Translations under genes and position numbers: made by a program | In this document: positions 1 to 64,000 of the stretch, in pieces | Position numbering within the stretch: the first letter of the stretch is position 1 | Layout of the letters: each line of letters opens with the position of its first letter | The notes under the pieces: model-generated | Told to the model about the DNA's origin: nothing | Seen by the model: the letters and a program-made list of their open reading frames with translations, nothing else | Databases searched by the model: none | NCBI GenBank assembly: GCA_000830295.1 | Contig: CP010425.1 | Coordinates: forward strand, 640,001 to 704,000 | Direction of reading: 5' to 3' | DNA from: an archaeon GW2011_AR15 | GTDB lineage: Archaea > Nanobdellota > Nanobdellia > Woesearchaeales > GW2011-AR15 | DNA length: 64,000 bases

Positions 1-2216
1 CTAACTATGATTTTCATGTTACAGGCGGAAAAATATCAAAGCAGAACCCTATAGTTGTCTGTGCGGACCTGGCAGGGTTCCTCGGAAGGGACAAGGTTCA
101 GATTACAGACTCCGAGACTCTTGCATATGAAAGATGCGAGCCGCCGAGGGGAGGAGGCAAGTATTCAGTAAAAGTTTACAATTTTGAATTGCCGCAGCAG
201 ATAAGCACCCCTACAAGCACAGGAGGAACAATAGGCAATATTGTAGAATGGGCAGAGAAATGGGTCAACACCTACGGAGACCCGGAATATGTGCTGTATT
301 ATGAGGTTTTCCCGAAGGGCGAAGAGGCATACTGGGAGCCAAGCGCATATGTTGTTGATGTTGCAACAATACTTACAAGCGAGGCAGTATTCTTCTTTTT
401 ATTTGACATGCTGATACCCGGGCTGGGCAGTGCAATAAAGAAAGGCGGTGGAGGGATATTAAAAAGCACGCTCTCCAATATAGGCGAGAATTTAGGGAAA
501 GCAATAAAGCAGATTGATATAGGCGGCATTTGGCACAATACTAAAACCCTGTCCACCACAGTAAGAAATATACTCCGCGGATCGAGCAACGAAGCAGCGG
601 AACGACTTGCGAGAGAAATAATTGAAAAAAGCAGCCAGGATGTTGTAGAAGAAACAGTAGAGGAGGTATTGGAGGAGTTTGCAGAACAGGGAATTTCCAG
701 AGAAGTGCGTAGTGCACTGAAAACAGAATTCAGAGAACTATGGCAGGAGAGCGAGGGAAGAGAGGTATCTGCACTATTTAAAGAATCAGGAGAGCTTGAA
801 GAGAGGGCAATAACCAGACTGAGAGGCTCCCTTGATGAACTGGAAGAACTGGATGACGCAGCGAAAAATGAGATTATGGATACAGTATCAGCAAGGCTTA
901 CAAAAGACTCATTCGAATCAGCTTCAGCGCGCGCTATCGGCAATCTTAGACTGGCAAACAAAGTCAACAGCGAGCTTCTGGACAGGGCAGCAGTATGGAG
1001 GGATGCATACCTGCCGGGAGGGGACAGGGCCAAGATAATCGGAGAAATACAGGGAATGGCAGATAAGGCCGCATATTTCAAGGATCTTGATTCTCTAACT
1101 GTAAGAAGGATGACCTCGAATATGGATGATATACTTGAGCTGGCGACAACCGGACAGACAAAAGAGTCTTTCGCCAGAGGGATATTGGGAGAAACATATG
1201 ATGAGGTTGCAAAAGGAGGGGATGAGGCAGTAGAAAAAGCCCTTAATGAACAAATCAGCACATGGCTAAAGGAAGCAGACCCTCTCCAGTATACTGCAGG
1301 GAAACTGAATGCCTACCTGAGAACGCAGGCAGGAAAGCCAAGGCATATGGTTTCACTTCTGATTGCGCTGAATGTCCATCTTGAGAACAGCATGGCAGAG
1401 AAATTCAGGCCGGTTGGAACAAATGCAGTAGGGCTGAGGACACCGTTCTTAGCAACAACAATATATGATGACCTGTATACTGAAACATTTGATTATACAA
1501 AAGACAAAAATATGTACGAGCAATTTTTTGAGCATTACTACGGATATGAAGACGACACAAACGAAACCGATGAGACTTATTTGAGATACAGGGGGCTTCT
1601 GCCTGAAGTCGAGAGGTATTTCCTTACACTGCTCACAGATGCAGGAGAAATGAAAAGGTTCCATTTGGCCAGCCCATGCAAAGCAGATATCATAGTTACT
1701 GAGACGACCTGTGAATGCTGGGGCGGGGAAAGAAAAGAGAAGGAGGTAGGCATCCCCATCCTTTCAGGTTTGCTCAGCCATGGCGCCTTATATCAGACAG
1801 GAAAAACGTACTATGTGGACGGCGAGCCGCTTAGGCTGGATCATTTTGATGGAGAAAACCCGATGCTCTATGCAGTGCAGGAAGGACAAATAGTTAAAGA
1901 GTGCACTCCGAGAGGAGTTCAGAATGTATTTGAAGACATTGGGGAGCTCGGCGAATATCTTCCATGGGCTCAGCCTACGTATACCCCAAGCTGCATCCAG
2001 GCAACTGTTGTGATGGATGAGACAGAAGGCTACAATTATTGTTACCACGGAGAACAAGACCTTGGAATGACATTATCCTATCTGGGCCTTAACTTTGCGC
2101 TTCCTATCGCAGGCACATTATTCCTCGGGCCAATAGGGGGAGTTGTAGGGGGAGTAGTGGGAGGACTTGGATACGCATCAATGCAGGTCAACCACCAGTG
2201 GCCAAATCATAACTAA
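1..2216 (+). CDS. Large membrane-associated protein, 5'-truncated by the window edge
   Basis: Frame is open from nt 3 (NYDFHVTGGKISK...), so the TTG at 189 is not the true start. Contains a hydrophobic segment (ATILTSEAVFFFLFDMLIPGLG), a long charged helical region, a Cys-containing domain and a C-terminal Gly-rich hydrophobic tail (GPIGGVVGGVVGGLG). Confidence 0.75.
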   Translation, partial: NYDFHVTGGKISKQNPIVVCADLAGFLGRDKVQITDSETLAYERCEPPRGGGKYSVKVYNFELPQQISTPTSTGGTIGNIVEWAEKWVNTYGDPEYVLYYEVFPKGEEAYWEPSAYVVDVATILTSEAVFFFLFDMLIPGLGSAIKKGGGGILKSTLSNIGENLGKAIKQIDIGGIWHNTKTLSTTVRNILRGSSNEAAERLAREIIEKSSQDVVEETVEEVLEEFAEQGISREVRSALKTEFRELWQESEGREVSALFKESGELEERAITRLRGSLDELEELDDAAKNEIMDTVSARLTKDSFESASARAIGNLRLANKVNSELLDRAAVWRDAYLPGGDRAKIIGEIQGMADKAAYFKDLDSLTVRRMTSNMDDILELATTGQTKESFARGILGETYDEVAKGGDEAVEKALNEQISTWLKEADPLQYTAGKLNAYLRTQAGKPRHMVSLLIALNVHLENSMAEKFRPVGTNAVGLRTPFLATTIYDDLYTETFDYTKDKNMYEQFFEHYYGYEDDTNETDETYLRYRGLLPEVERYFLTLLTDAGEMKRFHLASPCKADIIVTETTCECWGGERKEKEVGIPILSGLLSHGALYQTGKTYYVDGEPLRLDHFDGENPMLYAVQEGQIVKECTPRGVQNVFEDIGELGEYLPWAQPTYTPSCIQATVVMDETEGYNYCYHGEQDLGMTLSYLGLNFALPIAGTLFLGPIGGVVGGVVGGLGYASMQVNHQWPNHN

Positions 2217-2217
2217 A

Positions 2218-2892
2218 ATGGAAAACAAAAAAATAATCATTATAACAGGAATTGTTTTATTGATAGTGATAGCAGCGGCCCTGCTGTTAAGAAGCAGCCG
2301 GCAGCCGGCAGAATACGAGTATTATACAGAAGAGCCCGAGACATGGGTTGAAGGCCAGAGATTCACAGAGCCGCCAAATGATGTCAGGATAAATGTCTTT
2401 AAGGCAACAGGGGGGGAATCAACATTCTCCATAAACAAGCAGGATTTTCCAGGAGAGGACAAGGCATTCTTTGTCCAGGGGCTCTACAAAGGAAAATACT
2501 TCGGCACAGTCTACTATGACAATGAAACAAAGGAAAAAATAATCGAGATATCCCAGTCACTTGATCCCGACGATGGAGCAGCCGACATATTCATCCTTGC
2601 AAAAAGCGATGGCCCTGGTTTTGTGTTTTACATTTTTGTCGATGAGGACTGGAGGAATTCAGTCAGCTTTACCAACATAATATACGGCATGGACTTCAAC
2701 AACGACGCAACACTGATAGAGAGGGAATTCAATTTCACTGAACTAAGCACAGGAATATATATGGACAAGCTGGACGACTATAACGGATGGTATGACCAGA
2801 GCCCTGTTACAGGAGGGATAATGGTTGGAGAGATGAATATTGAAGACCTGAAAAAGACAAATGTCACTTCCACACTTGTATTATTGAGGTAA
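2218..2892 (+). CDS. Membrane-anchored hypothetical protein
   Basis: ATG at 2218 directly after the upstream TAA; MENKK followed by a hydrophobic anchor IIIITGIVLLIVIAAALLL. Confidence 0.8.
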   Translation: MENKKIIIITGIVLLIVIAAALLLRSSRQPAEYEYYTEEPETWVEGQRFTEPPNDVRINVFKATGGESTFSINKQDFPGEDKAFFVQGLYKGKYFGTVYYDNETKEKIIEISQSLDPDDGAADIFILAKSDGPGFVFYIFVDEDWRNSVSFTNIIYGMDFNNDATLIEREFNFTELSTGIYMDKLDDYNGWYDQSPVTGGIMVGEMNIEDLKKTNVTSTLVLLR

Positions 2893-2894
2893 AA

Positions 2895-3173
2895 ATGAGA
2901 AAAGCAGAGATAACCTTTACAACGCTTGTATATGCAGCGCTTGCTGTGCTTGTCATACTTGTGCTGATTGCAGTATTCTTTGCGCTGACAAACCCGGCAG
3001 TTGGAAGCATCTTCGGCATAATCACTGAGACAGGAGAAAGCAGCCAGGGGGCCAGGGATGATATAGCTATCTCGCTTGGAAGCTGCGAGCCTGGAACCAG
3101 CAGATGCGTTGCAGGAATAGAATATGTCTGCGGCTCAAACAAAAGATGGGGGAAGACAGAAAATGAATGCTAA
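2895..3173 (+). CDS. Small pilin-like protein (class III signal peptide)
   Basis: MRKA|EITF followed by a ~25-aa hydrophobic helix and a small 4-Cys C-terminal domain. Confidence 0.75.
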   Translation: MRKAEITFTTLVYAALAVLVILVLIAVFFALTNPAVGSIFGIITETGESSQGARDDIAISLGSCEPGTSRCVAGIEYVCGSNKRWGKTENEC

Positions 3174-3633
3174 GGGAGACCTTACAAGTGATAATGGAAT
3201 CCAGGCTATTTTGTTCGTTGTGCTGGCAGTGCTTGTAATGGTTTTTATAGTAAAATTCTATCTTGCCATGAAGCCGGTCCCGGAATGGTCAAGAGCCCTT
3301 GCAGCCACAGAGCAGGCAATAAACAGCCTTGACCCGGATAACACGGAACTGGTAAGAAAAGTCAATATAAAGCTTGTAGGATACCAGATAAAAGGCCTTT
3401 CCCAGGAGTCCTGCCCTGAAAATGAGGAGATGCCGTCCTGCATATGCGCCTGCACTGACCCCGGCTGCAGCAATGCAATGAAAGAAGAAAAAAAATTCTG
3501 CAGGAATGTAAAATACAACACAACCAACTTTGTGCTCAACCCCAGTTCAGATGATATAATCACTTACAGCATTGGGCTCAACGAGACTACAAAAGAGGTT
3601 ATAGAAAGAGTTAGCATTGGCGGAGCATCATGA
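3163..3633 (+). CDS. Pilin-like protein
   Basis: Likely start MNAKG|DLT at 3163 overlapping the previous stop; hydrophobic helix AILFVVLAVLVMVFIV; Cys cluster CICAC. Confidence 0.7.
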   Translation: MNAKGDLTSDNGIQAILFVVLAVLVMVFIVKFYLAMKPVPEWSRALAATEQAINSLDPDNTELVRKVNIKLVGYQIKGLSQESCPENEEMPSCICACTDPGCSNAMKEEKKFCRNVKYNTTNFVLNPSSDDIITYSIGLNETTKEVIERVSIGGAS

Positions 3634-3634
3634 A

Positions 3635-4060
3635 ATGTTCTCAAGAAAAGCCCAGACTGAGATTTCAGTATCAACATCAGTTGAGATAATAATTCTTGTA
3701 CTTGTCATCGGGCTGATGCTGGGCATAGCATACAGGGAGACAACATCCACAAGATATTCAATGCTCTTCCTCTCAAAAGACTCTGCGATGTTCATTGACG
3801 CGCTGCATGCATCTCCCAATAAGATAATAGTGAGATACCCCCAGAAGACAGAAGGATTCAATTTCAGGATTGCAGACAGCAAGGTTACGGTCTACGGCAA
3901 TGATACTGCTTCAGTAGGAGGGATTGTTGACCAGATTGTGGGCGAATCCTTCCCGTATACTTCAGAGAAGGACATAGTGTTCCAGCCGCTTCCGGCTGAC
4001 TATACAGGGGAATACGGGCTGATACTTACAAAAACAAATACAAAGCTGATACAGGACTAA
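3635..4060 (+). CDS. Pilin-like protein
   Basis: Likely start MFSRKA|QTE at 3635, then hydrophobic helix IIILVLVIGLMLGIAY. Confidence 0.75.
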   Translation: MFSRKAQTEISVSTSVEIIILVLVIGLMLGIAYRETTSTRYSMLFLSKDSAMFIDALHASPNKIIVRYPQKTEGFNFRIADSKVTVYGNDTASVGGIVDQIVGESFPYTSEKDIVFQPLPADYTGEYGLILTKTNTKLIQD

Positions 4061-4061
4061 A

Positions 4062-4553
4062 ATGAAAAAAAAGGCACAGACATACACAATCCTGAACTGG
4101 GCGCTGTACAGGATGCCGGTTATAATATTTGTAGCAATATTTTTTGCAATAGCACTGAGGTCTTATTACGGCACAGGCCTGGACAGCCATGATGTTGAAA
4201 ATATGGTTATGATAAAGAGGATAATTTATTCTGACAATATCCTCGCATACAGGGATCCTGTGACAGGCAGGACATTCCCGGGAATAGTTGACATCAATAA
4301 ATTCTCGACAGAGCATATCGAGGAGAATCTCCTGAATAACAACAACAGGATTGCAGTGTATATGGAACTCCAGTTTCTCGACACAGGCGAGATTGAAAAA
4401 GCATACATAAATGAAGAAAGGGCAAGGGCATGGGACGACTATGAGTTTGTCGGCGGGTTTGATTCTTCAAGCCTTGTCAGGTATGTAAGGATATATGACA
4501 ACGGCAGGCTCCGCGACGGAAGGCTTGGCATAAAGCTGCTGGTGAGGGAATGA
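4062..4553 (+). CDS. Pilin-like protein
   Basis: MKKKA|QTY followed by hydrophobic helix MPVIIFVAIFFAIAL. Confidence 0.75.
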   Translation: MKKKAQTYTILNWALYRMPVIIFVAIFFAIALRSYYGTGLDSHDVENMVMIKRIIYSDNILAYRDPVTGRTFPGIVDINKFSTEHIEENLLNNNNRIAVYMELQFLDTGEIEKAYINEERARAWDDYEFVGGFDSSSLVRYVRIYDNGRLRDGRLGIKLLVRE

Positions 4554-5005
4554 ACAAAAAGGCGCAGTGGCAGGACCTTGCAGATTTGTTTTTGGGAGGC
4601 ACACTCATAATAATGGCAGTCCTCGGATTCATAATATGGGTATCCTTCAATGACGGGATCATAGAAGAAAGGGTTGAGAAAAGAGCTGAGGCGCTCAACA
4701 ATGATGATGTTCTTGTCTCATTCCTGAACACAGAGATTGACGACAGGACTCTCTCAGAGTGGATAATAAGAGCCCATATAGATAGAGAGAATAATTCAAC
4801 AGAGTTTGAAGAAGTGTTGGACACTTTCCTTGCAGATGTCTACCAGCACAGGACATGCTGGACACTCTACAGGCAGGATGAAGAATGGATAAAAAAAGAG
4901 CCATGCTCTGAAGAAGCAGACCTTCTGGATTCAGCAATAGACATTCCGCTTCCTGACAAGACGGCACTCAACATAAGGCTTAACATAAAGGGATACGCAG
5001 AATGA
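4550..5005 (+). CDS. Pilin-like protein
   Basis: MNKKA|QWQD followed by hydrophobic helix; ATGA overlaps with both neighbours. Confidence 0.75.
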   Translation: MNKKAQWQDLADLFLGGTLIIMAVLGFIIWVSFNDGIIEERVEKRAEALNNDDVLVSFLNTEIDDRTLSEWIIRAHIDRENNSTEFEEVLDTFLADVYQHRTCWTLYRQDEEWIKKEPCSEEADLLDSAIDIPLPDKTALNIRLNIKGYAE

Positions 5006-6078
5006 AAAAGATGATGGCTTCAAAGAGCGGCAAGGTGTTCTTTACAGTGCTCCTCGGCATATTTTTCATAATGGCGCTCCTGCCTCTTGCCATGAATATT
5101 TCCTTCATGAACCAGGGGAAGTTCGGCAAATCCATAGGGGAATCCCAGCTCATACTCCTGAGGACGTATGAGAAAGGCGAAAAGATCCTCTATTATATTG
5201 ACCAGTCAGCAGTCCACTCCCTGAGGCAGTCTTTATACAATGCCTCGCAGGCCGGGTTTTCATCAGGAGACTGCGGAACATATGACGGCCATAATCTATG
5301 GAACTCAGAAACAGAAGAATGCTATCCAAACCTAAAGGAAGCTGTCAAAGAAAGCTTTATGTCTGAATTTAAGGATTATCTCGGAAGCTATGCAGCCTTC
5401 CCGGACATTGAATATGAATTTTATTTTGCTGAAGGGGATGTCATCATAGGAAAGGCAGCCAGCGAGCTTGCTATGGATGTTGCGGACGGGAATGCGACAG
5501 GAATTGAAAGAGTTGAGCACGCTGAGCCGGAAAATGGGACCGCACAGCAAAGCACAGGAGGAGGTTCAGGGGGCGGAGCATGCACAGTAGGAAGCAGGTT
5601 CAGGGCAATCCCATTAAACCCATGGCCTAATTACATAATAAAGGCATTCGGAGTTCCCGCACCATATCAGAGCGGCGGGATCCACACGGGTATTGATATC
5701 AGGAACCCTCTCATGAATGGCCAGGAGCCACCGATATATGCAGTTGACTGCGGCCGCATTGTCTATGTAGGCCCGCTATTCCTCAGCGGACCGAATGTCG
5801 GCAGGGGAAGCAAGGCAATAATAATAGACCACGGCAATAATGTCTATAGCATATACAGCCATAACTCATATGTTGAGCCGAAGATAATGAATGACATGAA
5901 TTCAAAAGGCTACTCAGATGTTACAGCCGGACAGGTCATAGGAAGGCAGGGCAACGAGGGATACAGCTCAGGCTCCCACGTGCATTTTGAAGTCCATACA
6001 GGGGTAAAGTTTTCAGGCAACTGGGTTACGCCCTGGGTTGGAGGAAGATACGAGGATCCATTAGCATGGCTAACATGA
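5002..6078 (+). CDS. Pilin-like N-terminus fused to an M23-family (LytM/lysostaphin-type) metallopeptidase
   Basis: KSG|KVFF plus hydrophobic helix; Gly-rich linker (TGGGSGGG); M23 motifs HTGIDI (HxxxD), IIIDHG..YSIYSH, GQVIGRQGNEGYSSGSHVHFEV (HxH). Confidence 0.85.
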   Translation: MKKMMASKSGKVFFTVLLGIFFIMALLPLAMNISFMNQGKFGKSIGESQLILLRTYEKGEKILYYIDQSAVHSLRQSLYNASQAGFSSGDCGTYDGHNLWNSETEECYPNLKEAVKESFMSEFKDYLGSYAAFPDIEYEFYFAEGDVIIGKAASELAMDVADGNATGIERVEHAEPENGTAQQSTGGGSGGGACTVGSRFRAIPLNPWPNYIIKAFGVPAPYQSGGIHTGIDIRNPLMNGQEPPIYAVDCGRIVYVGPLFLSGPNVGRGSKAIIIDHGNNVYSIYSHNSYVEPKIMNDMNSKGYSDVTAGQVIGRQGNEGYSSGSHVHFEVHTGVKFSGNWVTPWVGGRYEDPLAWLT

Positions 6079-8777
6079 AATTGATTTTGGCTCTGGTATG
6101 TTTCATTTTATTAGCGGCAGCAGCAAGCGCAGAGACATATCTTTACATGAAATTCAACTACACGCTTGAAAACCCTGATTACGGAAATGAACTTGAAAAT
6201 ATTGAAAACCTGAAAATAACAGAAATATTCACTATTGAAGATACTTACTGGAACAGCTATTATTTCTCCACAGCAGGAGATGCTCATGAATCATACCAGC
6301 TGAAGATATACGGAGGCAGCCAGCTTCTCTATGACGGGCCGGTATTCCCGCAGCTCGGAAGCGCAGCAATAAAATACAGCAGCGGATACAGCGGGCTTGT
6401 CATATATGACGGAAACAATGAAGTGCTTTCCAGAAATATAAATTTCTGCAACAATAATAATGCCTGCGAGCCATGCCTTGATGAAAACTGTACAAAGGCA
6501 GAGAGCGTTTTGACCTGTGGAGACTGCGCAACAGGAAGCGATGACAACTACTGTGACCTCTACAATGACGGGGTATGCGATGCAGACTGCTATGGCGCAG
6601 ACGGAGACTGCAGGCAGTGCGGGAGCTCATGCTATTACAGGGATGACGAAAATGTATACACAACCTGTTCAGGAATATATAACGGGAACATCTGCGAGCC
6701 AGGAGAGGGATGCACAGGCGCATGGGGATATGCAAATGATTCAGGATTCTCGTGCTGCATGCAGGGAACATGCGTCAAGCCCGAAGCAGGCGATTATGAA
6801 ATTGAAGGGAAAAGCTGCTCTGATTTTTCATGGACAGAATGCACAGCTGCAGAATCATGCAAGGGAGAAGAGATATACCTTGAGCACAACGGTGCCACAT
6901 GCTGCCAGGGAACATGCTCTGAAAAAAGCCAGCTGCTTCCGGATATTAACATTGACGCCGGAGAAAAAGGGCCGGTTCTCACGCTGATAGCTGCCGCAGT
7001 CCTTGCTGCAATACTCATCGTATTGTTTACCAGAAAAAAGAAGCCCCTGCCTCTTGCCATGCTCATTTTCCTCATGGCGCTGCCGTCAGCATTCCCTCTT
7101 GAGTCCCAGGCAGAGCAGATGCAGAAAATCTGCAATGTTGCAGAGGCATACAACATGCCCGCCACAACCCTCCTTGCAATAGCATACAAGGAAAGCGGAA
7201 TCCAGCATTACAATTCTGACGGAAGCATAAAGGTGAGTGCAGACGGCGGAGTTGGGATAATGCAGAGGCAGTGGGGAGGGGACCCTGCAAACCTCCCATC
7301 AGGCCCGCTGTATATCTGCCACGGGAACAGCGCCATAGACAGCAGGCAGCTGGACGCAAAAAAACTGGATGACAACATAGAATGCGGGGCCATTGAGCTG
7401 ATAAGAAAATGCGAGACATTCAACTGCATAGGCAACACAAAAGAATATTACTGCTCTAATTCCGGCAACCCTCTGCCTGAAAAAAGAGTGCTTTATTCAG
7501 GATGGGACATTGCACTGAGGGCATACAACGGCTGGGGATGCGAAGCGCCGTATTACAGGGATTTGTGGGGAGCAAACAGCCAGAAATACATAGACCTTCT
7601 TGGCAGGATCCAAAGCTATGTCGAGAGTTTCCATGAAACTGAAAAGCAGTTTACTTCTGTCTGTGACGGCACAACCCCAGGCGGGCCTGAAGAGCCTGCT
7701 CCAGGGGAAGATACCTCAGATATACCGCAGGAGATACTTGACGGCACAAAAATAGGGATATATTATATCAATCCTTCTTTCAGGACATATGCAAATGTCA
7801 ATTTTGAGGAAATATACAATGAGGTGGCATACAGCAGCCAGCTTATTGAAGAAGCCCTGGTCTATATTGGTGAAGGCAGCTCAACCTCTAAGGCAGTCGA
7901 AAGAGCACTTCAGGCTAAAGACAACTGGCAGATTAAGTCATGCTCTGGAAAGATGTGCAGCTTCATAGTTGATACAGGCTATTCTGTTTTTGTATACAGT
8001 GAAGGGGCATATGAGGAAAAGCCCATTGAGCTGAAATTCAGCCTGACAATAGATGAATCAGGAGTAAAGAACTTTACAGCTTTTGAATATGACGAGCTGC
8101 CTTATGAGCAGCAGCCAGTGGAGGAAGAGCCAGAGGAGCAGCCTCCAGTGGAACAGCCGCCAACAACAGGAGGGCACCTGGACGGCATAGATGTGTCGCA
8201 CTGGCAGGGGAACATAGACTGGCAGCAGGTAAAGTCAGACGGGAAGCAGTTTGCGTTCATAAAAGCGACAGAGTCAACAAATTTTATTGATAATAAGTTC
8301 TACTACAATATAAACGAGGCCACAAAAGCAGGTATAATGGCAGGTGCATATCATTTTGCCAGGCCGTCAGCAAACGATGCAAGGTCAGAAGCAAGGTTCT
8401 TTGCAGGCGTGGCAGGACAATATGTAGGCAGTGGCTATCTTAGGCCGGTGCTTGACCTTGAGAAAGGCTCAGAGCTGGGCAGCGCAAGGCTCTCAGCATG
8501 GGTGAATGAGTTCATGGAGGAATTCAGGGCAATTACAGGAGTTGAGCCGATAATATATGCAAATGCGAATTATGTAAGGAATTACCTCGACTCGTCAACA
8601 AACAGGTATGATTTATGGGTAGCGCATTATTATGTCCCGCAGCCCGGCATATCAAGACCATGGCAGTTCTGGCAGTACACAGACAGAGGAGTTGTAAAGG
8701 GCATAGGCGAGCTGGTTGACCTTAATTATTTCAGCGGCGACACTGCAGCACTGAATTCAAGGTTTGTGGTTGCCTAA
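6075..8777 (+). CDS. Membrane-anchored multidomain protein: Cys-rich ectodomain, SLT-type lytic transglycosylase, GH25 muramidase
   Basis: Signal peptide MKLILALVCFILLAAAASA (ATG 6075, ATGA overlap). SLT motifs LAIAYKESG / GVGIMQ / DNIECGA / ALRAYNG at ~7110-7660. GH25 motifs GIDVSHWQG / FAFIKATE / GAYHFARP / LDLE / LWVAHY / FWQYT / VDLN at ~8170-8770. Confidence 0.88.
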   Translation: MKLILALVCFILLAAAASAETYLYMKFNYTLENPDYGNELENIENLKITEIFTIEDTYWNSYYFSTAGDAHESYQLKIYGGSQLLYDGPVFPQLGSAAIKYSSGYSGLVIYDGNNEVLSRNINFCNNNNACEPCLDENCTKAESVLTCGDCATGSDDNYCDLYNDGVCDADCYGADGDCRQCGSSCYYRDDENVYTTCSGIYNGNICEPGEGCTGAWGYANDSGFSCCMQGTCVKPEAGDYEIEGKSCSDFSWTECTAAESCKGEEIYLEHNGATCCQGTCSEKSQLLPDINIDAGEKGPVLTLIAAAVLAAILIVLFTRKKKPLPLAMLIFLMALPSAFPLESQAEQMQKICNVAEAYNMPATTLLAIAYKESGIQHYNSDGSIKVSADGGVGIMQRQWGGDPANLPSGPLYICHGNSAIDSRQLDAKKLDDNIECGAIELIRKCETFNCIGNTKEYYCSNSGNPLPEKRVLYSGWDIALRAYNGWGCEAPYYRDLWGANSQKYIDLLGRIQSYVESFHETEKQFTSVCDGTTPGGPEEPAPGEDTSDIPQEILDGTKIGIYYINPSFRTYANVNFEEIYNEVAYSSQLIEEALVYIGEGSSTSKAVERALQAKDNWQIKSCSGKMCSFIVDTGYSVFVYSEGAYEEKPIELKFSLTIDESGVKNFTAFEYDELPYEQQPVEEEPEEQPPVEQPPTTGGHLDGIDVSHWQGNIDWQQVKSDGKQFAFIKATESTNFIDNKFYYNINEATKAGIMAGAYHFARPSANDARSEARFFAGVAGQYVGSGYLRPVLDLEKGSELGSARLSAWVNEFMEEFRAITGVEPIIYANANYVRNYLDSSTNRYDLWVAHYYVPQPGISRPWQFWQYTDRGVVKGIGELVDLNYFSGDTAALNSRFVVA

Positions 8778-9307
8778 TTATCCGAATCATTCAGAAAGTC
8801 AAGAAGCAGCTGGACAGAGCCCTTTTCTTTTTCAGAAAATATTTTTTCTATATACCTAGACAGCAGGAAACCGTAGAACATAGGAGGGTCCTGGGCACCA
8901 GGCCAGTCATAATCTACAGGATCATAAAAGCTTACCCCGTTTTCCTCCCTGATTAAATATGCCTGTGTGAACTCTACATCATCAATCTCGTCATTATATT
9001 CCTTAAGGACGTTGGTATATTCTCTGTTTGCGGCTTCCTTGTCAAATTCCCCTGCATCCACCACTCTGAACCATGGGCTGTGATGTTTTTTCCACAGCTT
9101 TTCAGGAGGCTCGCCGCCCTCATTAGCAATCCTGTACAGCTCATCAGCAAGCCTGTCAACAGACATCTCTGAGAAAAAAGTTCCATGGTTGTCATGCCTG
9201 AAGCCGGGGTCCTGTGCTATAATCTGCTTATAGAACTCTGCAGTGAGTATCCTCACTTCCCCCATTTCCCCGAGAGGGTGCGTGGTTATGGCAACATACT
9301 CATACAT
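8774..9307 (-). CDS. Hypothetical protein
   Basis: 177-aa ORF with natural composition and a TATA-like sequence upstream; no motif recognised. Confidence 0.65.
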   Translation of the reverse strand: MYEYVAITTHPLGEMGEVRILTAEFYKQIIAQDPGFRHDNHGTFFSEMSVDRLADELYRIANEGGEPPEKLWKKHHSPWFRVVDAGEFDKEAANREYTNVLKEYNDEIDDVEFTQAYLIREENGVSFYDPVDYDWPGAQDPPMFYGFLLSRYIEKIFSEKEKGSVQLLLDFLNDSDN

Positions 9308-9395
9308 TATCCACGGTAATTATAATTTATTTAAATAGCTATTTCTGAAACCATAACATTTTAAATATATAGCGTGTTTCCAGAGTTTCAGGTGG

Positions 9396-10622
9396 GTGAT
9401 TGTTTTGATTAAGATTCCTAGGGAGTTTATAATAGAAAAAATAAAGGAGAAGACGAAGCTTTCAGATAAGGATATACAGTCCAGGATAAAGGACAAGCTG
9501 GACAAGCTTTCCGGCCTGATAAGCGAGGATGGCGCCCTGCATATAATAGCCAATGAACTGGGGGTCAAGCTTCTTGATGAGCCCGGGGAGCTCCAGGTTA
9601 AGAGTGTCATGGCAGGCATGAGGAGCGTCGGAATTACAGCCAAGGTCATCAAGATATATGAAGTCAGGGAATTCAGTAAGGAGAACAGGAAAGGCAGGGT
9701 CGGGAATTTCTTAGTCGGTGACGAAACCGGGGTGATAAGGGTCGTTGCATGGAATGACAAGGCAGACCTGCTGAAGAAGCTGAGTGAAGGGGCTGTTGTG
9801 AAAATTGAGAATGGCTATTCAAAAGAAAATATGGGAAAGCCTGAGATACATCTCGGTGAAAAGACAAAAGTAACAATTCTTGAAAATGCAGATATTGAAG
9901 TGAAGGAAAAGGCAGTGCAGAGAAAAACAATCTCAGAGCTTAATGATAGTGACTCAAATGTTGAGGTAATGGGCACAATCGTGCAGGTTTTTGACCCCAG
10001 GTTTTTCACAGTTGACCCTCAGTCCGGAAAAAAAGTTGTTGAGAAGAACGGCGGATTCTTTTTGGGAGACAAGCAGATTGACAATCCTGATTATTCATAT
10101 GTCACAAATGTTTTCCTGGACGACGGCACAGAGAACATAAGAGTTGTATTATGGAAAAGCCAGACACAAAGGCTGCTTGGAAAAAGCCATGAGGACATTC
10201 TTGCCGGAAGGGAGAATGGGTTTGAGGAAGAAAAGAACGAGCTTCTTGGGAAGATTGTGAAATTCACAGGAAGGACAAACAAGAACGAGATGTTTGACAG
10301 GGTTGAATTCATAGCCCAGCTTGTTGATACGCAGCCCAATCCTGAAGAGGAGATTAAGAGGCTGGATGGCGAGCTTGAGAAGCAGCATGAGACAGAAGAA
10401 GTTGCTGAAAAGCCAGAAGCTGCTGAAGAAGTTGAGGAGATTACAATAGAGACAGAAGAAGCTGAAGAGAAAGATGCTGTTGAAGAAGAGATAAAAGAAG
10501 CGGAAGAGCACAAAAAGACAGCTCCCAAGCCCGGAAAAAAGGAAGAATCAAAAAAACAAGAGCCAGATGACCTCGAAGAGATAGATGATATTGATGACTT
10601 GATGGATTTGGATTCTATTTAA
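9396..10622 (+). CDS. rpa: Replication protein A (OB-fold ssDNA-binding protein) with acidic tail
   Basis: Two OB folds (GRVGNFLVGDETGVIRVVAW; FLDDGTENIRVVLW), N-terminal GLISEDGALHIIANELGV, Glu-rich C-terminus. Exact start uncertain. Confidence 0.85.
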   Translation: MIVLIKIPREFIIEKIKEKTKLSDKDIQSRIKDKLDKLSGLISEDGALHIIANELGVKLLDEPGELQVKSVMAGMRSVGITAKVIKIYEVREFSKENRKGRVGNFLVGDETGVIRVVAWNDKADLLKKLSEGAVVKIENGYSKENMGKPEIHLGEKTKVTILENADIEVKEKAVQRKTISELNDSDSNVEVMGTIVQVFDPRFFTVDPQSGKKVVEKNGGFFLGDKQIDNPDYSYVTNVFLDDGTENIRVVLWKSQTQRLLGKSHEDILAGRENGFEEEKNELLGKIVKFTGRTNKNEMFDRVEFIAQLVDTQPNPEEEIKRLDGELEKQHETEEVAEKPEAAEEVEEITIETEEAEEKDAVEEEIKEAEEHKKTAPKPGKKEESKKQEPDDLEEIDDIDDLMDLDSI

Positions 10623-10623
10623 T

Positions 10624-11043
10624 TTATTTTAATATCTGGTATTCTGTATGGTCGTCATAGCCAAGCATAAAATTAAGTATCCATGCGTCGCCCGGAAGAC
10701 TGTCAACCATAGACCAGACAACTATTTCAAGAGGACTTTGCTGGTAGAAACTCGTCATTCTCACTAAGTCGCCTGCTTCAATAGAAGGTACTTCTGACTG
10801 GTATTTTTCAAAATAATCGCTATTCTTGCTGTAATTAATATAGATATACCCTCTGTCTACCGGGAAGCCCATCTCCAGTCCTTGCTCATGCATTATCCTT
10901 GAATAATCCTCGAAATGCTCGATTTCCAGAACATTGACATCATACACCTCTTTTCTTGGTATCCAGGGAAGCAGGCTTCCAGCAACTGCTGTATAAATAC
11001 CCAGTGCTGCCATCATTCTTTTCTGCCCATTTGAAAGAGTCAT
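10624..11043 (-). CDS. Hypothetical membrane-anchored protein
   Basis: 139-aa ORF with an N-terminal hydrophobic stretch. Confidence 0.6.
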   Translation of the reverse strand: MTLSNGQKRMMAALGIYTAVAGSLLPWIPRKEVYDVNVLEIEHFEDYSRIMHEQGLEMGFPVDRGYIYINYSKNSDYFEKYQSEVPSIEAGDLVRMTSFYQQSPLEIVVWSMVDSLPGDAWILNFMLGYDDHTEYQILK

Positions 11044-11078
11044 GAGTACAGAGAAATATTAGTTATATTTAAAGATAA

Positions 11079-11507
11079 ATGAAGAGGGAGAAAGCAGATA
11101 GCTTTTTATTTAACATGTCATTCTGGCCTCTGATGAAAGATTTATACGATATAATAACAGACCCAGAGCACAGCATGGTTTTTGAACTGGATGGCAATTA
11201 TGTAAGAGCCTATAAACTCACCGAAAACAAGATAGAGAAAGCATGGCATATTGAGGCAAAAGAGGCATACGCAATCCTGCTAGGCAGGGACAGCCTGTAT
11301 ATAGGTTCATGGGGAGGGATATCAAGAATATCAGCGGAGGACGGCAGCCTGCTTGCAAAAACAGAAAAGAATATCTACGTAAGGCCCGGCCAAATCATGA
11401 ATCTGATAGGGGATAAACTGGTTGTGATGAACAGCATGGGCGGCCAGGCGCTTTATGATGCAGACACACTAAAAGAAGTATATGTCAAAACAGACAGCTA
11501 TCGTTAG
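11079..11507 (+). CDS. Hypothetical protein, partial beta-propeller-like repeats
   Basis: PQQ-like blade signatures LYIGSWGGISRISAEDG and ALYDADTLKEV. Confidence 0.55.
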   Translation: MKREKADSFLFNMSFWPLMKDLYDIITDPEHSMVFELDGNYVRAYKLTENKIEKAWHIEAKEAYAILLGRDSLYIGSWGGISRISAEDGSLLAKTEKNIYVRPGQIMNLIGDKLVVMNSMGGQALYDADTLKEVYVKTDSYR

Positions 11508-11520
11508 CTATCTTCACTGG

Positions 11521-12012
11521 CTATCCAACATACTCTATCTCAAAAGAATTCTTCTTAGGATCCGGCCTGTACATTTCAAAAATATCAGTAACTGCGTGTT
11601 CTATGCCTGAAAGCTGCCCTACAGGAAACTCTTCATCTTTTTTCAGCCTTTTCATGTAGAAGCTTCCTGTGTGTTTCTGCTCTTTTCCCGATTGCCATTT
11701 TCCTGAAATATTAAGCAGCCATTCATTTCCTTCATAGACTGCTTCATATGAAATGGATCTCGTTACAATACTGTCTTTCCCTTTTTCTTGACAATACATG
11801 CGCGCATTAGAATTGCCAAACTCCACGCCGGCTTCCTTTAAGAAATCTACTAATGCACTCTCAAACTTGCTTATTGGCGGCTTGTTAAATTTTGACTGGC
11901 CGCGAACTCTCGGCGTCCTGAATCCCGGATACATAGATCCCTGTATAATCTTATCCACTTCAGAATTGTTCAGCTCTCCCCTGATTTGCAGAGACTGGTA
12001 GCCTTTGGTCAT
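11521..12012 (-). CDS. Hypothetical protein
   Basis: 163-aa ORF with TATA-like sequence upstream; no motif recognised. Confidence 0.6.
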   Translation of the reverse strand: MTKGYQSLQIRGELNNSEVDKIIQGSMYPGFRTPRVRGQSKFNKPPISKFESALVDFLKEAGVEFGNSNARMYCQEKGKDSIVTRSISYEAVYEGNEWLLNISGKWQSGKEQKHTGSFYMKRLKKDEEFPVGQLSGIEHAVTDIFEMYRPDPKKNSFEIEYVG

Positions 12013-12167
12013 GTAAGGGAGTACTGGAAAGTTATATTTAAAGCTATTCTACGACCTGAAGATGCAGAAAAACAGATTGAGGACAATATCAAAGAATAAT
12101 ATTATTACTTATAAGTAGTTACAAATTGGAAAGGTTTAAATAATAGCAATTTTTACTACTTTTTGCT

Positions 12168-12314
12168 ATGAAAATCAAAGTATCTGTCTCTATGGAGGAA
12201 TCCACCCTGAAAAAAGTAGAGGAGAAGCTTAAGAAAAGCATTTTCAGGAATAAGAGCCATTTTATAGAGTATGCCACAGAGAAGCTGCTGGAGGAGGCTG
12301 CAAATGAGCAGTAG
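12168..12314 (+). CDS. Ribbon-helix-helix (CopG/Arc/MetJ) DNA-binding protein, 48 aa, absent from the ORF track
   Basis: MKIKVSVSMEESTLKKVEEKLKKSIFRNKSHFIEYATEKLLEEAANEQ: alternating beta-strand, helix, then FRNKSHFIEYA second helix; TTTAAATA TATA box upstream. Confidence 0.8.
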   Translation: MKIKVSVSMEESTLKKVEEKLKKSIFRNKSHFIEYATEKLLEEAANEQ

Positions 12315-13905
12315 AAATTACACTATAGAGACTTCCCTCACGCTCGACTACAGGAAATCGGCATGGGGCATAGAAAGGATAGTTCTAGACAGCATCTCAA
12401 ATCATCTGCCTGGAGACAGCAAAGGCACAATAACTTCTGTCAGGCTGAAGCAGGAAGGAGAATATGTTGAACTGAAGCAGGCGGACAAATCAAAGCCTGT
12501 TGAGGAGATTGTTTTTGAAGACAACGGCTCCGGATATGATGCAGGCCTGCTTTCAGTTTTGTTCTCACCAAAGGTAAATTATAGTTTTGCTGTCGGGCAG
12601 TTCGGTGAAGGCCTGAAAATGATTGCCGCAGCAACTATGAGAGAAAAAGTAGCTGTAGAATACAGGTCAAGGAACTGGATAGCAAGGCCATTTACAAAAA
12701 AAGAGAAAATTGACGGATATGATATTGAAAGGCTCTGCTTTGACGTTACAGAAAACGGCGATATGCTTGAAGGCTCAAGGACAGTTTTCCAGAATCCTTC
12801 TGAACAGCTTGTCGCTGAAATATTCAAGCTTCCTGAGAATGTGCTTGCTTTCAATGAATCATATGACGTTTTATCCCTTAAAGATGCTTTCGGAGATTCA
12901 AGATCAAATATAATTGATTTGAAAAAAGGAGCGACATCACTCTTTGTAAGGGGAGTCAGAATTTAGGGGATGCAGTCAATATTCAGCTATGACCTGCACT
13001 CAAATATAGTCTCGCCTGACAGAAGATATGTCGAGAGAGAAAAATACCTGCCAATAATAAAAAACCTCCTTGAAAATCATGCTAATACTAAAGCCATCGA
13101 AAGAGCCCTGCGCGAGGCGCATGAGCATCCGCACAGCGGATATGCGGAGTTTGAGGCATTCAGGCCAGAAGAAAAGAAGAAGGAAAAAATGGAGCTTTTT
13201 ATCAAATTAAACTCCGAGAAAAATTATAAAGAATTAGACTTTCATATCTATAAAGACATAATACTGAGTTACCTAAACAAGTCGCCGGAGAGCAGGTGGG
13301 TTCAGGCTTTCAAAAGGATATTCGGGGAAGACGCAGTCATAGCATCCAAGGACCGGAATATAAACACAGATGCAGAGCTTATGGGACACAGGCCGGTTGA
13401 ATTAAATCAGGATATAGCGGACTATCTTGTCAGCAAGGGACTTCTCAGCGCAGATAATATTAAGAGCACAATGGAATACAGATGGATACCGGATGAAGAG
13501 CTTACTGAATACGAAAGGCAGGTAGTTGCTCTTGTCCCGCATATAGTTCAAGAGCTTACAGGAGGAAAAAAAGAAGTAGAAACAAGAGTTTACGCAGGAT
13601 TATTCAACCAGGCAGGAAGAGAGATAGGCGGCTCAGAAGGTGTCCAGACATTCGATCTTCTTAACGGCAAAAAATTTATAGGTGTAAAAAGGAGCATACT
13701 TTCAGAACCGTATGAATTTGTCAAAACAAGCATCCATGAATTTGGCCATTATGAGACAGGGACCAGGGACTACAGCAGGGAATTCACTGATTTCTTTGTC
13801 AAGATACTGGGAGGAAAAGTTTTTACCAGCCTGCAATCTTCAAACCTTATACCTGTGCAGCAAAGTGCGCAGGAAGGTATGATAAGAGACTGCAATCATA
13901 GTTAA
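12304..13905 (+). pseudogene. GHKL-type ATPase plus C-terminal HExxH zincin domain, split by one in-frame TAG (12964-12966)
   Basis: ORFs 12304-12966 and 12970-13905 share a frame (…VRGVRI-TAG-G-MQSIFSYDL…). GHKL motifs FEDNGSG and GQFGEGLK; zincin motif IHEFGH. Pseudogene versus split gene versus sequencing error is unresolved. Confidence 0.6.
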
Positions 13906-13913
13906 AGAACCTG

Positions 13914-14324
13914 TTAATGCAGCCTGTCAGAAAGCTCCATTACTCTTTTCTGCCAGCCATTCATACGGTTCATCACCACTATTTCATAATGCTTAGGTTC
14001 ATCATAAACAAGCTGCCTTGGAAAGTCAGAGCTCGGCTTCACTATTGCCCGCCCGTAGAACAGAAGGCTGCCTTTATAGCGCACTTCAACATATTTTTCA
14101 ACAGAAGAGCTGTGCTCATGATCAATGGGGTTGTTTGATATGCTTACCAGCTCTATATCTCTGAAAAGATAAGTGCCGTCTGAATATTCTTTCCCAAACT
14201 CGTTATCAGAAAACTCTGTATCGCCGACATGACTTGAGCTCAGCTTCTGGACATGCGTGCCATGCTTCTCTGCAATCAGCCTTACTCTGTTGGCCAGATC
14301 CTGGTCCGGATCCAAAATATTCAT
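13914..14324 (-). CDS. Hypothetical protein
   Basis: 136-aa ORF; TTTAAATA on the minus strand ~25 nt upstream. Confidence 0.6.
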   Translation of the reverse strand: MNILDPDQDLANRVRLIAEKHGTHVQKLSSSHVGDTEFSDNEFGKEYSDGTYLFRDIELVSISNNPIDHEHSSSVEKYVEVRYKGSLLFYGRAIVKPSSDFPRQLVYDEPKHYEIVVMNRMNGWQKRVMELSDRLH

Positions 14325-14387
14325 ATATTTATACAGAAGAAATTAGTATTTAAATTTTTTCATCTCTCAAAAATTATCCTTAACCCG

Positions 14388-14747
14388 CTATTTCCTATAT
14401 GGTCTTTCTTTTTCTAAATCCTTAATAAATTCCAGCGTAGACTCATACTTCAGCAGGGGAGTGTCAGGCGAGCCGTTGAGTGACATGAAGGCAGATTCTA
14501 CAGGAGTATATCCATTCTCTACAAACATTTTATACCTGATAACAGCATCAGGATGAAACCCGCTGACAGACATGATTGCGGCAGGCAGTTTTGGCACACC
14601 CAGCTGTACCGTCATTCTGTAAGCTGACAGAGAAGCATCGGGACTGGTGCTCCCTGAGAGAATGGCTGCTATTAGTTCAAGTGATTCATCCATATAAGGC
14701 CGGAGATGAAAGATATATTTAAAGTTATATACTGCCTCACTGGACAC
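14388..14747 (-). CDS. Hypothetical protein
   Basis: 119-aa ORF; the true start may be the internal Met (MDESLE). Confidence 0.5.
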   Translation of the reverse strand: MSSEAVYNFKYIFHLRPYMDESLELIAAILSGSTSPDASLSAYRMTVQLGVPKLPAAIMSVSGFHPDAVIRYKMFVENGYTPVESAFMSLNGSPDTPLLKYESTLEFIKDLEKERPYRK

Positions 14748-14808
14748 TAAACTGCACTGGACATCCTATTGTGAGCTATATAAATCATCTATTCCTTCTT
14801 ACTGTTTA

Positions 14809-14895
14809 GCCTGTGCAAAACAGGCCCTCCCATCCCTGGAGCACGGCAAGCCGGAGCTCATAATGAAGGGGATGATGAAATAAGATCCGAAAGGA
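14809..14895 (+). ncRNA. Candidate structured 5' leader RNA
   Basis: Hairpins GCCTGT-gcaaa-ACAGGC, CATCCC...GGGATG enclosing CGGC-aa-GCCG, and TCC-gaaa-GGA, lying between TATATAAA (14777) and SD AGGAGG (14898). Confidence 0.4.
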
Positions 14896-14910
14896 AAAGG
14901 AGGCAAAAAA

Positions 14911-15186
14911 ATGAATGCAAAAAATAAATTCGGTGGGAACCTGCCGGAAAAAAAATTCAGAATAGGTTCAATATCAGCGACTGTCTGGAAAAACCAGTCA
15001 GAGAAGGATGGAAAAATCCTCGAATACAGAACTGTTTCTTTTGAGAGAAACTACCAGGACAACAAGGGGGAATGGAATACAACCAACTCCTTAAGAGTTA
15101 ATGACCTGCCTAAGGCAGCACTGGTTCTTCAGAAAGCCTACGAATACATTTCATTCAGGAACTCTGAAGATGAAGCAACAGCTTAA
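14911..15186 (+). CDS. Small conserved-looking protein, possibly PC4/Whirly-like ssDNA binder
   Basis: Strong SD; beta-rich pattern [23 protein letters not shown] followed by a helix; upstream of radA. Confidence 0.7.
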
Positions 15187-15248
15187 GCCCATTTATTTTT
15201 TGGGCTTCCGGAAAAAATTCCAAAAACAATTTAAAACAGGTGATATTC

Positions 15249-16235
15249 ATGAGTAAACAGGAGCTAGTGCTTGAAACAAAAATGAAAGAAAAAGAAATTG
15301 ATGAACAACCGACAGTCATGGACCTGCCGGGGGTTGGCCCTGCAACAGCAGAGAAGCTTTCCTCAGCAGGCTATGAGACAATGATGGCGATAGCAGTTGC
15401 ATCTCCAGGAGAGCTTGTTGAGGCAGCAGGAATGACTGAAGCCGCAGCAAGAAAAGTTATCCAGGCTGCAAGAAGCGTAATGGAGATGGGCTTTGAATCA
15501 GGGACAGACATACTGATAAAAAGGCAGAATGTCCTCAAGATTCCTACAGGCTCAGAGAACCTTAACCAGCTTTTGGGAGGAGGCTTTGAGACAGGAGCAA
15601 TTGTTGAGTGCTTTGGGGAATTCGGCTCAGGGAAGACGCAGATTGCGCATATGCTTGCTGTGCAGTGCCAGAAGCAGGATGAGACAGCAATGGCGGTATT
15701 CATAGATACTGAGAACACATTCAGGCCTGAGAGGATAATTGAACTTGCAAAAGGAGCAGGACTTGATCCTGACAAGGTGCTTGGCAACATCAAGGTTGCA
15801 AGGGCTTTTAATTCAGACCACCAGATGCTGCTTGCTGAGAAAGTCTCAGACCTAATTACAAAACAGAAGCTCAATGTTAAGGTTGTAATTGTCGATTCCC
15901 TGACTGCCCACTTCAGGGCTGAATTCATAGGAAGGGGAACACTGGCAGAGAGGCAGCAGAAACTCAACAAGCATATGCATGAGCTTCTCAGACTGGCTGA
16001 TTCCCATAACCTGCTTGTATATGTTACAAACCAGGTAATGGCACGCCCGGATGTTTTCTTCGGCGATCCGACAGCTGCAATAGGCGGCCACGTTGTCGCA
16101 CACGCATCAACATTCAGGATTTACCTGAGAAAAGGCAAAAAGGGAAGCAGGGTCGCAAAGCTTGTTGACAGCCCAAACCTTCCGGATGGCGAAGTAGCAT
16201 TCGTCGTTGAAACATCAGGCCTTAAGGACATATAA
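15249..16235 (+). CDS. radA: DNA repair and recombination protein RadA
   Basis: N-terminal HhH ([13 protein letters not shown]), Walker [21 protein letters not shown], Walker B VIVDS, TNQV; SD GGTGAT before ATG 15249. Confidence 0.97.
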
Positions 16236-16326
16236 TTTCTTTATTTTTTCCTCTTTTCTACACATAAATTTATAAAGCATCAGGATTTCATACCCTTAAA
16301 TAAAAATAGGTAAGGTGTTATAAAAA

Positions 16327-16662
16327 ATGTACGGAAATAATACAGCGCCAGTTAAAGAAGGCGAGGAACTAGACGTTAAGATAGAAGCAATCGGTGACAA
16401 AGGAGACGGAATAGCAAAGAAGGAAGGTTTTGTCCTTGTTGTTCCCGGAACACAGCTTAATGACCAGGTTAGGGTCAAGATTACAAAAGTCCTAAGGAAA
16501 GTGGGCTTTGCAGAAGTTGTGGGAAAATCATCAGGCAAAGAAGATGCTGAAGAAGCAGCAGAAGCTCCGGAAGAGCCAGCTGAAGAAGCAGCAGAAGCGC
16601 CAGAAGAGACTCCTGAAGACAGCGAAGACTTCGGCGAAGAAACAGAAGAAAGCGAAGAATAG
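16327..16662 (+). CDS. Single TRAM-domain RNA-binding protein with acidic tail
   Basis: APVKEGEELDVKIEAIGDKGDGIAKKEGFVLVVPG...FAEVV. Confidence 0.9.
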   Translation: MYGNNTAPVKEGEELDVKIEAIGDKGDGIAKKEGFVLVVPGTQLNDQVRVKITKVLRKVGFAEVVGKSSGKEDAEEAAEAPEEPAEEAAEAPEETPEDSEDFGEETEESEE

Positions 16663-16707
16663 ATTTCTTCCAAACTTTTATTATATTAACTATTTTCTTT
16701 ATTCTAT

Positions 16708-17229
16708 ATGAGGCTGTTCATAGCAGTTGATGTTCCTGAAGATATCTGCAGCTATCTTCTTAAAATACAATCAGGGCTTGATCCGGCTGTCAAGAAAACC
16801 GGCTCTTTCCACATGACACTAAAATTCCTTGGAGATGCTGGAGAGCAGACAAAAGATAGGGTAACTGAAAGCCTGGAAAAAATAAAAGCAGAACAATTCG
16901 AGCTTGAGCTTTCTGAGCTCGGGGCATTCCCCGGCAGGGATTATATCAGGGTAATATGGATCGGCACAAAAGAAAATCCCATATTGATGAAACTACAGAA
17001 AGATATTGAAAATGCCCTTGAGAGCTTCGGCTTCAAAAAAGAGCTTGATTTTCATCCCCACCTGACTCTTGCCAGGGTCCAGACAAAGATGGATTTCCCA
17101 GATATCAAAATTGAAAACAAGAAATTCAAAGTTGACAGGTTTATTCTCTACCAGAGCATATTAAAGCCGGGCGGCCCGGAATACATTAAACTAAAGGAGA
17201 TCAGATTATGGCCAGCAGCTCATAAGTAA
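16708..17229 (+). CDS. thpR: RNA 2',3'-cyclic phosphodiesterase (2H family)
   Basis: MRLFIAV and two HxT motifs (HMTLKFLG, HLTLAR). Confidence 0.92.
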   Translation: MRLFIAVDVPEDICSYLLKIQSGLDPAVKKTGSFHMTLKFLGDAGEQTKDRVTESLEKIKAEQFELELSELGAFPGRDYIRVIWIGTKENPILMKLQKDIENALESFGFKKELDFHPHLTLARVQTKMDFPDIKIENKKFKVDRFILYQSILKPGGPEYIKLKEIRLWPAAHK

Positions 17230-17848
17230 GCTTTTCAGATGCTTTCAGCATCTCAACAGGATCTGTGCCTTCTACTATCACGCAATTTTGCTCATTATAG
17301 ACTCTTGTTGAATTGCCGAGCTTTAGGTATACGATACCGGTCGTCGCAGTATTGTTTGCGCATGTCACTATTGCGGACTGTGACCTGTTATCAGGCCTTA
17401 TTGTAGCAGAGCTGGTATTTATGCCATATATCTGGCCGAGCACTTTTGCAACCTCGACTCCCGAAAGGACAACGCTTGCAGGATAATCAGGGTCTGTAGT
17501 GATATATATCTTCCTGAGAGGAAGTATAAGGTTCCTTGAAGCTGCCCTGTTCCCGCCGCTCGTCATTGACTCAACAGTTTCGACTTCATAGGGATTATAA
17601 TGAAAGAACATCTCATAATTTTTTGTCCAGTTTTCTGCTGAATTTCCGATTACGAAATTTGTCTTCCAGGTATTCCCGGCTTTTTCAAATACAAACCCCC
17701 TATATACAATAGTAGTGGGAGCTTCAGTCCTGTCCCTTGTAGCTGCCCAATACAGCAGAGCGGCAAAAAGAAGCACAATTATGCCGATGCTTATTATCAG
17801 CATCCTGTCATTGTGCTTTTGTTTTTTTTCTTTGGTCAAATCATTCAC
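17201..17848 (-). CDS. Membrane-anchored hypothetical protein, paralogue of the adjacent gene
   Basis: N-terminal TM; C-terminal VTCANNT...NCVIVEG resembles neighbour's VTCANAT...YCINAD. Confidence 0.75.
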   Translation of the reverse strand: MNDLTKEKKQKHNDRMLIISIGIIVLLFAALLYWAATRDRTEAPTTIVYRGFVFEKAGNTWKTNFVIGNSAENWTKNYEMFFHYNPYEVETVESMTSGGNRAASRNLILPLRKIYITTDPDYPASVVLSGVEVAKVLGQIYGINTSSATIRPDNRSQSAIVTCANNTATTGIVYLKLGNSTRVYNEQNCVIVEGTDPVEMLKASEKLTYELLAII

Positions 17849-18459
17849 CCGATTTCAACGCCGTTAAGTATGTACACAAGGGCGTCTCTTACTCCAAGGG
17901 CGGCGCTTGTGCTGAAATCGGCATTTATACAATAATCATTGTCCATTCTTATGCTTGTGACATTGCTTATCCCAAAAATTATTACAGGAGTTTCTGCTGT
18001 GGCATTGGCGCAGGTTACCACAGGCAGCTGGTACAATGAAGTTTCTTTCGTGACAGCACCCATTGATACCTTTCCGTCCGGCAGGTTGTAATCTATGTCG
18101 TATCTCAGATAATCTATAACATTAAGGCTGGGCTGCTCAGGGTCAAAGCTTATGTAAAATGCTGCTGAATCCCTCAGCAGGCTCTTTGTATCCTCGCTGA
18201 CATCAAGAAGGATCTGGGAAGGCGGATAATATGATATAAACTCGTCTCTCCCTGAGCTGACTTTGTAATACTGGTTGCCTGAGTTGTCAGTTTCAAGCTT
18301 AAACCTGAAATTCTTTCCTGAAGATGAGATGGTGAAGCTGTCCGAGCCCGAGCCGCCATAGTATACCACGACACCGCCTATAGTTGACAGCACGAAAATA
18401 ATAAGTATGAACCACACAAGTATCTTCTTGTTTTTCTCTGCCCTGTCTTTCTTCTTCAT
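17845..18459 (-). CDS. Membrane-anchored hypothetical protein
   Basis: Basic N-terminus plus TM; 4-nt overlap with the paralogue. Confidence 0.75.
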   Translation of the reverse strand: MKKKDRAEKNKKILVWFILIIFVLSTIGGVVVYYGGSGSDSFTISSSGKNFRFKLETDNSGNQYYKVSSGRDEFISYYPPSQILLDVSEDTKSLLRDSAAFYISFDPEQPSLNVIDYLRYDIDYNLPDGKVSMGAVTKETSLYQLPVVTCANATAETPVIIFGISNVTSIRMDNDYCINADFSTSAALGVRDALVYILNGVEIG

Positions 18460-18544
18460 TATGCTTGAAAATCCAGCCGGCTATAAAAAGGTTTTGCAGC
18501 TATCATGGAATAATTTTATATATAAACTCCTATAGCCTCTGGTT

Positions 18545-19168
18545 ATGGGCGGCAAAGATATTGTAGCGCTTGCTGAGGAATACTGTAGGTTCTATCATGA
18601 AGGGCAGAGAAGAAAAGGCGGGAACCAGGCGCCGTACGCAGTCCATCCTTTTGAAGTAAGAGACCTTCTTGTCAGGTATGGCTACGACGACCCTGAGACG
18701 CAGGCTATAGCGCTCCTGCATGACACTGTTGAGGATACCAGGCTGAAAAAAAATAAAAAAGAGATTGAGAAGGTATTCGGCACTTTAGTATATAACGGAG
18801 TGTATGTCCTGTCATATAACACTCTTGGGAAATACTCTGAAGAGGTAGCATCTTTGTTTGAGCTTGAAGGTGTGCATCTGATAGATCCAAAAAGAGAAGA
18901 CAGGATAACCGAGCAGGCATACAGGCTCAGGCTCCTGTTCAACAGGGATAGCTATAAGAGAATAAAGGTCGCAGATGTAGCCCGCAACACTATCTCGCTT
19001 CCCGACTTAAGCAAATCAGCCATTGAAAGAAAAATCGAGGATGCAGAAACATTCTACATACCGCTTGGAAAAGCAGTTGCCCCTCTTATGGTGAATGAGC
19101 TTATAGCAAATATAGAAAACTACAGGCGGTCAGCGCATTACAACCAGCTTTTCTTGGGTAATTCTTAA
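18545..19168 (+). CDS. HD-domain hydrolase (RelA/SpoT hydrolase / MESH1-like)
   Basis: HEGQRRKG..PYAVHP, ALLHDTVEDT, IKVAD. Confidence 0.85.
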   Translation: MGGKDIVALAEEYCRFYHEGQRRKGGNQAPYAVHPFEVRDLLVRYGYDDPETQAIALLHDTVEDTRLKKNKKEIEKVFGTLVYNGVYVLSYNTLGKYSEEVASLFELEGVHLIDPKREDRITEQAYRLRLLFNRDSYKRIKVADVARNTISLPDLSKSAIERKIEDAETFYIPLGKAVAPLMVNELIANIENYRRSAHYNQLFLGNS

Positions 19169-19187
19169 ATATCGGAAGTGATTTTCC

Positions 19188-20483
19188 ATGGCCATGGATT
19201 ATATAACCGTCGAAGAGGCTCTGAAAAAGGGTGCAGGAAAAGTAAATCTGAGAGGATGGGTCTACAGGATAAGGATGTCCAACAAGTTTGTATTCATTGT
19301 TATGAGGGACCACACAGACATAATCCAGTGCGTTGTCAAAGCTGAAGACAAAAAATTATTCGAGGAAGCGTCAAAGCTGACAATGGAGTCTTCCCTTAAG
19401 GTTTCAGGAGAGCTGAAAAAAGATGAAAGGGCTCCGACAGGATACGAGCTTGGAGTTTCAGAACTCGAGGTCGTCCAGATAGCAGAACCCTTCCCTATAA
19501 CAAAAGATTTCTCTCCGGAATTCCTCCTTGACAACAGGCATCTGTGGATAAGGTCAAGGAAAATCAACGCAGTGCTGAAAATAAGGCACACTGTTACAGG
19601 AGCCATACATGGGTTTTTCAGGAGCAGGGGTTACTATGAATTTGACGCCCCGATATTCCAGCCGAACATGAGCGAAGGCGGCTCTACCCTGTTTGAAGTC
19701 AAGTATTTCAAGGACAAGGTCTACCTGAGCCAGTCATGGCAGCTCTATGCAGAGGCAGGGATTTTCTCGCTCGGAAAGATTTACAACATGAGCCCGACAT
19801 TCAGGTCAGAGAAATCCAAGACAAGCAGGCACCTTGCAGAGTTCTGGATGGCTGAGATGGAAGCTGCATGGATGAAGCTGGATGAGGTCACGGAAGTTGC
19901 AAAAGATGAGATAAGGTTCATCCTGAAAAAAGTCCTTGAAAACAACAGGAAAGAGCTGGAAATACTTGAGAGGGATGTAAGCCTTATAGAGAAATATGCA
20001 AAAGAGAAATACCCCACAATAAAATACGCAGAGGCCCTTGGCCTGCTGAACAAGACATATAAAATGGATGTTCCGTTTGGAAAAGACTTAAGGACAATTG
20101 AGGAAGCAAAAATAGCAGAGCATTTCAAGCTGCCTGTTGTTGTTACCCACTATCCGACTGAGATAATGGGCTTCTACAAGCCGCCAAACAGGGAAAATCC
20201 AAAAGAGGCGCTGTGCTTTGACATGCTTGCTCCTGAAGGATACTGCGAGATTATCGGCGGCTCTGAGAGGAACCTTGACATAAAGGATATGGAAAACAGG
20301 CTCAGGAAAGAAGGGGAAGACCCAAAGACATATGACTGGTATCTGGACTTAAGGAGATATGGCTCAGCCCCGCACTCAGGCTATGGGCTGGGTGTTGAAA
20401 GGGTTGTTGCATGGATATGCGGCCTAGACAACATCAAGGACGCCATACCTTTTCCGAGAACAATGTTGAGGAAAACACCCTAA
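19188..20483 (+). CDS. asnS: Asparagine--tRNA ligase
   Basis: OB-fold LRGWV, LSQSWQLY, FRSEKSKTSRHLAEFWM, EIIGGSER, PHSGYGLGVERVVAWI, IPFPR. Confidence 0.93.
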   Translation: MAMDYITVEEALKKGAGKVNLRGWVYRIRMSNKFVFIVMRDHTDIIQCVVKAEDKKLFEEASKLTMESSLKVSGELKKDERAPTGYELGVSELEVVQIAEPFPITKDFSPEFLLDNRHLWIRSRKINAVLKIRHTVTGAIHGFFRSRGYYEFDAPIFQPNMSEGGSTLFEVKYFKDKVYLSQSWQLYAEAGIFSLGKIYNMSPTFRSEKSKTSRHLAEFWMAEMEAAWMKLDEVTEVAKDEIRFILKKVLENNRKELEILERDVSLIEKYAKEKYPTIKYAEALGLLNKTYKMDVPFGKDLRTIEEAKIAEHFKLPVVVTHYPTEIMGFYKPPNRENPKEALCFDMLAPEGYCEIIGGSERNLDIKDMENRLRKEGEDPKTYDWYLDLRRYGSAPHSGYGLGVERVVAWICGLDNIKDAIPFPRTMLRKTP

Positions 20484-20591
20484 CCCTCGAACCACTTAAC
20501 GAAGTTAATGTGGTTCTTAGTCTGTTTCCTTCAACGCTTTCTTAAAGGGTTGATACCTTTCCCGAGAACAATGTTGAGGAAAACACCCTAA
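20445..20591. repeat. 39-bp direct repeat of the asnS 3' end (20445-20483 and 20553-20591) flanking a 69-bp double-hairpin insert
   Basis: atacctttTccgagaacaatgttgaggaaaacaccctaa versus atacctttCccgagaacaatgttgaggaaaacaccctaa (38/39 identical). Confidence 0.92.
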
Positions 20592-20647
20592 TGCAGCACC
20601 GGAAAACACCGTAACACATATATACCTCATTTGACACAAAAAAACTG

Positions 20648-22057
20648 ATGAGAAGAAAGTCACAGGTCGCAGTGTTTGTAATTGTCGGCCTTCTTATTGT
20701 TGTCTTTGTCTCAATATTAATTTCTGTGAAGAATATTTCACTTGGCAGGGAGAGTGCAGATGCCAAGCTGTTTTCAGCCAACAGGGACAGGCTTCAGAGA
20801 TTCCTTGACGAATGCACAGAGAATGCAGCAGTAAGGTCCAATGTAGCATATGGCATGAATAAGCAGAGCAGGCAGGAGTATGAATCGTATTTTGAGAATG
20901 AGCTGCACACATGCATGCAGAACCTTGTTTCAACATTTGAAGAGCAGGCGCTGGTTATAGGGCTTGGCGCTCCGTCAGCAGAGACGCAGATTAATGAAGA
21001 TAATATTGTTTTCAGCATAAATTATCCTATAAGCCTGTCAAATAAAGAGCTTAGCTATGAAATTGCGGACTACACATATATTTTTGACAAGACGCACACT
21101 GTTGCCATTGAGAAAGAAAAGCCGATGCTGTCTTCAGATGAGCTTGTAAATATCTATGCAGACGAAGATACAAAGCTGGCGGATATAAAAAACAGCCGGG
21201 CATCAGAAATCACAATAAAGGTCTTTGACAAAAGAGAGCTTCCCGAGAACGCCAATCTCCTTGGAAACCTTGGGTATGGCATCAGCCCGGGCAATTATTT
21301 TGCCAATGATACAATAGAGCTTTCTTTTTTTGCTGAAGAGCTTGGGTTTGAAAGCACAGAAGGCCTGTACATAGCATGGTGGTCCCATCATGGCCAGGAA
21401 TGGGGTCTGCTGCCGACCACAATTGATAACGGGATAATGAAAGCAAGGACAAGATACCTTACTTATTACGGAGTCATGAGGTGGATTCAGGCGCCGGAGA
21501 TTGAAGAAGAGGAAGAGGCCCCCCAGTCAGCCATCACAGTCCCGCCTGACCCGCCACATAACGACATCATAGTGTACGGGGGAGATGTGCTCAGCATATT
21601 CAACAGTATAAGACAGGATATGGGCGGGACATATGGGCTCAGCCTTAACCCGAAATGCGTGGAGCCGCCTTTCATATCCACGAATGCAATATGCAGGACA
21701 GGCTATTCGCCGCAGTGCGGACTGACAGCAGTCCACTGCAAAGTCAACAGGCTGGGCTCGACAGACATCAATATTTTATTCAGGCACGAGATAGTCCATA
21801 ACCTCCAGCAGCTCAACGGGGGGTGCGGCAATTCAGTAAGGACAGAATGGGGGGCTGAGTATATCTCTGGCAGCACGTATTATACATTCAAATTAAACAA
21901 CCAGCCGGTAACAGCCCAGCAGATTGCCGGCCTAATGGAAGAAAGGAACTGCACAGGGCAGGAATTGAGAGACGCTGCTTTATGCAGGCCAGGCTCCTAT
22001 GAACGGCTTGCAGCAAAAGGCTGCCTGCTTGCAGGCAATGACGTAGCAACGTGGTAA
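20648..22057 (+). CDS. Pilin-like protein with C-terminal HExxH metallopeptidase-like domain
   Basis: MRRKS|QVAVF plus hydrophobic helix; acidic/Pro linker; FRHEIVHNLQQ...TEWGAE. Confidence 0.75.
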   Translation: MRRKSQVAVFVIVGLLIVVFVSILISVKNISLGRESADAKLFSANRDRLQRFLDECTENAAVRSNVAYGMNKQSRQEYESYFENELHTCMQNLVSTFEEQALVIGLGAPSAETQINEDNIVFSINYPISLSNKELSYEIADYTYIFDKTHTVAIEKEKPMLSSDELVNIYADEDTKLADIKNSRASEITIKVFDKRELPENANLLGNLGYGISPGNYFANDTIELSFFAEELGFESTEGLYIAWWSHHGQEWGLLPTTIDNGIMKARTRYLTYYGVMRWIQAPEIEEEEEAPQSAITVPPDPPHNDIIVYGGDVLSIFNSIRQDMGGTYGLSLNPKCVEPPFISTNAICRTGYSPQCGLTAVHCKVNRLGSTDINILFRHEIVHNLQQLNGGCGNSVRTEWGAEYISGSTYYTFKLNNQPVTAQQIAGLMEERNCTGQELRDAALCRPGSYERLAAKGCLLAGNDVATW

Positions 22058-23365
22058 TCAGTATAAGAACATATCCGGAGTCAGCCTTTCGTTTATCTCT
22101 CCCCTGAGATTTTTTGTCAGCAGCTCTTTAGTTTCTTTTTTGCTGTAATTTGAGAGCAGCCATGCGAGCTTTATGAACGTTGTTTCAGGGGTCATGTCAG
22201 AATAGTTTCCCAGGACCCCGACTGTCTGAAGCTGCCTTGCAGGCGCATAGACATTCATCTGTAGCTTCCCGTATATGGTCTGCGGTGACATTGCGACAAC
22301 TGTGCCGTCATCAACAAGCTTCTTTATTGCCTTGAATATCTTGGTGTGCTCTTTTGTGTATTCATCAATCTCTGAGACAGGCATCTGGCCAAGCCCCGTG
22401 CCCTCCAGGACAAGCCCGTCAAATCCTGAATAGAATTCAATTTCTTCTGCATACATATTCGGATGGGCTTTCAATATCCCGACTTTTATATCAGGCTTCA
22501 TAAGCCTGACTTTAAGATCCCCGTAGCCCCTTATCTTATAATCCTTTTTCAGGAATTCAATCCTGTCTCCCCCATAATAGACCCTGGCTATCACGCTGGC
22601 ATTAACAGGCTTGAATGCATCCCTTCTTGAAGTGTGCAGCTTCCTTGATTTTGCTGCAGGCAGTATGTTACAGAAATCATCGCTTATTGAGCCGTGCATG
22701 CATATTGCAACCCCGCTGAAATCACTCTTTAATATGAACCTTGCGGCGCATATAAGGTTCATGCCCGCATCTGTGCTCCCCCTGTCAGAAGACCTCTGCG
22801 CTCCAACCAGGATGACCGGAATCCCGAGGTCTTCCAGCATAAATGCAAGTGCAGCAGATGAATAATGGAGGGTGTCTGTGCCATGGGTTATTATCACTCC
22901 TGAAACGCCTTTTTTCACTTCTTTCTCAACGTCTTTTGCCATGAGATTATAGTGCGCAAACCTCATATCCTCAGACCACATGTTCCTCATCAGCCTGCTG
23001 TTTATGTTTGCCATTTCCCCCAGCTCCGGGAACTGTGCCAGGATTTCCTCAGGTGTAAATCTTGAAATCACTCCGCCAGTCTGGTAATCAACCTTGGAGG
23101 CTATTGTCCCCCCGGTATGGAGTATGGATATTACAGGCAGGCCTTTTTTGCTCTCTTTTTTCTTCTTTTTGCCCTTTGCAGGGGTATGTTTCTTCAATAC
23201 CTTCACTTTCTCTATTTTTTTCTTTGCTATCCCCATATTATAGCCATTAGCGAGCTTCAGAATAAGGGAATCTGTTTTTGACAGTTCAGGCGAGGGCATC
23301 ACCACTCCGGTGAATATCTCGTTCTTTGTCGTGACTTCAACCCTGTCACCTGGCTTATAGCTCAT
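22058..23365 (-). CDS. gatD: Glu-tRNA(Gln) amidotransferase subunit D
   Basis: LKLANGYNMG, TGGTIASKVDY, HGTDT, GAQRSSDRGS, KLHTSRRDAF; likely start MSYKPGD at 23365. Confidence 0.95.
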   Translation of the reverse strand: MSYKPGDRVEVTTKNEIFTGVVMPSPELSKTDSLILKLANGYNMGIAKKKIEKVKVLKKHTPAKGKKKKKESKKGLPVISILHTGGTIASKVDYQTGGVISRFTPEEILAQFPELGEMANINSRLMRNMWSEDMRFAHYNLMAKDVEKEVKKGVSGVIITHGTDTLHYSSAALAFMLEDLGIPVILVGAQRSSDRGSTDAGMNLICAARFILKSDFSGVAICMHGSISDDFCNILPAAKSRKLHTSRRDAFKPVNASVIARVYYGGDRIEFLKKDYKIRGYGDLKVRLMKPDIKVGILKAHPNMYAEEIEFYSGFDGLVLEGTGLGQMPVSEIDEYTKEHTKIFKAIKKLVDDGTVVAMSPQTIYGKLQMNVYAPARQLQTVGVLGNYSDMTPETTFIKLAWLLSNYSKKETKELLTKNLRGEINERLTPDMFLY

Positions 23366-23482
23366 GCAAATCACTAGGAGCCTGCACTTAATAAATTTTA
23401 TCAAAAAACAGGGAAATAGAGAGGACAAAGGGGGTTTTTTACCAAAAACTATATAAAACGAATTCCCGCCATCCATTATACT

Positions 23483-24001
23483 ATGAAAAAGAGGGGACAG
23501 GTTGCTGTAGAGTATATAATGATAGTCGCAATCTCCCTGTTCATAATTCTGCCTGGAATCTATTTTTTCAGGAACTTTGCATTTGAATCAAATGACCGGG
23601 TCCTGCAGTCAAGGGTAGCCGACATATCCGGCCAGCTACTTTCTCTTGGGAAGGAGATGTATTACTATGGTCCTCCTTCAAAATCAGTCAAGATCCTTGA
23701 GATGCCAGATCAGGTCAACAGGATGTATGTGCTGACATCTGCGGACAATACAGAATACTACCTTGTTTTTGAAATCCTGACAACATCCGGGCCAGAAAGC
23801 GTGCTTTTTGAGGCAGATTATCCTATAGAGCCGCTGGAGACAGCGGCAGCATGCGACGTGGCATGCCAGGGAATCTGCGATTGCTTTCCAGAGAGATACT
23901 ATTCAAGGGGGCCCAAGAATTTTGCAGTTGAGGCATCAAGCAGCTGCGATACAGCAGATCTCTGCGTCCTCATAGGTGAAGTGTCTCCGGAGCTGGGCTG
24001 A
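23483..24001 (+). CDS. Pilin-like protein (canonical class III signal peptide)
   Basis: MKKRG|QVAVEY (+1 Q, +5 E) followed by a hydrophobic helix. Confidence 0.85.
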   Translation: MKKRGQVAVEYIMIVAISLFIILPGIYFFRNFAFESNDRVLQSRVADISGQLLSLGKEMYYYGPPSKSVKILEMPDQVNRMYVLTSADNTEYYLVFEILTTSGPESVLFEADYPIEPLETAAACDVACQGICDCFPERYYSRGPKNFAVEASSSCDTADLCVLIGEVSPELG

Positions 24002-24594
24002 TGCAGAAGAAATCCCAGGTTATAAGCATGGATTTTATAATGACCTTCGTGATGTACCTTTTTGCCATCTCAATATTTTTTTTCGCTCTGAAAGATGCTC
24101 TTGCAGGAGAGCCTAAGCTGAGTGTAAAGCCAGAGACGGTATTCAGCAAATTCACAGGCTCAGAACTGCTGTTCAACAAGCTAAGCAACGTATATGATGA
24201 GGATTACGGCTTCCTGGAATCATCCAGGATAAGCAGTAATTTCAATACGCTTATGACGAAATATGAGCCCATGGTCGGATATGAGCTTTATTTCAAGGAC
24301 TTCGACAATCCAGCCTTCCTCAAGATTGACTACTGCATCTTCCTTGAGGAAATTAGCGGGCAGAATAAGAAAGTGCTCAGGAATTTTGCAGCATGGGAAG
24401 ATACCAGCCACGAATACTCCGCCCAGATAATGCAAGGAGTAGAGTGCGGAACTGATTATGATATGCAGTACACAAATGCAAAACCCTCCTGCAGTTCAAG
24501 AGATACAGATTCGCTGCTGCTTGCAAAGCCGGTGCTCTACAGCGGAAAGATTGTCCACCTTAAGGTGCTGATGTGTGCTGAAAAGCGCGGATAG
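24001..24594 (+). CDS. Pilin-like protein
   Basis: MQKKS|QVISMDF followed by a hydrophobic helix. Confidence 0.8.
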   Translation: MQKKSQVISMDFIMTFVMYLFAISIFFFALKDALAGEPKLSVKPETVFSKFTGSELLFNKLSNVYDEDYGFLESSRISSNFNTLMTKYEPMVGYELYFKDFDNPAFLKIDYCIFLEEISGQNKKVLRNFAAWEDTSHEYSAQIMQGVECGTDYDMQYTNAKPSCSSRDTDSLLLAKPVLYSGKIVHLKVLMCAEKRG

Positions 24595-24597
24595 AAA

Positions 24598-25128
24598 ATG
24601 GGAAAAAAAGCATATATATTCATGATAGACGGGATATTCGCGCTTGTCATTCTTATAATAGGGTTCATGGTGATATCATCAAAAGCCGCTCCCGACCTCT
24701 CAGAGACCACCCTGCTGCTGACAGCTGAGAATGTGGTTGATGTGCTCTCTACAGTCAAGGTAGATGAGCTCTGCTCAGGATGCAGCTGCCAGCAGTATCC
24801 CCTGCTGTCAGGCTACTGCTCTGGCGGGGATGTCAAGAACAGTGACCAGACATTATACGATTATTTTGGCGAGCTTTACTACAGGGGAAAAATAACTGAT
24901 GCAGGCAATCTATTTTCAAATATTACAGGAAGCTTCTACAGGAAAGAACTGTTCGGAGTGCAGCTTGTCATAGATCGCCAGAATATCTATAGCGACCAGG
25001 GAAAAGCCGAGAGCGAGGAACTAATATCAAGAAAAAAAGTCATTTTCGGCTTCTATGAGGAAAAAAGTACAGGTGTTGTCAGATTCTGGGGGCCGTATGT
25101 CCTTGAGGTGAATGTATGGTCAAGATGA
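24598..25128 (+). CDS. Pilin-like protein
   Basis: MGKKA|YIFMIDG plus hydrophobic helix; C-terminal GPYVLEVNVW strand. Confidence 0.8.
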   Translation: MGKKAYIFMIDGIFALVILIIGFMVISSKAAPDLSETTLLLTAENVVDVLSTVKVDELCSGCSCQQYPLLSGYCSGGDVKNSDQTLYDYFGELYYRGKITDAGNLFSNITGSFYRKELFGVQLVIDRQNIYSDQGKAESEELISRKKVIFGFYEEKSTGVVRFWGPYVLEVNVWSR

Positions 25129-25901
25129 AAAAATCAGTATTTTTCTCCATAATGAGCGTTTTCATAGTCATACTGTTCGTAGCATTTGTAGAGCTTTCAA
25201 ATATTTATGTTGCCCAGGAAACAGAGCTGGAGCTGACCAGAAGGAGGGTCAATATCATAAATTCAGTCATTTCAGACATGGAGGATACATATTTTGAGAA
25301 GATAATATATGCATCAGCCAAAAGCTCCCTTATAGGGCTTTCAGATTATTATGCGGATGGCGGATTCTCTGAAAACAGGATAAAAAAGCGTCTTGATTCT
25401 GCTCTTGAAGATGTAATCTACAACGGTACTCTGAAGGATACAGACGGAAACACTGTGGCCAACCTTGTATCGGCAGGGTATATTGGTGCGAATTATACTC
25501 TACAGTCCCTTTCCGGAAATGTGGAAGAGGTATTTAATGACCTTGGGCTTGAGGTAAACCAGTTTGAGATAGAGCTAAACAGGGAGAGCCTGAGACAAAA
25601 AGACCCATGGACAATGGAGCTGCAGGCAGATATAACATATGATCTGAGGGACAGGACAGGGCTTGCATCGTGGAAAGGCAGGACAACAAAGACAGTTGAC
25701 ATTACAGTTTACGGATTGTATGCATTTGACTATGAAAACGGGCAGAAATCAAACACAGGCGTCATAAAAAATACATGGAAAGTGGATAATTCACCCTACA
25801 CTGAGCCTTCTATCCTCAGCAAGCTTAGCGGCCAGTCAGTGCCGAACAGCGGACTGGGGATATGCTCACCGGGTTTCAATTGCGAGCAGGCGGGTATCTA
25901 A
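25125..25901 (+). CDS. Pilin-like protein
   Basis: MKKS|VFFS plus hydrophobic helix; ATGA overlap at 25125. Confidence 0.75.
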   Translation: MKKSVFFSIMSVFIVILFVAFVELSNIYVAQETELELTRRRVNIINSVISDMEDTYFEKIIYASAKSSLIGLSDYYADGGFSENRIKKRLDSALEDVIYNGTLKDTDGNTVANLVSAGYIGANYTLQSLSGNVEEVFNDLGLEVNQFEIELNRESLRQKDPWTMELQADITYDLRDRTGLASWKGRTTKTVDITVYGLYAFDYENGQKSNTGVIKNTWKVDNSPYTEPSILSKLSGQSVPNSGLGICSPGFNCEQAGI

Positions 25902-26816
25902 ATGAGAAAAAAATCAAGAAAAGCCCAGATATCGTTTGAATTCATAATGATATTCAGCCTCATATTCATTATGCTCACCGGCTTCATCTATATCATCAAC
26001 CAGAGGCTTACGGAGCTTGGTGGGCAGAGGGAGCAGGCAACCATGAAAAACCTGGTTGACAACATAATAAATGAGATAGTGCTGGCATCCTCTGTCAACA
26101 ACAACTACATAAGAAGATTTGACCTTCCTGTGAAGCTTGACGGAAGGGATTACAGGCTCTCCCTGGACAGCAGCGAAATAACAGTGGAGGTGCTTGAGAA
26201 CGGGAATGTGGTTTCTGATTATTTTGCAGTTTCCCCTGTTGACGTCAAGGGAGGGTTTATAGAGGATATAGAGGTAAATACAGTCTCCCACTGCATAACA
26301 AAAAGCAACCTGGACGGGGTGAGGATATCAAGGAATCAGGCCAGCATTGATACCAATATTACAGAGCTGGGACAGGGAGAGATGTTTGATGTCTTTGTCA
26401 GCATAAACTGCGTTGAGGATGTGAAAAGCGCCAGCTTTACTGTAAGGTATGACCCTGCCAAGTTAATATTGCAGGCAGCAGAGCCTATAATCGCAGCAGA
26501 CCCGGAATATAAATCCCTTAATCCTCTTTTTGAAAGCTATACAGTCATATACAATTATGAGGGCACAGACGCAATAAATGAGGCCATAGGACGGTTCACT
26601 TACGGGTATATAGGCACTGAATGCGTAACCGGCTCCGGAAACCTGGCGAAGCTGAGCTTTGAGGTCAAGGATAATGCAGAATTGGGCGAAACATATATTG
26701 AGTTTGACCCGACATACGAGGAGAACATAAGGCTGCTGGACTGCAATACTGACAAATTCACAGAGGAAGACCTGCCGGATTCCAGGAATAATGCCGAGAT
26801 TGAGATAACAAATTAA
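25902..26816 (+). CDS. Pilin-like protein with C-terminal cohesin domain
   Basis: RKA|QISFEF signal; cohesin pattern GEMFDVFVSIN..DVKSASFTVRYDPAKL...GSGNLAKLSFEVK...GETYIEF at ~26365-26810. Confidence 0.8.
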   Translation: MRKKSRKAQISFEFIMIFSLIFIMLTGFIYIINQRLTELGGQREQATMKNLVDNIINEIVLASSVNNNYIRRFDLPVKLDGRDYRLSLDSSEITVEVLENGNVVSDYFAVSPVDVKGGFIEDIEVNTVSHCITKSNLDGVRISRNQASIDTNITELGQGEMFDVFVSINCVEDVKSASFTVRYDPAKLILQAAEPIIAADPEYKSLNPLFESYTVIYNYEGTDAINEAIGRFTYGYIGTECVTGSGNLAKLSFEVKDNAELGETYIEFDPTYEENIRLLDCNTDKFTEEDLPDSRNNAEIEITN

Positions 26817-26849
26817 AAAAATTTATATACCTACGGGGTTGAATTAAAT

Positions 26850-29800
26850 ATGTCAAATATGGGAGAGAGGGTTTATAGAGGTGAATTAAAGGTTGTTCTC
26901 TTATTTCTTATATTTATATTTATGTTCCTTCAGACACCAGAATTTAGTTATTCTTTGACCTGTGGTGGAATAAATGATGGTTCAGAATGCTGGTCTGATC
27001 TGCAGTGCAGCGGTGGGGAAAAGTGTGTGCCCGCAGGAGGAGGACTCTGTAAATGTGCAAAAGACGATAGTGGCGGAGGAAATCCGCCCCCGCCACCACC
27101 GCCGCCACCTGTCTGCGGGGACGGCTCTGTAAACCAGGGATGGGAAGAGTGTGATGGCGGCACCAGCCCGTGCGGAGTTTTTGCATCAGGATGCTCGTCA
27201 TGCATATGCAGCTATTATAATGCTTCTCTAAAGAATCTTGCTGCAACAACCCCATGTGTAAGCAATGAGGCAAGCTCAAAGCAGTTTACTGTATCAGGAA
27301 GGAGCCAGTACTGCGGAAACATAAACATAACAGTCAATTACCAGGGGCAGAAGCAGTCCTTCGTGGTAACCGGCAGCACATATTCAGATTACACATTTAG
27401 CCATGTTTTTACAATCCCCGGCTCAGTTGCACTTCCCCCTTCCCAGCAGATAACAGTTGATATAAACGGCAACAGGAACCAGATAAAGAATGCAAAAGAC
27501 GGGGTGACCTATGACTGCTCTGAAACACTAGACCTTGATTTAACATATATGAACTTCTTTTATTGTCCGGACCCGGAAGAGAGCATCAATCAGAATATCT
27601 TTGACTTTTATGACGGAAGCAATTACTACACTTTCTACGGCGGGAACACAGAATACCAGTGGGATGAATGCGTAAGCAACCAGGCAACCACAGCATGCGC
27701 ATCCCAGCCAACATACTGTGTCATGACCAACGGAGGCCAGCGTGCTCCAAATACTGCAGTAAACGGGGATGGAGAGCCAGAGGTAGAAGTGTGCTATTCA
27801 ACAGCAGGGATACAGGGAGGATGGCTTGATGCTGATGTCAATGGGGCAACATGCAATCTTATCTCAGGCTCAAAATGGTTCAGCTGCTCAAACCCAAGCC
27901 AGTGCGAAAATGCAGTGGATGATTTCGACAGCAGCCCGGCAACAGGATTATGCTGCGGCGATGATGCAGTGGAGAATGTAAGGGAGACAAAATCAAAAAT
28001 AAACGGCCAGTATGTAAAAAATAATAACGGAACAGACAAGGTTTACTCAGCATGCTGCCTTGGCGGCCAGACATGCGTAGATGAATTCGGCACATGCAGG
28101 GGAGAAGGAGAGGATTACTGCACCTCAACAGGAGGCGTACGGGCCACCTGCACAGCAGGAGAATGGCAATTAACCCTGGATGACTCATGCCAGAGCGGCT
28201 GCGAGGTCTGCGATATAAACCAGGACGGGGAAGTGGATGAGATTGATATAACAGCTATAGACAACAACAAGGCACCTGCCCCATATGACCCTGTATATGA
28301 TGTCACGCAGGACGGGGAAGTGGATAATTCAGATGTTAATCTCTGCAGCAGCCTGAACCAGCTTGTGTGCTATACCTGCGGAGATAATATATTGCAATCA
28401 GAAGAGGCATGCGAAGAGGTCAACGGCAACCTGCAGTTCAACTGCGCTCAATATGTCCACAGCACAGACCCCAATAATTATACAGTATATCCAAGAATTG
28501 ACACCTGCACTACAGGGTTCTGCTCCTGCCAGTACGAGACAGAGCCTACATGCGACCTTGATGTATACTCAGGCCCTGGAGCATGCGAAACAGACAATGA
28601 CTGTTCAGGAAACCAGGTCTGCAACCCGGGCAGCTGCGGCTGTGTTGATTACATTCCGGGAGAAGAGCTTTCAGTGCATGTATATGATACAGACTGCTCA
28701 TACAGGTTCTGTGTGAGCGGGGACTCAACCAGCAGCCACAGTGTAGAGGGATATATAGAAACTGACACAAACTTTACCACATTTTCAACACAGTATTTTG
28801 ACAGCAACGACAATGTCGCAATTACTTCAGGAGATTCAAGGCTTGAGTTTGAAATCAATGTAGAAGGCGGAGAATCCTGCATTGTTTTTGACACAGACGG
28901 AAAAGTTGAGACAGACTTCACATATGACGGAAATGACCCGTCACTGGCAACAGTCTATTTTGAGCCTTCAGAAACCCATCCAGCAGCATTGCCATTTGAA
29001 TTCAGCACTTCTCCTACAAACACATGCAGGCTGTGCATACCAACCCAGGACACAGAAACTATTCTGGATGACGGCCTGGACAATGACTGCGACGGCATGT
29101 TTGACGAGCCTGAATTTGATGGATATGGGGCCTATTTATGGGAAGCAAACTGTGATTACTTCATGTGCGTATATGGTGATGATACACAGGATTACACAAC
29201 GTCAGGAGACGTGTCAGGGGAAGGCACATTTACAAGGCTAAGGGGCACAAGCTGGGAAGCTGAAGATTCATACAGCCTTAGCACAGGAAACCAGAGCCTT
29301 TCATTCAACTCAGAGCTTTCTTCAGGGGTTGACTGCCTGATATACAATTATGACGAGCTTGCTTCATACAATCTGGAACTTGAAGGCACAGGCGACAGGG
29401 AGAAGATATATCTTGACCAGAAAAAACAGAATCCATTTACAGAGCCGTTCCAGTATGCTGCTCCACAGTGCGCAATGTCCTGCGCACTTCCTGAAGAATG
29501 CGGAGACCCTTCAGTAATAGGCAATATTAACTGTGGCTATGAGATGTGTATATTTGACTGTGGAGGATACTGGGTTGATGAAACTTCAGTCTGGGACCTG
29601 ATGTTCGGAAACCAGAATCCAGGGGATTACTGCGAGACATGCGTACAGAACACCCAGTGCTCAGATTATACAAATGAAGAATCATGCTATTATGACTCAT
29701 GCAGTGCAGCATCAACATACTTCGGATGCAGCTGGAATGAGACATCACAGACCTGCGGGGATGCATTTAATGAATGCGCTCCTGGAGAGACACTGTGCAG

Positions 29801-31193
29801 CGACGGGACATGCAGCACTGATTGCGAGGAAATTGCAGGATGCATAGGTTCAGCAGACGGAGTCTGTGAGTCTGGAGAAGGCTGCGCCTGCTCTGACTGC
29901 CTCAATCAGACAGCAAGCTGCACAGCAGGAGCTGTCTGCGGTGAAGATGAGTTCTGCGGCTGCCCAATAGGAACTGCTTTATGCAGCGACGGGACATGCA
30001 GTGCAGAATGTGAAGAAAAAGCAACATGCATAGGAACTCCGGATGGAATCTGCCAGACTGGAGAAGGCTGCGCCTGCTCTGACTGCTATGTCACCCAGGA
30101 CAGCTGTGTCGAGGGAGCAATATGCAGCGGCATCACAGAATTATGCAGGGATATGGCAATAGGAGAATGCCAGCCGGGAACAACATTATGCAATGATTTT
30201 ACATGCGATCCAACATGTGAAGAGAATGGAGGCAAGAGAGGCTGCACAGGAGAGCCAAATAATATCTGCGAATTTGGAGAAGGCTGCGCCTGCTCAGACT
30301 GCAGCAGCCAGAAAGACAGCTGTGCCATTGGCTCAATCTGCAACACTGACACTCAATTATGTGAACCGTCTCCGGAAAACTGCATAGACAGCGATGGAGA
30401 CGGCTATTTCAGCCCTATTGAATGTTCAACAGGCAATGACTGCAATGATAATTCTGCAGCAGTGCATCCTGGAGTTGCAGAAACATGTGAAGATGGGGTG
30501 GATAATGACTGCAGCGGCCAAATAGATGATACATGTGTTTCCGGAGTAGAGATCAGTATCCAGGATCAGGACCCAATAAGAGTATTTGACTTAGTTGAGA
30601 TGAGATTATTAGTAAAAAATAATCTTAATGAAGATATAGATGCCTCAGTTACAACCGGCCTGCCGGCTGATGAAGTTGATAGGCAAAGCGCTTCTCTATC
30701 ACTGTCAGCAGGTGAGACAGAAGAAGTAACTTTCAATATATTTGTGAAAGATGTTGATGTAATCCCAACAGTGACACTAACAATTCCTGAGAAATCAGCA
30801 GAAGCATCCCAGGAGATAGCTTATGAAATAGAGATTCCAAGGTTTATTGTTGCGCCTGACCCAGAACACCTATATGGAGAAGAAGGATGTAAAGACTTCT
30901 ATTATGTGATTTATGAACCAGGGGAATTCGATATAGAAGTTAATATTATTAATCCGGAAGGGCTCTTAAGCAAGACACTATTTGTGGATTATATCAGCGG
31001 GGTAAATGTTGATAATATCTTCTTGGGGAAGATAAATGTACCTTACTGCCTTGGGGATAGGGACTTTGAAATCAGAGGGTATTTATACAAATCAACACCT
31101 GGTATAGTTGTGGATACAGTTACCTCAAGTATAACCCACGTTAACGACTTCAAAAAAGAAATAACAGTATCGGTGGATGTCAATAAAGTTTAA
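26850..31193 (+). CDS. Giant secreted Cys-rich surface protein with dockerin-like motif and MopE-type metal-binding repeats
   Basis: Signal peptide, poly-Pro linker, CGDG..EECD repeats, twin Ca-binding loops DINQDGEVDEID / DVTQDGEVDNSD, DNDCDG and DNDCSG motifs, three GEGCACSDC repeats, Ig-like C-terminus. Confidence 0.85.
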   Translation: MSNMGERVYRGELKVVLLFLIFIFMFLQTPEFSYSLTCGGINDGSECWSDLQCSGGEKCVPAGGGLCKCAKDDSGGGNPPPPPPPPPVCGDGSVNQGWEECDGGTSPCGVFASGCSSCICSYYNASLKNLAATTPCVSNEASSKQFTVSGRSQYCGNINITVNYQGQKQSFVVTGSTYSDYTFSHVFTIPGSVALPPSQQITVDINGNRNQIKNAKDGVTYDCSETLDLDLTYMNFFYCPDPEESINQNIFDFYDGSNYYTFYGGNTEYQWDECVSNQATTACASQPTYCVMTNGGQRAPNTAVNGDGEPEVEVCYSTAGIQGGWLDADVNGATCNLISGSKWFSCSNPSQCENAVDDFDSSPATGLCCGDDAVENVRETKSKINGQYVKNNNGTDKVYSACCLGGQTCVDEFGTCRGEGEDYCTSTGGVRATCTAGEWQLTLDDSCQSGCEVCDINQDGEVDEIDITAIDNNKAPAPYDPVYDVTQDGEVDNSDVNLCSSLNQLVCYTCGDNILQSEEACEEVNGNLQFNCAQYVHSTDPNNYTVYPRIDTCTTGFCSCQYETEPTCDLDVYSGPGACETDNDCSGNQVCNPGSCGCVDYIPGEELSVHVYDTDCSYRFCVSGDSTSSHSVEGYIETDTNFTTFSTQYFDSNDNVAITSGDSRLEFEINVEGGESCIVFDTDGKVETDFTYDGNDPSLATVYFEPSETHPAALPFEFSTSPTNTCRLCIPTQDTETILDDGLDNDCDGMFDEPEFDGYGAYLWEANCDYFMCVYGDDTQDYTTSGDVSGEGTFTRLRGTSWEAEDSYSLSTGNQSLSFNSELSSGVDCLIYNYDELASYNLELEGTGDREKIYLDQKKQNPFTEPFQYAAPQCAMSCALPEECGDPSVIGNINCGYEMCIFDCGGYWVDETSVWDLMFGNQNPGDYCETCVQNTQCSDYTNEESCYYDSCSAASTYFGCSWNETSQTCGDAFNECAPGETLCSDGTCSTDCEEIAGCIGSADGVCESGEGCACSDCLNQTASCTAGAVCGEDEFCGCPIGTALCSDGTCSAECEEKATCIGTPDGICQTGEGCACSDCYVTQDSCVEGAICSGITELCRDMAIGECQPGTTLCNDFTCDPTCEENGGKRGCTGEPNNICEFGEGCACSDCSSQKDSCAIGSICNTDTQLCEPSPENCIDSDGDGYFSPIECSTGNDCNDNSAAVHPGVAETCEDGVDNDCSGQIDDTCVSGVEISIQDQDPIRVFDLVEMRLLVKNNLNEDIDASVTTGLPADEVDRQSASLSLSAGETEEVTFNIFVKDVDVIPTVTLTIPEKSAEASQEIAYEIEIPRFIVAPDPEHLYGEEGCKDFYYVIYEPGEFDIEVNIINPEGLLSKTLFVDYISGVNVDNIFLGKINVPYCLGDRDFEIRGYLYKSTPGIVVDTVTSSITHVNDFKKEITVSVDVNKV
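29770..30360 (+). repeat. Three imperfect intragenic Cys-rich repeats
   Basis: ggagaaggctgcgcctgctc occurs three times and tgcagcgacgggacatgcag twice; protein unit C-x-x-G-x-x-LC-x-D-x-TC...GEGCACSDC. Confidence 0.8.
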
Positions 31194-31233
31194 ATAGGGA
31201 CTCAATATTATTTAAAAGAAGAGGTGAAAGGAG

Positions 31234-31977
31234 TTGATTATTTTTGGGATTAATGTTCCACTGCCGGAGATACTGGCACTGCTTATAATAATGTTTGCCG
31301 TATTTCTCTATATTATATTAAGGAATATCCAGAGAGTCAGCACAATGTCCCTCCAGAGCAGGAATGAGCTTATGGAGCTTGCCAGGATGACTGAAGAAGA
31401 GAGGGAGGAGATTGATAAGATAAGCGGATATGAGAAAGAGACAGCTGAGAATATATCCAAGTTTGAAAAAGAGATACTGAACCTTGAGCAGGAGACAGAT
31501 ACATTATATATCCAGAAGCTCGCCCCTGACCTCTATAAGATACAGAATTATACCCTTTGGGCGCTTAAGAAGGGCCTGAGCCCTGAACAGATAAGGCAGA
31601 ACCTTAAGAATAAAGGATGGAAGGACAATGAGATTATCCAGATGATAATAAATGACACCCTGAAATACACAAGCTATTACCAGACAAGGAAGGGCAAAGT
31701 TGAAATACCTTCAATAAAGATTGAGGAGACAACCAGGATAATAAAGCCCGTGAAAATAGTAAACGTCAGAGATTCTGCCAAGAAAGAAGAAGTAAAGAAA
31801 GCAGTTCCAAAGCCACAGCCTGTAAAGAAAGAGATAGCAGTCAGGAAAGAGCCTGCAGAGAAAACAACCAAGGCACAGAAAAAGCCGTCCAGGAAAAAAT
31901 CAAAAGACTCATTAGGCGACGTTGAAAAGAAGCTGAAAAGGCTTGAGAAGGATATGAGTTCTGAGAAAAAAAAATAA
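31234..31977 (+). CDS. Membrane-anchored coiled-coil protein with Lys-rich tail
   Basis: N-terminal TM, charged helical middle, IRQNLKNKGW motif; SD GAGGTGA upstream. Confidence 0.75.
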   Translation: MIIFGINVPLPEILALLIIMFAVFLYIILRNIQRVSTMSLQSRNELMELARMTEEEREEIDKISGYEKETAENISKFEKEILNLEQETDTLYIQKLAPDLYKIQNYTLWALKKGLSPEQIRQNLKNKGWKDNEIIQMIINDTLKYTSYYQTRKGKVEIPSIKIEETTRIIKPVKIVNVRDSAKKEEVKKAVPKPQPVKKEIAVRKEPAEKTTKAQKKPSRKKSKDSLGDVEKKLKRLEKDMSSEKKK

Positions 31978-31985
31978 TCACGCAA

Positions 31986-32528
31986 TTACATTAAATTTCT
32001 TAATATATCTGTAAGGCTTGTTATTATAATAAGGTTGAATAGCAGATGTGAGCCAGCAAAAGTCAGTATTCTGGCAAAACTGCTTCCCATCATGAAATAC
32101 AGGGAAGAGGCTATCAGCTCATAGACAATTGTCAGGGCAATCAGAGAAGTGACCAAAGGAAGACCAATAAAAAGATTTGACAGCAGAACCACGGCAGTAA
32201 GCCCTATCACCGACACAAATGATGTATAGTTGAATTTTTGGCCAACAGCATCAGCAACAACCAGTCCCGCCCATCCTACGACAAGGGAGAGTATAATGTC
32301 CCTGTAGACAAAGGAGACCATCAGGGTTGTATAGAGCACAAGGTCAATCCCCAGACTGCTCTTGAAAAACCTGTGGTATATTTTTGACAGGCCTGCGGCT
32401 GCTATGAAAATAGCAGCAAAGAATATCTGCCTCAGCACGCCTGACATCAGGACGATGATAATAAAAATAAGCAGAATGACTCCTGTATTCCTGCTCTTCA
32501 GCTTTTTGAAGGTTTCTTTAAGGTCCAT
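31986..32528 (-). CDS. Multi-pass membrane protein, paralogue of 49378-49908
   Basis: About 5-6 TM helices; shared LGIDLV / YGLELV motif. Confidence 0.75.
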   Translation of the reverse strand: MDLKETFKKLKSRNTGVILLIFIIIVLMSGVLRQIFFAAIFIAAAGLSKIYHRFFKSSLGIDLVLYTTLMVSFVYRDIILSLVVGWAGLVVADAVGQKFNYTSFVSVIGLTAVVLLSNLFIGLPLVTSLIALTIVYELIASSLYFMMGSSFARILTFAGSHLLFNLIIITSLTDILRNLM

Positions 32529-32576
32529 GCACAGGTTTACTCTGGGGCTGTTTATATTAGTTTTGACATAATAACA

Positions 32577-32584
32577 TTTAAATA
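32577..32584 (+). promoter_or_regulatory. TATA box for the valS leader transcript
   Basis: TTTAAATA ending 23 nt upstream of the leader-peptide ATG, the spacing seen for leaderless genes elsewhere in the window. Confidence 0.6.
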
Positions 32585-32607
32585 TACTCTCCGCCTACTA
32601 TTTCCCT

Positions 32608-32652
32608 ATGTACTCAATCTGGAAAACACTGAGCGTAGTAGTGGCAAACTAG
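32608..32652 (+). promoter_or_regulatory. Putative valine-sensing leader peptide uORF (MYSIWKTLSVVVAN)
   Basis: ATG...GTA GTA GTG GCA AAC TAG; CTGGAAA (32619-32625) can pair with TTTCCAG (32653-32659); T-tract at 32664-32669; lies upstream of valS. Confidence 0.6.
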
Positions 32653-32746
32653 TTTCCAGCGGCTTTTTTCTTCTTATCAGAGAGATTCACATTACCTGAA
32701 GAGAAAGCTTTTTATTGAGAAAATTATAACAGAAGGGAAGAATAAT

Positions 32747-35143
32747 ATGGAACTGCCTCAGAGATACGATGCAAAAGAAGCTGAAGCCAAGTGGCAGAAG
32801 TTCTGGGAGAAAAATAAAATCTATGCATATAATGAAAAAGATAAGAAGAAAGAGACCTATTCCATAGATACTCCGCCCCCTACAGTCTCAGGCAGCATGC
32901 ATATCGGCCATGCTTTCTCATATTCACAGCAGGATTTTGTTGCCCGGTACAAAAGGATGAAAGGGTTCAATGTTTTCTATCCCTTCGGCACAGACGACAA
33001 CGGCCTTGCAACAGAGAAACTTGTGCAGAAAAACAGGAAGGTCAATCTGAGGAAAATACCAAGGACAGAAGCTATAAAGATCTGCCTTGAATTTCTGAAG
33101 GAAGAAAGGCCAAAATTTGTTCAGGACTGGAAAAACATAGGGATGAGCTGTGACTTTAGTGTGATGTATTCTACAATTGATGATATGTCCAGGAAAATAT
33201 CCCAGAGGACATTCCTTGAGATGGCCAAAAAAGGCCTTGCATACAGGAAAGAAGCACCAATTATATGGGATACGATGTTCCAGACTGCAATTGCCCAGGC
33301 AGAGCTTGTGGACAGTGAGATTGATTCCATTTTCAACGACATAGTTTTCAGGACAGAAGGCAGTGATGAGCTTATAATAGCCACTACAAGGCCAGAGCTG
33401 ATAGGTGCATGCGTTGCTGTTTTTGTGCATCCGAAAGACAAAAGATACAGGAAGCATGTCGGGAAGACTGCAATTACCCCGCTGTATAATGCAAAAGTCC
33501 CTGTCCTTGCAGATGAGAAAGTAAGCATGGAGAAAGGCACAGGAATAGTGATGTGCTGCACTTTCGGGGATCAGACAGACATTGAGTGGTATAAGCAGTA
33601 TAAGCTTCCCCTTAAGATGCTGATAAACCCTGACGGCACAATGAATGATGCAGCTGGCAGATACAAGGGCATGAAGGCAGATGAGGCAAGAAAAGCAACC
33701 ATAGAGGACCTGAAGCAGGCAAAACTATTGAAGAGCCAGAAGGCAATAAAGCATGTAGTGCAGATTGGCGAAAGGTCAGGGCAGCCTGTTGAAATAATAA
33801 ATTCAAAGCAGTGGTACATAAGCTATCTTGATAAGAAGGATATGTTCCTCAAGGCCTCTGAAAAGCTGGGCTGGTATCCAAAGCATATGAAGCACAGGCT
33901 TGACAACTGGATAAAAGGGCTGAACTGGGACTGGTCAATATCAAGGCAGAGGCATTTCGGCGTGCCCATTCCTGTATGGTATGACAAAACAGGGAAGATA
34001 TACTATGCAGATGAGTCCCAGCTTCCTGTTGATCCTGTTGCAGACAGGCCAAAGGGAGTTCCTGAGAAAGTGGATCTTATACCTGAAACAGATGTTTTTG
34101 ATACATGGTTCACTTCAGGCAGCTCGCCTTTCCTGGCGATAGAGCTCATGCCAAAGGAAACACAGGAAGAGCTGTTCCCTATGAGCCTGAGGCCGCAGGC
34201 GCATGATATAATCAATTTCTGGCTGTTCTATACAATGGCAAAGACACAGCTTATACACAGGAAAAACCCCTGGAAGGACGTCATAATCTCAGGCTGGGCA
34301 CTTGACCCGCACGGAAGAAAGATGTCCAAATCAAAAGGGAATGTAGTTGTGCCTCAGGATATGATACAGAAATATAGTGCAGATGCCCTGAGGTTTTGGA
34401 CAGCAGGCAGCAAGCTCGGGGACGACATGCCTTTCCAGGAGAAAGACCTTGTGACAGGGCAGAAGACAATAACCAAATTATGGAACGCCTCAAAGTTTGT
34501 ACTGATGCACCTTGAGGATTATAGATATGAAAAAGTCGAGCTGGAGATACTGGATAAATGGCTTCTTGCAAAGCTCCAGAAACTGGTTAAGAAGTGCACA
34601 GAGCATTTTGATGCATATGAATATTCAAAGGCAAAGCAGGAATTTGAGCTGTTTTTCTGGCAGGTATTCACAGACAACTATCTGGAGCTGGCGAAGGACA
34701 GGCTATATAATCCCGGGAAGTATAACAAGACCGCAAGGAAGTCAGCGCAGTTTGCCCTTTATGAGGCCCTGCTTAACCTCCTGAAATTAATAGCGCCGGT
34801 GATGCCTTACATAACCGAGGAGATATACCAGCTTTACTTTGCTGAAAAGGAGAAGGAAAAGAGCATCCATATCTCGCACTGGCCTGAATATTCCGAATCA
34901 TATATTGATAAGAATGCCGAGGAAACAGGGGACTTGGTTGTAGGGATACTACAGACAGTAAGAAAATTCAAATCAGAAAAATCCCTTTCACTGAAAGCAG
35001 AGCTGAGCTCAATAATAATCTCCTGTTCAGCATCACAAAGGAAAAAGCTTGAGCTTGTCCTGCAGGACATAAAAGCCATTACAATAGCAGAGGACATAGA
35101 GTTCAGGGAGAGCAAGGAATTCTCTCTTGAAATAAAAAATTAA
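32747..35143 (+). CDS. valS: Valine--tRNA ligase (archaeal type)
   Basis: IDTPPPTVSG, HIGH, GTGIVMCCTFGD, WDWSISRQR, KMSKSKGN. Confidence 0.97.
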   Translation: MELPQRYDAKEAEAKWQKFWEKNKIYAYNEKDKKKETYSIDTPPPTVSGSMHIGHAFSYSQQDFVARYKRMKGFNVFYPFGTDDNGLATEKLVQKNRKVNLRKIPRTEAIKICLEFLKEERPKFVQDWKNIGMSCDFSVMYSTIDDMSRKISQRTFLEMAKKGLAYRKEAPIIWDTMFQTAIAQAELVDSEIDSIFNDIVFRTEGSDELIIATTRPELIGACVAVFVHPKDKRYRKHVGKTAITPLYNAKVPVLADEKVSMEKGTGIVMCCTFGDQTDIEWYKQYKLPLKMLINPDGTMNDAAGRYKGMKADEARKATIEDLKQAKLLKSQKAIKHVVQIGERSGQPVEIINSKQWYISYLDKKDMFLKASEKLGWYPKHMKHRLDNWIKGLNWDWSISRQRHFGVPIPVWYDKTGKIYYADESQLPVDPVADRPKGVPEKVDLIPETDVFDTWFTSGSSPFLAIELMPKETQEELFPMSLRPQAHDIINFWLFYTMAKTQLIHRKNPWKDVIISGWALDPHGRKMSKSKGNVVVPQDMIQKYSADALRFWTAGSKLGDDMPFQEKDLVTGQKTITKLWNASKFVLMHLEDYRYEKVELEILDKWLLAKLQKLVKKCTEHFDAYEYSKAKQEFELFFWQVFTDNYLELAKDRLYNPGKYNKTARKSAQFALYEALLNLLKLIAPVMPYITEEIYQLYFAEKEKEKSIHISHWPEYSESYIDKNAEETGDLVVGILQTVRKFKSEKSLSLKAELSSIIISCSASQRKKLELVLQDIKAITIAEDIEFRESKEFSLEIKN

Positions 35144-35155
35144 TAATTATTAGTT

Positions 35156-35710
35156 TTACCAGAAGCCTATAAGCAGCACTGCAAACAGCGAGACTATGAT
35201 TATCAGCATCATGGCGAGCACTTTAGGATGGAAGAGGGTGGCTGCAAAATTCTGCGAGAAGCTGCCTGATGCGACATCGCCGCTCCCGCCTGCAATTACA
35301 TTGTCAGAGTCAGTTGTCTCATTTCCAAGATACGGCCCCACATCCTGGCCAAGCTTCATGGAGATGCTAATCAGGAACAAAATGACTGCAAAAACAAGGA
35401 TATAAGTCCCCAGGTTGTTTATTATTGCTGCCGGCAGCTCAGCGCCCACTGACTTAGTGGCCAGTAGCGTGAACATAAGCCCGATTATTATCATGACAAA
35501 CCAGGGTACAGTCTCCTTTACAATATCTATGACATCCTGGGAGAATATAAGCATCATTGCAACTGCAAATGCCAGCAGTGCATTAAGGCCCTTGACATCT
35601 CCGAATGGCTTCTGGACCATCAGTATCGCATAGACCCCTGTAAAGACGAATAGGATTACAAATATATCAGAGAAATGCGATAATAAGGAAATATCAAAAA
35701 AGGATGCCAT
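35156..35710 (-). CDS. Membrane protein, paralogue 3 of a tandem triplet
   Basis: IFVILFVFTGVYAIL...LNALLAFAVA pattern shared with its neighbours. Confidence 0.78.
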   Translation of the reverse strand: MASFFDISLLSHFSDIFVILFVFTGVYAILMVQKPFGDVKGLNALLAFAVAMMLIFSQDVIDIVKETVPWFVMIIIGLMFTLLATKSVGAELPAAIINNLGTYILVFAVILFLISISMKLGQDVGPYLGNETTDSDNVIAGGSGDVASGSFSQNFAATLFHPKVLAMMLIIIVSLFAVLLIGFW

Positions 35711-36292
35711 TTAGTGACCTCCGTGGCCTCCGCCTCCTCTGCCTCCGAATACCCCGTTCATTGTTTCCCAGATGCTCTGCCTCCTCTCTGCAGGATGCTG
35801 TTCCGCAGTTATGAACCAGACAATTATGCCGAATACAAGTATAGATATGACCATAGATCTTGTCTCAGGGTCAGCAAGGAAAGGCAGATGGCCGAATGTG
35901 CCTGCTGAAGAAAGGAAAGTCCATCCGACAGCAACGACTGAAAAAAGCACTACTATCCCGACAAGAGGGGTCCCTGCAATATTTATATCGTTTCCGAACA
36001 CGCCTATCAGCAGAAGAGTCATCATTGAAGCAATCATCAGCAGGGATACATTCGGAAGTGAGTTGTTGATTATTGTAACCACATCAGGGCCCCTGCCTAT
36101 CACGTGCGGAATGACCGCTGCTGCAGCCAGCACAAAAGAAACCATGACATTAAACCTGTGCGCCTGCTCTCCGAGTATCCTGGACTTCTGCAGCACTGCA
36201 AAGGCTATTGTGAATATAAGCAGAAAAGGCAGCAGGACATCCAGCAGCCCTATATTTTCCAGCATCAATACATAATCTTCAAGCAATGACAT
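35711..36292 (-). CDS. Membrane protein, paralogue 2 of a tandem triplet
   Basis: DVLLPFLLIFTIAFAVLQKSRILG; Gly/His tail. Confidence 0.8.
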   Translation of the reverse strand: MSLLEDYVLMLENIGLLDVLLPFLLIFTIAFAVLQKSRILGEQAHRFNVMVSFVLAAAAVIPHVIGRGPDVVTIINNSLPNVSLLMIASMMTLLLIGVFGNDINIAGTPLVGIVVLFSVVAVGWTFLSSAGTFGHLPFLADPETRSMVISILVFGIIVWFITAEQHPAERRQSIWETMNGVFGGRGGGGHGGH

Positions 36293-36315
36293 TTTCTAAT
36301 CCTCCTCTTGTTTTA

Positions 36316-36906
36316 TCAGTGATGATCATCCGATTTAGAGTCTCCTGACGAGCCTTTTTCTGATTTTGTTATGTATCCCATCATAAAGATGATGAATATT
36401 GTCAGTATGATGGCCCCTGAAACACCGGTGTCGACATTGTTTATTATCCATCCCCATGCGAAATAAAGCCATGGTGTGCCGTCATTTGTCTTTATAGCAT
36501 GAAGGAAGATTGCCAGTATGCCGGCAAACATCAGCCACATGAATATGCCTCTCCAGGGCTGCTCAAGCTTGTATTCCTCCTTCCCTGTATGGAATACTCC
36601 GACAAGCAGCAGGAATGAGACCCCAAGCAAAAGCAGTATTGTAAGGTTTGCAATGGCCTCGTTGACAGCCGCAACAAGCCTTGAGCTTGCCACGACAATG
36701 AAGGCAGTGACGAACGCGAACATGCTGTTCAGGTTCTTCTTTGCCATCTCTCTTCCGGCGACTTCCTCAGTGCCGAAAATCTTTGATTTCTCAAGTATGG
36801 CGAAAACTATTGTGAATATAAGCAGGAAAGGCAGCAGGACTTCATAAACACCAAGCTTATCGAGGAACTGGATGCCTGTTGCAAATGGGGAGGTAGCATC
36901 TACCAT
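36316..36906 (-). CDS. Membrane protein, paralogue 1 of a tandem triplet
   Basis: EVLLPFLLIFTIVFAILEKSKIFG. Confidence 0.8.
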   Translation of the reverse strand: MVDATSPFATGIQFLDKLGVYEVLLPFLLIFTIVFAILEKSKIFGTEEVAGREMAKKNLNSMFAFVTAFIVVASSRLVAAVNEAIANLTILLLLGVSFLLLVGVFHTGKEEYKLEQPWRGIFMWLMFAGILAIFLHAIKTNDGTPWLYFAWGWIINNVDTGVSGAIILTIFIIFMMGYITKSEKGSSGDSKSDDHH

Positions 36907-37002
36907 ATTAGTATAGATTTAGATGTCTGTTTCTATATAAATCTTTTGTTTCTCTGTCTCGAGGAATAGAGGGGAATTAATACAAAATATGGCCTGCCAG
37001 TG

Positions 37003-37368
37003 CTATTTCTTCTGGTACAATTTCACTGAGCTGATTGTTATGCTTTCCAGCCTGTCAGGATCATCGCCTATTTTGCTTCCGGAATATACAAGCCCATATA
37101 ATCCGCCGATCAGCCCTGTGAGGCCGCCGATGTTACTGGCAATATCAATGTCCGAAACATATTCAACTGCCTGCGGGACAGCCTGATTCACATAAGGGAC
37201 CTGCTCCAGAAGATCGCCCGCGAACATACCGGCGGTATAACAGAGGGCTGCTCCTGCAGCCTTCAATGCAATGTCAAAGGCTACTTTCCTGAAATTAGGC
37301 CTTGCAAATGTCCAGCCATTGCCATACGTTGTAAGAGTCTTCCACTTTTTTTTAACTGTGTCTGACAT
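37003..37368 (-). CDS. Hypothetical membrane protein
   Basis: Two Gly/Ala-rich hydrophobic segments; TATA upstream. Confidence 0.6.
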   Translation of the reverse strand: MSDTVKKKWKTLTTYGNGWTFARPNFRKVAFDIALKAAGAALCYTAGMFAGDLLEQVPYVNQAVPQAVEYVSDIDIASNIGGLTGLIGGLYGLVYSGSKIGDDPDRLESITISSVKLYQKK

Positions 37369-37471
37369 TAAAAACTAATAATGATTCCTGATGTATATAA
37401 ATGTTATTACAAGAGATAGTTTAGCTTTGCCTGGCTAAACTTTTATAAATGGCCGGCTTTTACCCAGGCAT

Positions 37472-38035
37472 ATGGTCACAAAAACATTCGACAGGCTTAG
37501 GAAAGAGATTGAGAACAAAGATAAGACAAGGGAGGAACTCATTGTCGGGTCCAGGCCGATAATAAAAGACTCAAAGCAGGCAATATATGCAATCCACAGG
37601 GGTTCTGTTGCAGAAGCGGAAAAGCTCATACAGAAAGCTTCCAGAGGCCTGGATGAGCTCAGAAGACTGCCAGACCAGAAATCAAGCTCATTTGACTCAG
37701 CAGTCCAGGAATATGTTGAGGCAGTGACTTATCTGGAATATGTGAAGACAGGTAAGCTTGCTGATGAGAAAGAGATTAATGCAGACCCTGAAAACTATCT
37801 TCTCGGCATATGCGACCTGACAGGAGAGCTGGCAAGAAGGGCCGTTTTCTCTGTTGTAAAAGAGGATTTTAAGGAAGTTGAAAAAATAAAAGAGTTTGTT
37901 TCCAGGATATACGAAGAATTCCTTAAGTTTGAGCTGAGGAACAGCGAGCTGAGGAAAAAATCAGATTCCATAAAATGGAACCTCAAAAAGATTGAGGAGA
38001 TTCTTTATGACCTGAAGATAAGAGGGAAGCTCTGA
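37472..38035 (+). CDS. Translin-family protein
   Basis: QEYVEA, YLLGICDLTGELARRA, LRKKSD. Confidence 0.9.
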   Translation: MVTKTFDRLRKEIENKDKTREELIVGSRPIIKDSKQAIYAIHRGSVAEAEKLIQKASRGLDELRRLPDQKSSSFDSAVQEYVEAVTYLEYVKTGKLADEKEINADPENYLLGICDLTGELARRAVFSVVKEDFKEVEKIKEFVSRIYEEFLKFELRNSELRKKSDSIKWNLKKIEEILYDLKIRGKL

Positions 38036-38523
38036 TGGAGTTCAAAGAGGCAATCGGGAAACTGCAGAAGTCAAAGGAGTTCAAGGACTGGAAAAAGAAC
38101 TCCCCTAACTCAGTCCTGACATATGCATTCCTGATGATATCCCCTGATGTTGAAAAGGAATGGCAGGTTGGCTATTTTAACCCGAAGCAGGAGACCATAT
38201 CCACTTTCACTATTTCTGAAAAAATACACAGGAATCCTGATTCTGAAATGCTGAAAGCCGGGAGCATAAGGGAGCTTGATGTTCCAAAAGTTAAAGTGGA
38301 GTTTGACAAAGCGCTTGATACTGCAAGAAGACTGCAGCAGAAAGAGTATCCCGAGCATAAGGCAGAAAAAAAGATGATGATCCTCCAGAAGCTCGGCATA
38401 GGCCAGGTATGGAACCTAACCTACATAACAAAGACATTCAAGACACTTAACATAAAGATTGATTCTTCTTCAGGAGAGATACTGAAGCACGAACTTCTTG
38501 AGCTGTTCACTTTCAGCAAATAG
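38035..38523 (+). CDS. Hypothetical protein (PepSY-like C-terminus)
   Basis: Translationally coupled to the translin gene; VWNLTY...IKIDSSSGEIL. Confidence 0.7.
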   Translation: MEFKEAIGKLQKSKEFKDWKKNSPNSVLTYAFLMISPDVEKEWQVGYFNPKQETISTFTISEKIHRNPDSEMLKAGSIRELDVPKVKVEFDKALDTARRLQQKEYPEHKAEKKMMILQKLGIGQVWNLTYITKTFKTLNIKIDSSSGEILKHELLELFTFSK

Positions 38524-38656
38524 AAATAGTCCCTGGCTAATGAGTCTGTTTATAAAAATTGCTTGGCTAAAAACTATATATTTGAAATTGATAGATTTTA
38601 TAAACCAAAAAAATAACTGGAATCCTGTTCTTGAAAAAAGAAATTAAGGGAATTGG

Positions 38657-39085
38657 ATGGTAGACGTAAGGATAGTTAAGGATGACAAGGAGATGACAAC
38701 CCCGCATTATGTCCATGAGGGCGATGCAGGGATTGACCTTAGGTCTTCAGTCGAATATGTTCTTAAGCCTGGCGAAACATATGCTGTCCCGACAGCAGTC
38801 AGGATGGCAATTCCCGAAGGATATGCCGGGCTTGTCTGGGACAAGAGCGGCTATGCAGCAAAGAATTCCATACACACACTGGCAGGCGTGATTGACTCGG
38901 GCTACAGGGGGGAAATCAGGATAGTCATGAAGAACTTAGGCAAAGAAAATTTTGAGATAAAAAAAGACATGAAGATTGCGCAGATACTCATACAGCCTGT
39001 TGTAAGAGCTAATCTTATTGAAGAAGAAACACTTGATGATACGAGAAGAGGACATGGCGGCTTCGGCAGCACAGGGAAACACTAG
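38657..39085 (+). CDS. dut: dUTP diphosphatase
   Basis: GDAGIDL, GVIDSGYRGEI, IAQIL, RGHGGFGSTG. Confidence 0.96.
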   Translation: MVDVRIVKDDKEMTTPHYVHEGDAGIDLRSSVEYVLKPGETYAVPTAVRMAIPEGYAGLVWDKSGYAAKNSIHTLAGVIDSGYRGEIRIVMKNLGKENFEIKKDMKIAQILIQPVVRANLIEEETLDDTRRGHGGFGSTGKH

Positions 39086-39097
39086 AGAGGTAAAAAA

Positions 39098-39199
39098 ATG
39101 GCAAAAGCAGAAACAGTAACAAAAAAAACAACAATAAGCTATGAATCAATGATAACAAGCAAGAAGCTCAGCTCTTTCTTTGATGAAGAAGAGGAATAA
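39098..39199 (+). CDS. 33-aa micro-protein, absent from the ORF track
   Basis: SD GAGGT then MAKAETVTKKTTISYESMITSKKLSSFFDEEEE. Confidence 0.5.
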   Translation: MAKAETVTKKTTISYESMITSKKLSSFFDEEEE

Positions 39200-39232
39200 T
39201 CTTTAAATATAAATTTTCCTTACTCTTTCCTT

Positions 39233-39457
39233 ATGATAGTTGAGATAGATAATGCAGAAGCGGATGTCCCTGTTTTCGGTAAATCTGTCCAGAAATTCAG
39301 CAAATGCAAATACGGCGCGAGCTTCATGGGCCAGAGATCCTGCTCTGTCTTCCACCATGCTTTTGACAACAGCATGGACATACTCCACCACTGCGGAAGC
39401 TGCAAGCTTAATGTGGCCGAGCCGACAACAAAAAAAATCAATGTAAGATTTTTCTGA
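39233..39457 (+). CDS. Small Cys-containing protein
   Basis: TTTAAATA upstream at leaderless spacing; C-x11-C...CxxC. Confidence 0.5.
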   Translation: MIVEIDNAEADVPVFGKSVQKFSKCKYGASFMGQRSCSVFHHAFDNSMDILHHCGSCKLNVAEPTTKKINVRFF

Positions 39458-40070
39458 GGCTTTCCTTTATCCTGCTGAAAACCTCTTCCCTGCTTCCCGA
39501 GGCATCTATTGTTTTCCAGCTGCCCCTGAACTCAGGCATAGCTGAAATTTCCTTGTATCCTTCAGCTATCTCCCTGAAGAAATCCACCCCCTTTGACTCG
39601 AACTTGTCCCCGTCTTTGTCAAATGTTCTCTTTAACCCTGACGCAGGGTCAAGCTCAAAGAACAGGATTAAATCCGGCAGGAAACCTTCAATTGCAGTCC
39701 TGTTTATTTCCATGACTTTTTTTATTCCCAGTTTTCTTGCGCTGCCCTGGTAAGCAAGGCTGCTTACTACAGACCTGTCTGATATGATAATTCCGCCTTT
39801 TTTCAGCACAGGAGAAACAACAGCCCTCAATGACTGGGCTCTTGATGCAGCATAGAGATAAGCTTCTGTCTCAGCTGCCATTATCTCTTTGTAAGAGGTT
39901 CCCTGGACAATCTTCCTTATTGACTCTGAAATTTCTGTGCCTCCGGGCTCCCTCGTCAAAAGGATTTCCCTGTCAGGATACAGCCCTTTTAGGTATTTGT
40001 GGAGCTTGGCAGCCTGTGTAGTCTTTCCAGTGCCTACAACGCCCTCCAGAACAATGTAAATTCCTTTCAT
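39438..40070 (-). CDS. tmk: Thymidylate kinase
   Basis: EGVVGTGKTT, TREPGGT, SDRSVVSSLAYQG. Confidence 0.95.
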   Translation of the reverse strand: MKGIYIVLEGVVGTGKTTQAAKLHKYLKGLYPDREILLTREPGGTEISESIRKIVQGTSYKEIMAAETEAYLYAASRAQSLRAVVSPVLKKGGIIISDRSVVSSLAYQGSARKLGIKKVMEINRTAIEGFLPDLILFFELDPASGLKRTFDKDGDKFESKGVDFFREIAEGYKEISAMPEFRGSWKTIDASGSREEVFSRIKESLRKILH

Positions 40071-40164
40071 CAGCGTAGAGATTATATCCTAGTTTAAAAA
40101 AATTATGACATTACTATAAAAAGCAATAACTTATTTAAATGAACTAATTCTCCACAAATTCTAT

Positions 40165-40236
40165 GGCGATAGTCGTATAATGGTAGTATATAGGACTGTG
40201 GATCCTGTGGAGGGAGTCCGATTCTCCCCTATCGCC
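40165..40236 (+). tRNA. tRNA-His (GUG), encoded G-1, no encoded CCA
   Basis: Acceptor GCGATAG/CTATCGC; anticodon arm TAGGA-CTGTGGA-TCCTG; T arm GGGAG-TCCGATT-CTCCC; TTTAAAT promoter upstream. Confidence 0.92.
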
Positions 40237-40409
40237 CTTTCTAATTAGTTAAGTCCGCTTGAACGAAGTGAAACGGACAGCGTGCCAACCGAGCTACCAG
40301 TTGGTCTGCTTCTCCCCTATCGCCCTTTTTTTAAGTGGGATTTCAGCGAAGCTGAATGTCGCACCTGTTTGGATTCTAACCTTACTAAAGGTTAGTCTCC
40401 TATCGCCCT
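40222..40409. repeat. Two extra copies of the tRNA-His 3' end separated by ~70-bp double-hairpin inserts
   Basis: ttctcccctatcgcccttt at 40222-40240 and 40310-40328; cctatcgccct again at 40399-40409. Confidence 0.9.
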
Positions 40410-40417
40410 CAACCTTT

Positions 40418-40969
40418 CTACTTATTTACTAACTTAGTTTTCTCTGCAACATACTTGAAGAAAGAGGATACATGCTTCAGCACGTTGTATTCCTGGTTTA
40501 TGTCCGGATCAAGCACAGGGCAGAACAGGGCAGTGTACACAAGCCCGCTCATAAGGTGGAGCAGTGTAAAAGGTATCTGGCCGCTAAGGCTTGCCATGAA
40601 CGGCATGTTGAACAGCATGCTTGACATGACAGGGCCTGTAATGAAATCAAATACCAGCACGCTTAAGAGAGTGAACCCGAAATAATGGAGAAGATTGATA
40701 TCTTTTATTTTTCTGATCAGCAGCCCTGCAAGCAGCGCAACAAATGAATAGACGAGGCTGGTTACAATTGTCCAGATTCCAACACTCCCGGTAATCAGGT
40801 CAAAGCTTGCCATTGTTACAAACACGAACAAAATGGATTTCCATATGCTTTCCACTCGGGCAGTAGGAAGCATAACTCCCAAAATAGGGTCATTGTTAGG
40901 GAAAATCCTCATAAACCTGAATATGTTTACTGCAATTACAGTGCTGAGGAATTTCCAGATTTTTTTCAT
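40418..40969 (-). CDS. Membrane protein resembling an ECF transporter S-component
   Basis: About 6 TM helices; RIFPNNDPI, FDLITG.VGIW, GQIPFTLLH. Confidence 0.6.
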   Translation of the reverse strand: MKKIWKFLSTVIAVNIFRFMRIFPNNDPILGVMLPTARVESIWKSILFVFVTMASFDLITGSVGIWTIVTSLVYSFVALLAGLLIRKIKDINLLHYFGFTLLSVLVFDFITGPVMSSMLFNMPFMASLSGQIPFTLLHLMSGLVYTALFCPVLDPDINQEYNVLKHVSSFFKYVAEKTKLVNK

Positions 40970-41068
40970 CTGAGATACTATACTGGGAGATTATATAAAT
41001 TTGTTGTTGTTATTCCGGAATAAGTCATATCAACAAAATTTATAACTGCAACCTTAATCCTTTCTCTT

Positions 41069-42265
41069 ATGTTTATAGGACTTGTAGGGAAGCCGTCAGC
41101 AGGAAAAAGCACTTTTTTCAAGGCAGCAACTTTGATGAATGTGGAGACTGCCAATTACCCTTTCACAACAATCAGGCCGAACTCCGGAGTCAGCTTTGTC
41201 AGGATAGAATGTGTTGACAGGGATTTCAGGAAGCAGTGCAATCCGAGGGAAGGATACTGCAGGGAAGGCATGAGGTACATCCCAGTCCAGCTGCTGGATG
41301 TTGCGGGCCTTGTGCCGGGAGCGCACGAGGGAAAAGGCATGGGGAACCAGTTTCTCTCAGACCTAAACCAGGCAGATGTCCTGATACATATTGTTGACAT
41401 CTCAGGAGGACTGAATGACAAGGGAGAGCCTGTTGCTGCGGGGAGCTATGACCCTGCAAATGACATTAAATTTCTGGAATATGAGCTTGACATGTGGTAT
41501 TACCAGATATTCGAGAAAGTCTGGAGGAGATTCTCATATACCATAAACCAGACGAGGGAGGATGCAATAAAGGCAATTGCCAAGCAGTTTTCCGGGCTCA
41601 GGGTCACTGAGGATATTGTGAAGGCAGTGCTGAAAAAATTTGAGCTTATGGAAAAGCCTATACTGACCTGGACAGATGCTGACCTGAAAAACATTACAAA
41701 GGAATTCAGGAAAGAGACAAAACCCATCATTATTGCAGCCAACAAGATTGATGTTCCCGGGGCCGGTGAGAATTATGAGAGAGTAAAGAAGCAGTTCCCC
41801 GAGTACAGGATAGTCCCATGCTCTGCTGAATCAGAGCTGGCATTAAAAGAGGCAGACAAGCACGGGCTTATAGAATATCTGCCGGGAAATAAGGATTTTA
41901 GGGTAATGGATGAATCCAGATTATCAGACAGCCAGAAAAAAGCCCTTGATTTCATAAAGAAAAACATCCTTGGGAAGCACGGCTCAACAGGGGTCCAGGG
42001 CGTGCTGAACACAGCAGTCTTTGACCTGCTTGGCTATATCGCCATCTATCCCGCAGGGGACAAATTAGAAGATTCCAAGGGCAATGTGCTGCCTGACTGC
42101 TTTTTGCTTCCTCCAGGCACAACCGCACTGGGATTTGCATACCATCTCCACACTGACCTGGGCAACAATTTCATAAGGGCAGTCGACATAAAGACAAAGC
42201 AGTCCGTGAAAAAAGACCATCCGTTAAAGCACAGGGACATGATTGAGATAATACACAGCAAATAA
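41069..42265 (+). CDS. ychF: Obg-family ATPase/GTPase YchF (archaeal type)
   Basis: GKPSAGKST, ANYPFTTI, DVAGLVPGAHEGKGMGNQFL, NKID, C-terminal TGS domain. Confidence 0.93.
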   Translation: MFIGLVGKPSAGKSTFFKAATLMNVETANYPFTTIRPNSGVSFVRIECVDRDFRKQCNPREGYCREGMRYIPVQLLDVAGLVPGAHEGKGMGNQFLSDLNQADVLIHIVDISGGLNDKGEPVAAGSYDPANDIKFLEYELDMWYYQIFEKVWRRFSYTINQTREDAIKAIAKQFSGLRVTEDIVKAVLKKFELMEKPILTWTDADLKNITKEFRKETKPIIIAANKIDVPGAGENYERVKKQFPEYRIVPCSAESELALKEADKHGLIEYLPGNKDFRVMDESRLSDSQKKALDFIKKNILGKHGSTGVQGVLNTAVFDLLGYIAIYPAGDKLEDSKGNVLPDCFLLPPGTTALGFAYHLHTDLGNNFIRAVDIKTKQSVKKDHPLKHRDMIEIIHSK

Positions 42266-42352
42266 GATGAAGCAGCCAGGAATAATTGTCCAGTAGCTGT
42301 TTTTTCCTGCCTAAGAATTAATTTTAAAAATCCCGCCGTATTCTTCTGCGTA

Positions 42353-43465
42353 ATGGACTACAAAGTAATCTCATTTTACAAGTACATCAATATAGATGAC
42401 CCTGCAAAGCTGAAAAACAGCATAAAGAGATTCTGCGAAGAGAGCAGTATTTTAGGAAGGGTGCTTATAGGAAAAGAGGGGCTGAACGGGGCAATTTCAG
42501 GAAAAAAACAGGCTGTAGAGAAATACAAAAAATGGATAGCTTCTGACAGGAGATTCTCAGACCTGACCTTCAGGGAGCAGGAGTATGAGAAAAATGCATA
42601 CCACAAGCTAGTTGTCAAGATAAGGAAAGAAATAGTGCATTTCGGTGCAAAAGTTAATGTTGCAAAAAGCGGGAGATATATAACCCCGGAGCAGCTCAAA
42701 AATATGTATGACAGCGGGGAGGAGTTCATAATAATAGATGCAAGGAATGACTACGAGTCAAGGGTCGGGAAGTTTGAAAAGGCAGTTGAGCTGCCTATAA
42801 AAAATTTCAGGGAGCTCCCTGGAAAAACAGGAAAGCTTGAGCACTACAAGGACAAAAAAATAATCATGTACTGCACAGGCGGCATAAGGTGCGAGAAGGC
42901 GACAGCATACCTTAACGAGCACGGATTTAGGGATGTAAACCACCTGAAAGGCGGGATAATAGCATTTAACAACAAATATCCCGGCACATATTTCAGGGGG
43001 GCAAATTTTGTCTTTGATGACAGGCTTATAGACACGCAGGACATGCTCACAGACTGCGAGATCTGTGGGAATTCCGCAACAAACTATCTCAACTGCCACA
43101 ACCTTGACTGCGACAGACTGTATGCCTGCTGCGACAAATGCAGGACAAGGCTTAACAGGTGCTGCTCGCAGGACTGCAAAGAATGGCCAAGGCAGAGAAA
43201 ACAGAATAAATTATACAGTACAATAGGCAGGATTGAAAATTATTACAGGAAGCGGAAAGTCGCCATGGTTGAGCTGAAGCAGCCCCTGAAAAAAAGTTCA
43301 ATGGTCATAATAAAAGGAAAGACAACCCGGGAATTTGAGCTGGAAGTAAAGGAGATAAGGGATTATGATGACAAAAAGATCAGCCTCGGAGAAGCAGGCC
43401 AGCTGGTTACAATTCCTGTCACGAAAAAAGTAAGAAAGAATGATAAAATTGTTATAGTAAGCTAA
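42353..43465 (+). CDS. trhO: TrhO-like rhodanese (tRNA U34 hydroxylase family) with an extra C-terminal beta-barrel
   Basis: SFYKY, GRVLIGKEGLNG, DARNDYESRVGKF, MYCTGGIRCEKA, HLKGGI, FVFDDR, Cys-rich tail. Confidence 0.85.
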   Translation: MDYKVISFYKYINIDDPAKLKNSIKRFCEESSILGRVLIGKEGLNGAISGKKQAVEKYKKWIASDRRFSDLTFREQEYEKNAYHKLVVKIRKEIVHFGAKVNVAKSGRYITPEQLKNMYDSGEEFIIIDARNDYESRVGKFEKAVELPIKNFRELPGKTGKLEHYKDKKIIMYCTGGIRCEKATAYLNEHGFRDVNHLKGGIIAFNNKYPGTYFRGANFVFDDRLIDTQDMLTDCEICGNSATNYLNCHNLDCDRLYACCDKCRTRLNRCCSQDCKEWPRQRKQNKLYSTIGRIENYYRKRKVAMVELKQPLKKSSMVIIKGKTTREFELEVKEIRDYDDKKISLGEAGQLVTIPVTKKVRKNDKIVIVS

Positions 43466-43480
43466 GAAAGCCCAGCATGA

Positions 43481-43675
43481 CTAGGCCTTCTTTAATTTGT
43501 CAATGGCTTCTTTAACGCCTTTGCTTTCATTATCAAGCCATTCTTTGTAGCTTTCAAGTTTGCTGATTTTTTCTTCCTTTGTAAGGAATTTTCTTCCGGT
43601 ATACTGGTTGTCATCACAGCAGCTATCTCCGCTGCAGCCACAGCAACCATCTCCGCAACATGCTCCATGAGTCAT
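43481..43675 (-). CDS. Small Cys-rich / coiled-coil protein
   Basis: CCGDGCCGCSGDSCC then RKFLTKEEKISKLESYKEWL; SD GGAGG on the minus strand. Confidence 0.8.
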   Translation of the reverse strand: MTHGACCGDGCCGCSGDSCCDDNQYTGRKFLTKEEKISKLESYKEWLDNESKGVKEAIDKLKKA

Positions 43676-43695
43676 TTTTGTTCCTCCGAATTCCC

Positions 43696-43796
43696 TATTG
43701 GGAATACGATATTGGTGATACGATACTTATTTATATAACTATCGGTTTTCCGATATTAAGGGAATAACCAAAGGTTTTTATATAGGTTTTCCGATA
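43696..43796. promoter_or_regulatory. Four 16-bp operator-like boxes between divergent genes
   Basis: tattgggaatacgata (43696), tattggtgatacgata (43710), tatcggttttccgata (43740, palindromic), tataggttttccgata (43781). Confidence 0.7.
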
Positions 43797-43805
43797 CCAT
43801 CTCTT

Positions 43806-44108
43806 ATGACAAGACATGAAATGAAAGGGTTTCTATCTTTCCTCATAATGTGGTTCATATACAAGAAGGAGATGACGGGGGCAGAGATTGCAATAGAGCT
43901 GGAAAAAAGAAAAGGAAACAAGCCGAGCCCCGGCACAATATACCCTGCGCTAAAGGACCTGAAAGACAAGGGGCTTATAAAAGATGACAGGGACAAAAAA
44001 TACTCCCTCACAAAAAAAGGAGAAGAGGAGCTGGACAGCCACCTGAAAACATTTTTCGACACTTTCTGCGACCTTGATGAAATGAAGTCCTGCTGCAGGA
44101 AAAAATAA
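43806..44108 (+). CDS. PadR-family transcriptional regulator
   Basis: MTGAEIA...PSPGTIYPALKDL..KGLI..YSLTKKG; C-terminal Cys residues. Confidence 0.92.
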   Translation: MTRHEMKGFLSFLIMWFIYKKEMTGAEIAIELEKRKGNKPSPGTIYPALKDLKDKGLIKDDRDKKYSLTKKGEEELDSHLKTFFDTFCDLDEMKSCCRKK

Positions 44109-44123
44109 CTTTGGATTTTGAAC

Positions 44124-44645
44124 ATGATTCTTGAAAAGCTGAAATCACTGGAGACAGAAAGCATTGGCAGGGGCATACCAATAATAGGCTCTGGAAAGGG
44201 CAGGTTCCTCTATGAAAAAGTCCTTGAGGCAAAGCCGAAAAAAGTCCTGGAGCTTGGCACTGCAAACGGATACAGCGGAATAATTCTCGGCTATCTCGGC
44301 GCAAAACTCACTACAATAGATGTTGACGCCAGGATACAGGAAGAGGCAAAAGAGAATTATAAGAAATTTGGAGTTAAGGCTAAAATAATAAATGGGGATG
44401 CTGTTGAGGAAATAAAAAAACTTGGAGGAAAATTTGACATCATCTTTATAGATTTCATAAAGAGCAAATATATTTATGCTCTCGAAGATGCAATAAGGCT
44501 CTGCAGAAAAAACGGGTATATAATTGCAGATAACATAACTTTCCCCGGATGCCAGGATTACAGAAGGGAAGTCATTAACGATGCAAGGCTTGAGACAGAG
44601 ATAATTGATATTGAAGACGGCCTGGCATCAAGCAGAAAATTATGA
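44124..44645 (+). CDS. Class I SAM-dependent O-methyltransferase
   Basis: VLELGTANGYS, FDIIFID, IIADNI. Confidence 0.88.
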   Translation: MILEKLKSLETESIGRGIPIIGSGKGRFLYEKVLEAKPKKVLELGTANGYSGIILGYLGAKLTTIDVDARIQEEAKENYKKFGVKAKIINGDAVEEIKKLGGKFDIIFIDFIKSKYIYALEDAIRLCRKNGYIIADNITFPGCQDYRREVINDARLETEIIDIEDGLASSRKL

Positions 44646-45746
44646 GTTTATCTTTGTCTCCCCAATCCATTCATGGTCATAAAACCCTTTTGATATGAGA
44701 TTTCTTACCAGTTTTCCGGTGTCAGGATTATTTTTTGCTGCTATGATGCAATGCTGGTATGAAAAAGACGTTTCAAGCGCAACAGGAAAATTATTTCCAA
44801 CAACTATTTTTTCATTCCACCATGGCCAGTCTCTGGTATTTTCCTTTCCCATAAGCATCTCATGCTCCCATTGGTAGAATCCCGGGCATCCGGACTGGAT
44901 ACTGAGAAAATCTGCATCAAGTGCAGTCCCAAAATCCCCAATAAAAGCAGGATTCAGCTCATAAGGCATGCCAAGCAGTATTACGTCGTAGTGCCTGTCA
45001 AGCACAGGCAGCATTAGGCGTGAATCAAGGCCACTTCCTCTTATGGTTTTATAATCAGGATGCCTCTTTGAGATATAATCGGTAACGTTCTCTGAAAAAT
45101 CTATAAGCGTATAATCCTTAATGCCTTTTTTTTCAGCAAAAAGAGCAGAGGGACTGACGCCAGCGCCAATTTCAAGCACTGATTCAGCGCCATGCATCTC
45201 ATAAATCGCCTGGAAGCTTTCTATGGTTATAGGGTCAGGGCTTACCAAATGGCCAGATTCCAGGAGTGCTTCAGACAGGCCGTATTTCAGGCAGCTTTTG
45301 TATATTCCACCTTCTTTCTGGATGGTGCCCTGCTCAAGAAGCTTTGATACAGATATCACTTCAACATCATCATTCACAGCAGGTTCAGATGTGATGACAT
45401 AATTTTTCTCTTCGGAGACCGGGTAGGCATCGAGATATACCCTTGTTTCCGGAACAATCTTTGAAAGATTATTGTAAAGGCTGGTTCCATATAAAGAGCC
45501 TATCAGCGACCTCCTTTGGCTAATCCACTCATCAGTCCCGTATTTGCGGCCAAAAAATAAATCTGGAACCACGGTGCTTACACAAATAACCAGGGAATCT
45601 CCCTTTGCCCTTTGATTTTCAAAAGAGGTCCATCTTGCGCCTTTAACATAAATAGATTTTTCAGCCAGTTCAGGCCTGATGATATTCAAAAACTCATTCA
45701 GCTGCGGACCAATGCCTGAAAATCCGGATGCCATAAATGCTTCCAA
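44640..45746 (-). CDS. Protein with a class I methyltransferase-like C-terminal domain
   Basis: VLEIGAG...YTLIDFS...YDVILL. Confidence 0.65.
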   Translation of the reverse strand: MEAFMASGFSGIGPQLNEFLNIIRPELAEKSIYVKGARWTSFENQRAKGDSLVICVSTVVPDLFFGRKYGTDEWISQRRSLIGSLYGTSLYNNLSKIVPETRVYLDAYPVSEEKNYVITSEPAVNDDVEVISVSKLLEQGTIQKEGGIYKSCLKYGLSEALLESGHLVSPDPITIESFQAIYEMHGAESVLEIGAGVSPSALFAEKKGIKDYTLIDFSENVTDYISKRHPDYKTIRGSGLDSRLMLPVLDRHYDVILLGMPYELNPAFIGDFGTALDADFLSIQSGCPGFYQWEHEMLMGKENTRDWPWWNEKIVVGNNFPVALETSFSYQHCIIAAKNNPDTGKLVRNLISKGFYDHEWIGETKINS

Positions 45747-45816
45747 AAGTAAGTTATACTTAAATCTACCCGTATTTTCAAAAAACTATAAAAACAACAG
45801 CTTAGTCCTTTAGAAG

Positions 45817-46482
45817 ATGATACGAGGAGTGATTTTCGATATGGACGGGGTCGTGATAGACTCAGGAGAGGTAATATACAGCTCATGGAATGACATATTC
45901 TACAAAGAATTCAGTATAACCCTGCCGAGGGAGGAGGTTGCCCAGCAGCTCGGAAAAAGCCCGAAGGATTTTACCCAGCATTTCATAGACAAGTACAGGC
46001 TTAAAATCTCCAACGGAGAGCTTGACATTAAGATTGCCATGAGGGAGGATGAGCTCGCCCATACAGTTATGCTGAAACCCGGGATCAAAGAGCTGATGGC
46101 AAGGCTGAAAGGGAAATATAAGATGGCGCTTGCGACCGGAGCATCAAGGAAAAATGCAGAATATTATGTAAATAAATTCGGACTTGGCAGCTACCTGGAT
46201 TTTGTGATTGGAGGCGATGAAGTCAGGGAAGCAAAGCCAAATCCAGAAATATTCTTAAATGCAGCAAGAAACCTTAACCTCAAGCCCGGGGAATGTGTTG
46301 TCATTGAGGATGCAATCCTTGGAATAACTGCTGCAAAAAGGGCAGGCATGAAAGTGATATCAATACCGGATGCCTTTACAGCACACCAGGACCACAGCAC
46401 AGCAGACATGCAGCTGAAATCAGCATTTGAGATTAGCGATAATATTTTGAAAAAACTTGGTGATAATCATGGACAGGAATAA
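45817..46482 (+). CDS. HAD-family phosphatase
   Basis: IFDMDGVVID, KPNPEIF, VIEDA. Confidence 0.92.
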   Translation: MIRGVIFDMDGVVIDSGEVIYSSWNDIFYKEFSITLPREEVAQQLGKSPKDFTQHFIDKYRLKISNGELDIKIAMREDELAHTVMLKPGIKELMARLKGKYKMALATGASRKNAEYYVNKFGLGSYLDFVIGGDEVREAKPNPEIFLNAARNLNLKPGECVVIEDAILGITAAKRAGMKVISIPDAFTAHQDHSTADMQLKSAFEISDNILKKLGDNHGQE

Positions 46483-47731
46483 AAATTACGAAGTGAAAGA
46501 TATTAGGCTGGCAGAGCAGGGAGCGAAAAATATTGAACTGGCAGAGATGTACATGCCTGCGCTGCTTGAGATAAGGAAAAGGTTTGAAAAAGAGAATCCC
46601 CTGAAGGGCATAAGGGTCGGGCTTGCCCTGCATGTCACAAAAGAGACAGCAGTGCTTGTGAGGACGCTGATAGCAGGAGGGGCCGATGTTGCGATAACAG
46701 GATGCAATCCGCTTTCAACACAGGATGATGTTGCTGCTGCCCTTGCAAAGGAGGGAGTAAAAGTATGGGCCTACAAGGGGGAGAGCACAGAGGATTATTA
46801 CAGGTATATAGGCTATGTCATAGATTTTAAGCCGCAGGTCACGATTGACGACGGCATGGACCTTGTCTCGGAGATACATAAGAAGCACAAGGAATTAATA
46901 CCGCAGATTATAGGCGGATGCGAGGAGACAACCACAGGAGTAATAAGGCTGAAGGCAATGCATAAGGACGGCGCGCTGAAATACCCCGTGATTGCCGTGA
47001 ACGACAACAAGACAAAGCATCTTCTTGACAATTATTACGGAACAGGACAGTCAACATGGGACGGCATATTAAGGGCATCCAATATCCTTGTTTCAGGGAA
47101 GACAGTTGTTGTTGCAGGCTACGGAAGCTGCGGCAAGGGAGTTGCAATGAGGGCCAAGGGCCTCGGAGCCGGCGTTATAGTTACAGAGGTTGAAAACTTC
47201 AAGGCACTGCAGGCTGCCTATGACGGATTCAGGGTAATGCCGATGGCGGATGCCGCCCCTCTTGGAGATATTTTCATAACAGTGACAGGAGACATAAATG
47301 TAATAAGGCCTGAGCATATGAAAAAGATGAAGTCAGGAGTTATACTGGCTAACAGCGGCCATTTCGATGTTGAGATTGACCTGAAGGGCCTGAAGAAAAT
47401 TTCAAAATCATCAAGAAAGGTAAGGCCGTCTTTTGATGAATATGCTGTTGACGGGAAAAAGATTTTTGTAGCTGGAGAAGGAAGGCTTGTCAACCTTGCA
47501 GCTGCAGAGGGACATCCCAGCGAGGTAATGTCAACTTCATTCTGCGGCCAGGCCCTTGCAGTTGAGCACCTTGTAAAGAACAGGGGGAAATTAAAGGCCG
47601 GAGTTATAATGCTTCCTGGAGAGATAGATGATTACATTGCAGGACTGCAGCTGAAGGCAATGGGAATCAAGATAGACACACTTACAAAAGAGCAGAAAAA
47701 ATACCTGAGCAGCTGGCAGGAAGGGACATAA
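46469..47731 (+). CDS. ahcY: Adenosylhomocysteinase
   Basis: CNPLSTQD, EETTTG, DNYYGTGQS, GYGSCGKG, GHFDVEID, EGRLVNL..AEGHPSEVM; SD GGTGAT before ATG 46469. Confidence 0.97.
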   Translation: MDRNKNYEVKDIRLAEQGAKNIELAEMYMPALLEIRKRFEKENPLKGIRVGLALHVTKETAVLVRTLIAGGADVAITGCNPLSTQDDVAAALAKEGVKVWAYKGESTEDYYRYIGYVIDFKPQVTIDDGMDLVSEIHKKHKELIPQIIGGCEETTTGVIRLKAMHKDGALKYPVIAVNDNKTKHLLDNYYGTGQSTWDGILRASNILVSGKTVVVAGYGSCGKGVAMRAKGLGAGVIVTEVENFKALQAAYDGFRVMPMADAAPLGDIFITVTGDINVIRPEHMKKMKSGVILANSGHFDVEIDLKGLKKISKSSRKVRPSFDEYAVDGKKIFVAGEGRLVNLAAAEGHPSEVMSTSFCGQALAVEHLVKNRGKLKAGVIMLPGEIDDYIAGLQLKAMGIKIDTLTKEQKKYLSSWQEGT

Positions 47732-47753
47732 TCTTTCCCGGACTTTTCTCTTA

Positions 47754-48167
47754 TTAATGCAATCTCTCTATTTCGTGTTCAAGCAGGCTGCGGTAGACAT
47801 GAAATGCCACGTTCTGGGGAACCCCATTGAAAACATTCCTGAATTCCCGGGAAGGGTAGTACGGCCCTGAAAAATCCATGTCTAGAGACATTCTCCTGTA
47901 ATCTTCGCTGTCCGGTGGGCTGCGGGGATCATGCGCAGTCACTTCCCATTCAAGAAGCTTATGGCTGGGACTGAGTTCCCTTAATTTTGGGATGTCTGAA
48001 AAAACAATTAGGTTGATGGCAGATATTGCTTCAAGCCCCTGCACGCTTCTAAGAAACTTAAACGCCTCTTCATCCAGTTTAGGAAGCCCATATTGTTCAA
48101 GATGTTTTTCATAAGCACTGCAATAACTCTGATAGCCGTTGTCTTCTGCCATTTTCTTCTCTCCCAC
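47754..48167 (-). CDS. Hypothetical protein
   Basis: ORF with SD-like GAGGTG and TATA upstream; no motif recognised. Confidence 0.55.
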   Translation of the reverse strand: MGEKKMAEDNGYQSYCSAYEKHLEQYGLPKLDEEAFKFLRSVQGLEAISAINLIVFSDIPKLRELSPSHKLLEWEVTAHDPRSPPDSEDYRRMSLDMDFSGPYYPSREFRNVFNGVPQNVAFHVYRSLLEHEIERLH

Positions 48168-48254
48168 CTCTATGCCTGGAAAAAGAAATCTTTATTTAAA
48201 TACATTTTCAATATAACCGCCAGATTTAAATAAGAAAATCCCATTCTTTTCCGG

Positions 48255-49328
48255 ATGGGCTTTTTTGATTTTATAGGGAAAGTGGTTTTCATTGCACTGA
48301 TACTGTTTGGAATACTCTATTTCACAAACGGCCTTGATTTCCTGAGCGGGAAGATATCGCTTGACCCCGAGGCAATAAGGGCAAGCCCGTATGTAAATAA
48401 GATTGTCTATGATGATATTGAGATAAGGCAGTTCACTGCATCAGTTACAAAGGGCTGCCCTTCAGGAGACAAGGAATGCCAGCTCAACAAAGTATTCAGG
48501 CATGTTGTTGAAAACTACAATTACTATTCTGACCCGGTTGGGAAAGAGCTTATCCAGTCTCCGTATGAGACAAGGGAAGTCGAGGGCGGGGACTGCGAGG
48601 ATTTCAGCATACTGATGAATTCAATGCTCGAGTCAATCGGCATAAAAACCTATCTTGTTTTGACTGATGACCACGCGTACAGCTTAGCATGCGGGATAGA
48701 TCCAGGAAAGCTGAGGGATTATGTTGAAGAATCCATCATTGAGGTATATGCAACAGACAGCGAGTTCAGCAGGGATAATGATATCGTCTATGATGACGGG
48801 GATATATACATAAGGGAGACATATAACCTGGATTTTGTCGTGGATTCTTTTACCACATATTATTTCGGCGGGGACGGCAGCGAGATAACAGACCCGTTCC
48901 TCAGCGAAAAGCTTGACTACTCCATAACCTTCTCTTCTCCTGTTGATATGTATGTTGTGTCAGGCAGGGGAGAATATGAAAAGCTTGCAAAAAGTGAAAC
49001 ATTTTCAGCATACTCCGAGTGCACTGAGCTGGGAGCATTAAGCGTGGATGATGAATGCACAATAGGAACTTACGGAGGCATAGCAATATCAAATGACAAT
49101 CTTGAGAGAGTCCATGTGCAGATGAAGCTTGACGTTTACATGAAATACAACCCGCAGGAGTTCCTGAAAGACATTACAATAACTTCCTATTCAATCAACG
49201 GCGCCTCATGCGTTGTTCTGGACGGCACGAGCGGGAAATTCGGCTATCCTGGACTGAACCCAGCAGAGCTGAAAGGAAAGAAGGTTGCAGTTGACCCGAA
49301 GACGAAAGAGATAATATATCTGGAGTAG
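48255..49328 (+). CDS. Membrane-anchored transglutaminase-like (Cys protease fold) protein
   Basis: N-terminal TM; QSPYET..GGDCEDFSILM...GI.TYLVLTDDHAY. Confidence 0.85.
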   Translation: MGFFDFIGKVVFIALILFGILYFTNGLDFLSGKISLDPEAIRASPYVNKIVYDDIEIRQFTASVTKGCPSGDKECQLNKVFRHVVENYNYYSDPVGKELIQSPYETREVEGGDCEDFSILMNSMLESIGIKTYLVLTDDHAYSLACGIDPGKLRDYVEESIIEVYATDSEFSRDNDIVYDDGDIYIRETYNLDFVVDSFTTYYFGGDGSEITDPFLSEKLDYSITFSSPVDMYVVSGRGEYEKLAKSETFSAYSECTELGALSVDDECTIGTYGGIAISNDNLERVHVQMKLDVYMKYNPQEFLKDITITSYSINGASCVVLDGTSGKFGYPGLNPAELKGKKVAVDPKTKEIIYLE

Positions 49329-49377
49329 ATTTACTAATTCAAAATCTTTATAATGTGCATAAGATTCGCAGTTCTCC

Positions 49378-49908
49378 ATGAATAAGGAAAAAAAGAAGCA
49401 GCTCCTGAACATAGCAAGGATAGTGGCTATTGTGCTGCTGCTCTATGTCGTACTGAAAGGCATTCTCGTGCTTTCAGTATTAATCCTGCTGAGCCTCAGC
49501 ATGAGCTACATAATAAACAATTACGGGCTGAGGCAGTACGGGCTGGAGCTTGTCACTTTAGTTGCAGTGCTTACAGGAGTCAAATACGGGCCCGTGCCTT
49601 CCCTTATACTGACATTCATACTGATAACATACCACATGCTTGCGGGAGGCTTTTTTGCAAAATATGTTTTCTGGGTCATACCTGCATATACTATTGCAGG
49701 CTTCATCTCCGGCTTCTTCCCGGCAACAGCTGTAACAGCATTAGGGCTGTATGCAACGCTGGGGATAAACATCAGCAACACTTTCTTTACAGCAGTAACA
49801 AGCCCGGGCTACCTTTTCAAGTACCTGCCGTTCGCAGTGACAAATGTGATATTCAACGTGATACTATTTGCTGTTGCAGCAAGGCCCCTGCTCCTCCTGA
49901 TGATCTAA
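49378..49908 (+). CDS. Multi-pass membrane protein
   Basis: About 6 TM helices; paralogue of 31986-32528. Confidence 0.75.
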   Translation: MNKEKKKQLLNIARIVAIVLLLYVVLKGILVLSVLILLSLSMSYIINNYGLRQYGLELVTLVAVLTGVKYGPVPSLILTFILITYHMLAGGFFAKYVFWVIPAYTIAGFISGFFPATAVTALGLYATLGINISNTFFTAVTSPGYLFKYLPFAVTNVIFNVILFAVAARPLLLLMI

Positions 49909-52232
49909 TAGCCGAACAGGCTGGTCTGCTTTGTATCAACCAGAATGTCGTCAAATTTTGTATTGTAGAAAACAAGGATTGCATCAGCAATCGGCTTTAT
50001 CTGCTTTTCAATGTAATGCTCATAGTCCAGCTTGTGCTCGATTTTCTGCACAGGCTCAGGCCCGTCGCTTGTCATGACATATGAGATTATGTTCGAGGTA
50101 ATCTTCTTGAGCTTTCTCGCTGCCTTTACATGCGGCGGTGTTGTCTTTATGTACTTGCTCAGGTCCTTCCTTATTGCCTTCCTGTAGACAAGCAGGTTGT
50201 CGTATTTTCCTTTTTTCAGCTCATCAACAAATTTCTTTATGTAATCGACCACTTCCTGCTTGTGGAACACCTTGTCAAGAAGCTCCAGCTGGAATTTTTT
50301 CGACAGGTCTGTCCAGTCTCTTCTCACGAATTCCAGTCCCGTGAAATCTATCTTCTCCTTCCCGTCCTTCATCAGCAGGCCGGCATATCTTTTCTTTGCC
50401 CCTTTTTCTGTCCCCCTGATTGTCGGCATCATGAACCTGGTATAGGTCTTCTCAAACTCCAGCTCAAGGAAATTGTCCATCTTCAGCTTTGCGACATATT
50501 TCTTCCAGTGCTCATTAACAAGCGCCTGTATTTCAGCGCCGACTTTTGCAGCGCCTTCTGCCTTGTCTGCTTTTGTCTCTACAAAAATAGAATCAGTGTC
50601 GCCATATATGACCCTGTATCCGTGGTTGTCCACAATTTCTGCTGTTGACTTCACTATGAACTGGCCGAAATGAGTTATTGCATTTGCCATATCAAGGGAA
50701 TAAAACCTGCACATGGGGTTTGCCAGCACGCCGAAAAAAGAATTCATTGTAATCTTGATGGCATAGCTCTGCTCAGCATTCTTGTCTTTCTTTGCATGGT
50801 CCCTCTGCTCCCATAATCTCTGGAGTATCTGGGGGAGTATGCCGTATTTTCTCCTGAATTTTGCTCCGTTAGGGGCAGTTATGACCTGAGATTCCCTGTA
50901 CTTGCCGTGCATCTCTTTTGGTATGAATGAAAGAGGGTCAATGTTGAATGTCCTCATTATGCTTGGATACAGGCTCTTGAAGTCAAGCACGATTATGTAA
51001 TCATATATTCCCGGGATTGAATCCCTTACATATCCCCCTATTATCCTCTCTCCCCTTTCCCTGAACTCAGAGGTCCTGCAGACATATCCTCTTTCAAATG
51101 TCTCCCTTAGGTAGAGGTTGTCGAGCGAGGCTATAGAAGCCTTTACCCTGTCAAGCTGCATGCCTGTCAGCAGGGAGCGCTGGATTATCAGGTCTATAAT
51201 GCCTTTTTTCTCAAGTATTTTTATTACAAGCTCTGAATCCTTAAGGTTGTAGTCAGCAAGCTTCTGCGGCTCCTTCTCATACAGCCTTTCAATCTCAGCC
51301 CCCTTGTCGACATTATCAAAAACCTCAAGCTTTGATTCCTTCAGTATTGCGGCTGCAGCTGTCTGCAGCTTGTAGTCCCTCAGGCCAATGAAGGAAGTTT
51401 TCAGCAGGTCTATTGCATCTAAGGCGACCCTTCCCGGAATCTCGGCAGTTGAGCTTTTGAAAAAAGAATTGTATATCTTTATGCTTCCGGGCCACTCAGC
51501 CCTGCCCAGGACAAAATCAATCTTGTGCTCATCGAACTTCTCCTTTATCATCTTCAGGTCAAAGTCAATGAGGTTCCAGCCTGTGATGATGTCAGGGTCA
51601 TAATTGCTTATGATTTCCTTGAACCTTTCAAGGACTTCTTTCTCTGTCTTGAAAGACTCTGTATTTTTCAGATTCTTTTCAGATACTAAGAGGACTTTGC
51701 CGAAATCCCTGCAGTAGAGGGATATTGAATACAGCTTTTTCAGGTCCATTGATGACTCAACATCCAGTGCCAGCACTCTCAGCTCGGGTTTCCATCCTGC
51801 CGGCTTCAGCTCAGGCTCTTCATAGATCCTGCTTACATAATTCCCTTTCTTATGCTTACCTTCTATCTCTAATGAGCCCTTTATGCCCTTATCAATCATA
51901 AACCTGTAGACAAACCTTATGTCTGCCTCGTAGGTAAGTATATCCTTCTTGTGGAAAACATCCCTCAGGATCGGAACATCTCTCGGCACATCCAGTGTTA
52001 TTTTCACAACAGGCTCCTCAAAGAAATTTTTCATTTCAGATGGATCAACATCGTATATGATGTCAATATCCAGCTTCTCCAGTTTTTTCCTGTCCTTTTC
52101 CCTTATATAGAAATACGGCCTGAATTTGCTTATTGTAAGGAAAGACTCGCCGTTCTCCAGCCTGCCGAAAAGATAGACATGGGCCTTGCCATCAATAATC
52201 CTGTAGGTAGGATATACAATGAACCCCTTCAT
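49905..52232 (-). CDS. polB: Family B DNA polymerase
   Basis: Exonuclease motifs ALDVE and TGWNLIDFD; LDFKSLYPS, KITMNSFFG, YGDTDS, KKRYAG; terminal PIP box QTSLFGY. Confidence 0.95.
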   Translation of the reverse strand: MKGFIVYPTYRIIDGKAHVYLFGRLENGESFLTISKFRPYFYIREKDRKKLEKLDIDIIYDVDPSEMKNFFEEPVVKITLDVPRDVPILRDVFHKKDILTYEADIRFVYRFMIDKGIKGSLEIEGKHKKGNYVSRIYEEPELKPAGWKPELRVLALDVESSMDLKKLYSISLYCRDFGKVLLVSEKNLKNTESFKTEKEVLERFKEIISNYDPDIITGWNLIDFDLKMIKEKFDEHKIDFVLGRAEWPGSIKIYNSFFKSSTAEIPGRVALDAIDLLKTSFIGLRDYKLQTAAAAILKESKLEVFDNVDKGAEIERLYEKEPQKLADYNLKDSELVIKILEKKGIIDLIIQRSLLTGMQLDRVKASIASLDNLYLRETFERGYVCRTSEFRERGERIIGGYVRDSIPGIYDYIIVLDFKSLYPSIMRTFNIDPLSFIPKEMHGKYRESQVITAPNGAKFRRKYGILPQILQRLWEQRDHAKKDKNAEQSYAIKITMNSFFGVLANPMCRFYSLDMANAITHFGQFIVKSTAEIVDNHGYRVIYGDTDSIFVETKADKAEGAAKVGAEIQALVNEHWKKYVAKLKMDNFLELEFEKTYTRFMMPTIRGTEKGAKKRYAGLLMKDGKEKIDFTGLEFVRRDWTDLSKKFQLELLDKVFHKQEVVDYIKKFVDELKKGKYDNLLVYRKAIRKDLSKYIKTTPPHVKAARKLKKITSNIISYVMTSDGPEPVQKIEHKLDYEHYIEKQIKPIADAILVFYNTKFDDILVDTKQTSLFGY

Positions 52233-52330
52233 ATAGAGGAGAAAAGCTAGCCAAATTTATAAATGTGATGGCACAATTAAAAAAGAGGTGCGGGGGCACC
52301 TCTCTACATCAAATAAAGAATAAAACTTAT

Positions 52331-53014
52331 CTATTCTTTCTTTGGTTTGTAGTCTTTGTTTGCCAGGTACATTCCTGCTCCGCCTGCTGCAACAAGCAGT
52401 CCAAGCCCTCCGACCCCGGCTCCAGCTGCAAGGGCGAGTTCGCCTGCTGCCTGGTTTGCATGTCCTGCTGAAAGACTTGAAAGCAGGCCAAGTGCCTGGG
52501 GGCTCCAGGCTGCCCGAAGCTGACTTTCTATTGGGTGAGTTCTGTCAAGCTGGGCGTAGCTCTTTTCCACAGCTATCATATACTCGCCAGGCTCAGTGTA
52601 TGTCTCTCCCCTGTACTCCAATGGAAGCTGGTCTTCAGCCAGGGTTACAGCAACCTCAGTGTGCATCACATGGTATGAGATAGTTGCAAACTGGTACATC
52701 AGCTCATCACGGGTGTTGACCAACGGGTCTTCTGGGTCAAAATTTTTGTAATTAACAGGGTAGTCCCATTCTCCTTCGAGAAGGTTCATAATATTTTGTG
52801 CCCCTTCCGCAGCGCCGCGGTCTACAAGCTCTCCCTCTGCGTTGTAGCTTAAGTTTACGCCCTGTGCTGCATAAAGAGCCTGCGCAGATTCAAGGCCGTT
52901 AACAGCAGCCGGCACGCCATATCCAAAGCCTACACCGGCAACCATTAACCCGCCGGCGGCAATAAGGCCCCCCAGTGTTCTCATTAGTTTATTTTTTTTA
53001 TCCATTATATCCAC
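52331..53014 (-). CDS. Membrane protein with N- and C-terminal Gly/Ala-rich TM segments
   Basis: Two hydrophobic ends around a soluble loop; GC-richer codons than neighbours. Confidence 0.7.
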   Translation of the reverse strand: MDIMDKKNKLMRTLGGLIAAGGLMVAGVGFGYGVPAAVNGLESAQALYAAQGVNLSYNAEGELVDRGAAEGAQNIMNLLEGEWDYPVNYKNFDPEDPLVNTRDELMYQFATISYHVMHTEVAVTLAEDQLPLEYRGETYTEPGEYMIAVEKSYAQLDRTHPIESQLRAAWSPQALGLLSSLSAGHANQAAGELALAAGAGVGGLGLLVAAGGAGMYLANKDYKPKKE

Positions 53015-53133
53015 CTCAGTAAATTATCAGGGCGCACACTGAGATTTAAGACACGCCTTCATACTGTTTAATCTGTATATATTGTATAATCATTAGAAAT
53101 TTAATCAGAAATACATTTTATAGGATGCGGCTG

Positions 53134-54141
53134 CTAATCAGATAAAGTACCCTTGGGAATGTCCTTTGGATTAAGAATCAGCACTATTCTTGCAATATCC
53201 TCTGTTATGGTAAATATTCTGGCAAGAAATTCAAAGACCACCGGGATGGCGCATTTGCAATTATCATCCTCTCCAAACAGGCAGGGAAACCTTCTATTGT
53301 TAAGTATGCTCTTGTCCTCTTCGCGGATACTGTTAATTACAGCATTTGCCATAGTGGTATCATTTTTGTAGAAAGAGGTAATAGCATTCCTGTAATTTTT
53401 CTCAAGCTCGCCAAGCTTTGAGGTAAGAAGTTCCCTTTCTTTCCCGCTGAATTTCACAGATGAGAAGAAGCTGGCAATATGCTTCCCGCGGTCAGAAATC
53501 TTTTCAAGGCGGTCAGACAAGAGCATCAATAAGGCCAGGTCAGTAGGGGAATATCCCCAGTGCCTTGCCATATTGGCGTTCTGGAGCCCCCGGGTAATCA
53601 ATTTCATGGTAAAATGGTAAAGGCGGTCAACTTCAGCATCAGCGTCTGAAACAGGCTCACGGCTGCCTTTATGGTTTAGGCATTGTTCAATCTCTGTAAA
53701 CATTGTTTTGATGATTGTATCAATCCTGCGTATGATTTTCATAGGATTGGTTTCTGAGATATCAATGAATGCTTTGGCGGCTATAAGATCAGTTTTGATA
53801 TCAAGCACTTCAAGCGCCAGAAACTCATGGAAGACATTCCTTAATTCTTTGGCGCGATTCCCAAAATCCCCCTTAAGGTTTATGATTGAAAAATCATTTA
53901 CATAGGCAACAAGTATCTGGCGCTTAATCTCTTTGAGGGTCATCCTGCTGACATCAATTGTAATCTCTTTGATCTCCGAGGTATGGTCATCTTCCTTTGG
54001 ATGGATTCTTAGAGAGCCGTCACCCTCTTCTTCAATACTGATGTTGTCCCCTTTAGAAAGCCTGTGGTTTACAACCCATTGCTTGGGCAGGGTAACTGAA
54101 AAAGTCTCCTTCCCCAGCTTTATTAGTTTACGATATTCCAT
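53134..54141 (-). CDS. phoU: Archaeal phosphate-uptake regulator (AbrB + PhoU domains)
   Basis: RKLIKLGKETFSVTLPKQWV; DAEVDRLY; DRLEKISDR. Confidence 0.85.
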   Translation of the reverse strand: MEYRKLIKLGKETFSVTLPKQWVVNHRLSKGDNISIEEEGDGSLRIHPKEDDHTSEIKEITIDVSRMTLKEIKRQILVAYVNDFSIINLKGDFGNRAKELRNVFHEFLALEVLDIKTDLIAAKAFIDISETNPMKIIRRIDTIIKTMFTEIEQCLNHKGSREPVSDADAEVDRLYHFTMKLITRGLQNANMARHWGYSPTDLALLMLLSDRLEKISDRGKHIASFFSSVKFSGKERELLTSKLGELEKNYRNAITSFYKNDTTMANAVINSIREEDKSILNNRRFPCLFGEDDNCKCAIPVVFEFLARIFTITEDIARIVLILNPKDIPKGTLSD

Positions 54142-54251
54142 AGTCCCCCGCCTATATATTGTATATACATGAGGATAGCAGTTTGTATATTTAAGAGTTT
54201 GTATCGGATTTTGGAATCAGAGGAGAAGCCCAATAAATTCAAATGTTTTAG

Positions 54252-55029
54252 AGGGGGAACTTTTATTTTTTAATTATTAATTTTCAAGTAGTTACAAGCA
54301 AAAGCTTTATAAGGTTTATATCGATTCTCTTGGTTAGGTAACCAAAATGGCAGAATATGGAAAAGTTGAAAATCCAACACTTAATGTTAAAGACTATAAG
54401 ATGGGAGATTTTGTTCATTGGTTGATGCATGATACACAACCATCATTTGCAGTTGTTACTGGAACAAATGGAGATAATGTTCAACTTAGACATTTTGAAG
54501 GAGGATTTCCATTTGAATTATCTAAAACTCCAAAATATGGTTCTATGAGAAAAGCTTCAAGAGATGAATCTTTAGCTCATTTTCATCAGATTTCTAAAAT
54601 GTTTGAAAAAGAATTTGAGGCAGGTGGACTTTCAGGGGCACTTTCAGCAAGAAGACAACACTATATAAATGGAATAATTTCACAACTTGAAGAAGATGGA
54701 AGAAATACATTTTATGCTGCGACTATTGACCCACAAGATCCAATGACTGGAACATATGTTCTAATGGGAATTTATTCTGGTCAAGGTCCAAGCGAACATT
54801 TAGAAGGATTAGTTGTAGTACCAAGACTTTCAGAAGGAACAGTTTCTCGTGTTGTTAAAGATACTAATCCAAATGGTTTTGGTAAAATACCAAGTGATGT
54901 TTACAATACGCCTGCAACTTCTCATGGTTCGCTTGTTGCATATTGGACATATGAAGTTCCTGAAAAGGCATTAGGGCTTGTTGAAAGTCCAAAAAAATTA
55001 GAGCTAAGGTTAGATTAAAAGTTCCCCCT
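54252..55029. mobile_element. AT-rich single-gene cassette bounded by a perfect 14-bp inverted repeat
   Basis: agggggaactttta (54252-54265) and its reverse complement taaaagttccccct (55016-55029); no transposase or recombinase in the window. Confidence 0.5.
54347..55018 (+). CDS. Hypothetical protein with atypical A/T-ending codons
   Basis: 223-aa ORF; its stop codon TAA forms the start of the right inverted repeat. Confidence 0.8.
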   Translation: MAEYGKVENPTLNVKDYKMGDFVHWLMHDTQPSFAVVTGTNGDNVQLRHFEGGFPFELSKTPKYGSMRKASRDESLAHFHQISKMFEKEFEAGGLSGALSARRQHYINGIISQLEEDGRNTFYAATIDPQDPMTGTYVLMGIYSGQGPSEHLEGLVVVPRLSEGTVSRVVKDTNPNGFGKIPSDVYNTPATSHGSLVAYWTYEVPEKALGLVESPKKLELRLD

Positions 55030-55605
55030 TTCTATTATTAAGGATTTTTGAAAATTGCAATTAATTCATGTTAGTTACTTTTCCCATACGCAAGTGGAGG
55101 AAAATTGCGTCCGCAGAGCTGTGTTTAAGTTCCAATCAATTCGGGCGTAGCGAGTATATAATGAATAAAGACACTTCAAATAAGGAAACGAAGCCTACAA
55201 AGAACGAGCAAAAAATCTTAAAGTATATCATTATTAGGAGAAAAAATATCAGACACAAGATGTTAGACAATAAAGAATTTGAAGTTGAAAAATTATTCTT
55301 ATCATAATTAACAAAAATTCCGTAACATTTCTGACGTCCTAAAAATTCTCTTTCAAAAAAGTGCGGATTTTTATGATATTGTCTACAATTTCTAGAACCA
55401 TATTTATTGTATCTTACTAGCTTTGCTTTATTAATATAGGACTTCTTATATATATTATGACAAAAGATGAAAACCCGGTAAAGATATGTTGGCACTGCAA
55501 AAGAAAATTCGATGGTAATTTTTCTATAAAAAATCTGCAGATAGTCTGCCCTTTTTGCAAAAAGCCGCAATCTTCTGTATTTGAAGAGGATTCCCAGGCC
55601 CAAAT

Positions 55606-55640
55606 AATAAAAAAGTCAAAGGCCGAATAAAAAAGTCAAA
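55606..55640. repeat. 15-bp direct repeat
   Basis: aataaaaaagtcaaa at 55606-55620 and 55626-55640. Confidence 0.7.
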
Positions 55641-55703
55641 ATCAGATTTCAAAAAATCAGAATCTCAAAAAAATACTAATAAATTATAATGGAGGGATAA
55701 AAA

Positions 55704-55877
55704 ATGACAAATAGAACAACACATAGATCAAAATCAGGTAAAAAACTATATGCAGTAAGAGATAAAGAAGGGAAGTTCAAAGATATACAAGACTATAAAA
55801 GAGCACATAGTCAGGATATGAAAAGAACATCCAAAGCAGAGTTGGACGCTGCAGCAAAGAAGAAAAACAAAAAATAG
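55704..55877 (+). CDS. 57-aa basic protein, absent from the ORF track
   Basis: SD GGAGGG then MTNRTTHRSKSGKKLYAVRDKEGKFKDIQDYKRAHSQDMKRTSKAELDAAAKKKNKK. Confidence 0.75.
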   Translation: MTNRTTHRSKSGKKLYAVRDKEGKFKDIQDYKRAHSQDMKRTSKAELDAAAKKKNKK

Positions 55878-55926
55878 TGATTTTTTATTTTTCACTAAAA
55901 ATTTAGATAGTATTCAAGGAACAGAG

Positions 55927-56265
55927 GTGTTCAAAATGACAATAATTGGAGTATTAATAGGATTTATTATAAGTTTAATCATATCAGCAGCCGTCATATT
56001 TTTTGCAGCAAAAATAATGGGGGAAAGAGAAGGGTTTAGCACAGCTTTGTTTGCTGCATTTATTGGATCACTACTATTTGCAATCGTATCTTATCTCATA
56101 GGGATGGGGCTGTTGGCATCATTGATTGGCGGAATAGCGTGGCTTATAGCTCTCGGCAGTATATACAACATGGGCTGGCTGAAATCTTTTTTTGTGGCTG
56201 TAGTCATATGGTTTTTTTCAGCAATCGTCAGTATGGTGCTGCCTAACCTTCCACAATTAGTTTAA
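55927..56265 (+). CDS. Small 4-TM membrane protein
   Basis: Almost wholly hydrophobic; SD GAGGTG (true start probably ATG 55936). Confidence 0.75.
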   Translation: MFKMTIIGVLIGFIISLIISAAVIFFAAKIMGEREGFSTALFAAFIGSLLFAIVSYLIGMGLLASLIGGIAWLIALGSIYNMGWLKSFFVAVVIWFFSAIVSMVLPNLPQLV

Positions 56266-56338
56266 ACAAATAAGGTGAAAAACATGGAGAATAATTTTAA
56301 TAAAAAAGGAGTAGTGTAAAAAACAGGAGGGAGAGAAC

Positions 56339-56539
56339 ATGGTACTTAAGTCAATACTTGGAATTATAGCGCTTATTGCTGCTATATGGGTTATTTATGA
56401 TGTACTAGTAAAGAATAAGAAATTATCAACAGGAATGAAAGTACTTTGGATAATTTGTGCGTTATTTTTTAGTATAATCACTGCAGTAATTTATTATTTG
56501 GTTGGCAGAGATTCAAAAAAAGACTTGTTTAAAAATTAA
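56339..56539 (+). CDS. PLDc N-terminal-like two-helix membrane protein
   Basis: WVIYDVL...KVLWIICALFFSIITAVIYYLVGR; SD GGAGG. Confidence 0.85.
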   Translation: MVLKSILGIIALIAAIWVIYDVLVKNKKLSTGMKVLWIICALFFSIITAVIYYLVGRDSKKDLFKN

Positions 56540-56611
56540 GAAAAGCAAGAGCATAAGAGAAGAGGTCATCATATTATCAATACCCTAAATTCCATAAACG
56601 AGAAATAGAAA

Positions 56612-57010
56612 ATGAATATGGATGAATCGCAATTTGAAACCGGAAGAATGGAAGCTTATAAGCGAGATTTCCACAAAACAGGAACTTATCATGATGATGG
56701 ATCAGGGTATTTTGGAAGGCCAAAAAAATTTGATTTTACCAATTCAGTGGAAACGAGTGAAAGCAAAGAGAGGCTTGTTTTCAGAATACCTCTATCAGAA
56801 GTGTCACTTGAGAATCTTAAAATAATATCCTCAAAAGGTCATATAATCGTTCAGTCAGACAAGAAGACAATATTCCTTGACCTGGATCAAAAAATTCGAT
56901 TTGGCAAACCTATGATATCATTCAAGGATGACATGTTAATAATTGAGTTAAAGAATAAAAAGAAAAATTCAAGATTATTCAAAATCAGAAATAAGTTTTA
57001 CTCGTACTGA
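56612..57010 (+). CDS. Hypothetical protein, possible degenerate Hsp20-like beta-sandwich
   Basis: LVFRIPLSEV...LKII...SFKDDMLIIELK pattern. Confidence 0.5.
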   Translation: MNMDESQFETGRMEAYKRDFHKTGTYHDDGSGYFGRPKKFDFTNSVETSESKERLVFRIPLSEVSLENLKIISSKGHIIVQSDKKTIFLDLDQKIRFGKPMISFKDDMLIIELKNKKKNSRLFKIRNKFYSY

Positions 57011-57118
57011 TTCTGAGGAATATTGCATTTAACAGGTATTAAGTGCATATCAGCCAAAAACCCCCTTACCCCTTCTTTTTCCGCATGATTTAAATAACTC
57101 TTAGAACTCCATAAATTC

Positions 57119-58870
57119 ATGGTAAAGAGAATTGCTGTTATTGACAATAACAAGCTCAAGGATATGGAGAAGAAGAAGCATATCCAGAGCCTGTGCCCTG
57201 TCAACAGGAAAGGGGACGAATGCATGTACTTTGACGGTCCGAAGCTTCTGATAGATGAAGCCCTGTGCATAGGCTGCGGGATATGCGTTAATGCAGCTCC
57301 TGAGGCAATAAAGGTCATCAATCTTCCTGAGGCGCTTGAAAAAGACCCTATACACAGGTATGGGGAGAACCAGTTTGCCCTCTACAACCTGCCCATTCCT
57401 GTTTTCGGGAAAGTAACAGGAGTATTGGGAGTTAACGGCATAGGGAAGAGTACAGCAATAAAGATACTTGCAGGGGTGCTCAAGCCCAATCTCGGGAACA
57501 TCGGCATGGAGGCGGATATCAGGGACATAATCTCATATTTCAAGGGCTCAGAAGCCCAGCTTTATTTTGAGAAAGTAAGGAAAGGGGAGATAAGGACAGC
57601 CTACAAGCCGCAGCACGTCGACATGATTCCGAAGCAGTTTTCAGGCAAAGTCAGAGAGCTATTGGAGAAGGTTGATGAAAAAAAGCAGCTGAAAGGAATT
57701 GCTGAGAAATTCGAGCTCAATAAGATACTTGAAAGGGAAGTCAGGCATATTTCAGGCGGGGAGCTGCAGAGGGTTGCTATTGCAGCAACATTCCTCAAGA
57801 AAGCCAACCTCTATATTTTCGACGAGATAACCTCATACCTTGACATAAAGCAGCGCATCAAGGTGGCAGGCCATATCAGGGAGCTCGCAGACGAGCATAC
57901 AGCAGTTATTGTAATTGAGCACGACCTCATTGCGCTCGACTACATGGCAGACATGATAAACATAATGTACGGCAGCAAGGGAGTTTTCGGCGTTGTCTCC
58001 CAGCTGAGGCCCACAAAAAATGCAATAAACACTTTCCTTGAGGGCTACCTGAAAGAAGAGAATGTCAGGTTCAGGGATTATAAGATAAAATTCCAGGTAA
58101 GGAAGCCGTTCGGCGCAGTTGAGACAGCAACCCTTGTAAGCTGGCCGGACATGGAAAAAAAGCTCGGTGATTTCACGCTTAGGGCAGAGGCGGGTGAAAT
58201 CAACACCTATGAGAAAGTAGGGGTGCTGGGAGAGAACGGAATAGGAAAGACAAGTTTTGTAAGGATATTGTCAGGCGAGATGAGGCCTGACGGGAAAGAG
58301 CTTGATATGAAAGTAAAAGTATCCTACAAGCCCCAGTACCTTGAATCAGGTTCAGATGAGCTGGTCATGGTTGTATTGAAGGATGCAGTCTCCAAATATG
58401 AGACAGAGCTTATCAGGCCGCTGGAAATAAAGCCCCTCTTATTAAAAAAAATAAAAGAGCTTTCAGGCGGGGAACTGCAGAGGGTTGCTATTGCACTTTG
58501 CCTGTCAAGGGATGCAGACCTGCTGCTTCTTGACGAGCCCTCAGCATATCTTGATGTTGAGCAGAGGCTGAATGTCTCAAAAGTCATTTCAAATGTAGTA
58601 GAGCAGAGGAAAATATCTGCGCTTGTTGTTGACCACGACCTGTTGTTCCTGGATTACCTCTCAGACAGGCTGCTTGTTTTTGAGGGAGAGCCTGCTGTAA
58701 AGGGCATTGCAAAAGGGCCTTTCCAGATGGAGCAGGGTATGAACAGCCTTCTTAAGCATCTTGACATTACAATGAGAAGGGACGAGGCATCATCCAGGCC
58801 AAGGATAAACAAGCTTGAATCTGTGAAAGACAGGGAGCAGAAGGGCAAGGGCAAATATTACTATGCGTAA
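57119..58870 (+). CDS. rli: Ribosome recycling ATPase ABCE1/RLI
   Basis: RIAVID, CIGCGICV Fe-S region, two NBDs (GVNGIGKS, GENGIGKT), SGGELQRVAIA twice, RPRINKLES. Confidence 0.96.
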   Translation: MVKRIAVIDNNKLKDMEKKKHIQSLCPVNRKGDECMYFDGPKLLIDEALCIGCGICVNAAPEAIKVINLPEALEKDPIHRYGENQFALYNLPIPVFGKVTGVLGVNGIGKSTAIKILAGVLKPNLGNIGMEADIRDIISYFKGSEAQLYFEKVRKGEIRTAYKPQHVDMIPKQFSGKVRELLEKVDEKKQLKGIAEKFELNKILEREVRHISGGELQRVAIAATFLKKANLYIFDEITSYLDIKQRIKVAGHIRELADEHTAVIVIEHDLIALDYMADMINIMYGSKGVFGVVSQLRPTKNAINTFLEGYLKEENVRFRDYKIKFQVRKPFGAVETATLVSWPDMEKKLGDFTLRAEAGEINTYEKVGVLGENGIGKTSFVRILSGEMRPDGKELDMKVKVSYKPQYLESGSDELVMVVLKDAVSKYETELIRPLEIKPLLLKKIKELSGGELQRVAIALCLSRDADLLLLDEPSAYLDVEQRLNVSKVISNVVEQRKISALVVDHDLLFLDYLSDRLLVFEGEPAVKGIAKGPFQMEQGMNSLLKHLDITMRRDEASSRPRINKLESVKDREQKGKGKYYYA

Positions 58871-59504
58871 ACTCTTACTTGCAGCAGCGGCAATACTTGT
58901 TTTCTTCATCATACTTTTTTCATCCTTGTTTTCCTACATCTACAACACCAATTACTACGACAGAAAATATCAGCAGCATGGTGTCTATGACCGGTTCACA
59001 AGGAAAACTGCACTAAATGCAACTGGAAACCTATTCGGATATTTCAGGTCAGAGAACCAGCTTGACATGGATTTTTTCAGTGAACAGGAGGCAAGCCACC
59101 TCAGCGATGTAAAGCAGCTGATACAGAAAAGCCAGCAGCTCTATTATATCAGCATAACCCTGTTCTGGATAGCCCTGGTTGCCGTGTACCTGCTCGCCAG
59201 GAAAAGCTTTATGAGATTCTTTGCAGACATGATGCTTTATTCCGGCATATTTGCTGCCGCCTTGATTTTAATCTTTTCTCTCATATACTTAGTGGGCGGA
59301 TTTGATTTCATCTTCATAAAGTTCCACGAAATATTTTTCACAGGCAACTATGCATTCAACCCGGCTACAAGCAACATGAAAGCATTATTTCCAGATGCTT
59401 TTTTCAGGGATTTGAGTTTAACGATTGTTTTTGTAACCTTCCTGAAGGCAGGATTGCTGGCAGGAGCGGGTTATTTTTTAAGAACTAGACAACTTCGCCT
59501 GTAA
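58863..59504 (+). CDS. DUF1461-type integral membrane protein
   Basis: FSEQEASHLSDVKQL, FIKFHEIFF, LFPDAFF. Confidence 0.85.
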   Translation: MRKLLLAAAAILVFFIILFSSLFSYIYNTNYYDRKYQQHGVYDRFTRKTALNATGNLFGYFRSENQLDMDFFSEQEASHLSDVKQLIQKSQQLYYISITLFWIALVAVYLLARKSFMRFFADMMLYSGIFAAALILIFSLIYLVGGFDFIFIKFHEIFFTGNYAFNPATSNMKALFPDAFFRDLSLTIVFVTFLKAGLLAGAGYFLRTRQLRL

Positions 59505-60948
59505 CGCTCCTCAGCATATGGTCGGTTATCTTCACGTTAAAAAATTCTTTTAATGGCAGCCTGCCCTTGATCCCCACTATCAGCGGATAAGTGCCTATCT
59601 GCCTTGCGAATGTTGTCTTGCCGTCATACATTTTTGTATAGACTTCCCTCATTATACTGCCTTTTGGAAGCAGTCGCTGGAGCATGGGAAAGTCAATCTT
59701 CTGCCTTATGTCATTCCTCCATTTCCAGTAATATCTCTTGTTTTTCCTCAGGTACTTGTTCCCGAACTTCTTTTCCATGTCTGTTCCCGGCAGTATGGCA
59801 GCCTGCCTTATATTTATACGGCGAAGCATCCAGCCGTTGTCATAGATTTCCTGCAATGCCTTCATGTTGCACTCATGCGTGCTTTTGGTCTCATGGCCGA
59901 GCCCGTAGATTATGTTTATCCCGGGAAGGAATTTCGGCATGCCGTTTGGCCCCCTTTCAGAGCCAAGCTCATTAAGGATTTTTATTGCCTTCATTGCTAC
60001 AGGGGGGGTTGTATTCAGGGTATTTTCTTTTACGACAACAGGGTCAAATGATTCCACGCCGAATGCCGCTATGTTGCCCTCAGTGCAGTATTTTACGACT
60101 GCCTTTGTCTTCTCGAAATCCTTGTCACCAACAACAAAAACAGGATTCACGTTGTCTATGTGCAGGACTTTGATGTCAGGGCATTTCTCCCTTATCTCTT
60201 TCAGCAGCCTTACAGGGTCTTCAATCGAGTAGAAATCGCTCTGCTTTCCAAGCCTGAAATACCTGCAACCCATGTCATAATATAATTTGATCTCCTCAAC
60301 AATCTCATCAGTTTTCCTGTTCAGGAATTTATTTTTTATAGGCTCTGTGCAGAAACTGCAGTGGCCGATATTGCATCCTCTGCCTGTCTCAATCTCAATT
60401 ATCCTGTAATCGGGAATCTGCTTTATTATCCCTGCGCCTTTTATTGCATACTCCTGCATCCTGAAAACACCGAATTCAAACCCAAAGTTTTTCACTTCGT
60501 CAAAAACGCTCATGTCTCCCTTCTCGAAAAACTTGCCGCCCTCGAGCTGAGTCCCGTAGATTCCGGGACCTGTAAGGATTTTCTTGCAATTTAATTTCTT
60601 AAGCAGGGGAGTTATCTCCCTCAGCGTCCCGGGGACTGCTGTAAGGTATTTGCCGGGCACGTGCACGCCGAGATTTACAATAAGCGTGTCTGTTTCATCC
60701 AGGATTTTCGTTATGTCCTTTCTCGTCAGGTTGTATATCCTTATGTTGGTCTTGTCTTTTCCAGTCACTTCTTTTACTTTGTTGCCGTAAATCATGTTCA
60801 GCCTGAGGTCATCTATTGTGATGTATTTTGGGTCATAGCCTTTTGATTTCAGGATGCCGAAGATGTATCTCGGATAAGTCCCGAGATAAGGAGGCACGCC
60901 CAAGCCTGCTGCCTCATCAGTATAGCAGTCAAGTATTGTGTAGTTCAT
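59485..60948 (-). CDS. Archaeal radical SAM protein with TRAM-like C-terminus
   Basis: YTDEAAGLGVPPYL, ETGRGCNIGHCSFCTEP, LHIDNVNP, LRRINIRQ, ARQIGTYP; likely start MNYTILD at 60948. Confidence 0.9.
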   Translation of the reverse strand: MNYTILDCYTDEAAGLGVPPYLGTYPRYIFGILKSKGYDPKYITIDDLRLNMIYGNKVKEVTGKDKTNIRIYNLTRKDITKILDETDTLIVNLGVHVPGKYLTAVPGTLREITPLLKKLNCKKILTGPGIYGTQLEGGKFFEKGDMSVFDEVKNFGFEFGVFRMQEYAIKGAGIIKQIPDYRIIEIETGRGCNIGHCSFCTEPIKNKFLNRKTDEIVEEIKLYYDMGCRYFRLGKQSDFYSIEDPVRLLKEIREKCPDIKVLHIDNVNPVFVVGDKDFEKTKAVVKYCTEGNIAAFGVESFDPVVVKENTLNTTPPVAMKAIKILNELGSERGPNGMPKFLPGINIIYGLGHETKSTHECNMKALQEIYDNGWMLRRINIRQAAILPGTDMEKKFGNKYLRKNKRYYWKWRNDIRQKIDFPMLQRLLPKGSIMREVYTKMYDGKTTFARQIGTYPLIVGIKGRLPLKEFFNVKITDHMLRSVTGEVV

Positions 60949-61002
60949 TGTTACCAGAGAAATATGGATAGTTTTATAATTTATTGGAAAAATATCAAGC
61001 AT

Positions 61003-61701
61003 ATGATTTCCATTGTCATTCCCACGCTGAACGAGGGGAGATACCTTCCAAAGCTGCTCGGGTCCATAAAAAAGCAGACCTATAAGGATTATGAGCTCAT
61101 TGTGTCTGACAATTTTTCTAAAGACAATACAAGAAGAATAGCGAAGAAATACGGCTGCAGGGTTGTTGACGGAGGACTGCCCGGGAAGGCAAGAAACAAC
61201 GGCGCAAAGGCAGCGAAATATGACCTGGTGTTTATTGATGCTGATATAGTGCTGGCTGATAAAAGCTTCCTGAAAATATTTCTTGAAAAAATAAAAAAAG
61301 AAAACCTGGACATAGCGACGTGCAAGGTCCTGCCTGATTCCGGCAGACCGGATTACAGGTTCTATTATTTCCTGAAAAACTGGTTCAATAAAAATAATCC
61401 AATGAGGCATATCTCAGGCCAGTGCTTCTTCATAAAAAAAGAATTGTTTGAGAGCATAGGCGGATATGACGAGACCCTCCAGCTTGGAGAGGAGCATGAC
61501 CTTGTAAGGAGGGGGCTGAAGCACAAAGCCAGGTATAAATTTCTTGCCGGCCATTCTGTAATCAATTCAACAAGGCGGCTTGAGAAAGAGGGATTCTTCA
61601 GGCTGCTGTTCAAGTCCGCCTGCTCTGAGCTCTATGCAGTATTTTTCAGGAAGATAAAGAGAAAGCTCTTTGATTATGAGTTCGGAAATTATCAAAAATA
61701 A
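61003..61701 (+). CDS. GT2 glycosyltransferase
   Basis: ISIVIPTLNE, ARNNGA, FIDAD, IGGYDE. Confidence 0.92.
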   Translation: MISIVIPTLNEGRYLPKLLGSIKKQTYKDYELIVSDNFSKDNTRRIAKKYGCRVVDGGLPGKARNNGAKAAKYDLVFIDADIVLADKSFLKIFLEKIKKENLDIATCKVLPDSGRPDYRFYYFLKNWFNKNNPMRHISGQCFFIKKELFESIGGYDETLQLGEEHDLVRRGLKHKARYKFLAGHSVINSTRRLEKEGFFRLLFKSACSELYAVFFRKIKRKLFDYEFGNYQK

Positions 61702-62448
61702 CTATTCAAGCAGCAGCATAGAGGCCATTATGGCGATTCCCGCCACTATCCCAAGCAGCTGAAGGGCTGATTTCCTGACTTCTGTCTCTTTATGCAGTTC
61801 AGGTATAAGGTCGGAAGAAGCAATATATACAAAACCGCCTGCAGTTACGGGTATCAGCATCTGCACAAATCCTTCAAGGCTGCTGCCTATTACAAGCACA
61901 ATAAGCGCTCCGATTACTGAGGTGAGAGCGGAAAGGAAATTGTAGAAAAGCGCCTTTGCCGTTTTCATGCCGCTGTGAAGGAATATGGAAAAATCCCCTA
62001 TCTCCTGGGGGATCTCGTGGAGGACAACTGCCAGTGTTGTGGCAAACCCTATCCTGAAATCTATCAGGTATGAGCCTGCAATTATCATCCCGTCTATAAG
62101 GTTGTGAAGGGCATCTCCCACAAGGTTCATGAATGCAACAGGATGCGGATGATGCTTAGATGTCTCGATATGACAGTGCCTCCAGTGTATGAATTTCTCC
62201 AGAATAAAAAATATGAGGACGCCTCCAAGCAGGGAGAGTGAAACCTGAAGCGTGAAGCCGGTCTCTTCTATAATCTCAGGGAGCAGATGTATAAACGCAT
62301 CTCCCAGCAGGGCTCCTGTTGAGAAGCTTACAAGAAGCAATATCATTCCTTTCAGCCTTTCCTTTTTCAGGGCCAGTGTCAGAACCCCAGCAAAAGAAAC
62401 AAGGCTTACCAATACTACGCTTGCCAGAGATGCAATCCACGCGTCCAT
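61702..62448 (-). CDS. ZIP-family metal transporter
   Basis: AFIHLLPE, HWRHCH, GDALHNLIDG, HEIPQEIGD; likely start MDAWIAS at 62448. Confidence 0.93.
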   Translation of the reverse strand: MDAWIASLASVVLVSLVSFAGVLTLALKKERLKGMILLLVSFSTGALLGDAFIHLLPEIIEETGFTLQVSLSLLGGVLIFFILEKFIHWRHCHIETSKHHPHPVAFMNLVGDALHNLIDGMIIAGSYLIDFRIGFATTLAVVLHEIPQEIGDFSIFLHSGMKTAKALFYNFLSALTSVIGALIVLVIGSSLEGFVQMLIPVTAGGFVYIASSDLIPELHKETEVRKSALQLLGIVAGIAIMASMLLLE

Positions 62449-62512
62449 TTTGGCTCTTATGCAGTTGCAGGAAGTATATAAATTTATATAGTAAGATGGC
62501 AACAGGAAAAAT

Positions 62513-62689
62513 ATGTGTATCTTATGCATGGGTTCAGTCTGCACTAATGTGGGGTTGTGCCAGCCGGTCATATACAGCTATTTCAGCACCCTGCAGTATT
62601 TCATTGCCCTTGGGATTGGGGCCGCTATTGGCATAACTTACAAGGCAAGAGATAAAATAAAGAATTTTTTCAGGGGATTAAGAAGATAA
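62513..62689 (+). CDS. 58-aa Cys-rich single-TM micro-protein, absent from the ORF track
   Basis: MCILCMGSVCTNVGLCQPVIYSYFSTLQYFIALGIGAAIGITYKARDKIKNFFRGLRR; TTTATA upstream. Confidence 0.55.
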   Translation: MCILCMGSVCTNVGLCQPVIYSYFSTLQYFIALGIGAAIGITYKARDKIKNFFRGLRR

Positions 62690-63841
62690 AACATCCCTGA
62701 CTATCTTCACAACCTCATCAACATCCTTCTTTGTAAATATCAATGGTGGAAGGAACCTCAGCACTGTCGTACCTGTAGGAATTATTATGACGCCTTTGTC
62801 CTGCAGGTCTTTTGCGTATTTTGTGTTCTTTGTTTTCAGCTCTACTGCAATCATCAGCCCCAGGCCGCGGACTTCCCTTATTACAGGAGATTCAATTGTT
62901 CTCAGCTGTTCTATGAAATATTTGCCCACAGAAGCAGCATTCTCCAGTATCCTGTGCTTTTCAATATAGTCAAACGTTGCAAGCGACGCAGCGCATACAA
63001 GAGGGTTGCCCCCAAAAGTGTTTGTATGGGCTCCTGAAAATAATTTTGAGGAGATTTCCTCTGTTATCAGCACTGCTCCCATCGGAAGGCCGGAGGCGAT
63101 TCCCTTTGCCATGCATATCATGTCAGGCTCTACATTGAAATGCTCTATTGCAAACAGTTTTCCTGTCCTTCCCATTCCTGACTGTATCTCGTCAATAACA
63201 AGCAGGGCATTGTTCTGTTCGCAGAGCTTTTTCACCTTTACAAAGAAATCTTTGCCAGGAATCCTGATTCCGCCCTCTCCCTGTATGGGCTCGAGGAAAA
63301 CAGCTGCAGTCTTTTCGCTTATAACTTCTTTTAATGAATCAATATCATTGAATGAGAAGTGCTTAACATCCTGAAGCAGGGGCTCATAGGGCTCATTGTA
63401 TTTTTTCAGGGTGCTTGTCAGGCTCAGTGCTCCGATTGTCTTTCCGTGGTAGCCCATCTTTGCAGCAATGATCTCAGTCTTTCCTGTTGCCAGCCTTGAG
63501 AACTTTATGGCAGCCTCGACAGATTCAGTTCCCGTGTTGCTGAAAAAGACTTTTGTAAGATTCTTAGGAGAGACTTCAATTAATTTCTTGGCTATGAGCG
63601 ACCTCTTGTCATTTGTAAAAGAGCCATGCAGGTTTGTTATTCTTTCAAGCTGCTCTGCAACCGCCCTGTTTATCTCAGGGATATTATGCCCGAGTATGTT
63701 GACTCCCATGTTTGAGAAGCAGTCATAATATTTTTTCCCTGTTTCGTCATATACATAGATTCCTTTTCCCTTTACTATTGTCAGTCCCCTGCTTCCGTAA
63801 GTTGGGGCAATGTATTTTCCTGCCATTTCCTCATAATCCAT
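62678..63841 (-). CDS. lysJ: Class III PLP aminotransferase (LysJ/ArgD family)
   Basis: NTGTESVEAAIK, YHGKTIG, EPIQGEGG, DEIQSGMGRTG, AKGIASG, TFGGNPL, LRFLPPL. Confidence 0.8.
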   Translation of the reverse strand: MDYEEMAGKYIAPTYGSRGLTIVKGKGIYVYDETGKKYYDCFSNMGVNILGHNIPEINRAVAEQLERITNLHGSFTNDKRSLIAKKLIEVSPKNLTKVFFSNTGTESVEAAIKFSRLATGKTEIIAAKMGYHGKTIGALSLTSTLKKYNEPYEPLLQDVKHFSFNDIDSLKEVISEKTAAVFLEPIQGEGGIRIPGKDFFVKVKKLCEQNNALLVIDEIQSGMGRTGKLFAIEHFNVEPDMICMAKGIASGLPMGAVLITEEISSKLFSGAHTNTFGGNPLVCAASLATFDYIEKHRILENAASVGKYFIEQLRTIESPVIREVRGLGLMIAVELKTKNTKYAKDLQDKGVIIIPTGTTVLRFLPPLIFTKKDVDEVVKIVRDVLSS

Positions 63842-64000
63842 TTTCAATCACAGTTCCTTTTCCTTCTAATGCATCTTTAACAGGATGCTCTGTCCTGCCG
63901 TCTGAAATCAAAACCCTGCATTTTCCTGATTCAAACAGCTTCCTCAGGCTAAGCATCTTTCTTTTCATCCTGTCATCAACCTGCGCTTCCCTTTCTTTAA
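63831..64000 (-). CDS. C-terminal fragment of an amino-acid kinase (LysZ/ArgB-like)
   Basis: Minus-strand frame reads ...RMKRKMLSL...VLISDGRTEHPVKDALEGKGTVIENGL*, overlapping the lysJ start. Confidence 0.7.
   Translation of the reverse strand, partial: KEREAQVDDRMKRKMLSLRKLFESGKCRVLISDGRTEHPVKDALEGKGTVIENGL

Follow-up and report, generated by a model that had tools for sequence, protein, structure and literature searches.

A pilin-like operon with interchangeable wall-hydrolase modules in a Woesearchaeota-like DPANN archaeon

Positions 2,895–8,777 of the analysed window (64,000 nucleotides of contig CP010425.1 from archaeon GW2011_AR15) are the 3′ (distal) half of a ~16-kb chromosomal operon of ~15 genes, most of them pilin-like. 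A carrier module is conserved, combined with wall hydrolases that are interchangeable; the particular trio of M23, SLT and GH25 domains found here is not. The best explanation of the sequence data is that the operon of this Woesearchaeota-like DPANN archaeon codes for the subunits of a type-IV-filament-like structure on the cell surface, and we lean towards the view that wall-cutting enzymes would be presented to bacteria on contact by a minor pilin of modular build together with its membrane partner.

Results

Layout and extent of the operon

The first-pass annotation had described six consecutive, coupled genes followed by a membrane protein, and the open reading frames lie exactly where it placed them, all on the plus strand, with neighbours among g1–g7 separated by 1-base gaps or overlapping by 4 to 13 bases. 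The proposed unit, 2,895–8,777, is real but incomplete: the true one is about three times longer and begins upstream of the window. The genes inside the window are listed below (a slash separates positions −1 and +1; fractions are orthologues retaining the class-III-like motif).

1–2,216, plus strand: g0, 935-aa protein whose first codons lie upstream of the window (start at genome 639,409); the window contains its 3′ 737 codons
2,218–2,892, plus strand: g0b, conserved protein of 224 aa, anchored in the membrane by a plain N-terminal segment and lacking a class-III-like motif
2,895–3,173, plus strand: g1, 92-aa pilin-like protein, MRKA/EITF... then a hydrophobic helix and a Cys-rich C-terminus
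3,163–3,633, plus strand: g2, 156-aa pilin-like protein, MNAKG/DL... (2/2; family in 46 loci)
3,635–4,060, plus strand: g3, 141-aa pilin-like protein, MFSRKA/QTE... (8/8; 65 loci)
4,062–4,553, plus strand: g4, 163-aa pilin-like protein, MKKKA/QTY... (7/8)
4,550–5,005, plus strand: g5, 151-aa pilin-like protein, MNKKA/QWQ... (5/5; 57 loci)
5,002–6,078, plus strand: g6, N-terminal carrier and C-terminal M23
6,066–8,777, plus strand: g7, 903-aa membrane protein

Directly upstream of the window stand F91 and F96, pilin-like proteins that are well conserved, only 91 and 96 aa long and likely the main filament subunits; g1 is related to them (F96 match 55% over 29 residues). G293, g0 and g1–g6 read as larger, minor-pilin-like subunits. 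The g0 product has a hydrophobic helix at its N-terminus and a Gly-rich hydrophobic segment at its C-terminus, and matched no Pfam family; its orthologues (~1,000–2,000 aa) are present in 9 of 17 family-level loci, only 6 of 10 bear a class-III-like motif, and the protein is possibly a large filament-associated or adhesin subunit. The best-conserved subunit is g4, with the core R-x-L-Y-S-P...Y-P-G-I-I-D and 369 family representatives at E ≤ 0.001. Its likeness to g5 is confined to the leader and N-terminal helix (hhalign probability 80.6%, 60 N-terminal columns only).

Class-III-like N-termini

The N-terminal motif marks g1–g6 as pilin-like, with putative cleavage. Of the class III signals earlier attributed to all six genes, motif-level support stands, but no curated pilin or Class_IIIsignal model in Pfam or NCBIfam matched any operon protein, and the window's own g6 reads K-S-G instead of K/R-G/A, leaving no charged residue at −2; it is one of two motif-less proteins in the 11-protein family-level g6 set. 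The rule used, [KR][GA] ahead of a hydrophobic helix, is a crude one that we wrote after FlaFind-type rules. It selects 64 open reading frames genome-wide, 11 of which fall within 9.4 kb (genome 635,619–645,005) of the 1,158 kb. Besides g3, g4 and g5 (fractions above), orthologues of F91/F96 (9 of 10), G293 (9 of 9) and g6 (9 of 11) retain the motif, which is rare in the neighbouring controls g0b (1 of 10), the internal control of the scan, and g7 (3 of 17, two of the three being g6–g7 fusions). Outside the leader and the N-terminal helix, the pilin-like families show no resemblance to one another, as is usual among pilins.

Wall-hydrolase modules of g6 and g7

The modules of the two distal genes are as follows.

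5,002–5,526, plus strand: g6 carrier module, leader and hydrophobic helix (residues 1–36) and conserved N-domain
5,671–6,009, plus strand: g6 effector module, Peptidase_M23 (residues ~224–336; H228-x3-D232, H289, H326-x-H328)
6,066–6,959, plus strand: g7 Sec-type signal peptide (1–23) and Cys-rich N-domain (24–298)
6,960–7,100, plus strand: g7 membrane hairpin, helix 299–321 ending TRKKK and a second hydrophobic, signal-peptide-like segment 326–345 (...SQA/EQ)
7,101–7,670, plus strand: g7 SLT/GH23-like domain (residues ~346–535; E376-S, G-I-M-Q, Y-N-G-W)
7,743–8,105, plus strand: g7 D3, conserved alpha/beta domain (~560–680; pLDDT ~75–89; 30 loci)
8,178–8,753, plus strand: g7 GH25 muramidase (residues ~705–896; D709, D797, E799)

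As we read it, g6 is a modular pilin made of a constant N-terminal carrier (leader, helix and a ~130-residue domain) and an exchangeable wall-cutting module. The fusion of the sixth gene to M23 was borne out by an intact Peptidase_M23 domain (Pfam, 4.1e-16; 59.4 bits, cut-off 28.7), whose HxxxD and HxH motifs line up with those of solved M23 enzymes. A 44-row alignment of the N-domain displays IGExQ...TYEKGEK...YID and two near-invariant Cys, and a structural lead from the Atlas connects the N-module with a TadE-like cluster (TM 0.52/0.61). The AlphaFold model of g6 is poor (mean pLDDT 51.9), so that a pilin fold is putative.

We read g7 as a hairpin-anchored protein that would expose a glycan-strand cleaver of SLT/GH23-like type along with a GH25 muramidase. 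By the positive-inside rule, the hairpin is predicted to put both flanking parts outside the cell; residues 299–326 also give a weak LPXTG_anchor-like match (E 0.065). Both enzymes had been proposed beforehand, and GH25 is firm (Glyco_hydro_25, 1e-48), with cellosyl 1jfx as best PDB match (2.4e-37) and the residues aligned to its D9, D98 and E100 kept. The SLT domain is divergent: the window protein scores only 13.7 bits, below the cut-off of 21.3, but orthologues 50% and 48% identical to it in this domain pass, with 24.3 and 23.7 bits. The motifs E-S, G-x-M-Q and Y-N-G are invariant in all nine aligned orthologues, MltC leads the PDB matches of a profile made from that alignment (E 0.005), and the top Foldseek matches are GH23 folds, none at E ≤ 0.001; a chitinase ranked second in the fold search, and GH23 also includes chitinase. 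The Cys-rich N-domain, which matched no Pfam family, is mostly family-restricted (15 loci) and occurs as a free-standing 319-aa protein in one locus (L034). D3 recurs next to hydrolase modules and has a weak Foldseek likeness to a VirB8-like domain (probability 0.60, E 0.1).

Exchange of modules across relatives

Hydrolase linkage is conserved, but the exact trio of M23, SLT and GH25 on which the first-pass annotation had built is not. Among ten family g6 orthologues, five carry Peptidase_C39_2, one M23 with NlpC/P60, and four are without a Pfam match; a profile built from these four and L055 matches NlpC/P60 structures best (E 0.00094). The nine g7 orthologues carry SLT, NlpC/P60, GDSL, GH25, NAGPA or Beta-lactamase2, two of them being without a match. 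At order level, we surveyed 79 proteins at the g6 or next-gene position of 54 loci, where the commonest modules are M23 (15), SLT (12), 3D (4), M15/VanY (2) and GDSL (2), with one each of Amidase_2, Amidase_3, GH3, NAGPA, NlpC/P60 and Phage_lysozyme2. The g6 C-terminal module and the next gene draw on ~14 Pfam families, mostly acting on peptidoglycan or other wall polymers; the GDSL, NAGPA, GH3 and metallophosphoesterase modules are not murein-specific. One database protein (P0012) combines M23, GH25 and SLT in a single chain, and carries PF01464. When 920 open reading frames of at least 150 aa were searched with local profiles, 14 of 15 M23 and 9 of 11 SLT matches fell on the 79 frames at this position. 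The same profiles found no hydrolase in 32 of the 54 order loci, to which Pfam adds at most 17 family-protein matches, so that ~15 to 27 loci are without a recognised wall enzyme at the position.

The 17 family-level loci share the gene order [F91/F96]-G293-g0-g0b-g1...g6-g7-RPA in full or in large part, and the core order g3-g4-g5-g6 followed by RPA is found across the order. A g4 profile matched 128 of 151 genomes of the order (a count that takes in two unpublished genomes), mostly with one copy per genome, and the g6 N-module was found in 157 of the 201 genomes sampled from the phylum and in 54 of 60 fetched order-level loci. RPA lies within four genes downstream in 41 of the 54 order loci bearing the g6 N-module, with RadA a few genes further on in the loci read. 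In other orders of the class, the g6 N-module frames among the matches listed measure only 150–295 aa, hence the carrier occurs without a large module. Conservation in relatives of the linkage between pilin-like genes and hydrolases, named at the outset as a point on which the idea could fail, is borne out.

Host genome and assembly machinery

That the substrate should be foreign had been argued from archaeal biology in general and is upheld by the genome itself, a closed archaeal contig of 1.16 Mb. Whole-genome searches detected no PBP transpeptidase, no FtsW/RodA and no murein-synthesis genes, so any murein cut by these enzymes should come from another organism. The M23 of g6 and the GH25 of g7 are the sole members of their families above cut-off genome-wide. 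The closest named homologues of the genome are labelled Nanoarchaeota or Woesearchaeota, and archaeal core genes (RPA, RadA, GatD, PolB) flank the locus on either side. A chimera with bacterial DNA, raised at the outset as a possible artefact, is excluded on two grounds: the synteny extends throughout the order, and contigs of four other runs also tile the locus.

No ATPase, platform or prepilin peptidase was matched among 1,669 open reading frames in the 78 loci examined. Elsewhere in the host genome there are one Peptidase_A24 match (a single prepilin peptidase) and, in two loci, three T2SSE ATPase and four T2SSF matches. The fimU-pilVWXY1E cluster of Pseudomonas aeruginosa likewise comprises a run of minor pilins with a large non-pilin or adhesin, whose products form a tip or priming complex, while the genes for ATPase, platform and peptidase lie elsewhere; its likeness to this operon is one of organisation, with no sequence relationship. 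Type-4-filament systems are sparse in DPANN according to the available part of a recent census (PMC13705601).

Discussion

Murein hydrolases of DPANN archaea and a possible bacterial host are already known: a role of Woese- and Pacearchaeota as episymbionts or predators of bacteria by means of such enzymes has been published (PMC8204110, PMC9723730 and the accessible part of PMC12352652). In the literature on these hydrolases that we searched, we found no mention of pilin-operon wiring or module swapping. The SLT proteins described in 2021 (PMC8204110, fam00969) and by Vigneron et al. in 2022 (PMC9723730) come from the same kind of DPANN archaeon and share the SLT/GH23 domain with g7, and both studies infer binding or degradation of bacterial walls by such archaea, which they regard as possible episymbionts or predators of bacteria. 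Theirs are isolated large proteins, and 'pili' occurs in neither paper, whereas the enzymes described here occupy a fixed site of a conserved pilin-like operon in which SLT is one of ~14 interchangeable modules and a peptidase sits on a pilin-like carrier. The bacteria-killing archaeal hydrolases of Strock et al. (2025, PMC12352652) also place murein hydrolase domains in archaea without murein and, in the accessible text, are most diverse in GTDB Nanoarchaeota. As that text describes them, they were found by pairing catalytic with peptidoglycan-binding domains and act secreted in a haloarchaeon, and neither 'pilin' nor 'pili' appears in it; in the present operon, by contrast, the hydrolases come with a pilin-like carrier or a membrane hairpin, and no wall-binding domain is recognised.

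The nearest architectural parallel to g6 is offered by modular type IV pilins (Streptococcus sanguinis PilB and PilC; Raynaud et al. 2021, PMC8179133), which combine a class-III-type leader, a small constant carrier and bulky, very diverse modules, are encoded among minor pilins and are thought to be tip-exposed. They differ in carrying adhesion or lectin modules instead of murein hydrolases, and the survey describing them is bacteria-only ('archaea' and 'hydrolase' each have 0 occurrences); in our case the host is archaeal, the carrier matches no known pilin family and incorporation into a filament is putative. PrgK of the pCF10 type IV secretion system (10.1101/2024.02.15.580431), as far as the accessible text goes, is membrane-anchored, unites LytM/M23, SLT and CHAP/NlpC-type domains and is encoded in the operon of a trans-envelope machine. 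It opens the producer's own wall, whereas our archaeon lacks such a wall, so that any wall opened must belong to another cell.

In the reading that we favour, the subunits would be processed by the single prepilin peptidase of the genome and assembled by either of the two ATPase/platform sets found at other loci into a filament or short pseudopilus bearing g6 at or near its tip. On touching a bacterium, g6 would cut peptide cross-links and g7 glycan strands, and the sacculus, opened locally, would permit attachment, feeding or lysis.

Rather unlikely, in our estimate, is surface-tethered scavenging, in which the class-III-like N-termini only anchor or cluster the proteins, and g6 and g7 digest murein debris and dead cells for amino sugars and peptides, with no penetrating filament and no living target. 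In the Sulfolobus bindosome, sugar-binding proteins bear class III signals. That non-pilin proteins can do so, also indicated by a figure on 'binding proteins' in the available part of the filament census (PMC13705601), speaks for such scavenging, as do the absence of assembly machinery in cis (78 loci), the GH3, NAGPA, GDSL and metallophosphoesterase modules suited to breaking down wall polymers for food, and a 1.16-Mb genome fitting reliance on scavenged building blocks. Yet anchoring would not call for a dozen conserved, single-copy, co-ordered pilin-like genes, those of two small duplicated subunits among them, and a carrier with an exchangeable module is the typical architecture of presented effectors (PMC8179133). 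Archaeal peptidoglycan hydrolases kill bacteria and, in the accessible text of PMC12352652, are particularly frequent and varied in GTDB Nanoarchaeota; together with the similarity of the hydrolase domains to phage endolysins, this would suit released lysins, g6 and g7 being weapons or defences against competitors, like the peptidoglycan hydrolases shown for Halogranum, beside pilin genes by inherited gene order only. We consider this improbable: both proteins retain membrane-anchoring segments, the g6 hydrolase is fused to a class-wide conserved carrier and not to a cell-wall-binding domain, and the hydrolase matches concentrate at a single operon position.

An envelope-crossing channel for DNA or macromolecules, akin to a competence pseudopilus or a conjugation system, whose hydrolases would open a partner's wall in the manner of PrgK, appears highly improbable. 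In its favour are the recurrence of RPA behind the operon (41 of 54 order loci) and of RadA a few genes on, the VirB8-like likeness of D3, and the set of M23/LytM, SLT and NlpC/P60-type domains, which matches the three domains predicted for PrgK in the accessible part of that report (10.1101/2024.02.15.580431). The adjacency to RPA and RadA may, however, be plain conserved synteny, the likeness of D3 lies far below significance, and no T4SS genes, VirB4, VirD4 or ComEC-type genes came up incidentally. We give the lowest rating to the possibility that these proteins are not pilins at all but N-terminally anchored components of an envelope complex, for example of cell-surface or division architecture, in which KK[AG] is a mere positive-inside signal and the hydrolases were recruited for another role. 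It would account for the lack of curated pilin matches, the poor fold model of g6 and the motif-less g0b and g7. Against it, G or A at −1 is conserved right before the helix across otherwise unrelated families, Q is frequent at +1, as is common in many archaeal pilins, the host genome has a prepilin peptidase, and the Atlas lead points to TadE-like pseudopilins. The contact-dependent presentation of wall hydrolases by a modular minor pilin and its membrane partner, which we prefer, suggests a lineage that physically attacks or feeds on bacteria.

Operon layout and genomic setting

The six pilin-like genes g1-g6 and g7, the next gene, which encodes a 903-aa membrane protein, are separated by single-base gaps or overlap by 4 to 13 bases, and the first-pass annotation had placed these reading frames (2895-8777, six genes and then g7) exactly at the ORF coordinates found here. 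The unit itself had been drawn too short: it comprises about fifteen genes, of which g1-g7 form the distal seven and the first lie upstream of the window.

Genes of the operon (window coordinates unless stated otherwise)
L017 12249-14903 = genome 632,249-634,903, same strand as the operon: first gene of the upstream run, 884-aa surface protein with TSP3 calcium-binding repeats
Upstream of the window, after the 884-aa gene, same strand: pilin-like genes of 162, 326, 163 and 156 aa
Upstream of the window, same strand: F91/F96, small pilin-like paralogues of 91 and 96 aa (MNNKAQ/SISINTIVVAAIAL...)
Between F91/F96 and g0, same strand: G293, 293-aa pilin-like gene
Crossing the window start, same strand: g0, 935 aa, followed by g0b, 224 aa
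2895-3173, +: g1, ORF
3163-3633, +: g2, ORF
3635-4060, +: g3, ORF
4062-4553, +: g4, ORF
4550-5005, +: g5, ORF
5002-6078, +: g6, ORF; Pfam Peptidase_M23
6066-8777, +: g7, ORF; Pfam Glyco_hydro_25

The 884-aa TSP3 protein has a Sec signal, a C-terminal anchor, a match to the binary-toxin B calcium-binding domain and a weak fn3 match, and is a possible adhesin heading the operon. Further upstream, a 1,661-aa ORF (genome 619,015-624,000, minus strand, spanning the fetched loci L018/L017) starts with a class-III-signal-like N-terminus (GKRSQ/ASIFAIIGLLIVIII...).

Directly downstream of the locus comes the gene of an RPA-type single-strand-binding protein (RPA). A 177-aa gene on the opposite strand (8774-9307, minus) without a family match sits between g7 and RPA; in the maps of relatives inspected, RPA usually comes directly or after same-strand genes, and the opposite-strand gene is possibly a recent insertion. 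Across the order (L047-L106), RPA is followed by a ~150-aa membrane protein (MMFKTHLAFGF...), a ~100-aa protein and RadA, a neighbourhood located in the window at 9396-10622 and 15240-16235. Its position next to the operon may be conserved synteny only, or may point to a connection of the filament with the handling of DNA.

The genome consists of one contig of 1,157,790 bases with an estimated completeness of 96.8%. Core genes in the window (RadA with Rad51 and HHH_5 domains, GatD, a family-B DNA polymerase and several aminoacyl-tRNA synthetases) flank the locus on both sides, and the host is therefore an archaeon. Two NCBI homologues are labelled 'Nanoarchaeota archaeon', and the nearest ESM Atlas clusters are labelled Woesearchaeota/Nanobdellota, labels that support the taxon name indirectly. 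Elsewhere in the window, GC content drops to 0.326 at 54001-56000 against ~0.44 for the remainder, and the sole tRNA is tRNA-His (40166-40237).

A chimera with bacterial DNA, the pitfall named by the first-pass annotation, was ruled out by the single closed contig, the order-wide synteny with RPA and independent bridging contigs. Short contigs from four non-source runs tile positions 1-16500, with at most one letter of difference in the pieces listed, and bridging contigs span the g5/g6, g6/g7, g7/next gene and next gene/RPA junctions. The runs are groundwater and soil metagenomes from four different studies. A viral or mobile origin was likewise rejected, given the RPA-adjacent operon throughout the order, the lack of relatives of the SLT-like domain of g7 on viral contigs, and the PHROGs profiles, whose matches are limited to the catalytic domains of M23 and GH25 and include no pilin-like gene.

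Predicted wall-cutting enzymes of g6 and g7

The M23 domain attributed to g6 was borne out by HMM search (Pfam PF01551, 59.4 bits versus a cut-off of 28.7, E = 4.1e-16, residues 227-333), with both motifs intact. The zinc-binding and catalytic motifs of the family, HxxxD and HxH, read H228-T-G-I-D232 and H326-V-H328 in g6, which line up with HNGID and HLH in M23 enzymes of known structure. The GH25 muramidase of g7 is equally secure, matching the entire Pfam profile (PF01183, positions 1-180 of 180, 166.5 bits versus a cut-off of 27, E = 1e-48); its top PDB match is cellosyl (1jfx, 2.4e-37), and D709, D797 and E799 of g7 align with D9, D98 and E100 of cellosyl, the acidic catalytic residues.

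The SLT transglycosylase proposed for g7 fared less simply: the domain in the window's own protein falls below the Pfam cut-off, but orthologues pass it, the motifs are invariant and the lytic transglycosylase MltC is the first structural match. The excised middle of g7 scored 13.7 bits against Pfam SLT (PF01464, cut-off 21.3), whereas its orthologues in L022 and L023, 50% and 48% identical in the domain, reached 24.3 and 23.7 bits, respectively. PF01464 is also present in the database relative P0012 (precomputed), which combines M23, GH25 and SLT in a single chain, and in 12 of 79 proteins at the g6 or next-gene position across the order (best E = 1.1e-29). The motifs of SLT family 1 are the catalytic Glu in E-S, G-L-M-Q and A-Y-N-x-G; in a nine-row alignment, the Glu of E-S, the G and Q of G-x-M-Q, and Y-N-G were invariant (9/9). 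A profile of this alignment found MltC as its first PDB match (E = 0.005), with E-S and G-x-M-Q in register. In the structural model of g7 (mean pLDDT 61.8, ~70-85 in the SLT-like domain), nearly every top Foldseek match of this domain had a GH23 fold (MltC, MltF, MltE, Slt, goose-type lysozyme and GH23 chitinase; target-normalised TM ≤0.59), none at E ≤ 0.001. We accept the middle of g7 as a divergent GH23/SLT-like domain, which may act as a lytic transglycosylase, lysozyme or chitinase.

At its N-terminus, g7 has a Sec-type signal peptide and a domain rich in Cys. Next come a hydrophobic helix with TRKKK at its end, a second signal-peptide-like segment, the SLT-like domain, a conserved alpha/beta domain (D3), a linker rich in Pro and Glu, and finally GH25. 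The positive-inside rule predicts that the two large parts lie outside the cell. g7 has the appearance of two secreted proteins joined together: its Cys-rich N-terminal part ends in the anchor-like helix with KKK, and the SLT part begins with the signal-peptide-like segment (window 6960-7100). In L034 (4632-5591), the N-terminal part is a separate 319-aa protein. D3 (window 7743-8105, g7 ~560-680) occurs in 30 loci beside differing hydrolase modules and belongs to no Pfam family; a weak Foldseek resemblance (probability 0.60, E = 0.1) links it to a VirB8-like domain from a Gram-positive conjugation protein.

A substrate predicted to be foreign to the archaeon

Neither PBP transpeptidase nor FtsW/RodA was found in the genome, in agreement with the earlier claim that the predicted wall substrate is foreign to this archaeon. 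An own wall or pseudomurein was judged an unlikely substrate on the same grounds and because the single Mur_ligase_M-type gene belongs to a family that also matches both archaeal control genomes. The beta-1,3 bonds of pseudomurein are not known to be cut by lysozymes. Genome-wide, the only M23 and GH25 domains above cut-off are those of this operon. Sub-threshold matches to SLT (15.2 bits; L040, genome 986,633-986,758) and M23 (20.7 bits; L108, genome 384,162-384,416) mark possible further divergent wall hydrolases.

Pilin-like character of g1-g6

Substrates of the class III signal carry a short positive leader ending in G or A, followed at once by ~20 hydrophobic residues. Under our own motif rule, drawn from FlaFind-type criteria ([KR][GA] near the start and a strongly hydrophobic stretch within ~10 residues), 64 ORFs were detected genome-wide, 11 of them inside genome 635,619-645,005. 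At the level of the motif, the class III signals of the first-pass annotation hold for g1-g5, but not as readily for the window's own g6, which is atypical in having K-S-G instead of K/R-G/A. In orthologues from the family-level set of 17 loci, the motif was present in F91/F96 (9/10), G293 (9/9), g3 (8/8), g4 (7/8), g5 (5/5) and g6 (9/11), as opposed to 1/10 for g0b and 3/17 for g7 as control genes, two of the latter three being g6-g7 fusions. Since the interleaved g0b and g7 lack the motif, it is not a by-product of composition.

Profile-profile comparison showed g4 and g5 to be alike in the leader and N-terminal helix only (probability 80.6%, 60 columns), and the match of the N-terminal carrier module of g6 (g6N) to g4/g5 was confined to the KK[AG] leader; such likeness restricted to the N-terminus is as expected of pilins. 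Curated pilin and class III signal models (Pfam including PF04021, NCBIfam) matched neither g1-g6 nor the pilin-like genes upstream. In the 'lollipop' fold of pilins, an extended N-terminal helix packs against a beta-sheet head; the AlphaFold model of g6 (mean pLDDT 51.9; helices 8-36 and 45-87, and a small sheet) was too poor for a fold search. As leads only, an ESM Atlas model of g6N resembles a TadE-like cluster (TM 0.52/0.61), and the nearest named Atlas clusters are DUF7286/7287/7288 (scores 0.77-0.82), families that gave no Pfam match to the operon proteins and no mention in the literature searched. Complex prediction for the globular parts of g4, g5 and g6N with our own alignments scored 0.08 versus a mark of 0.32, which speaks neither for nor against binding. 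Given the missing curated match, the K-S-G of g6 and its poor model, we call g1-g6 pilin-like at the level of motif and organisation only.

Assembly machinery

For type IV pilins, the genes of an assembly ATPase and a platform protein usually lie close by. The prepilin peptidase family Peptidase_A24 has one match in the genome (891,267-891,596; 42.7 bits versus a cut-off of 26.5), the T2SSE-type ATPase three and T2SSF four, at ~345-354 kb and ~804-807 kb, all distant from the operon. When the ATPase, platform and peptidase proteins of the genome were used as queries, no relatives were recovered among 1,669 ORFs of 78 loci, indicating that the operon encodes subunits only, a layout familiar from bacterial minor-pilin operons. 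The filament machine serving the operon may be one of the sets encoded elsewhere in the genome.

A second run of pilin-like genes (window 23483-31193, plus strand) forms a distinct surface-filament locus, also without a nearby ATPase. Its first gene (MKKRGQ/VAVEY...) weakly matches Pfam Class_IIIsignal (PF04021, 19.4 bits, cut-off 23.7). A Cohesin domain is present in the gene at 25902-26816, which is followed by a gene whose 1,447-aa product has a MopE metal-binding motif.

Exchange of hydrolase modules within the family

Relatives of g7 were found in 24 of 41 related genomes, including 18 of 19 within the same family. Whole or in large part, the arrangement [F91/F96]-G293-g0-g0b-g1-g2-g3-g4-g5-g6-g7-RPA reappears in the 17 family loci around these g7 relatives. 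The linkage of pilin-like genes and hydrolases seen in the window is conserved in relatives, with module types that vary. Five of ten g6 orthologues carry Peptidase_C39_2, one M23 with NlpC/P60, and four gave no Pfam match; a profile of these four and L055, an order-level relative, has NlpC/P60 structures as its best match (6biq, E = 0.00094). Among nine g7 orthologues, Pfam detected NlpC/P60 (3), GDSL (3), SLT (2), NAGPA (2), GH25 (1) and Beta-lactamase2 (1), and two had none; g6 and g7 are merged into one protein in two genomes. The g6 fusion of the window is itself rare, with four other similar-length proteins matching among 2,788 candidates. Overall, g6N is followed in the same chain by M23, C39_2, NlpC/P60-like or SLT domains, and in one Atlas cluster a g6N-like part is paired with VanY. 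This is the modular-pilin architecture of a constant carrier and an exchangeable module, as judged from domain content, the pilin nature of the carrier being assigned at motif level.

A fixed hydrolase position across the order

The g4 family comprises 369 representatives at E ≤ 0.001 in a library of 1.84 billion proteins. Its profile matched 128 of 151 order genomes (99 of 116 high-quality ones; 126/149 without two unpublished genomes), nearly always in single copy. The profile of the g6 carrier was matched by 157 of the 201 genomes in a phylum-level sample, among them genomes from other orders of the class, where the g6N open frames listed measure only 150-295 aa.

Sixty order loci were chosen from the g4-profile matches by sufficient surrounding contig and spread of E-values, irrespective of content, and mapped with iterated local profiles; ORFs were called by a crude longest-ORF rule, and their N-termini may be overlong. 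g6N was found in 54 of the 60 loci, in proteins of 166 to 1,257 aa, and RPA lay within four genes after it in 41 of the 54. Among the 79 proteins at the g6 and next-gene positions of these 54 loci (a tally, like the further Pfam tally for 32 loci below, that leaves out ORFs <150 aa between g6 and RPA), Pfam detected M23 (15), SLT (12), fn3 (6), 3D (4), Peptidase_M15/VanY, GDSL and Metallophos (2 each), and Amidase_2, Amidase_3, GH3, NAGPA, NlpC/P60 and Phage_lysozyme2 (1 each). By local profiles, 22 of the 54 loci have M23, SLT or the NlpC-like domain; for the other 32 (43 proteins), Pfam added 3D (5), SLT (4), M15/VanY (2) and one each of GH3, Amidase_2, GDSL, NAGPA, NlpC/P60 and a weak M23. 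A recognisable wall-acting domain thus occupies this position in ~27 to 39 of the 54 loci, figures that are bounds because the Pfam tallies, which come from alignment-mode scans, are totals that cannot be assigned to individual loci.

Hydrolases are specific to this position in the operon: the 60 loci contain 920 ORFs ≥150 aa, and the 79 at the g6 and next positions hold 14 of 15 M23 and 9 of 11 SLT local matches. At least one of the remaining matches also belongs to the operon: in one order-level genome (L104, 15653-17584, minus strand), a pilin-like protein of the g2 family, and not g6, carries the SLT domain, so that more than one subunit may serve as carrier.

Proposed function and alternatives

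All functional statements on the operon are inferences from its genes. In the mechanism we propose as the most parsimonious, g6 would be a modular minor pilin whose carrier is conserved class-wide and whose module is swapped among non-homologous wall hydrolases, and g7-type proteins would contribute cleavage of the glycan strand from the membrane. Between them, g6 and g7 would attack the two kinds of bond in a sacculus not made by the archaeon itself, which is why we lean, by a modest degree, towards contact-dependent opening of bacterial walls. The pilus-delivered wall breaching put forward in the first-pass annotation retains the enzymes, the conserved operon and the foreign substrate in its favour; against it stand the failure of pilin models to match and the lack of machinery genes in the operon.

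The same enzymes might be tethered to scavenge wall debris, which we regard as rather unlikely, or be released as antibacterial lysins, which is improbable. A channel for the transfer of DNA or other macromolecules would accommodate the RPA/RadA neighbours and a PrgK-like domain set, yet we give it a slim chance, and a membrane complex other than a pilus a slimmer one.

A broader reading, which we put forward tentatively and do not favour outright, is that one vertically inherited type-IV-filament organelle spans the Woesearchaeales-like order (>130 sampled families) as a dedicated breacher of bacterial walls with a universal, re-armable carrier pilin, the warheads on its terminal subunit being M23, SLT, 3D, GH25, amidases, M15/VanY, NlpC/P60 and C39-like domains. 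If so, a major DPANN lineage would have bacteria, not archaea, as its principal hosts or prey, and the type of warhead in each lineage would match the wall chemistry of its host.

Relation to known systems and significance

Large SLT-domain proteins have been noted in Woese- and Pacearchaeota, which were suggested to be episymbionts of bacteria (PMC8204110). Two other papers describe Woesearchaeota termed 'predatory', which possess a pore-forming toxin and GH23 (PMC9723730), and archaeal peptidoglycan hydrolases that kill bacteria and are richest in Nanoarchaeota (PMC12352652). The word 'pili' is absent from all three, and 'pilin' from PMC9723730 and PMC12352652. Conversely, a 2026 census of archaeal type-4 filaments reports that these systems are sparse in DPANN (PMC13705601), and the words 'peptidoglycan' and 'hydrolase' are absent from it. 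Bacterial modular pilins share the design of carrier and module and are thought to be located at the tip (PMC8179133); that survey covers bacteria, with adhesion, lectin and one peptidase module, in contrast to the wall hydrolases on an archaeal carrier here. The operon is not described in the literature searched; Table S3 of PMC8204110, on Module 98 families, and S10 Fig of PMC13705601, on DPANN type-4-filament loci, may list its families or the locus itself. Within that literature, the hydrolases' fixed place in a conserved pilin-like operon, the architecture of carrier plus exchangeable module, and the order-wide breadth of such operons appear to be new.

To our knowledge, the hosts of Woese- and Pacearchaeota are essentially unknown. 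The DPANN archaea cultivated so far all live on another archaeon, according to PMC11291902. A conserved surface apparatus with wall-specific enzymes in a fixed place offers a concrete handle on the host question, as the enzymes can be tested on defined sacculi once expressed, and the g6N carrier can serve as a marker for the apparatus in metagenomes and on cells. Module type predicts host wall chemistry, be it a Gly-Gly or DD-endopeptidase, an amidase, a muramidase or a D-Ala-D-Ala peptidase, and possible O-acetyl or teichoic-acid esterase modules would be likewise predictive. If the proposed function is true, the 'modular pilin' principle would extend from bacteria to archaea with enzymes as cargo, and a contact-dependent candidate would join the newly recognised antibacterial hydrolases of archaea.

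Follow-up and report, generated by a model that had tools for sequence, protein, structure and literature searches.

Leader-peptide attenuation is a textbook form of control via coupled transcription and translation and is taught as a bacterial one, its classical representatives being the trp, his, leu, thr and ilv leaders and, among aminoacyl-tRNA synthetases, the Phe-rich leader attenuator of E. coli pheST. T-box riboswitches, which are untranslated and have a conserved fold, likewise place a synthetase gene under cis control by the charging state of its tRNA. Archaea also couple transcription and translation, but terminate differently: the archaeal polymerase terminates at U-tracts and a hairpin is not needed, so that the rules of coupling may differ from those of bacterial attenuators. 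The described system nearest in anatomy to the locus reported here is that of the mycobacterial polycysteine leaderless short ORFs, at which ribosome stalling is reported to unfold a structure that conceals the following ribosome-binding site, with several loci in the same genome answering to one amino acid (bioRxiv 10.1101/834739). As for archaea, ribosome profiling in Haloferax reports upstream small frames without an attenuator function (PMC7261190), and the uORF4u paper remarks in general terms that gene regulation by upstream frames extends to archaea (PMC10219788). No archaeal leader-peptide attenuator was found described in the full-text literature searched, the coverage of which stops short of subscription journals.

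The window analyzed here is a stretch of 64,000 nt from the genome of the uncultured archaeon GW2011_AR15, a single 1.16-Mb contig from which 1183 crude genes were used in the scans. Within the window, the valine--tRNA ligase gene valS is separated by a gap of 218 nt from a divergent gene (31986-32528, minus strand) that has no match in Pfam or NCBIfam. The gap and the gene behind it present the following features, all on the plus strand.

32577-32584, plus strand: promoter P1, the leader TATA box, matching the consensus at 8 of 8 positions
32608-32652, plus strand: upstream frame (leader peptide), by translation 14 codons and a TAG stop (32650-32652)
32635-32643, plus strand: three consecutive Val codons (codons 10-12 of 14), the presumed sensor
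32619-32659, plus strand: hairpin H1, with 7-nt arms at 32619-32625 and 32653-32659
32664-32675, plus strand: U-rich tract, within a U-rich stretch at 32661-32675
32661-32709, plus strand: hairpin H2, with a U-rich 5' arm (32661-32673) and a purine-rich 3' arm (32698-32709)
32709-32716, plus strand: second U-rich or TATA-like element (6 of 8 positions of the box matched), a weak proximal promoter P2 or else a terminator tract behind H2
32747-35143, plus strand: valS, valine--tRNA ligase (NCBIfam, 1034 bits versus a cut-off of 738; Pfam tRNA-synt_1 and Anticodon_1)

The small frame opens with a start codon at 32608, at a distance of 31 nt from the first base of P1. Valine is confined to codons 10-12 of this frame, so that the cognate codons are enriched near its end. 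The loop of H1 contains the Val codons and its 3' arm begins directly past the stop, while H2 comprises 12 pairs in the best fold of the window leader and includes the U-tract in its 5' arm; U-rich tracts are present after both hairpins. The element at 32709-32716 begins 38 nt before the valS start, against a usual spacing of 30-32 nt. An earlier note on this DNA had pointed to a TATA box at leaderless distance from a 14-codon frame whose sole valines are three consecutive codons near its end, to pairing of that frame with the sequence just past its stop, to a U-tract and to a valyl-tRNA synthetase as the next gene, and all of these elements were recovered as listed. A scan of the plus strand from 32000 to 33200 against sigma-70 and terminator consensus sequences, bacterial in its design, returned no terminator-like site, and an Rfam scan of 32400-32900 (E up to 10) returned five unrelated chance matches, all far under their gathering scores, the best of them at 16 bits versus 50.

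In its layout the locus resembles the leaders of E. coli pheST and of the amino-acid operons, with a short frame in the 5' leader, a cognate codon run a few codons before the stop, hairpins around and past the stop and U-rich tracts before the structural gene; as with pheST, the target gene is a synthetase, here valS. Unlike the bacterial attenuators, it belongs to an archaeon (a DPANN member with Woesearchaeota-type relatives), its small frame is leaderless, and no mutually exclusive terminator/antiterminator pair was found in the valS leaders. With the mycobacterial polycysteine ORFs it shares the leaderless short frame and the run of one codon type. It differs from those bacterial ORFs in that H2 does not cover the valS start region and in that different amino acids appear to be sensed at different genes. 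The cis control by tRNA charging proposed here would be akin to that of the T-box riboswitches, in contrast to which the valS leader has no Rfam match and its frame is, in the proposal, translated.

The start of the small frame is placed exactly like a gene start of this genome, 31 nt past its box. Across the whole genome, 96 perfect TATA boxes lie 30-32 nt before gene starts, which is the modal spacing, and it is this accumulation that suggests that the genome mostly uses leaderless mRNAs. The promoter of valS was assessed at valS loci with a well-defined start, a strong TATA box being defined as 7 or 8 of 8 matches at 28-33 nt. Such a box precedes the valS start at only 1 of the 12 loci with a leader (about three of these 12 being repeats of the same species) versus 44 of the 64 loci without one; hence, the canonical promoter at leader loci precedes the small frame rather than valS. 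Co-transcription of the small frame with valS is the probable consequence, judged from sequence, the 20 sequencing runs listed for the locus being all of DNA. A caveat of the earlier note had been that a second TATA-like tract could drive valS directly. The element is indeed present (32709-32716), but the caveat is weakened by the near-absence of strong canonical boxes at leader-bearing valS genes. In two relatives the element behind H2 resembles a TATA box and not a U-tract, and it also occurs, at the same place, before valS in a same-genus genome without the leader (L040), so that a weak proximal promoter at valS is possible. A Shine-Dalgarno-like sequence before valS was considered as proof of an upstream start and set aside as weak, since a sequence of this sort is also present at leuS of the genome, downstream of the TATA box that belongs to leuS and ahead of the leuS start.

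The DNA upstream of valS was examined in 40 related species genomes, labelled Woesearchaeota, Nanoarchaeota or Pacearchaeota in public records. Among the 20 genomes of the family, the one analyzed here included, an intact TATA-positioned Val-run frame precedes valS in 11, with a single Ile or Leu interrupting the run in three of them. In one further genome the leader RNA is kept but its frame is broken, in seven no leader was found before valS, and in one the 5' end is missing. The earlier note had made its reading depend on the conservation of the frame and of its Val run, and both are kept in these 11 of 20 genomes. The small frames before valS in the family span 9-14 codons, at a valS protein identity of about 60% across the family and of 64% for the nearest of these genomes. 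Outside the family but within the same order, a leader is found in 1 of 21 genomes and is differently built. A leader is present at 4 of 73 valS loci of the genome collection, two of which repeat family genomes and one of which has no TATA box at the right distance, and at 2 of 65 metagenome loci, one repeating a family genome and the other being the closest relative found (valS 74% identical). In this closest relative the TATA box, the frame with its Val run and the H2 core are retained, whereas the arms of H1 are not.

All 14 accepted Val-run frames have their TATA box 30-31 nt upstream, with 8 of 8 matches in 13 of them and 7 of 8 in one. The third bases of their Val codons vary freely, the four codons being used 21, 19, 13 and 5 times, as expected if selection acts on the valine codons and not on a particular string of nucleotides. 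In 11 of the 12 family leaders the frame runs without interruption to a stop at a fixed place, and within the genus the peptide shows moderate conservation in its N-terminal half. A covariance model of the leader has one match per genome, always before valS, in its 10 source genomes, and no match elsewhere in the family. Val-run upstream frames precede only two of the 1183 crude genes of the genome. Because the Val-run frame and its TATA spacing recur before valS in relatives, the arrangement is judged on this comparison to be more than chance.

Runs of this kind are also found before other genes. The genome holds 44 TATA-positioned small frames, seven of which contain runs of at least three identical residues, and four of these seven precede a gene tied to the same amino acid (Val, Ile, Tyr and Phe). 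All four cognate frames end in TAG, a codon that ends 291 of the 1183 genes. The three besides the valS leader, together with thrS and its small frame, are as follows.

G000:C1:936785-936826: Ile leader, leaderless, 13 codons, ending in four Ile, before ileS (936911-940048)
G000:C1:241553-241603: Tyr leader with four Tyr, before a phenylalanine 4-monooxygenase-like gene (241648-242451)
G000:C1:165204-165248: Phe leader with four Phe, before a three-gene row (165371-166809)
1076382-1078328, minus strand: thrS, with a small frame from G000:C1:1078458 downwards that has only two Thr

The identity of ileS follows from Pfam matches to tRNA-synt_1 (4.8e-116) and DUF5915, the NCBIfam ileS model being matched only indirectly. 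The hydroxylase-like gene matches Pfam Biopterin_H (6e-41) and reaches 204 bits in NCBIfam, under the model cut-off of 247; it was found in this genome only, among 41 genomes searched. Phenylalanine 4-monooxygenase makes tyrosine from phenylalanine, and pterin-4a-carbinolamine dehydratase is the cofactor-recycling partner of phenylalanine hydroxylase. The third gene of the row behind the Phe leader is such a dehydratase (Pfam, 2.6e-31). The two genes upstream of it in the row are unknown genes, the first without any Pfam, NCBIfam or Atlas match.

The pairing of run and gene extends to relatives. In 29 ileS upstream regions (own genome included), 13 Ile runs and no Val runs were found; under the same strict rule, 40 valS upstream regions gave nine Val runs and one Ile run. 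A TATA-positioned frame with at least three consecutive Thr precedes thrS in 13 of 30 upstream regions, and five more of the 30, that of the present genome among them, have two or three Thr in the last eight residues. The thrS leaders of relatives (loci L183-L211) are leaderless and end in 3-8 Thr codons. Within the genome itself, 15 synthetase-like genes were located by five Pfam families (two of the matches being weak, and four further synthetase families lying outside the search), and only valS, ileS and thrS among them have a TATA-positioned upstream frame with cognate codons. Cognate-codon frames at other synthetase genes, which the earlier note had suggested to look for, are present at ileS (13 of 29 regions) and at thrS (13 of 30). 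With cognate mini-genes at several amino-acid genes, the arrangement resembles the gauges by which bacteria read amino-acid supply through the ribosome.

The valS and thrS leaders have in common an 8-nt motif directly past the stop region, followed by a U-rich stretch, and the motif is absent from the ileS leaders of the family. As a general terminator the motif was dropped: genome-wide, motif and T run together give 8 matches versus 7 for a reversed control, and are not enriched. Three further TATA-positioned small frames were noted, one at G000:C1:1135971 with two Pro, before proB (1136075-1136905, glutamate 5-kinase), one at G000:C1:1079699 with three Pro, before a gene for an Lrp/AsnC-type regulator, and one at G000:C1:288384 with alternating Asp and Asn, before the gene for PEP carboxylase. 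These could be more sensors, or chance.

RNA structure was compared with dinucleotide shuffles. The H1 region of the window folds at -8.8 kcal/mol versus -12.2 +/- 2.7 for the shuffles (z +1.25), with 185 of 200 shuffles folding at least as well, and the 146-nt window leader as a whole (z +1.07 in one run and +0.1 in another) folds no better than its shuffles. The ten family leaders of the window type reach a mean z of -2.0, seven of them at -2.1 or lower. Their best folds present an H1-type hairpin over the Val run in 9 of 10, with its 3' arm at or just past the stop, and H2 in 10 of 10; in single sequences, H1 or H2 is each matched by 5-22% of shuffles. The sequences of the H1 arms vary between genomes, and two genomes have changes in both arms of H2. 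Counted column by column in a model-fitted alignment, the covariation of the two hairpins was not significant, in a small sample with registers that shift between genomes: 80.3% of cells are paired versus 78.6% in shuffles, with 4 double changes versus 2.1, and 66 of 500 shuffles score as high.

H1 and H2 coexist in the best folds as adjacent rather than alternative structures, and no antiterminator pairing was found in leaders folded with or without a masked ribosome footprint; on these two grounds, the classical three-hairpin switch is absent. Footprint masking was applied to nine family leaders, the broken-frame tenth being skipped, and H1 forms in all but one of the nine. With the first Val codon in the A site, the ribosome removes H1 entirely in 6 of 8 leaders, and with the last Val codon there in 5 of 8; at either position H2 stays largely intact in 9 of 9, and masking at the Val codons gives no replacement for H2, so that mutually exclusive terminator and antiterminator structures are absent here as well. 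A ribosome at the stop codon removes H1 in 8 of 8 and some or all pairs of H2 in 6 of 9. H2 begins 0-14 nt past the first base of the stop codon and ends 38 nt before the valS start in the window and 20-90 nt before it over the window and nine other family leaders, in all of which it excludes the ribosome-binding region of valS.

The sensor codons are part of structures in the other leader classes as well. Among 14 best folds of ileS leaders, 9 have at least 6 nt of the Ile run paired to a segment past the stop. A stem of at least six consecutive pairs with the stop codon in its loop is present in 6 of 17 thrS leaders, versus 4.8% of 1183 ordinary stops; consensus folding of the thrS stop regions from a plain alignment gave no structure, their loop lengths differing. 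There are two valS leaders of a second type in which the stop hairpin has the Val codons themselves as its 5' arm, and in one of this type, from another family (L018), a second hairpin pairs with the Shine-Dalgarno sequence. In the Tyr-run leader of the present genome, the second hairpin extends exactly as far as the region of the hydroxylase start.

Taken together, these data separate the two halves of the ribosome-mediated attenuation proposed in the earlier note. The sensing half gains from the comparison, through the conserved leaderless Val-run frame and the cognate runs at ileS, thrS and two aromatic loci, and a leader-peptide sensor is, at the level of sequence, well supported. The output half, a putative ribosome-controlled terminator made of hairpin and U-tract, fares less well, with H1 lost in the closest relative, covariation not significant and no antiterminator found; the output step would be partly at odds with the classical model.

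The reading preferred here, to which we assign a probability of roughly 0.6, is that the leaderless frame encodes a leader peptide through which charged tRNA-Val is sensed and valS is controlled in cis, probably via premature termination. The layout, its conservation, the match of run and gene at several loci and the missing canonical promoter at valS are observed; from these features we infer that the frame is translated, that ribosomes stall in it, which way the control runs and that termination is the step under regulation. Transcription would start from P1 at the start codon of the small frame, yielding a leaderless mRNA, so that the small frame would be translated from the very 5' end of the valS transcript, with its three Val codons gauging the supply of charged tRNA-Val. 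At low supply, the first ribosome would stall at the Val codons; at ample supply, it would get to the stop and leave. The position of the ribosome would set the folding of the RNA just behind the polymerase, and that fold would decide whether the polymerase stops at the U-rich tract or tracts between the small frame and valS or reads through. In the variant thought most likely, H1, which ends 4 nt before the U-tract, favours termination, and a stalled ribosome would block H1, so that valS is made when valine charging is low. This variant is put forward because it keeps the expected logic, with more synthetase at low charging and more Tyr-making enzyme at low Tyr. H2 might act as a second stop, as a stabilizer of the read-through RNA, or be the RNA shadow of the proximal promoter. 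At the scale of the lineage, the balance tips slightly towards a set of ribosome-read gauges run by these DPANN archaea, in which leaderless Val-, Ile-, Thr-, Tyr- and Phe-run mini-genes precede matching genes (three synthetases and two Phe-to-Tyr parts) and would work via archaeal, hairpin-independent termination rather than a bacterial terminator/antiterminator switch.

Other readings of the locus draw on parts of the same evidence. Translational attenuation of the mycobacterial type, in which a stalled ribosome exposes a sequestered ribosome-binding site, is the mechanism of the closest published analogue (bioRxiv 10.1101/834739). The pairing of the second hairpin with the Shine-Dalgarno sequence at L018 and the end of that of the Tyr-run leader at the hydroxylase start region are consistent with it, but in the ten family leaders H2 stops 20-90 nt short of the valS start, without its ribosome-binding region, and is not opened by a ribosome at the Val codons, which makes this mechanism unlikely at valS. 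If H2 were the terminator, the control logic would be the opposite of that proposed, since it is the ribosome at the stop, and not at the Val codons, that disturbs it: a ribosome at the stop would disturb H2 or push the polymerase through the U-tract, and valS would be read when charged tRNA-Val is plentiful and turned off on stalling. The position of H2, 0-14 nt from the first base of the stop, and its loss of some or all pairs with a ribosome there (6 of 9), with few or none lost at the Val codons, fit this inverse logic; it would, however, amount to positive feedback for a synthetase, would switch on the Tyr-making hydroxylase at plentiful Tyr, and is contrary to all known synthetase leaders (E. 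coli pheST, T-box genes), so that we regard it as highly improbable.

A division into two units, with valS transcribed mainly from 32709-32716 and a short P1 transcript ending at the U-tract, would leave to the small frame an indirect effect (promoter interference) or an inducible read-through over a basal level. It carries about the same low probability as translational attenuation. The element at 32709-32716 is similar to the P1 boxes and has in front of it a purine-rich stretch reminiscent of a factor B recognition element, it stands at the same place in the leader-free same-genus genome L040, and TATA-like boxes are also found behind the leaders of thrS and ileS. The spacing between the element and the valS start, however, ranges from about 31 to 90 nt, the 8-nt untranslated leader that it would give in the present genome would suit neither leaderless nor Shine-Dalgarno initiation, a strong box at canonical distance is found at 1 of 12 leader-bearing valS genes, and independent units leave the retention of the Val run beside valS unexplained. 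That the frame has no regulatory role, and is a chance frame or encodes a small hydrophobic peptide with a function of its own, has very little probability: the frame is short in the present genome alone, the window hairpin is no better than chance and the peptide has a moderately conserved N-terminal half in the genus, but the Val run is maintained while its codons change synonymously, the repeated amino acid fits the downstream gene at valS, ileS and thrS, and peptides of 9-14 residues are too short for a membrane span. The slightest chance of all is given to a T-box-like RNA that binds tRNA and reads uncharged tRNA-Val directly, without translation; H1 does display the Val codons in its loop, but the best Rfam match stays at 16 bits versus a gathering score of 50, TATA box and start codon keep the fixed leaderless spacing, and in 11 of 12 family leaders the frame continues unbroken to its fixed stop.

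Were such a lineage-wide set of gauges to be confirmed, leader-peptide attenuation would be no bacterial speciality, and the valS and thrS leaders, with their common motif past the stop, may derive from one another by a change of the codon run. A conserved set of cognate leaders in an organism with about 1180 genes would show that minimal symbiotic archaea sense the charging of single tRNAs and that archaeal termination can be steered by the ribosome, and it would give a defined sequence on which to test this steering. Short frames of this kind would then deserve a search in the annotation of archaeal genomes, where they go uncalled.

Several minor observations concern valS and the remainder of the window. 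The valS match is split at about residues 231-236 of the query, within a single open frame, in six relatives (G002, G003, G009, G010, G028 and G034), which suggests an insertion of some tens of residues. The stretch 26850-31193 (plus strand) encodes a protein of 1447 residues whose sole Pfam match is a short putative metal-binding (MopE) motif. Two small frames with three Phe and a TATA box nearby are found on the minus strand of the window, one at 48205 before an unknown gene (47754-48167) and the other at 61497 before a radical SAM gene (59485-61410).
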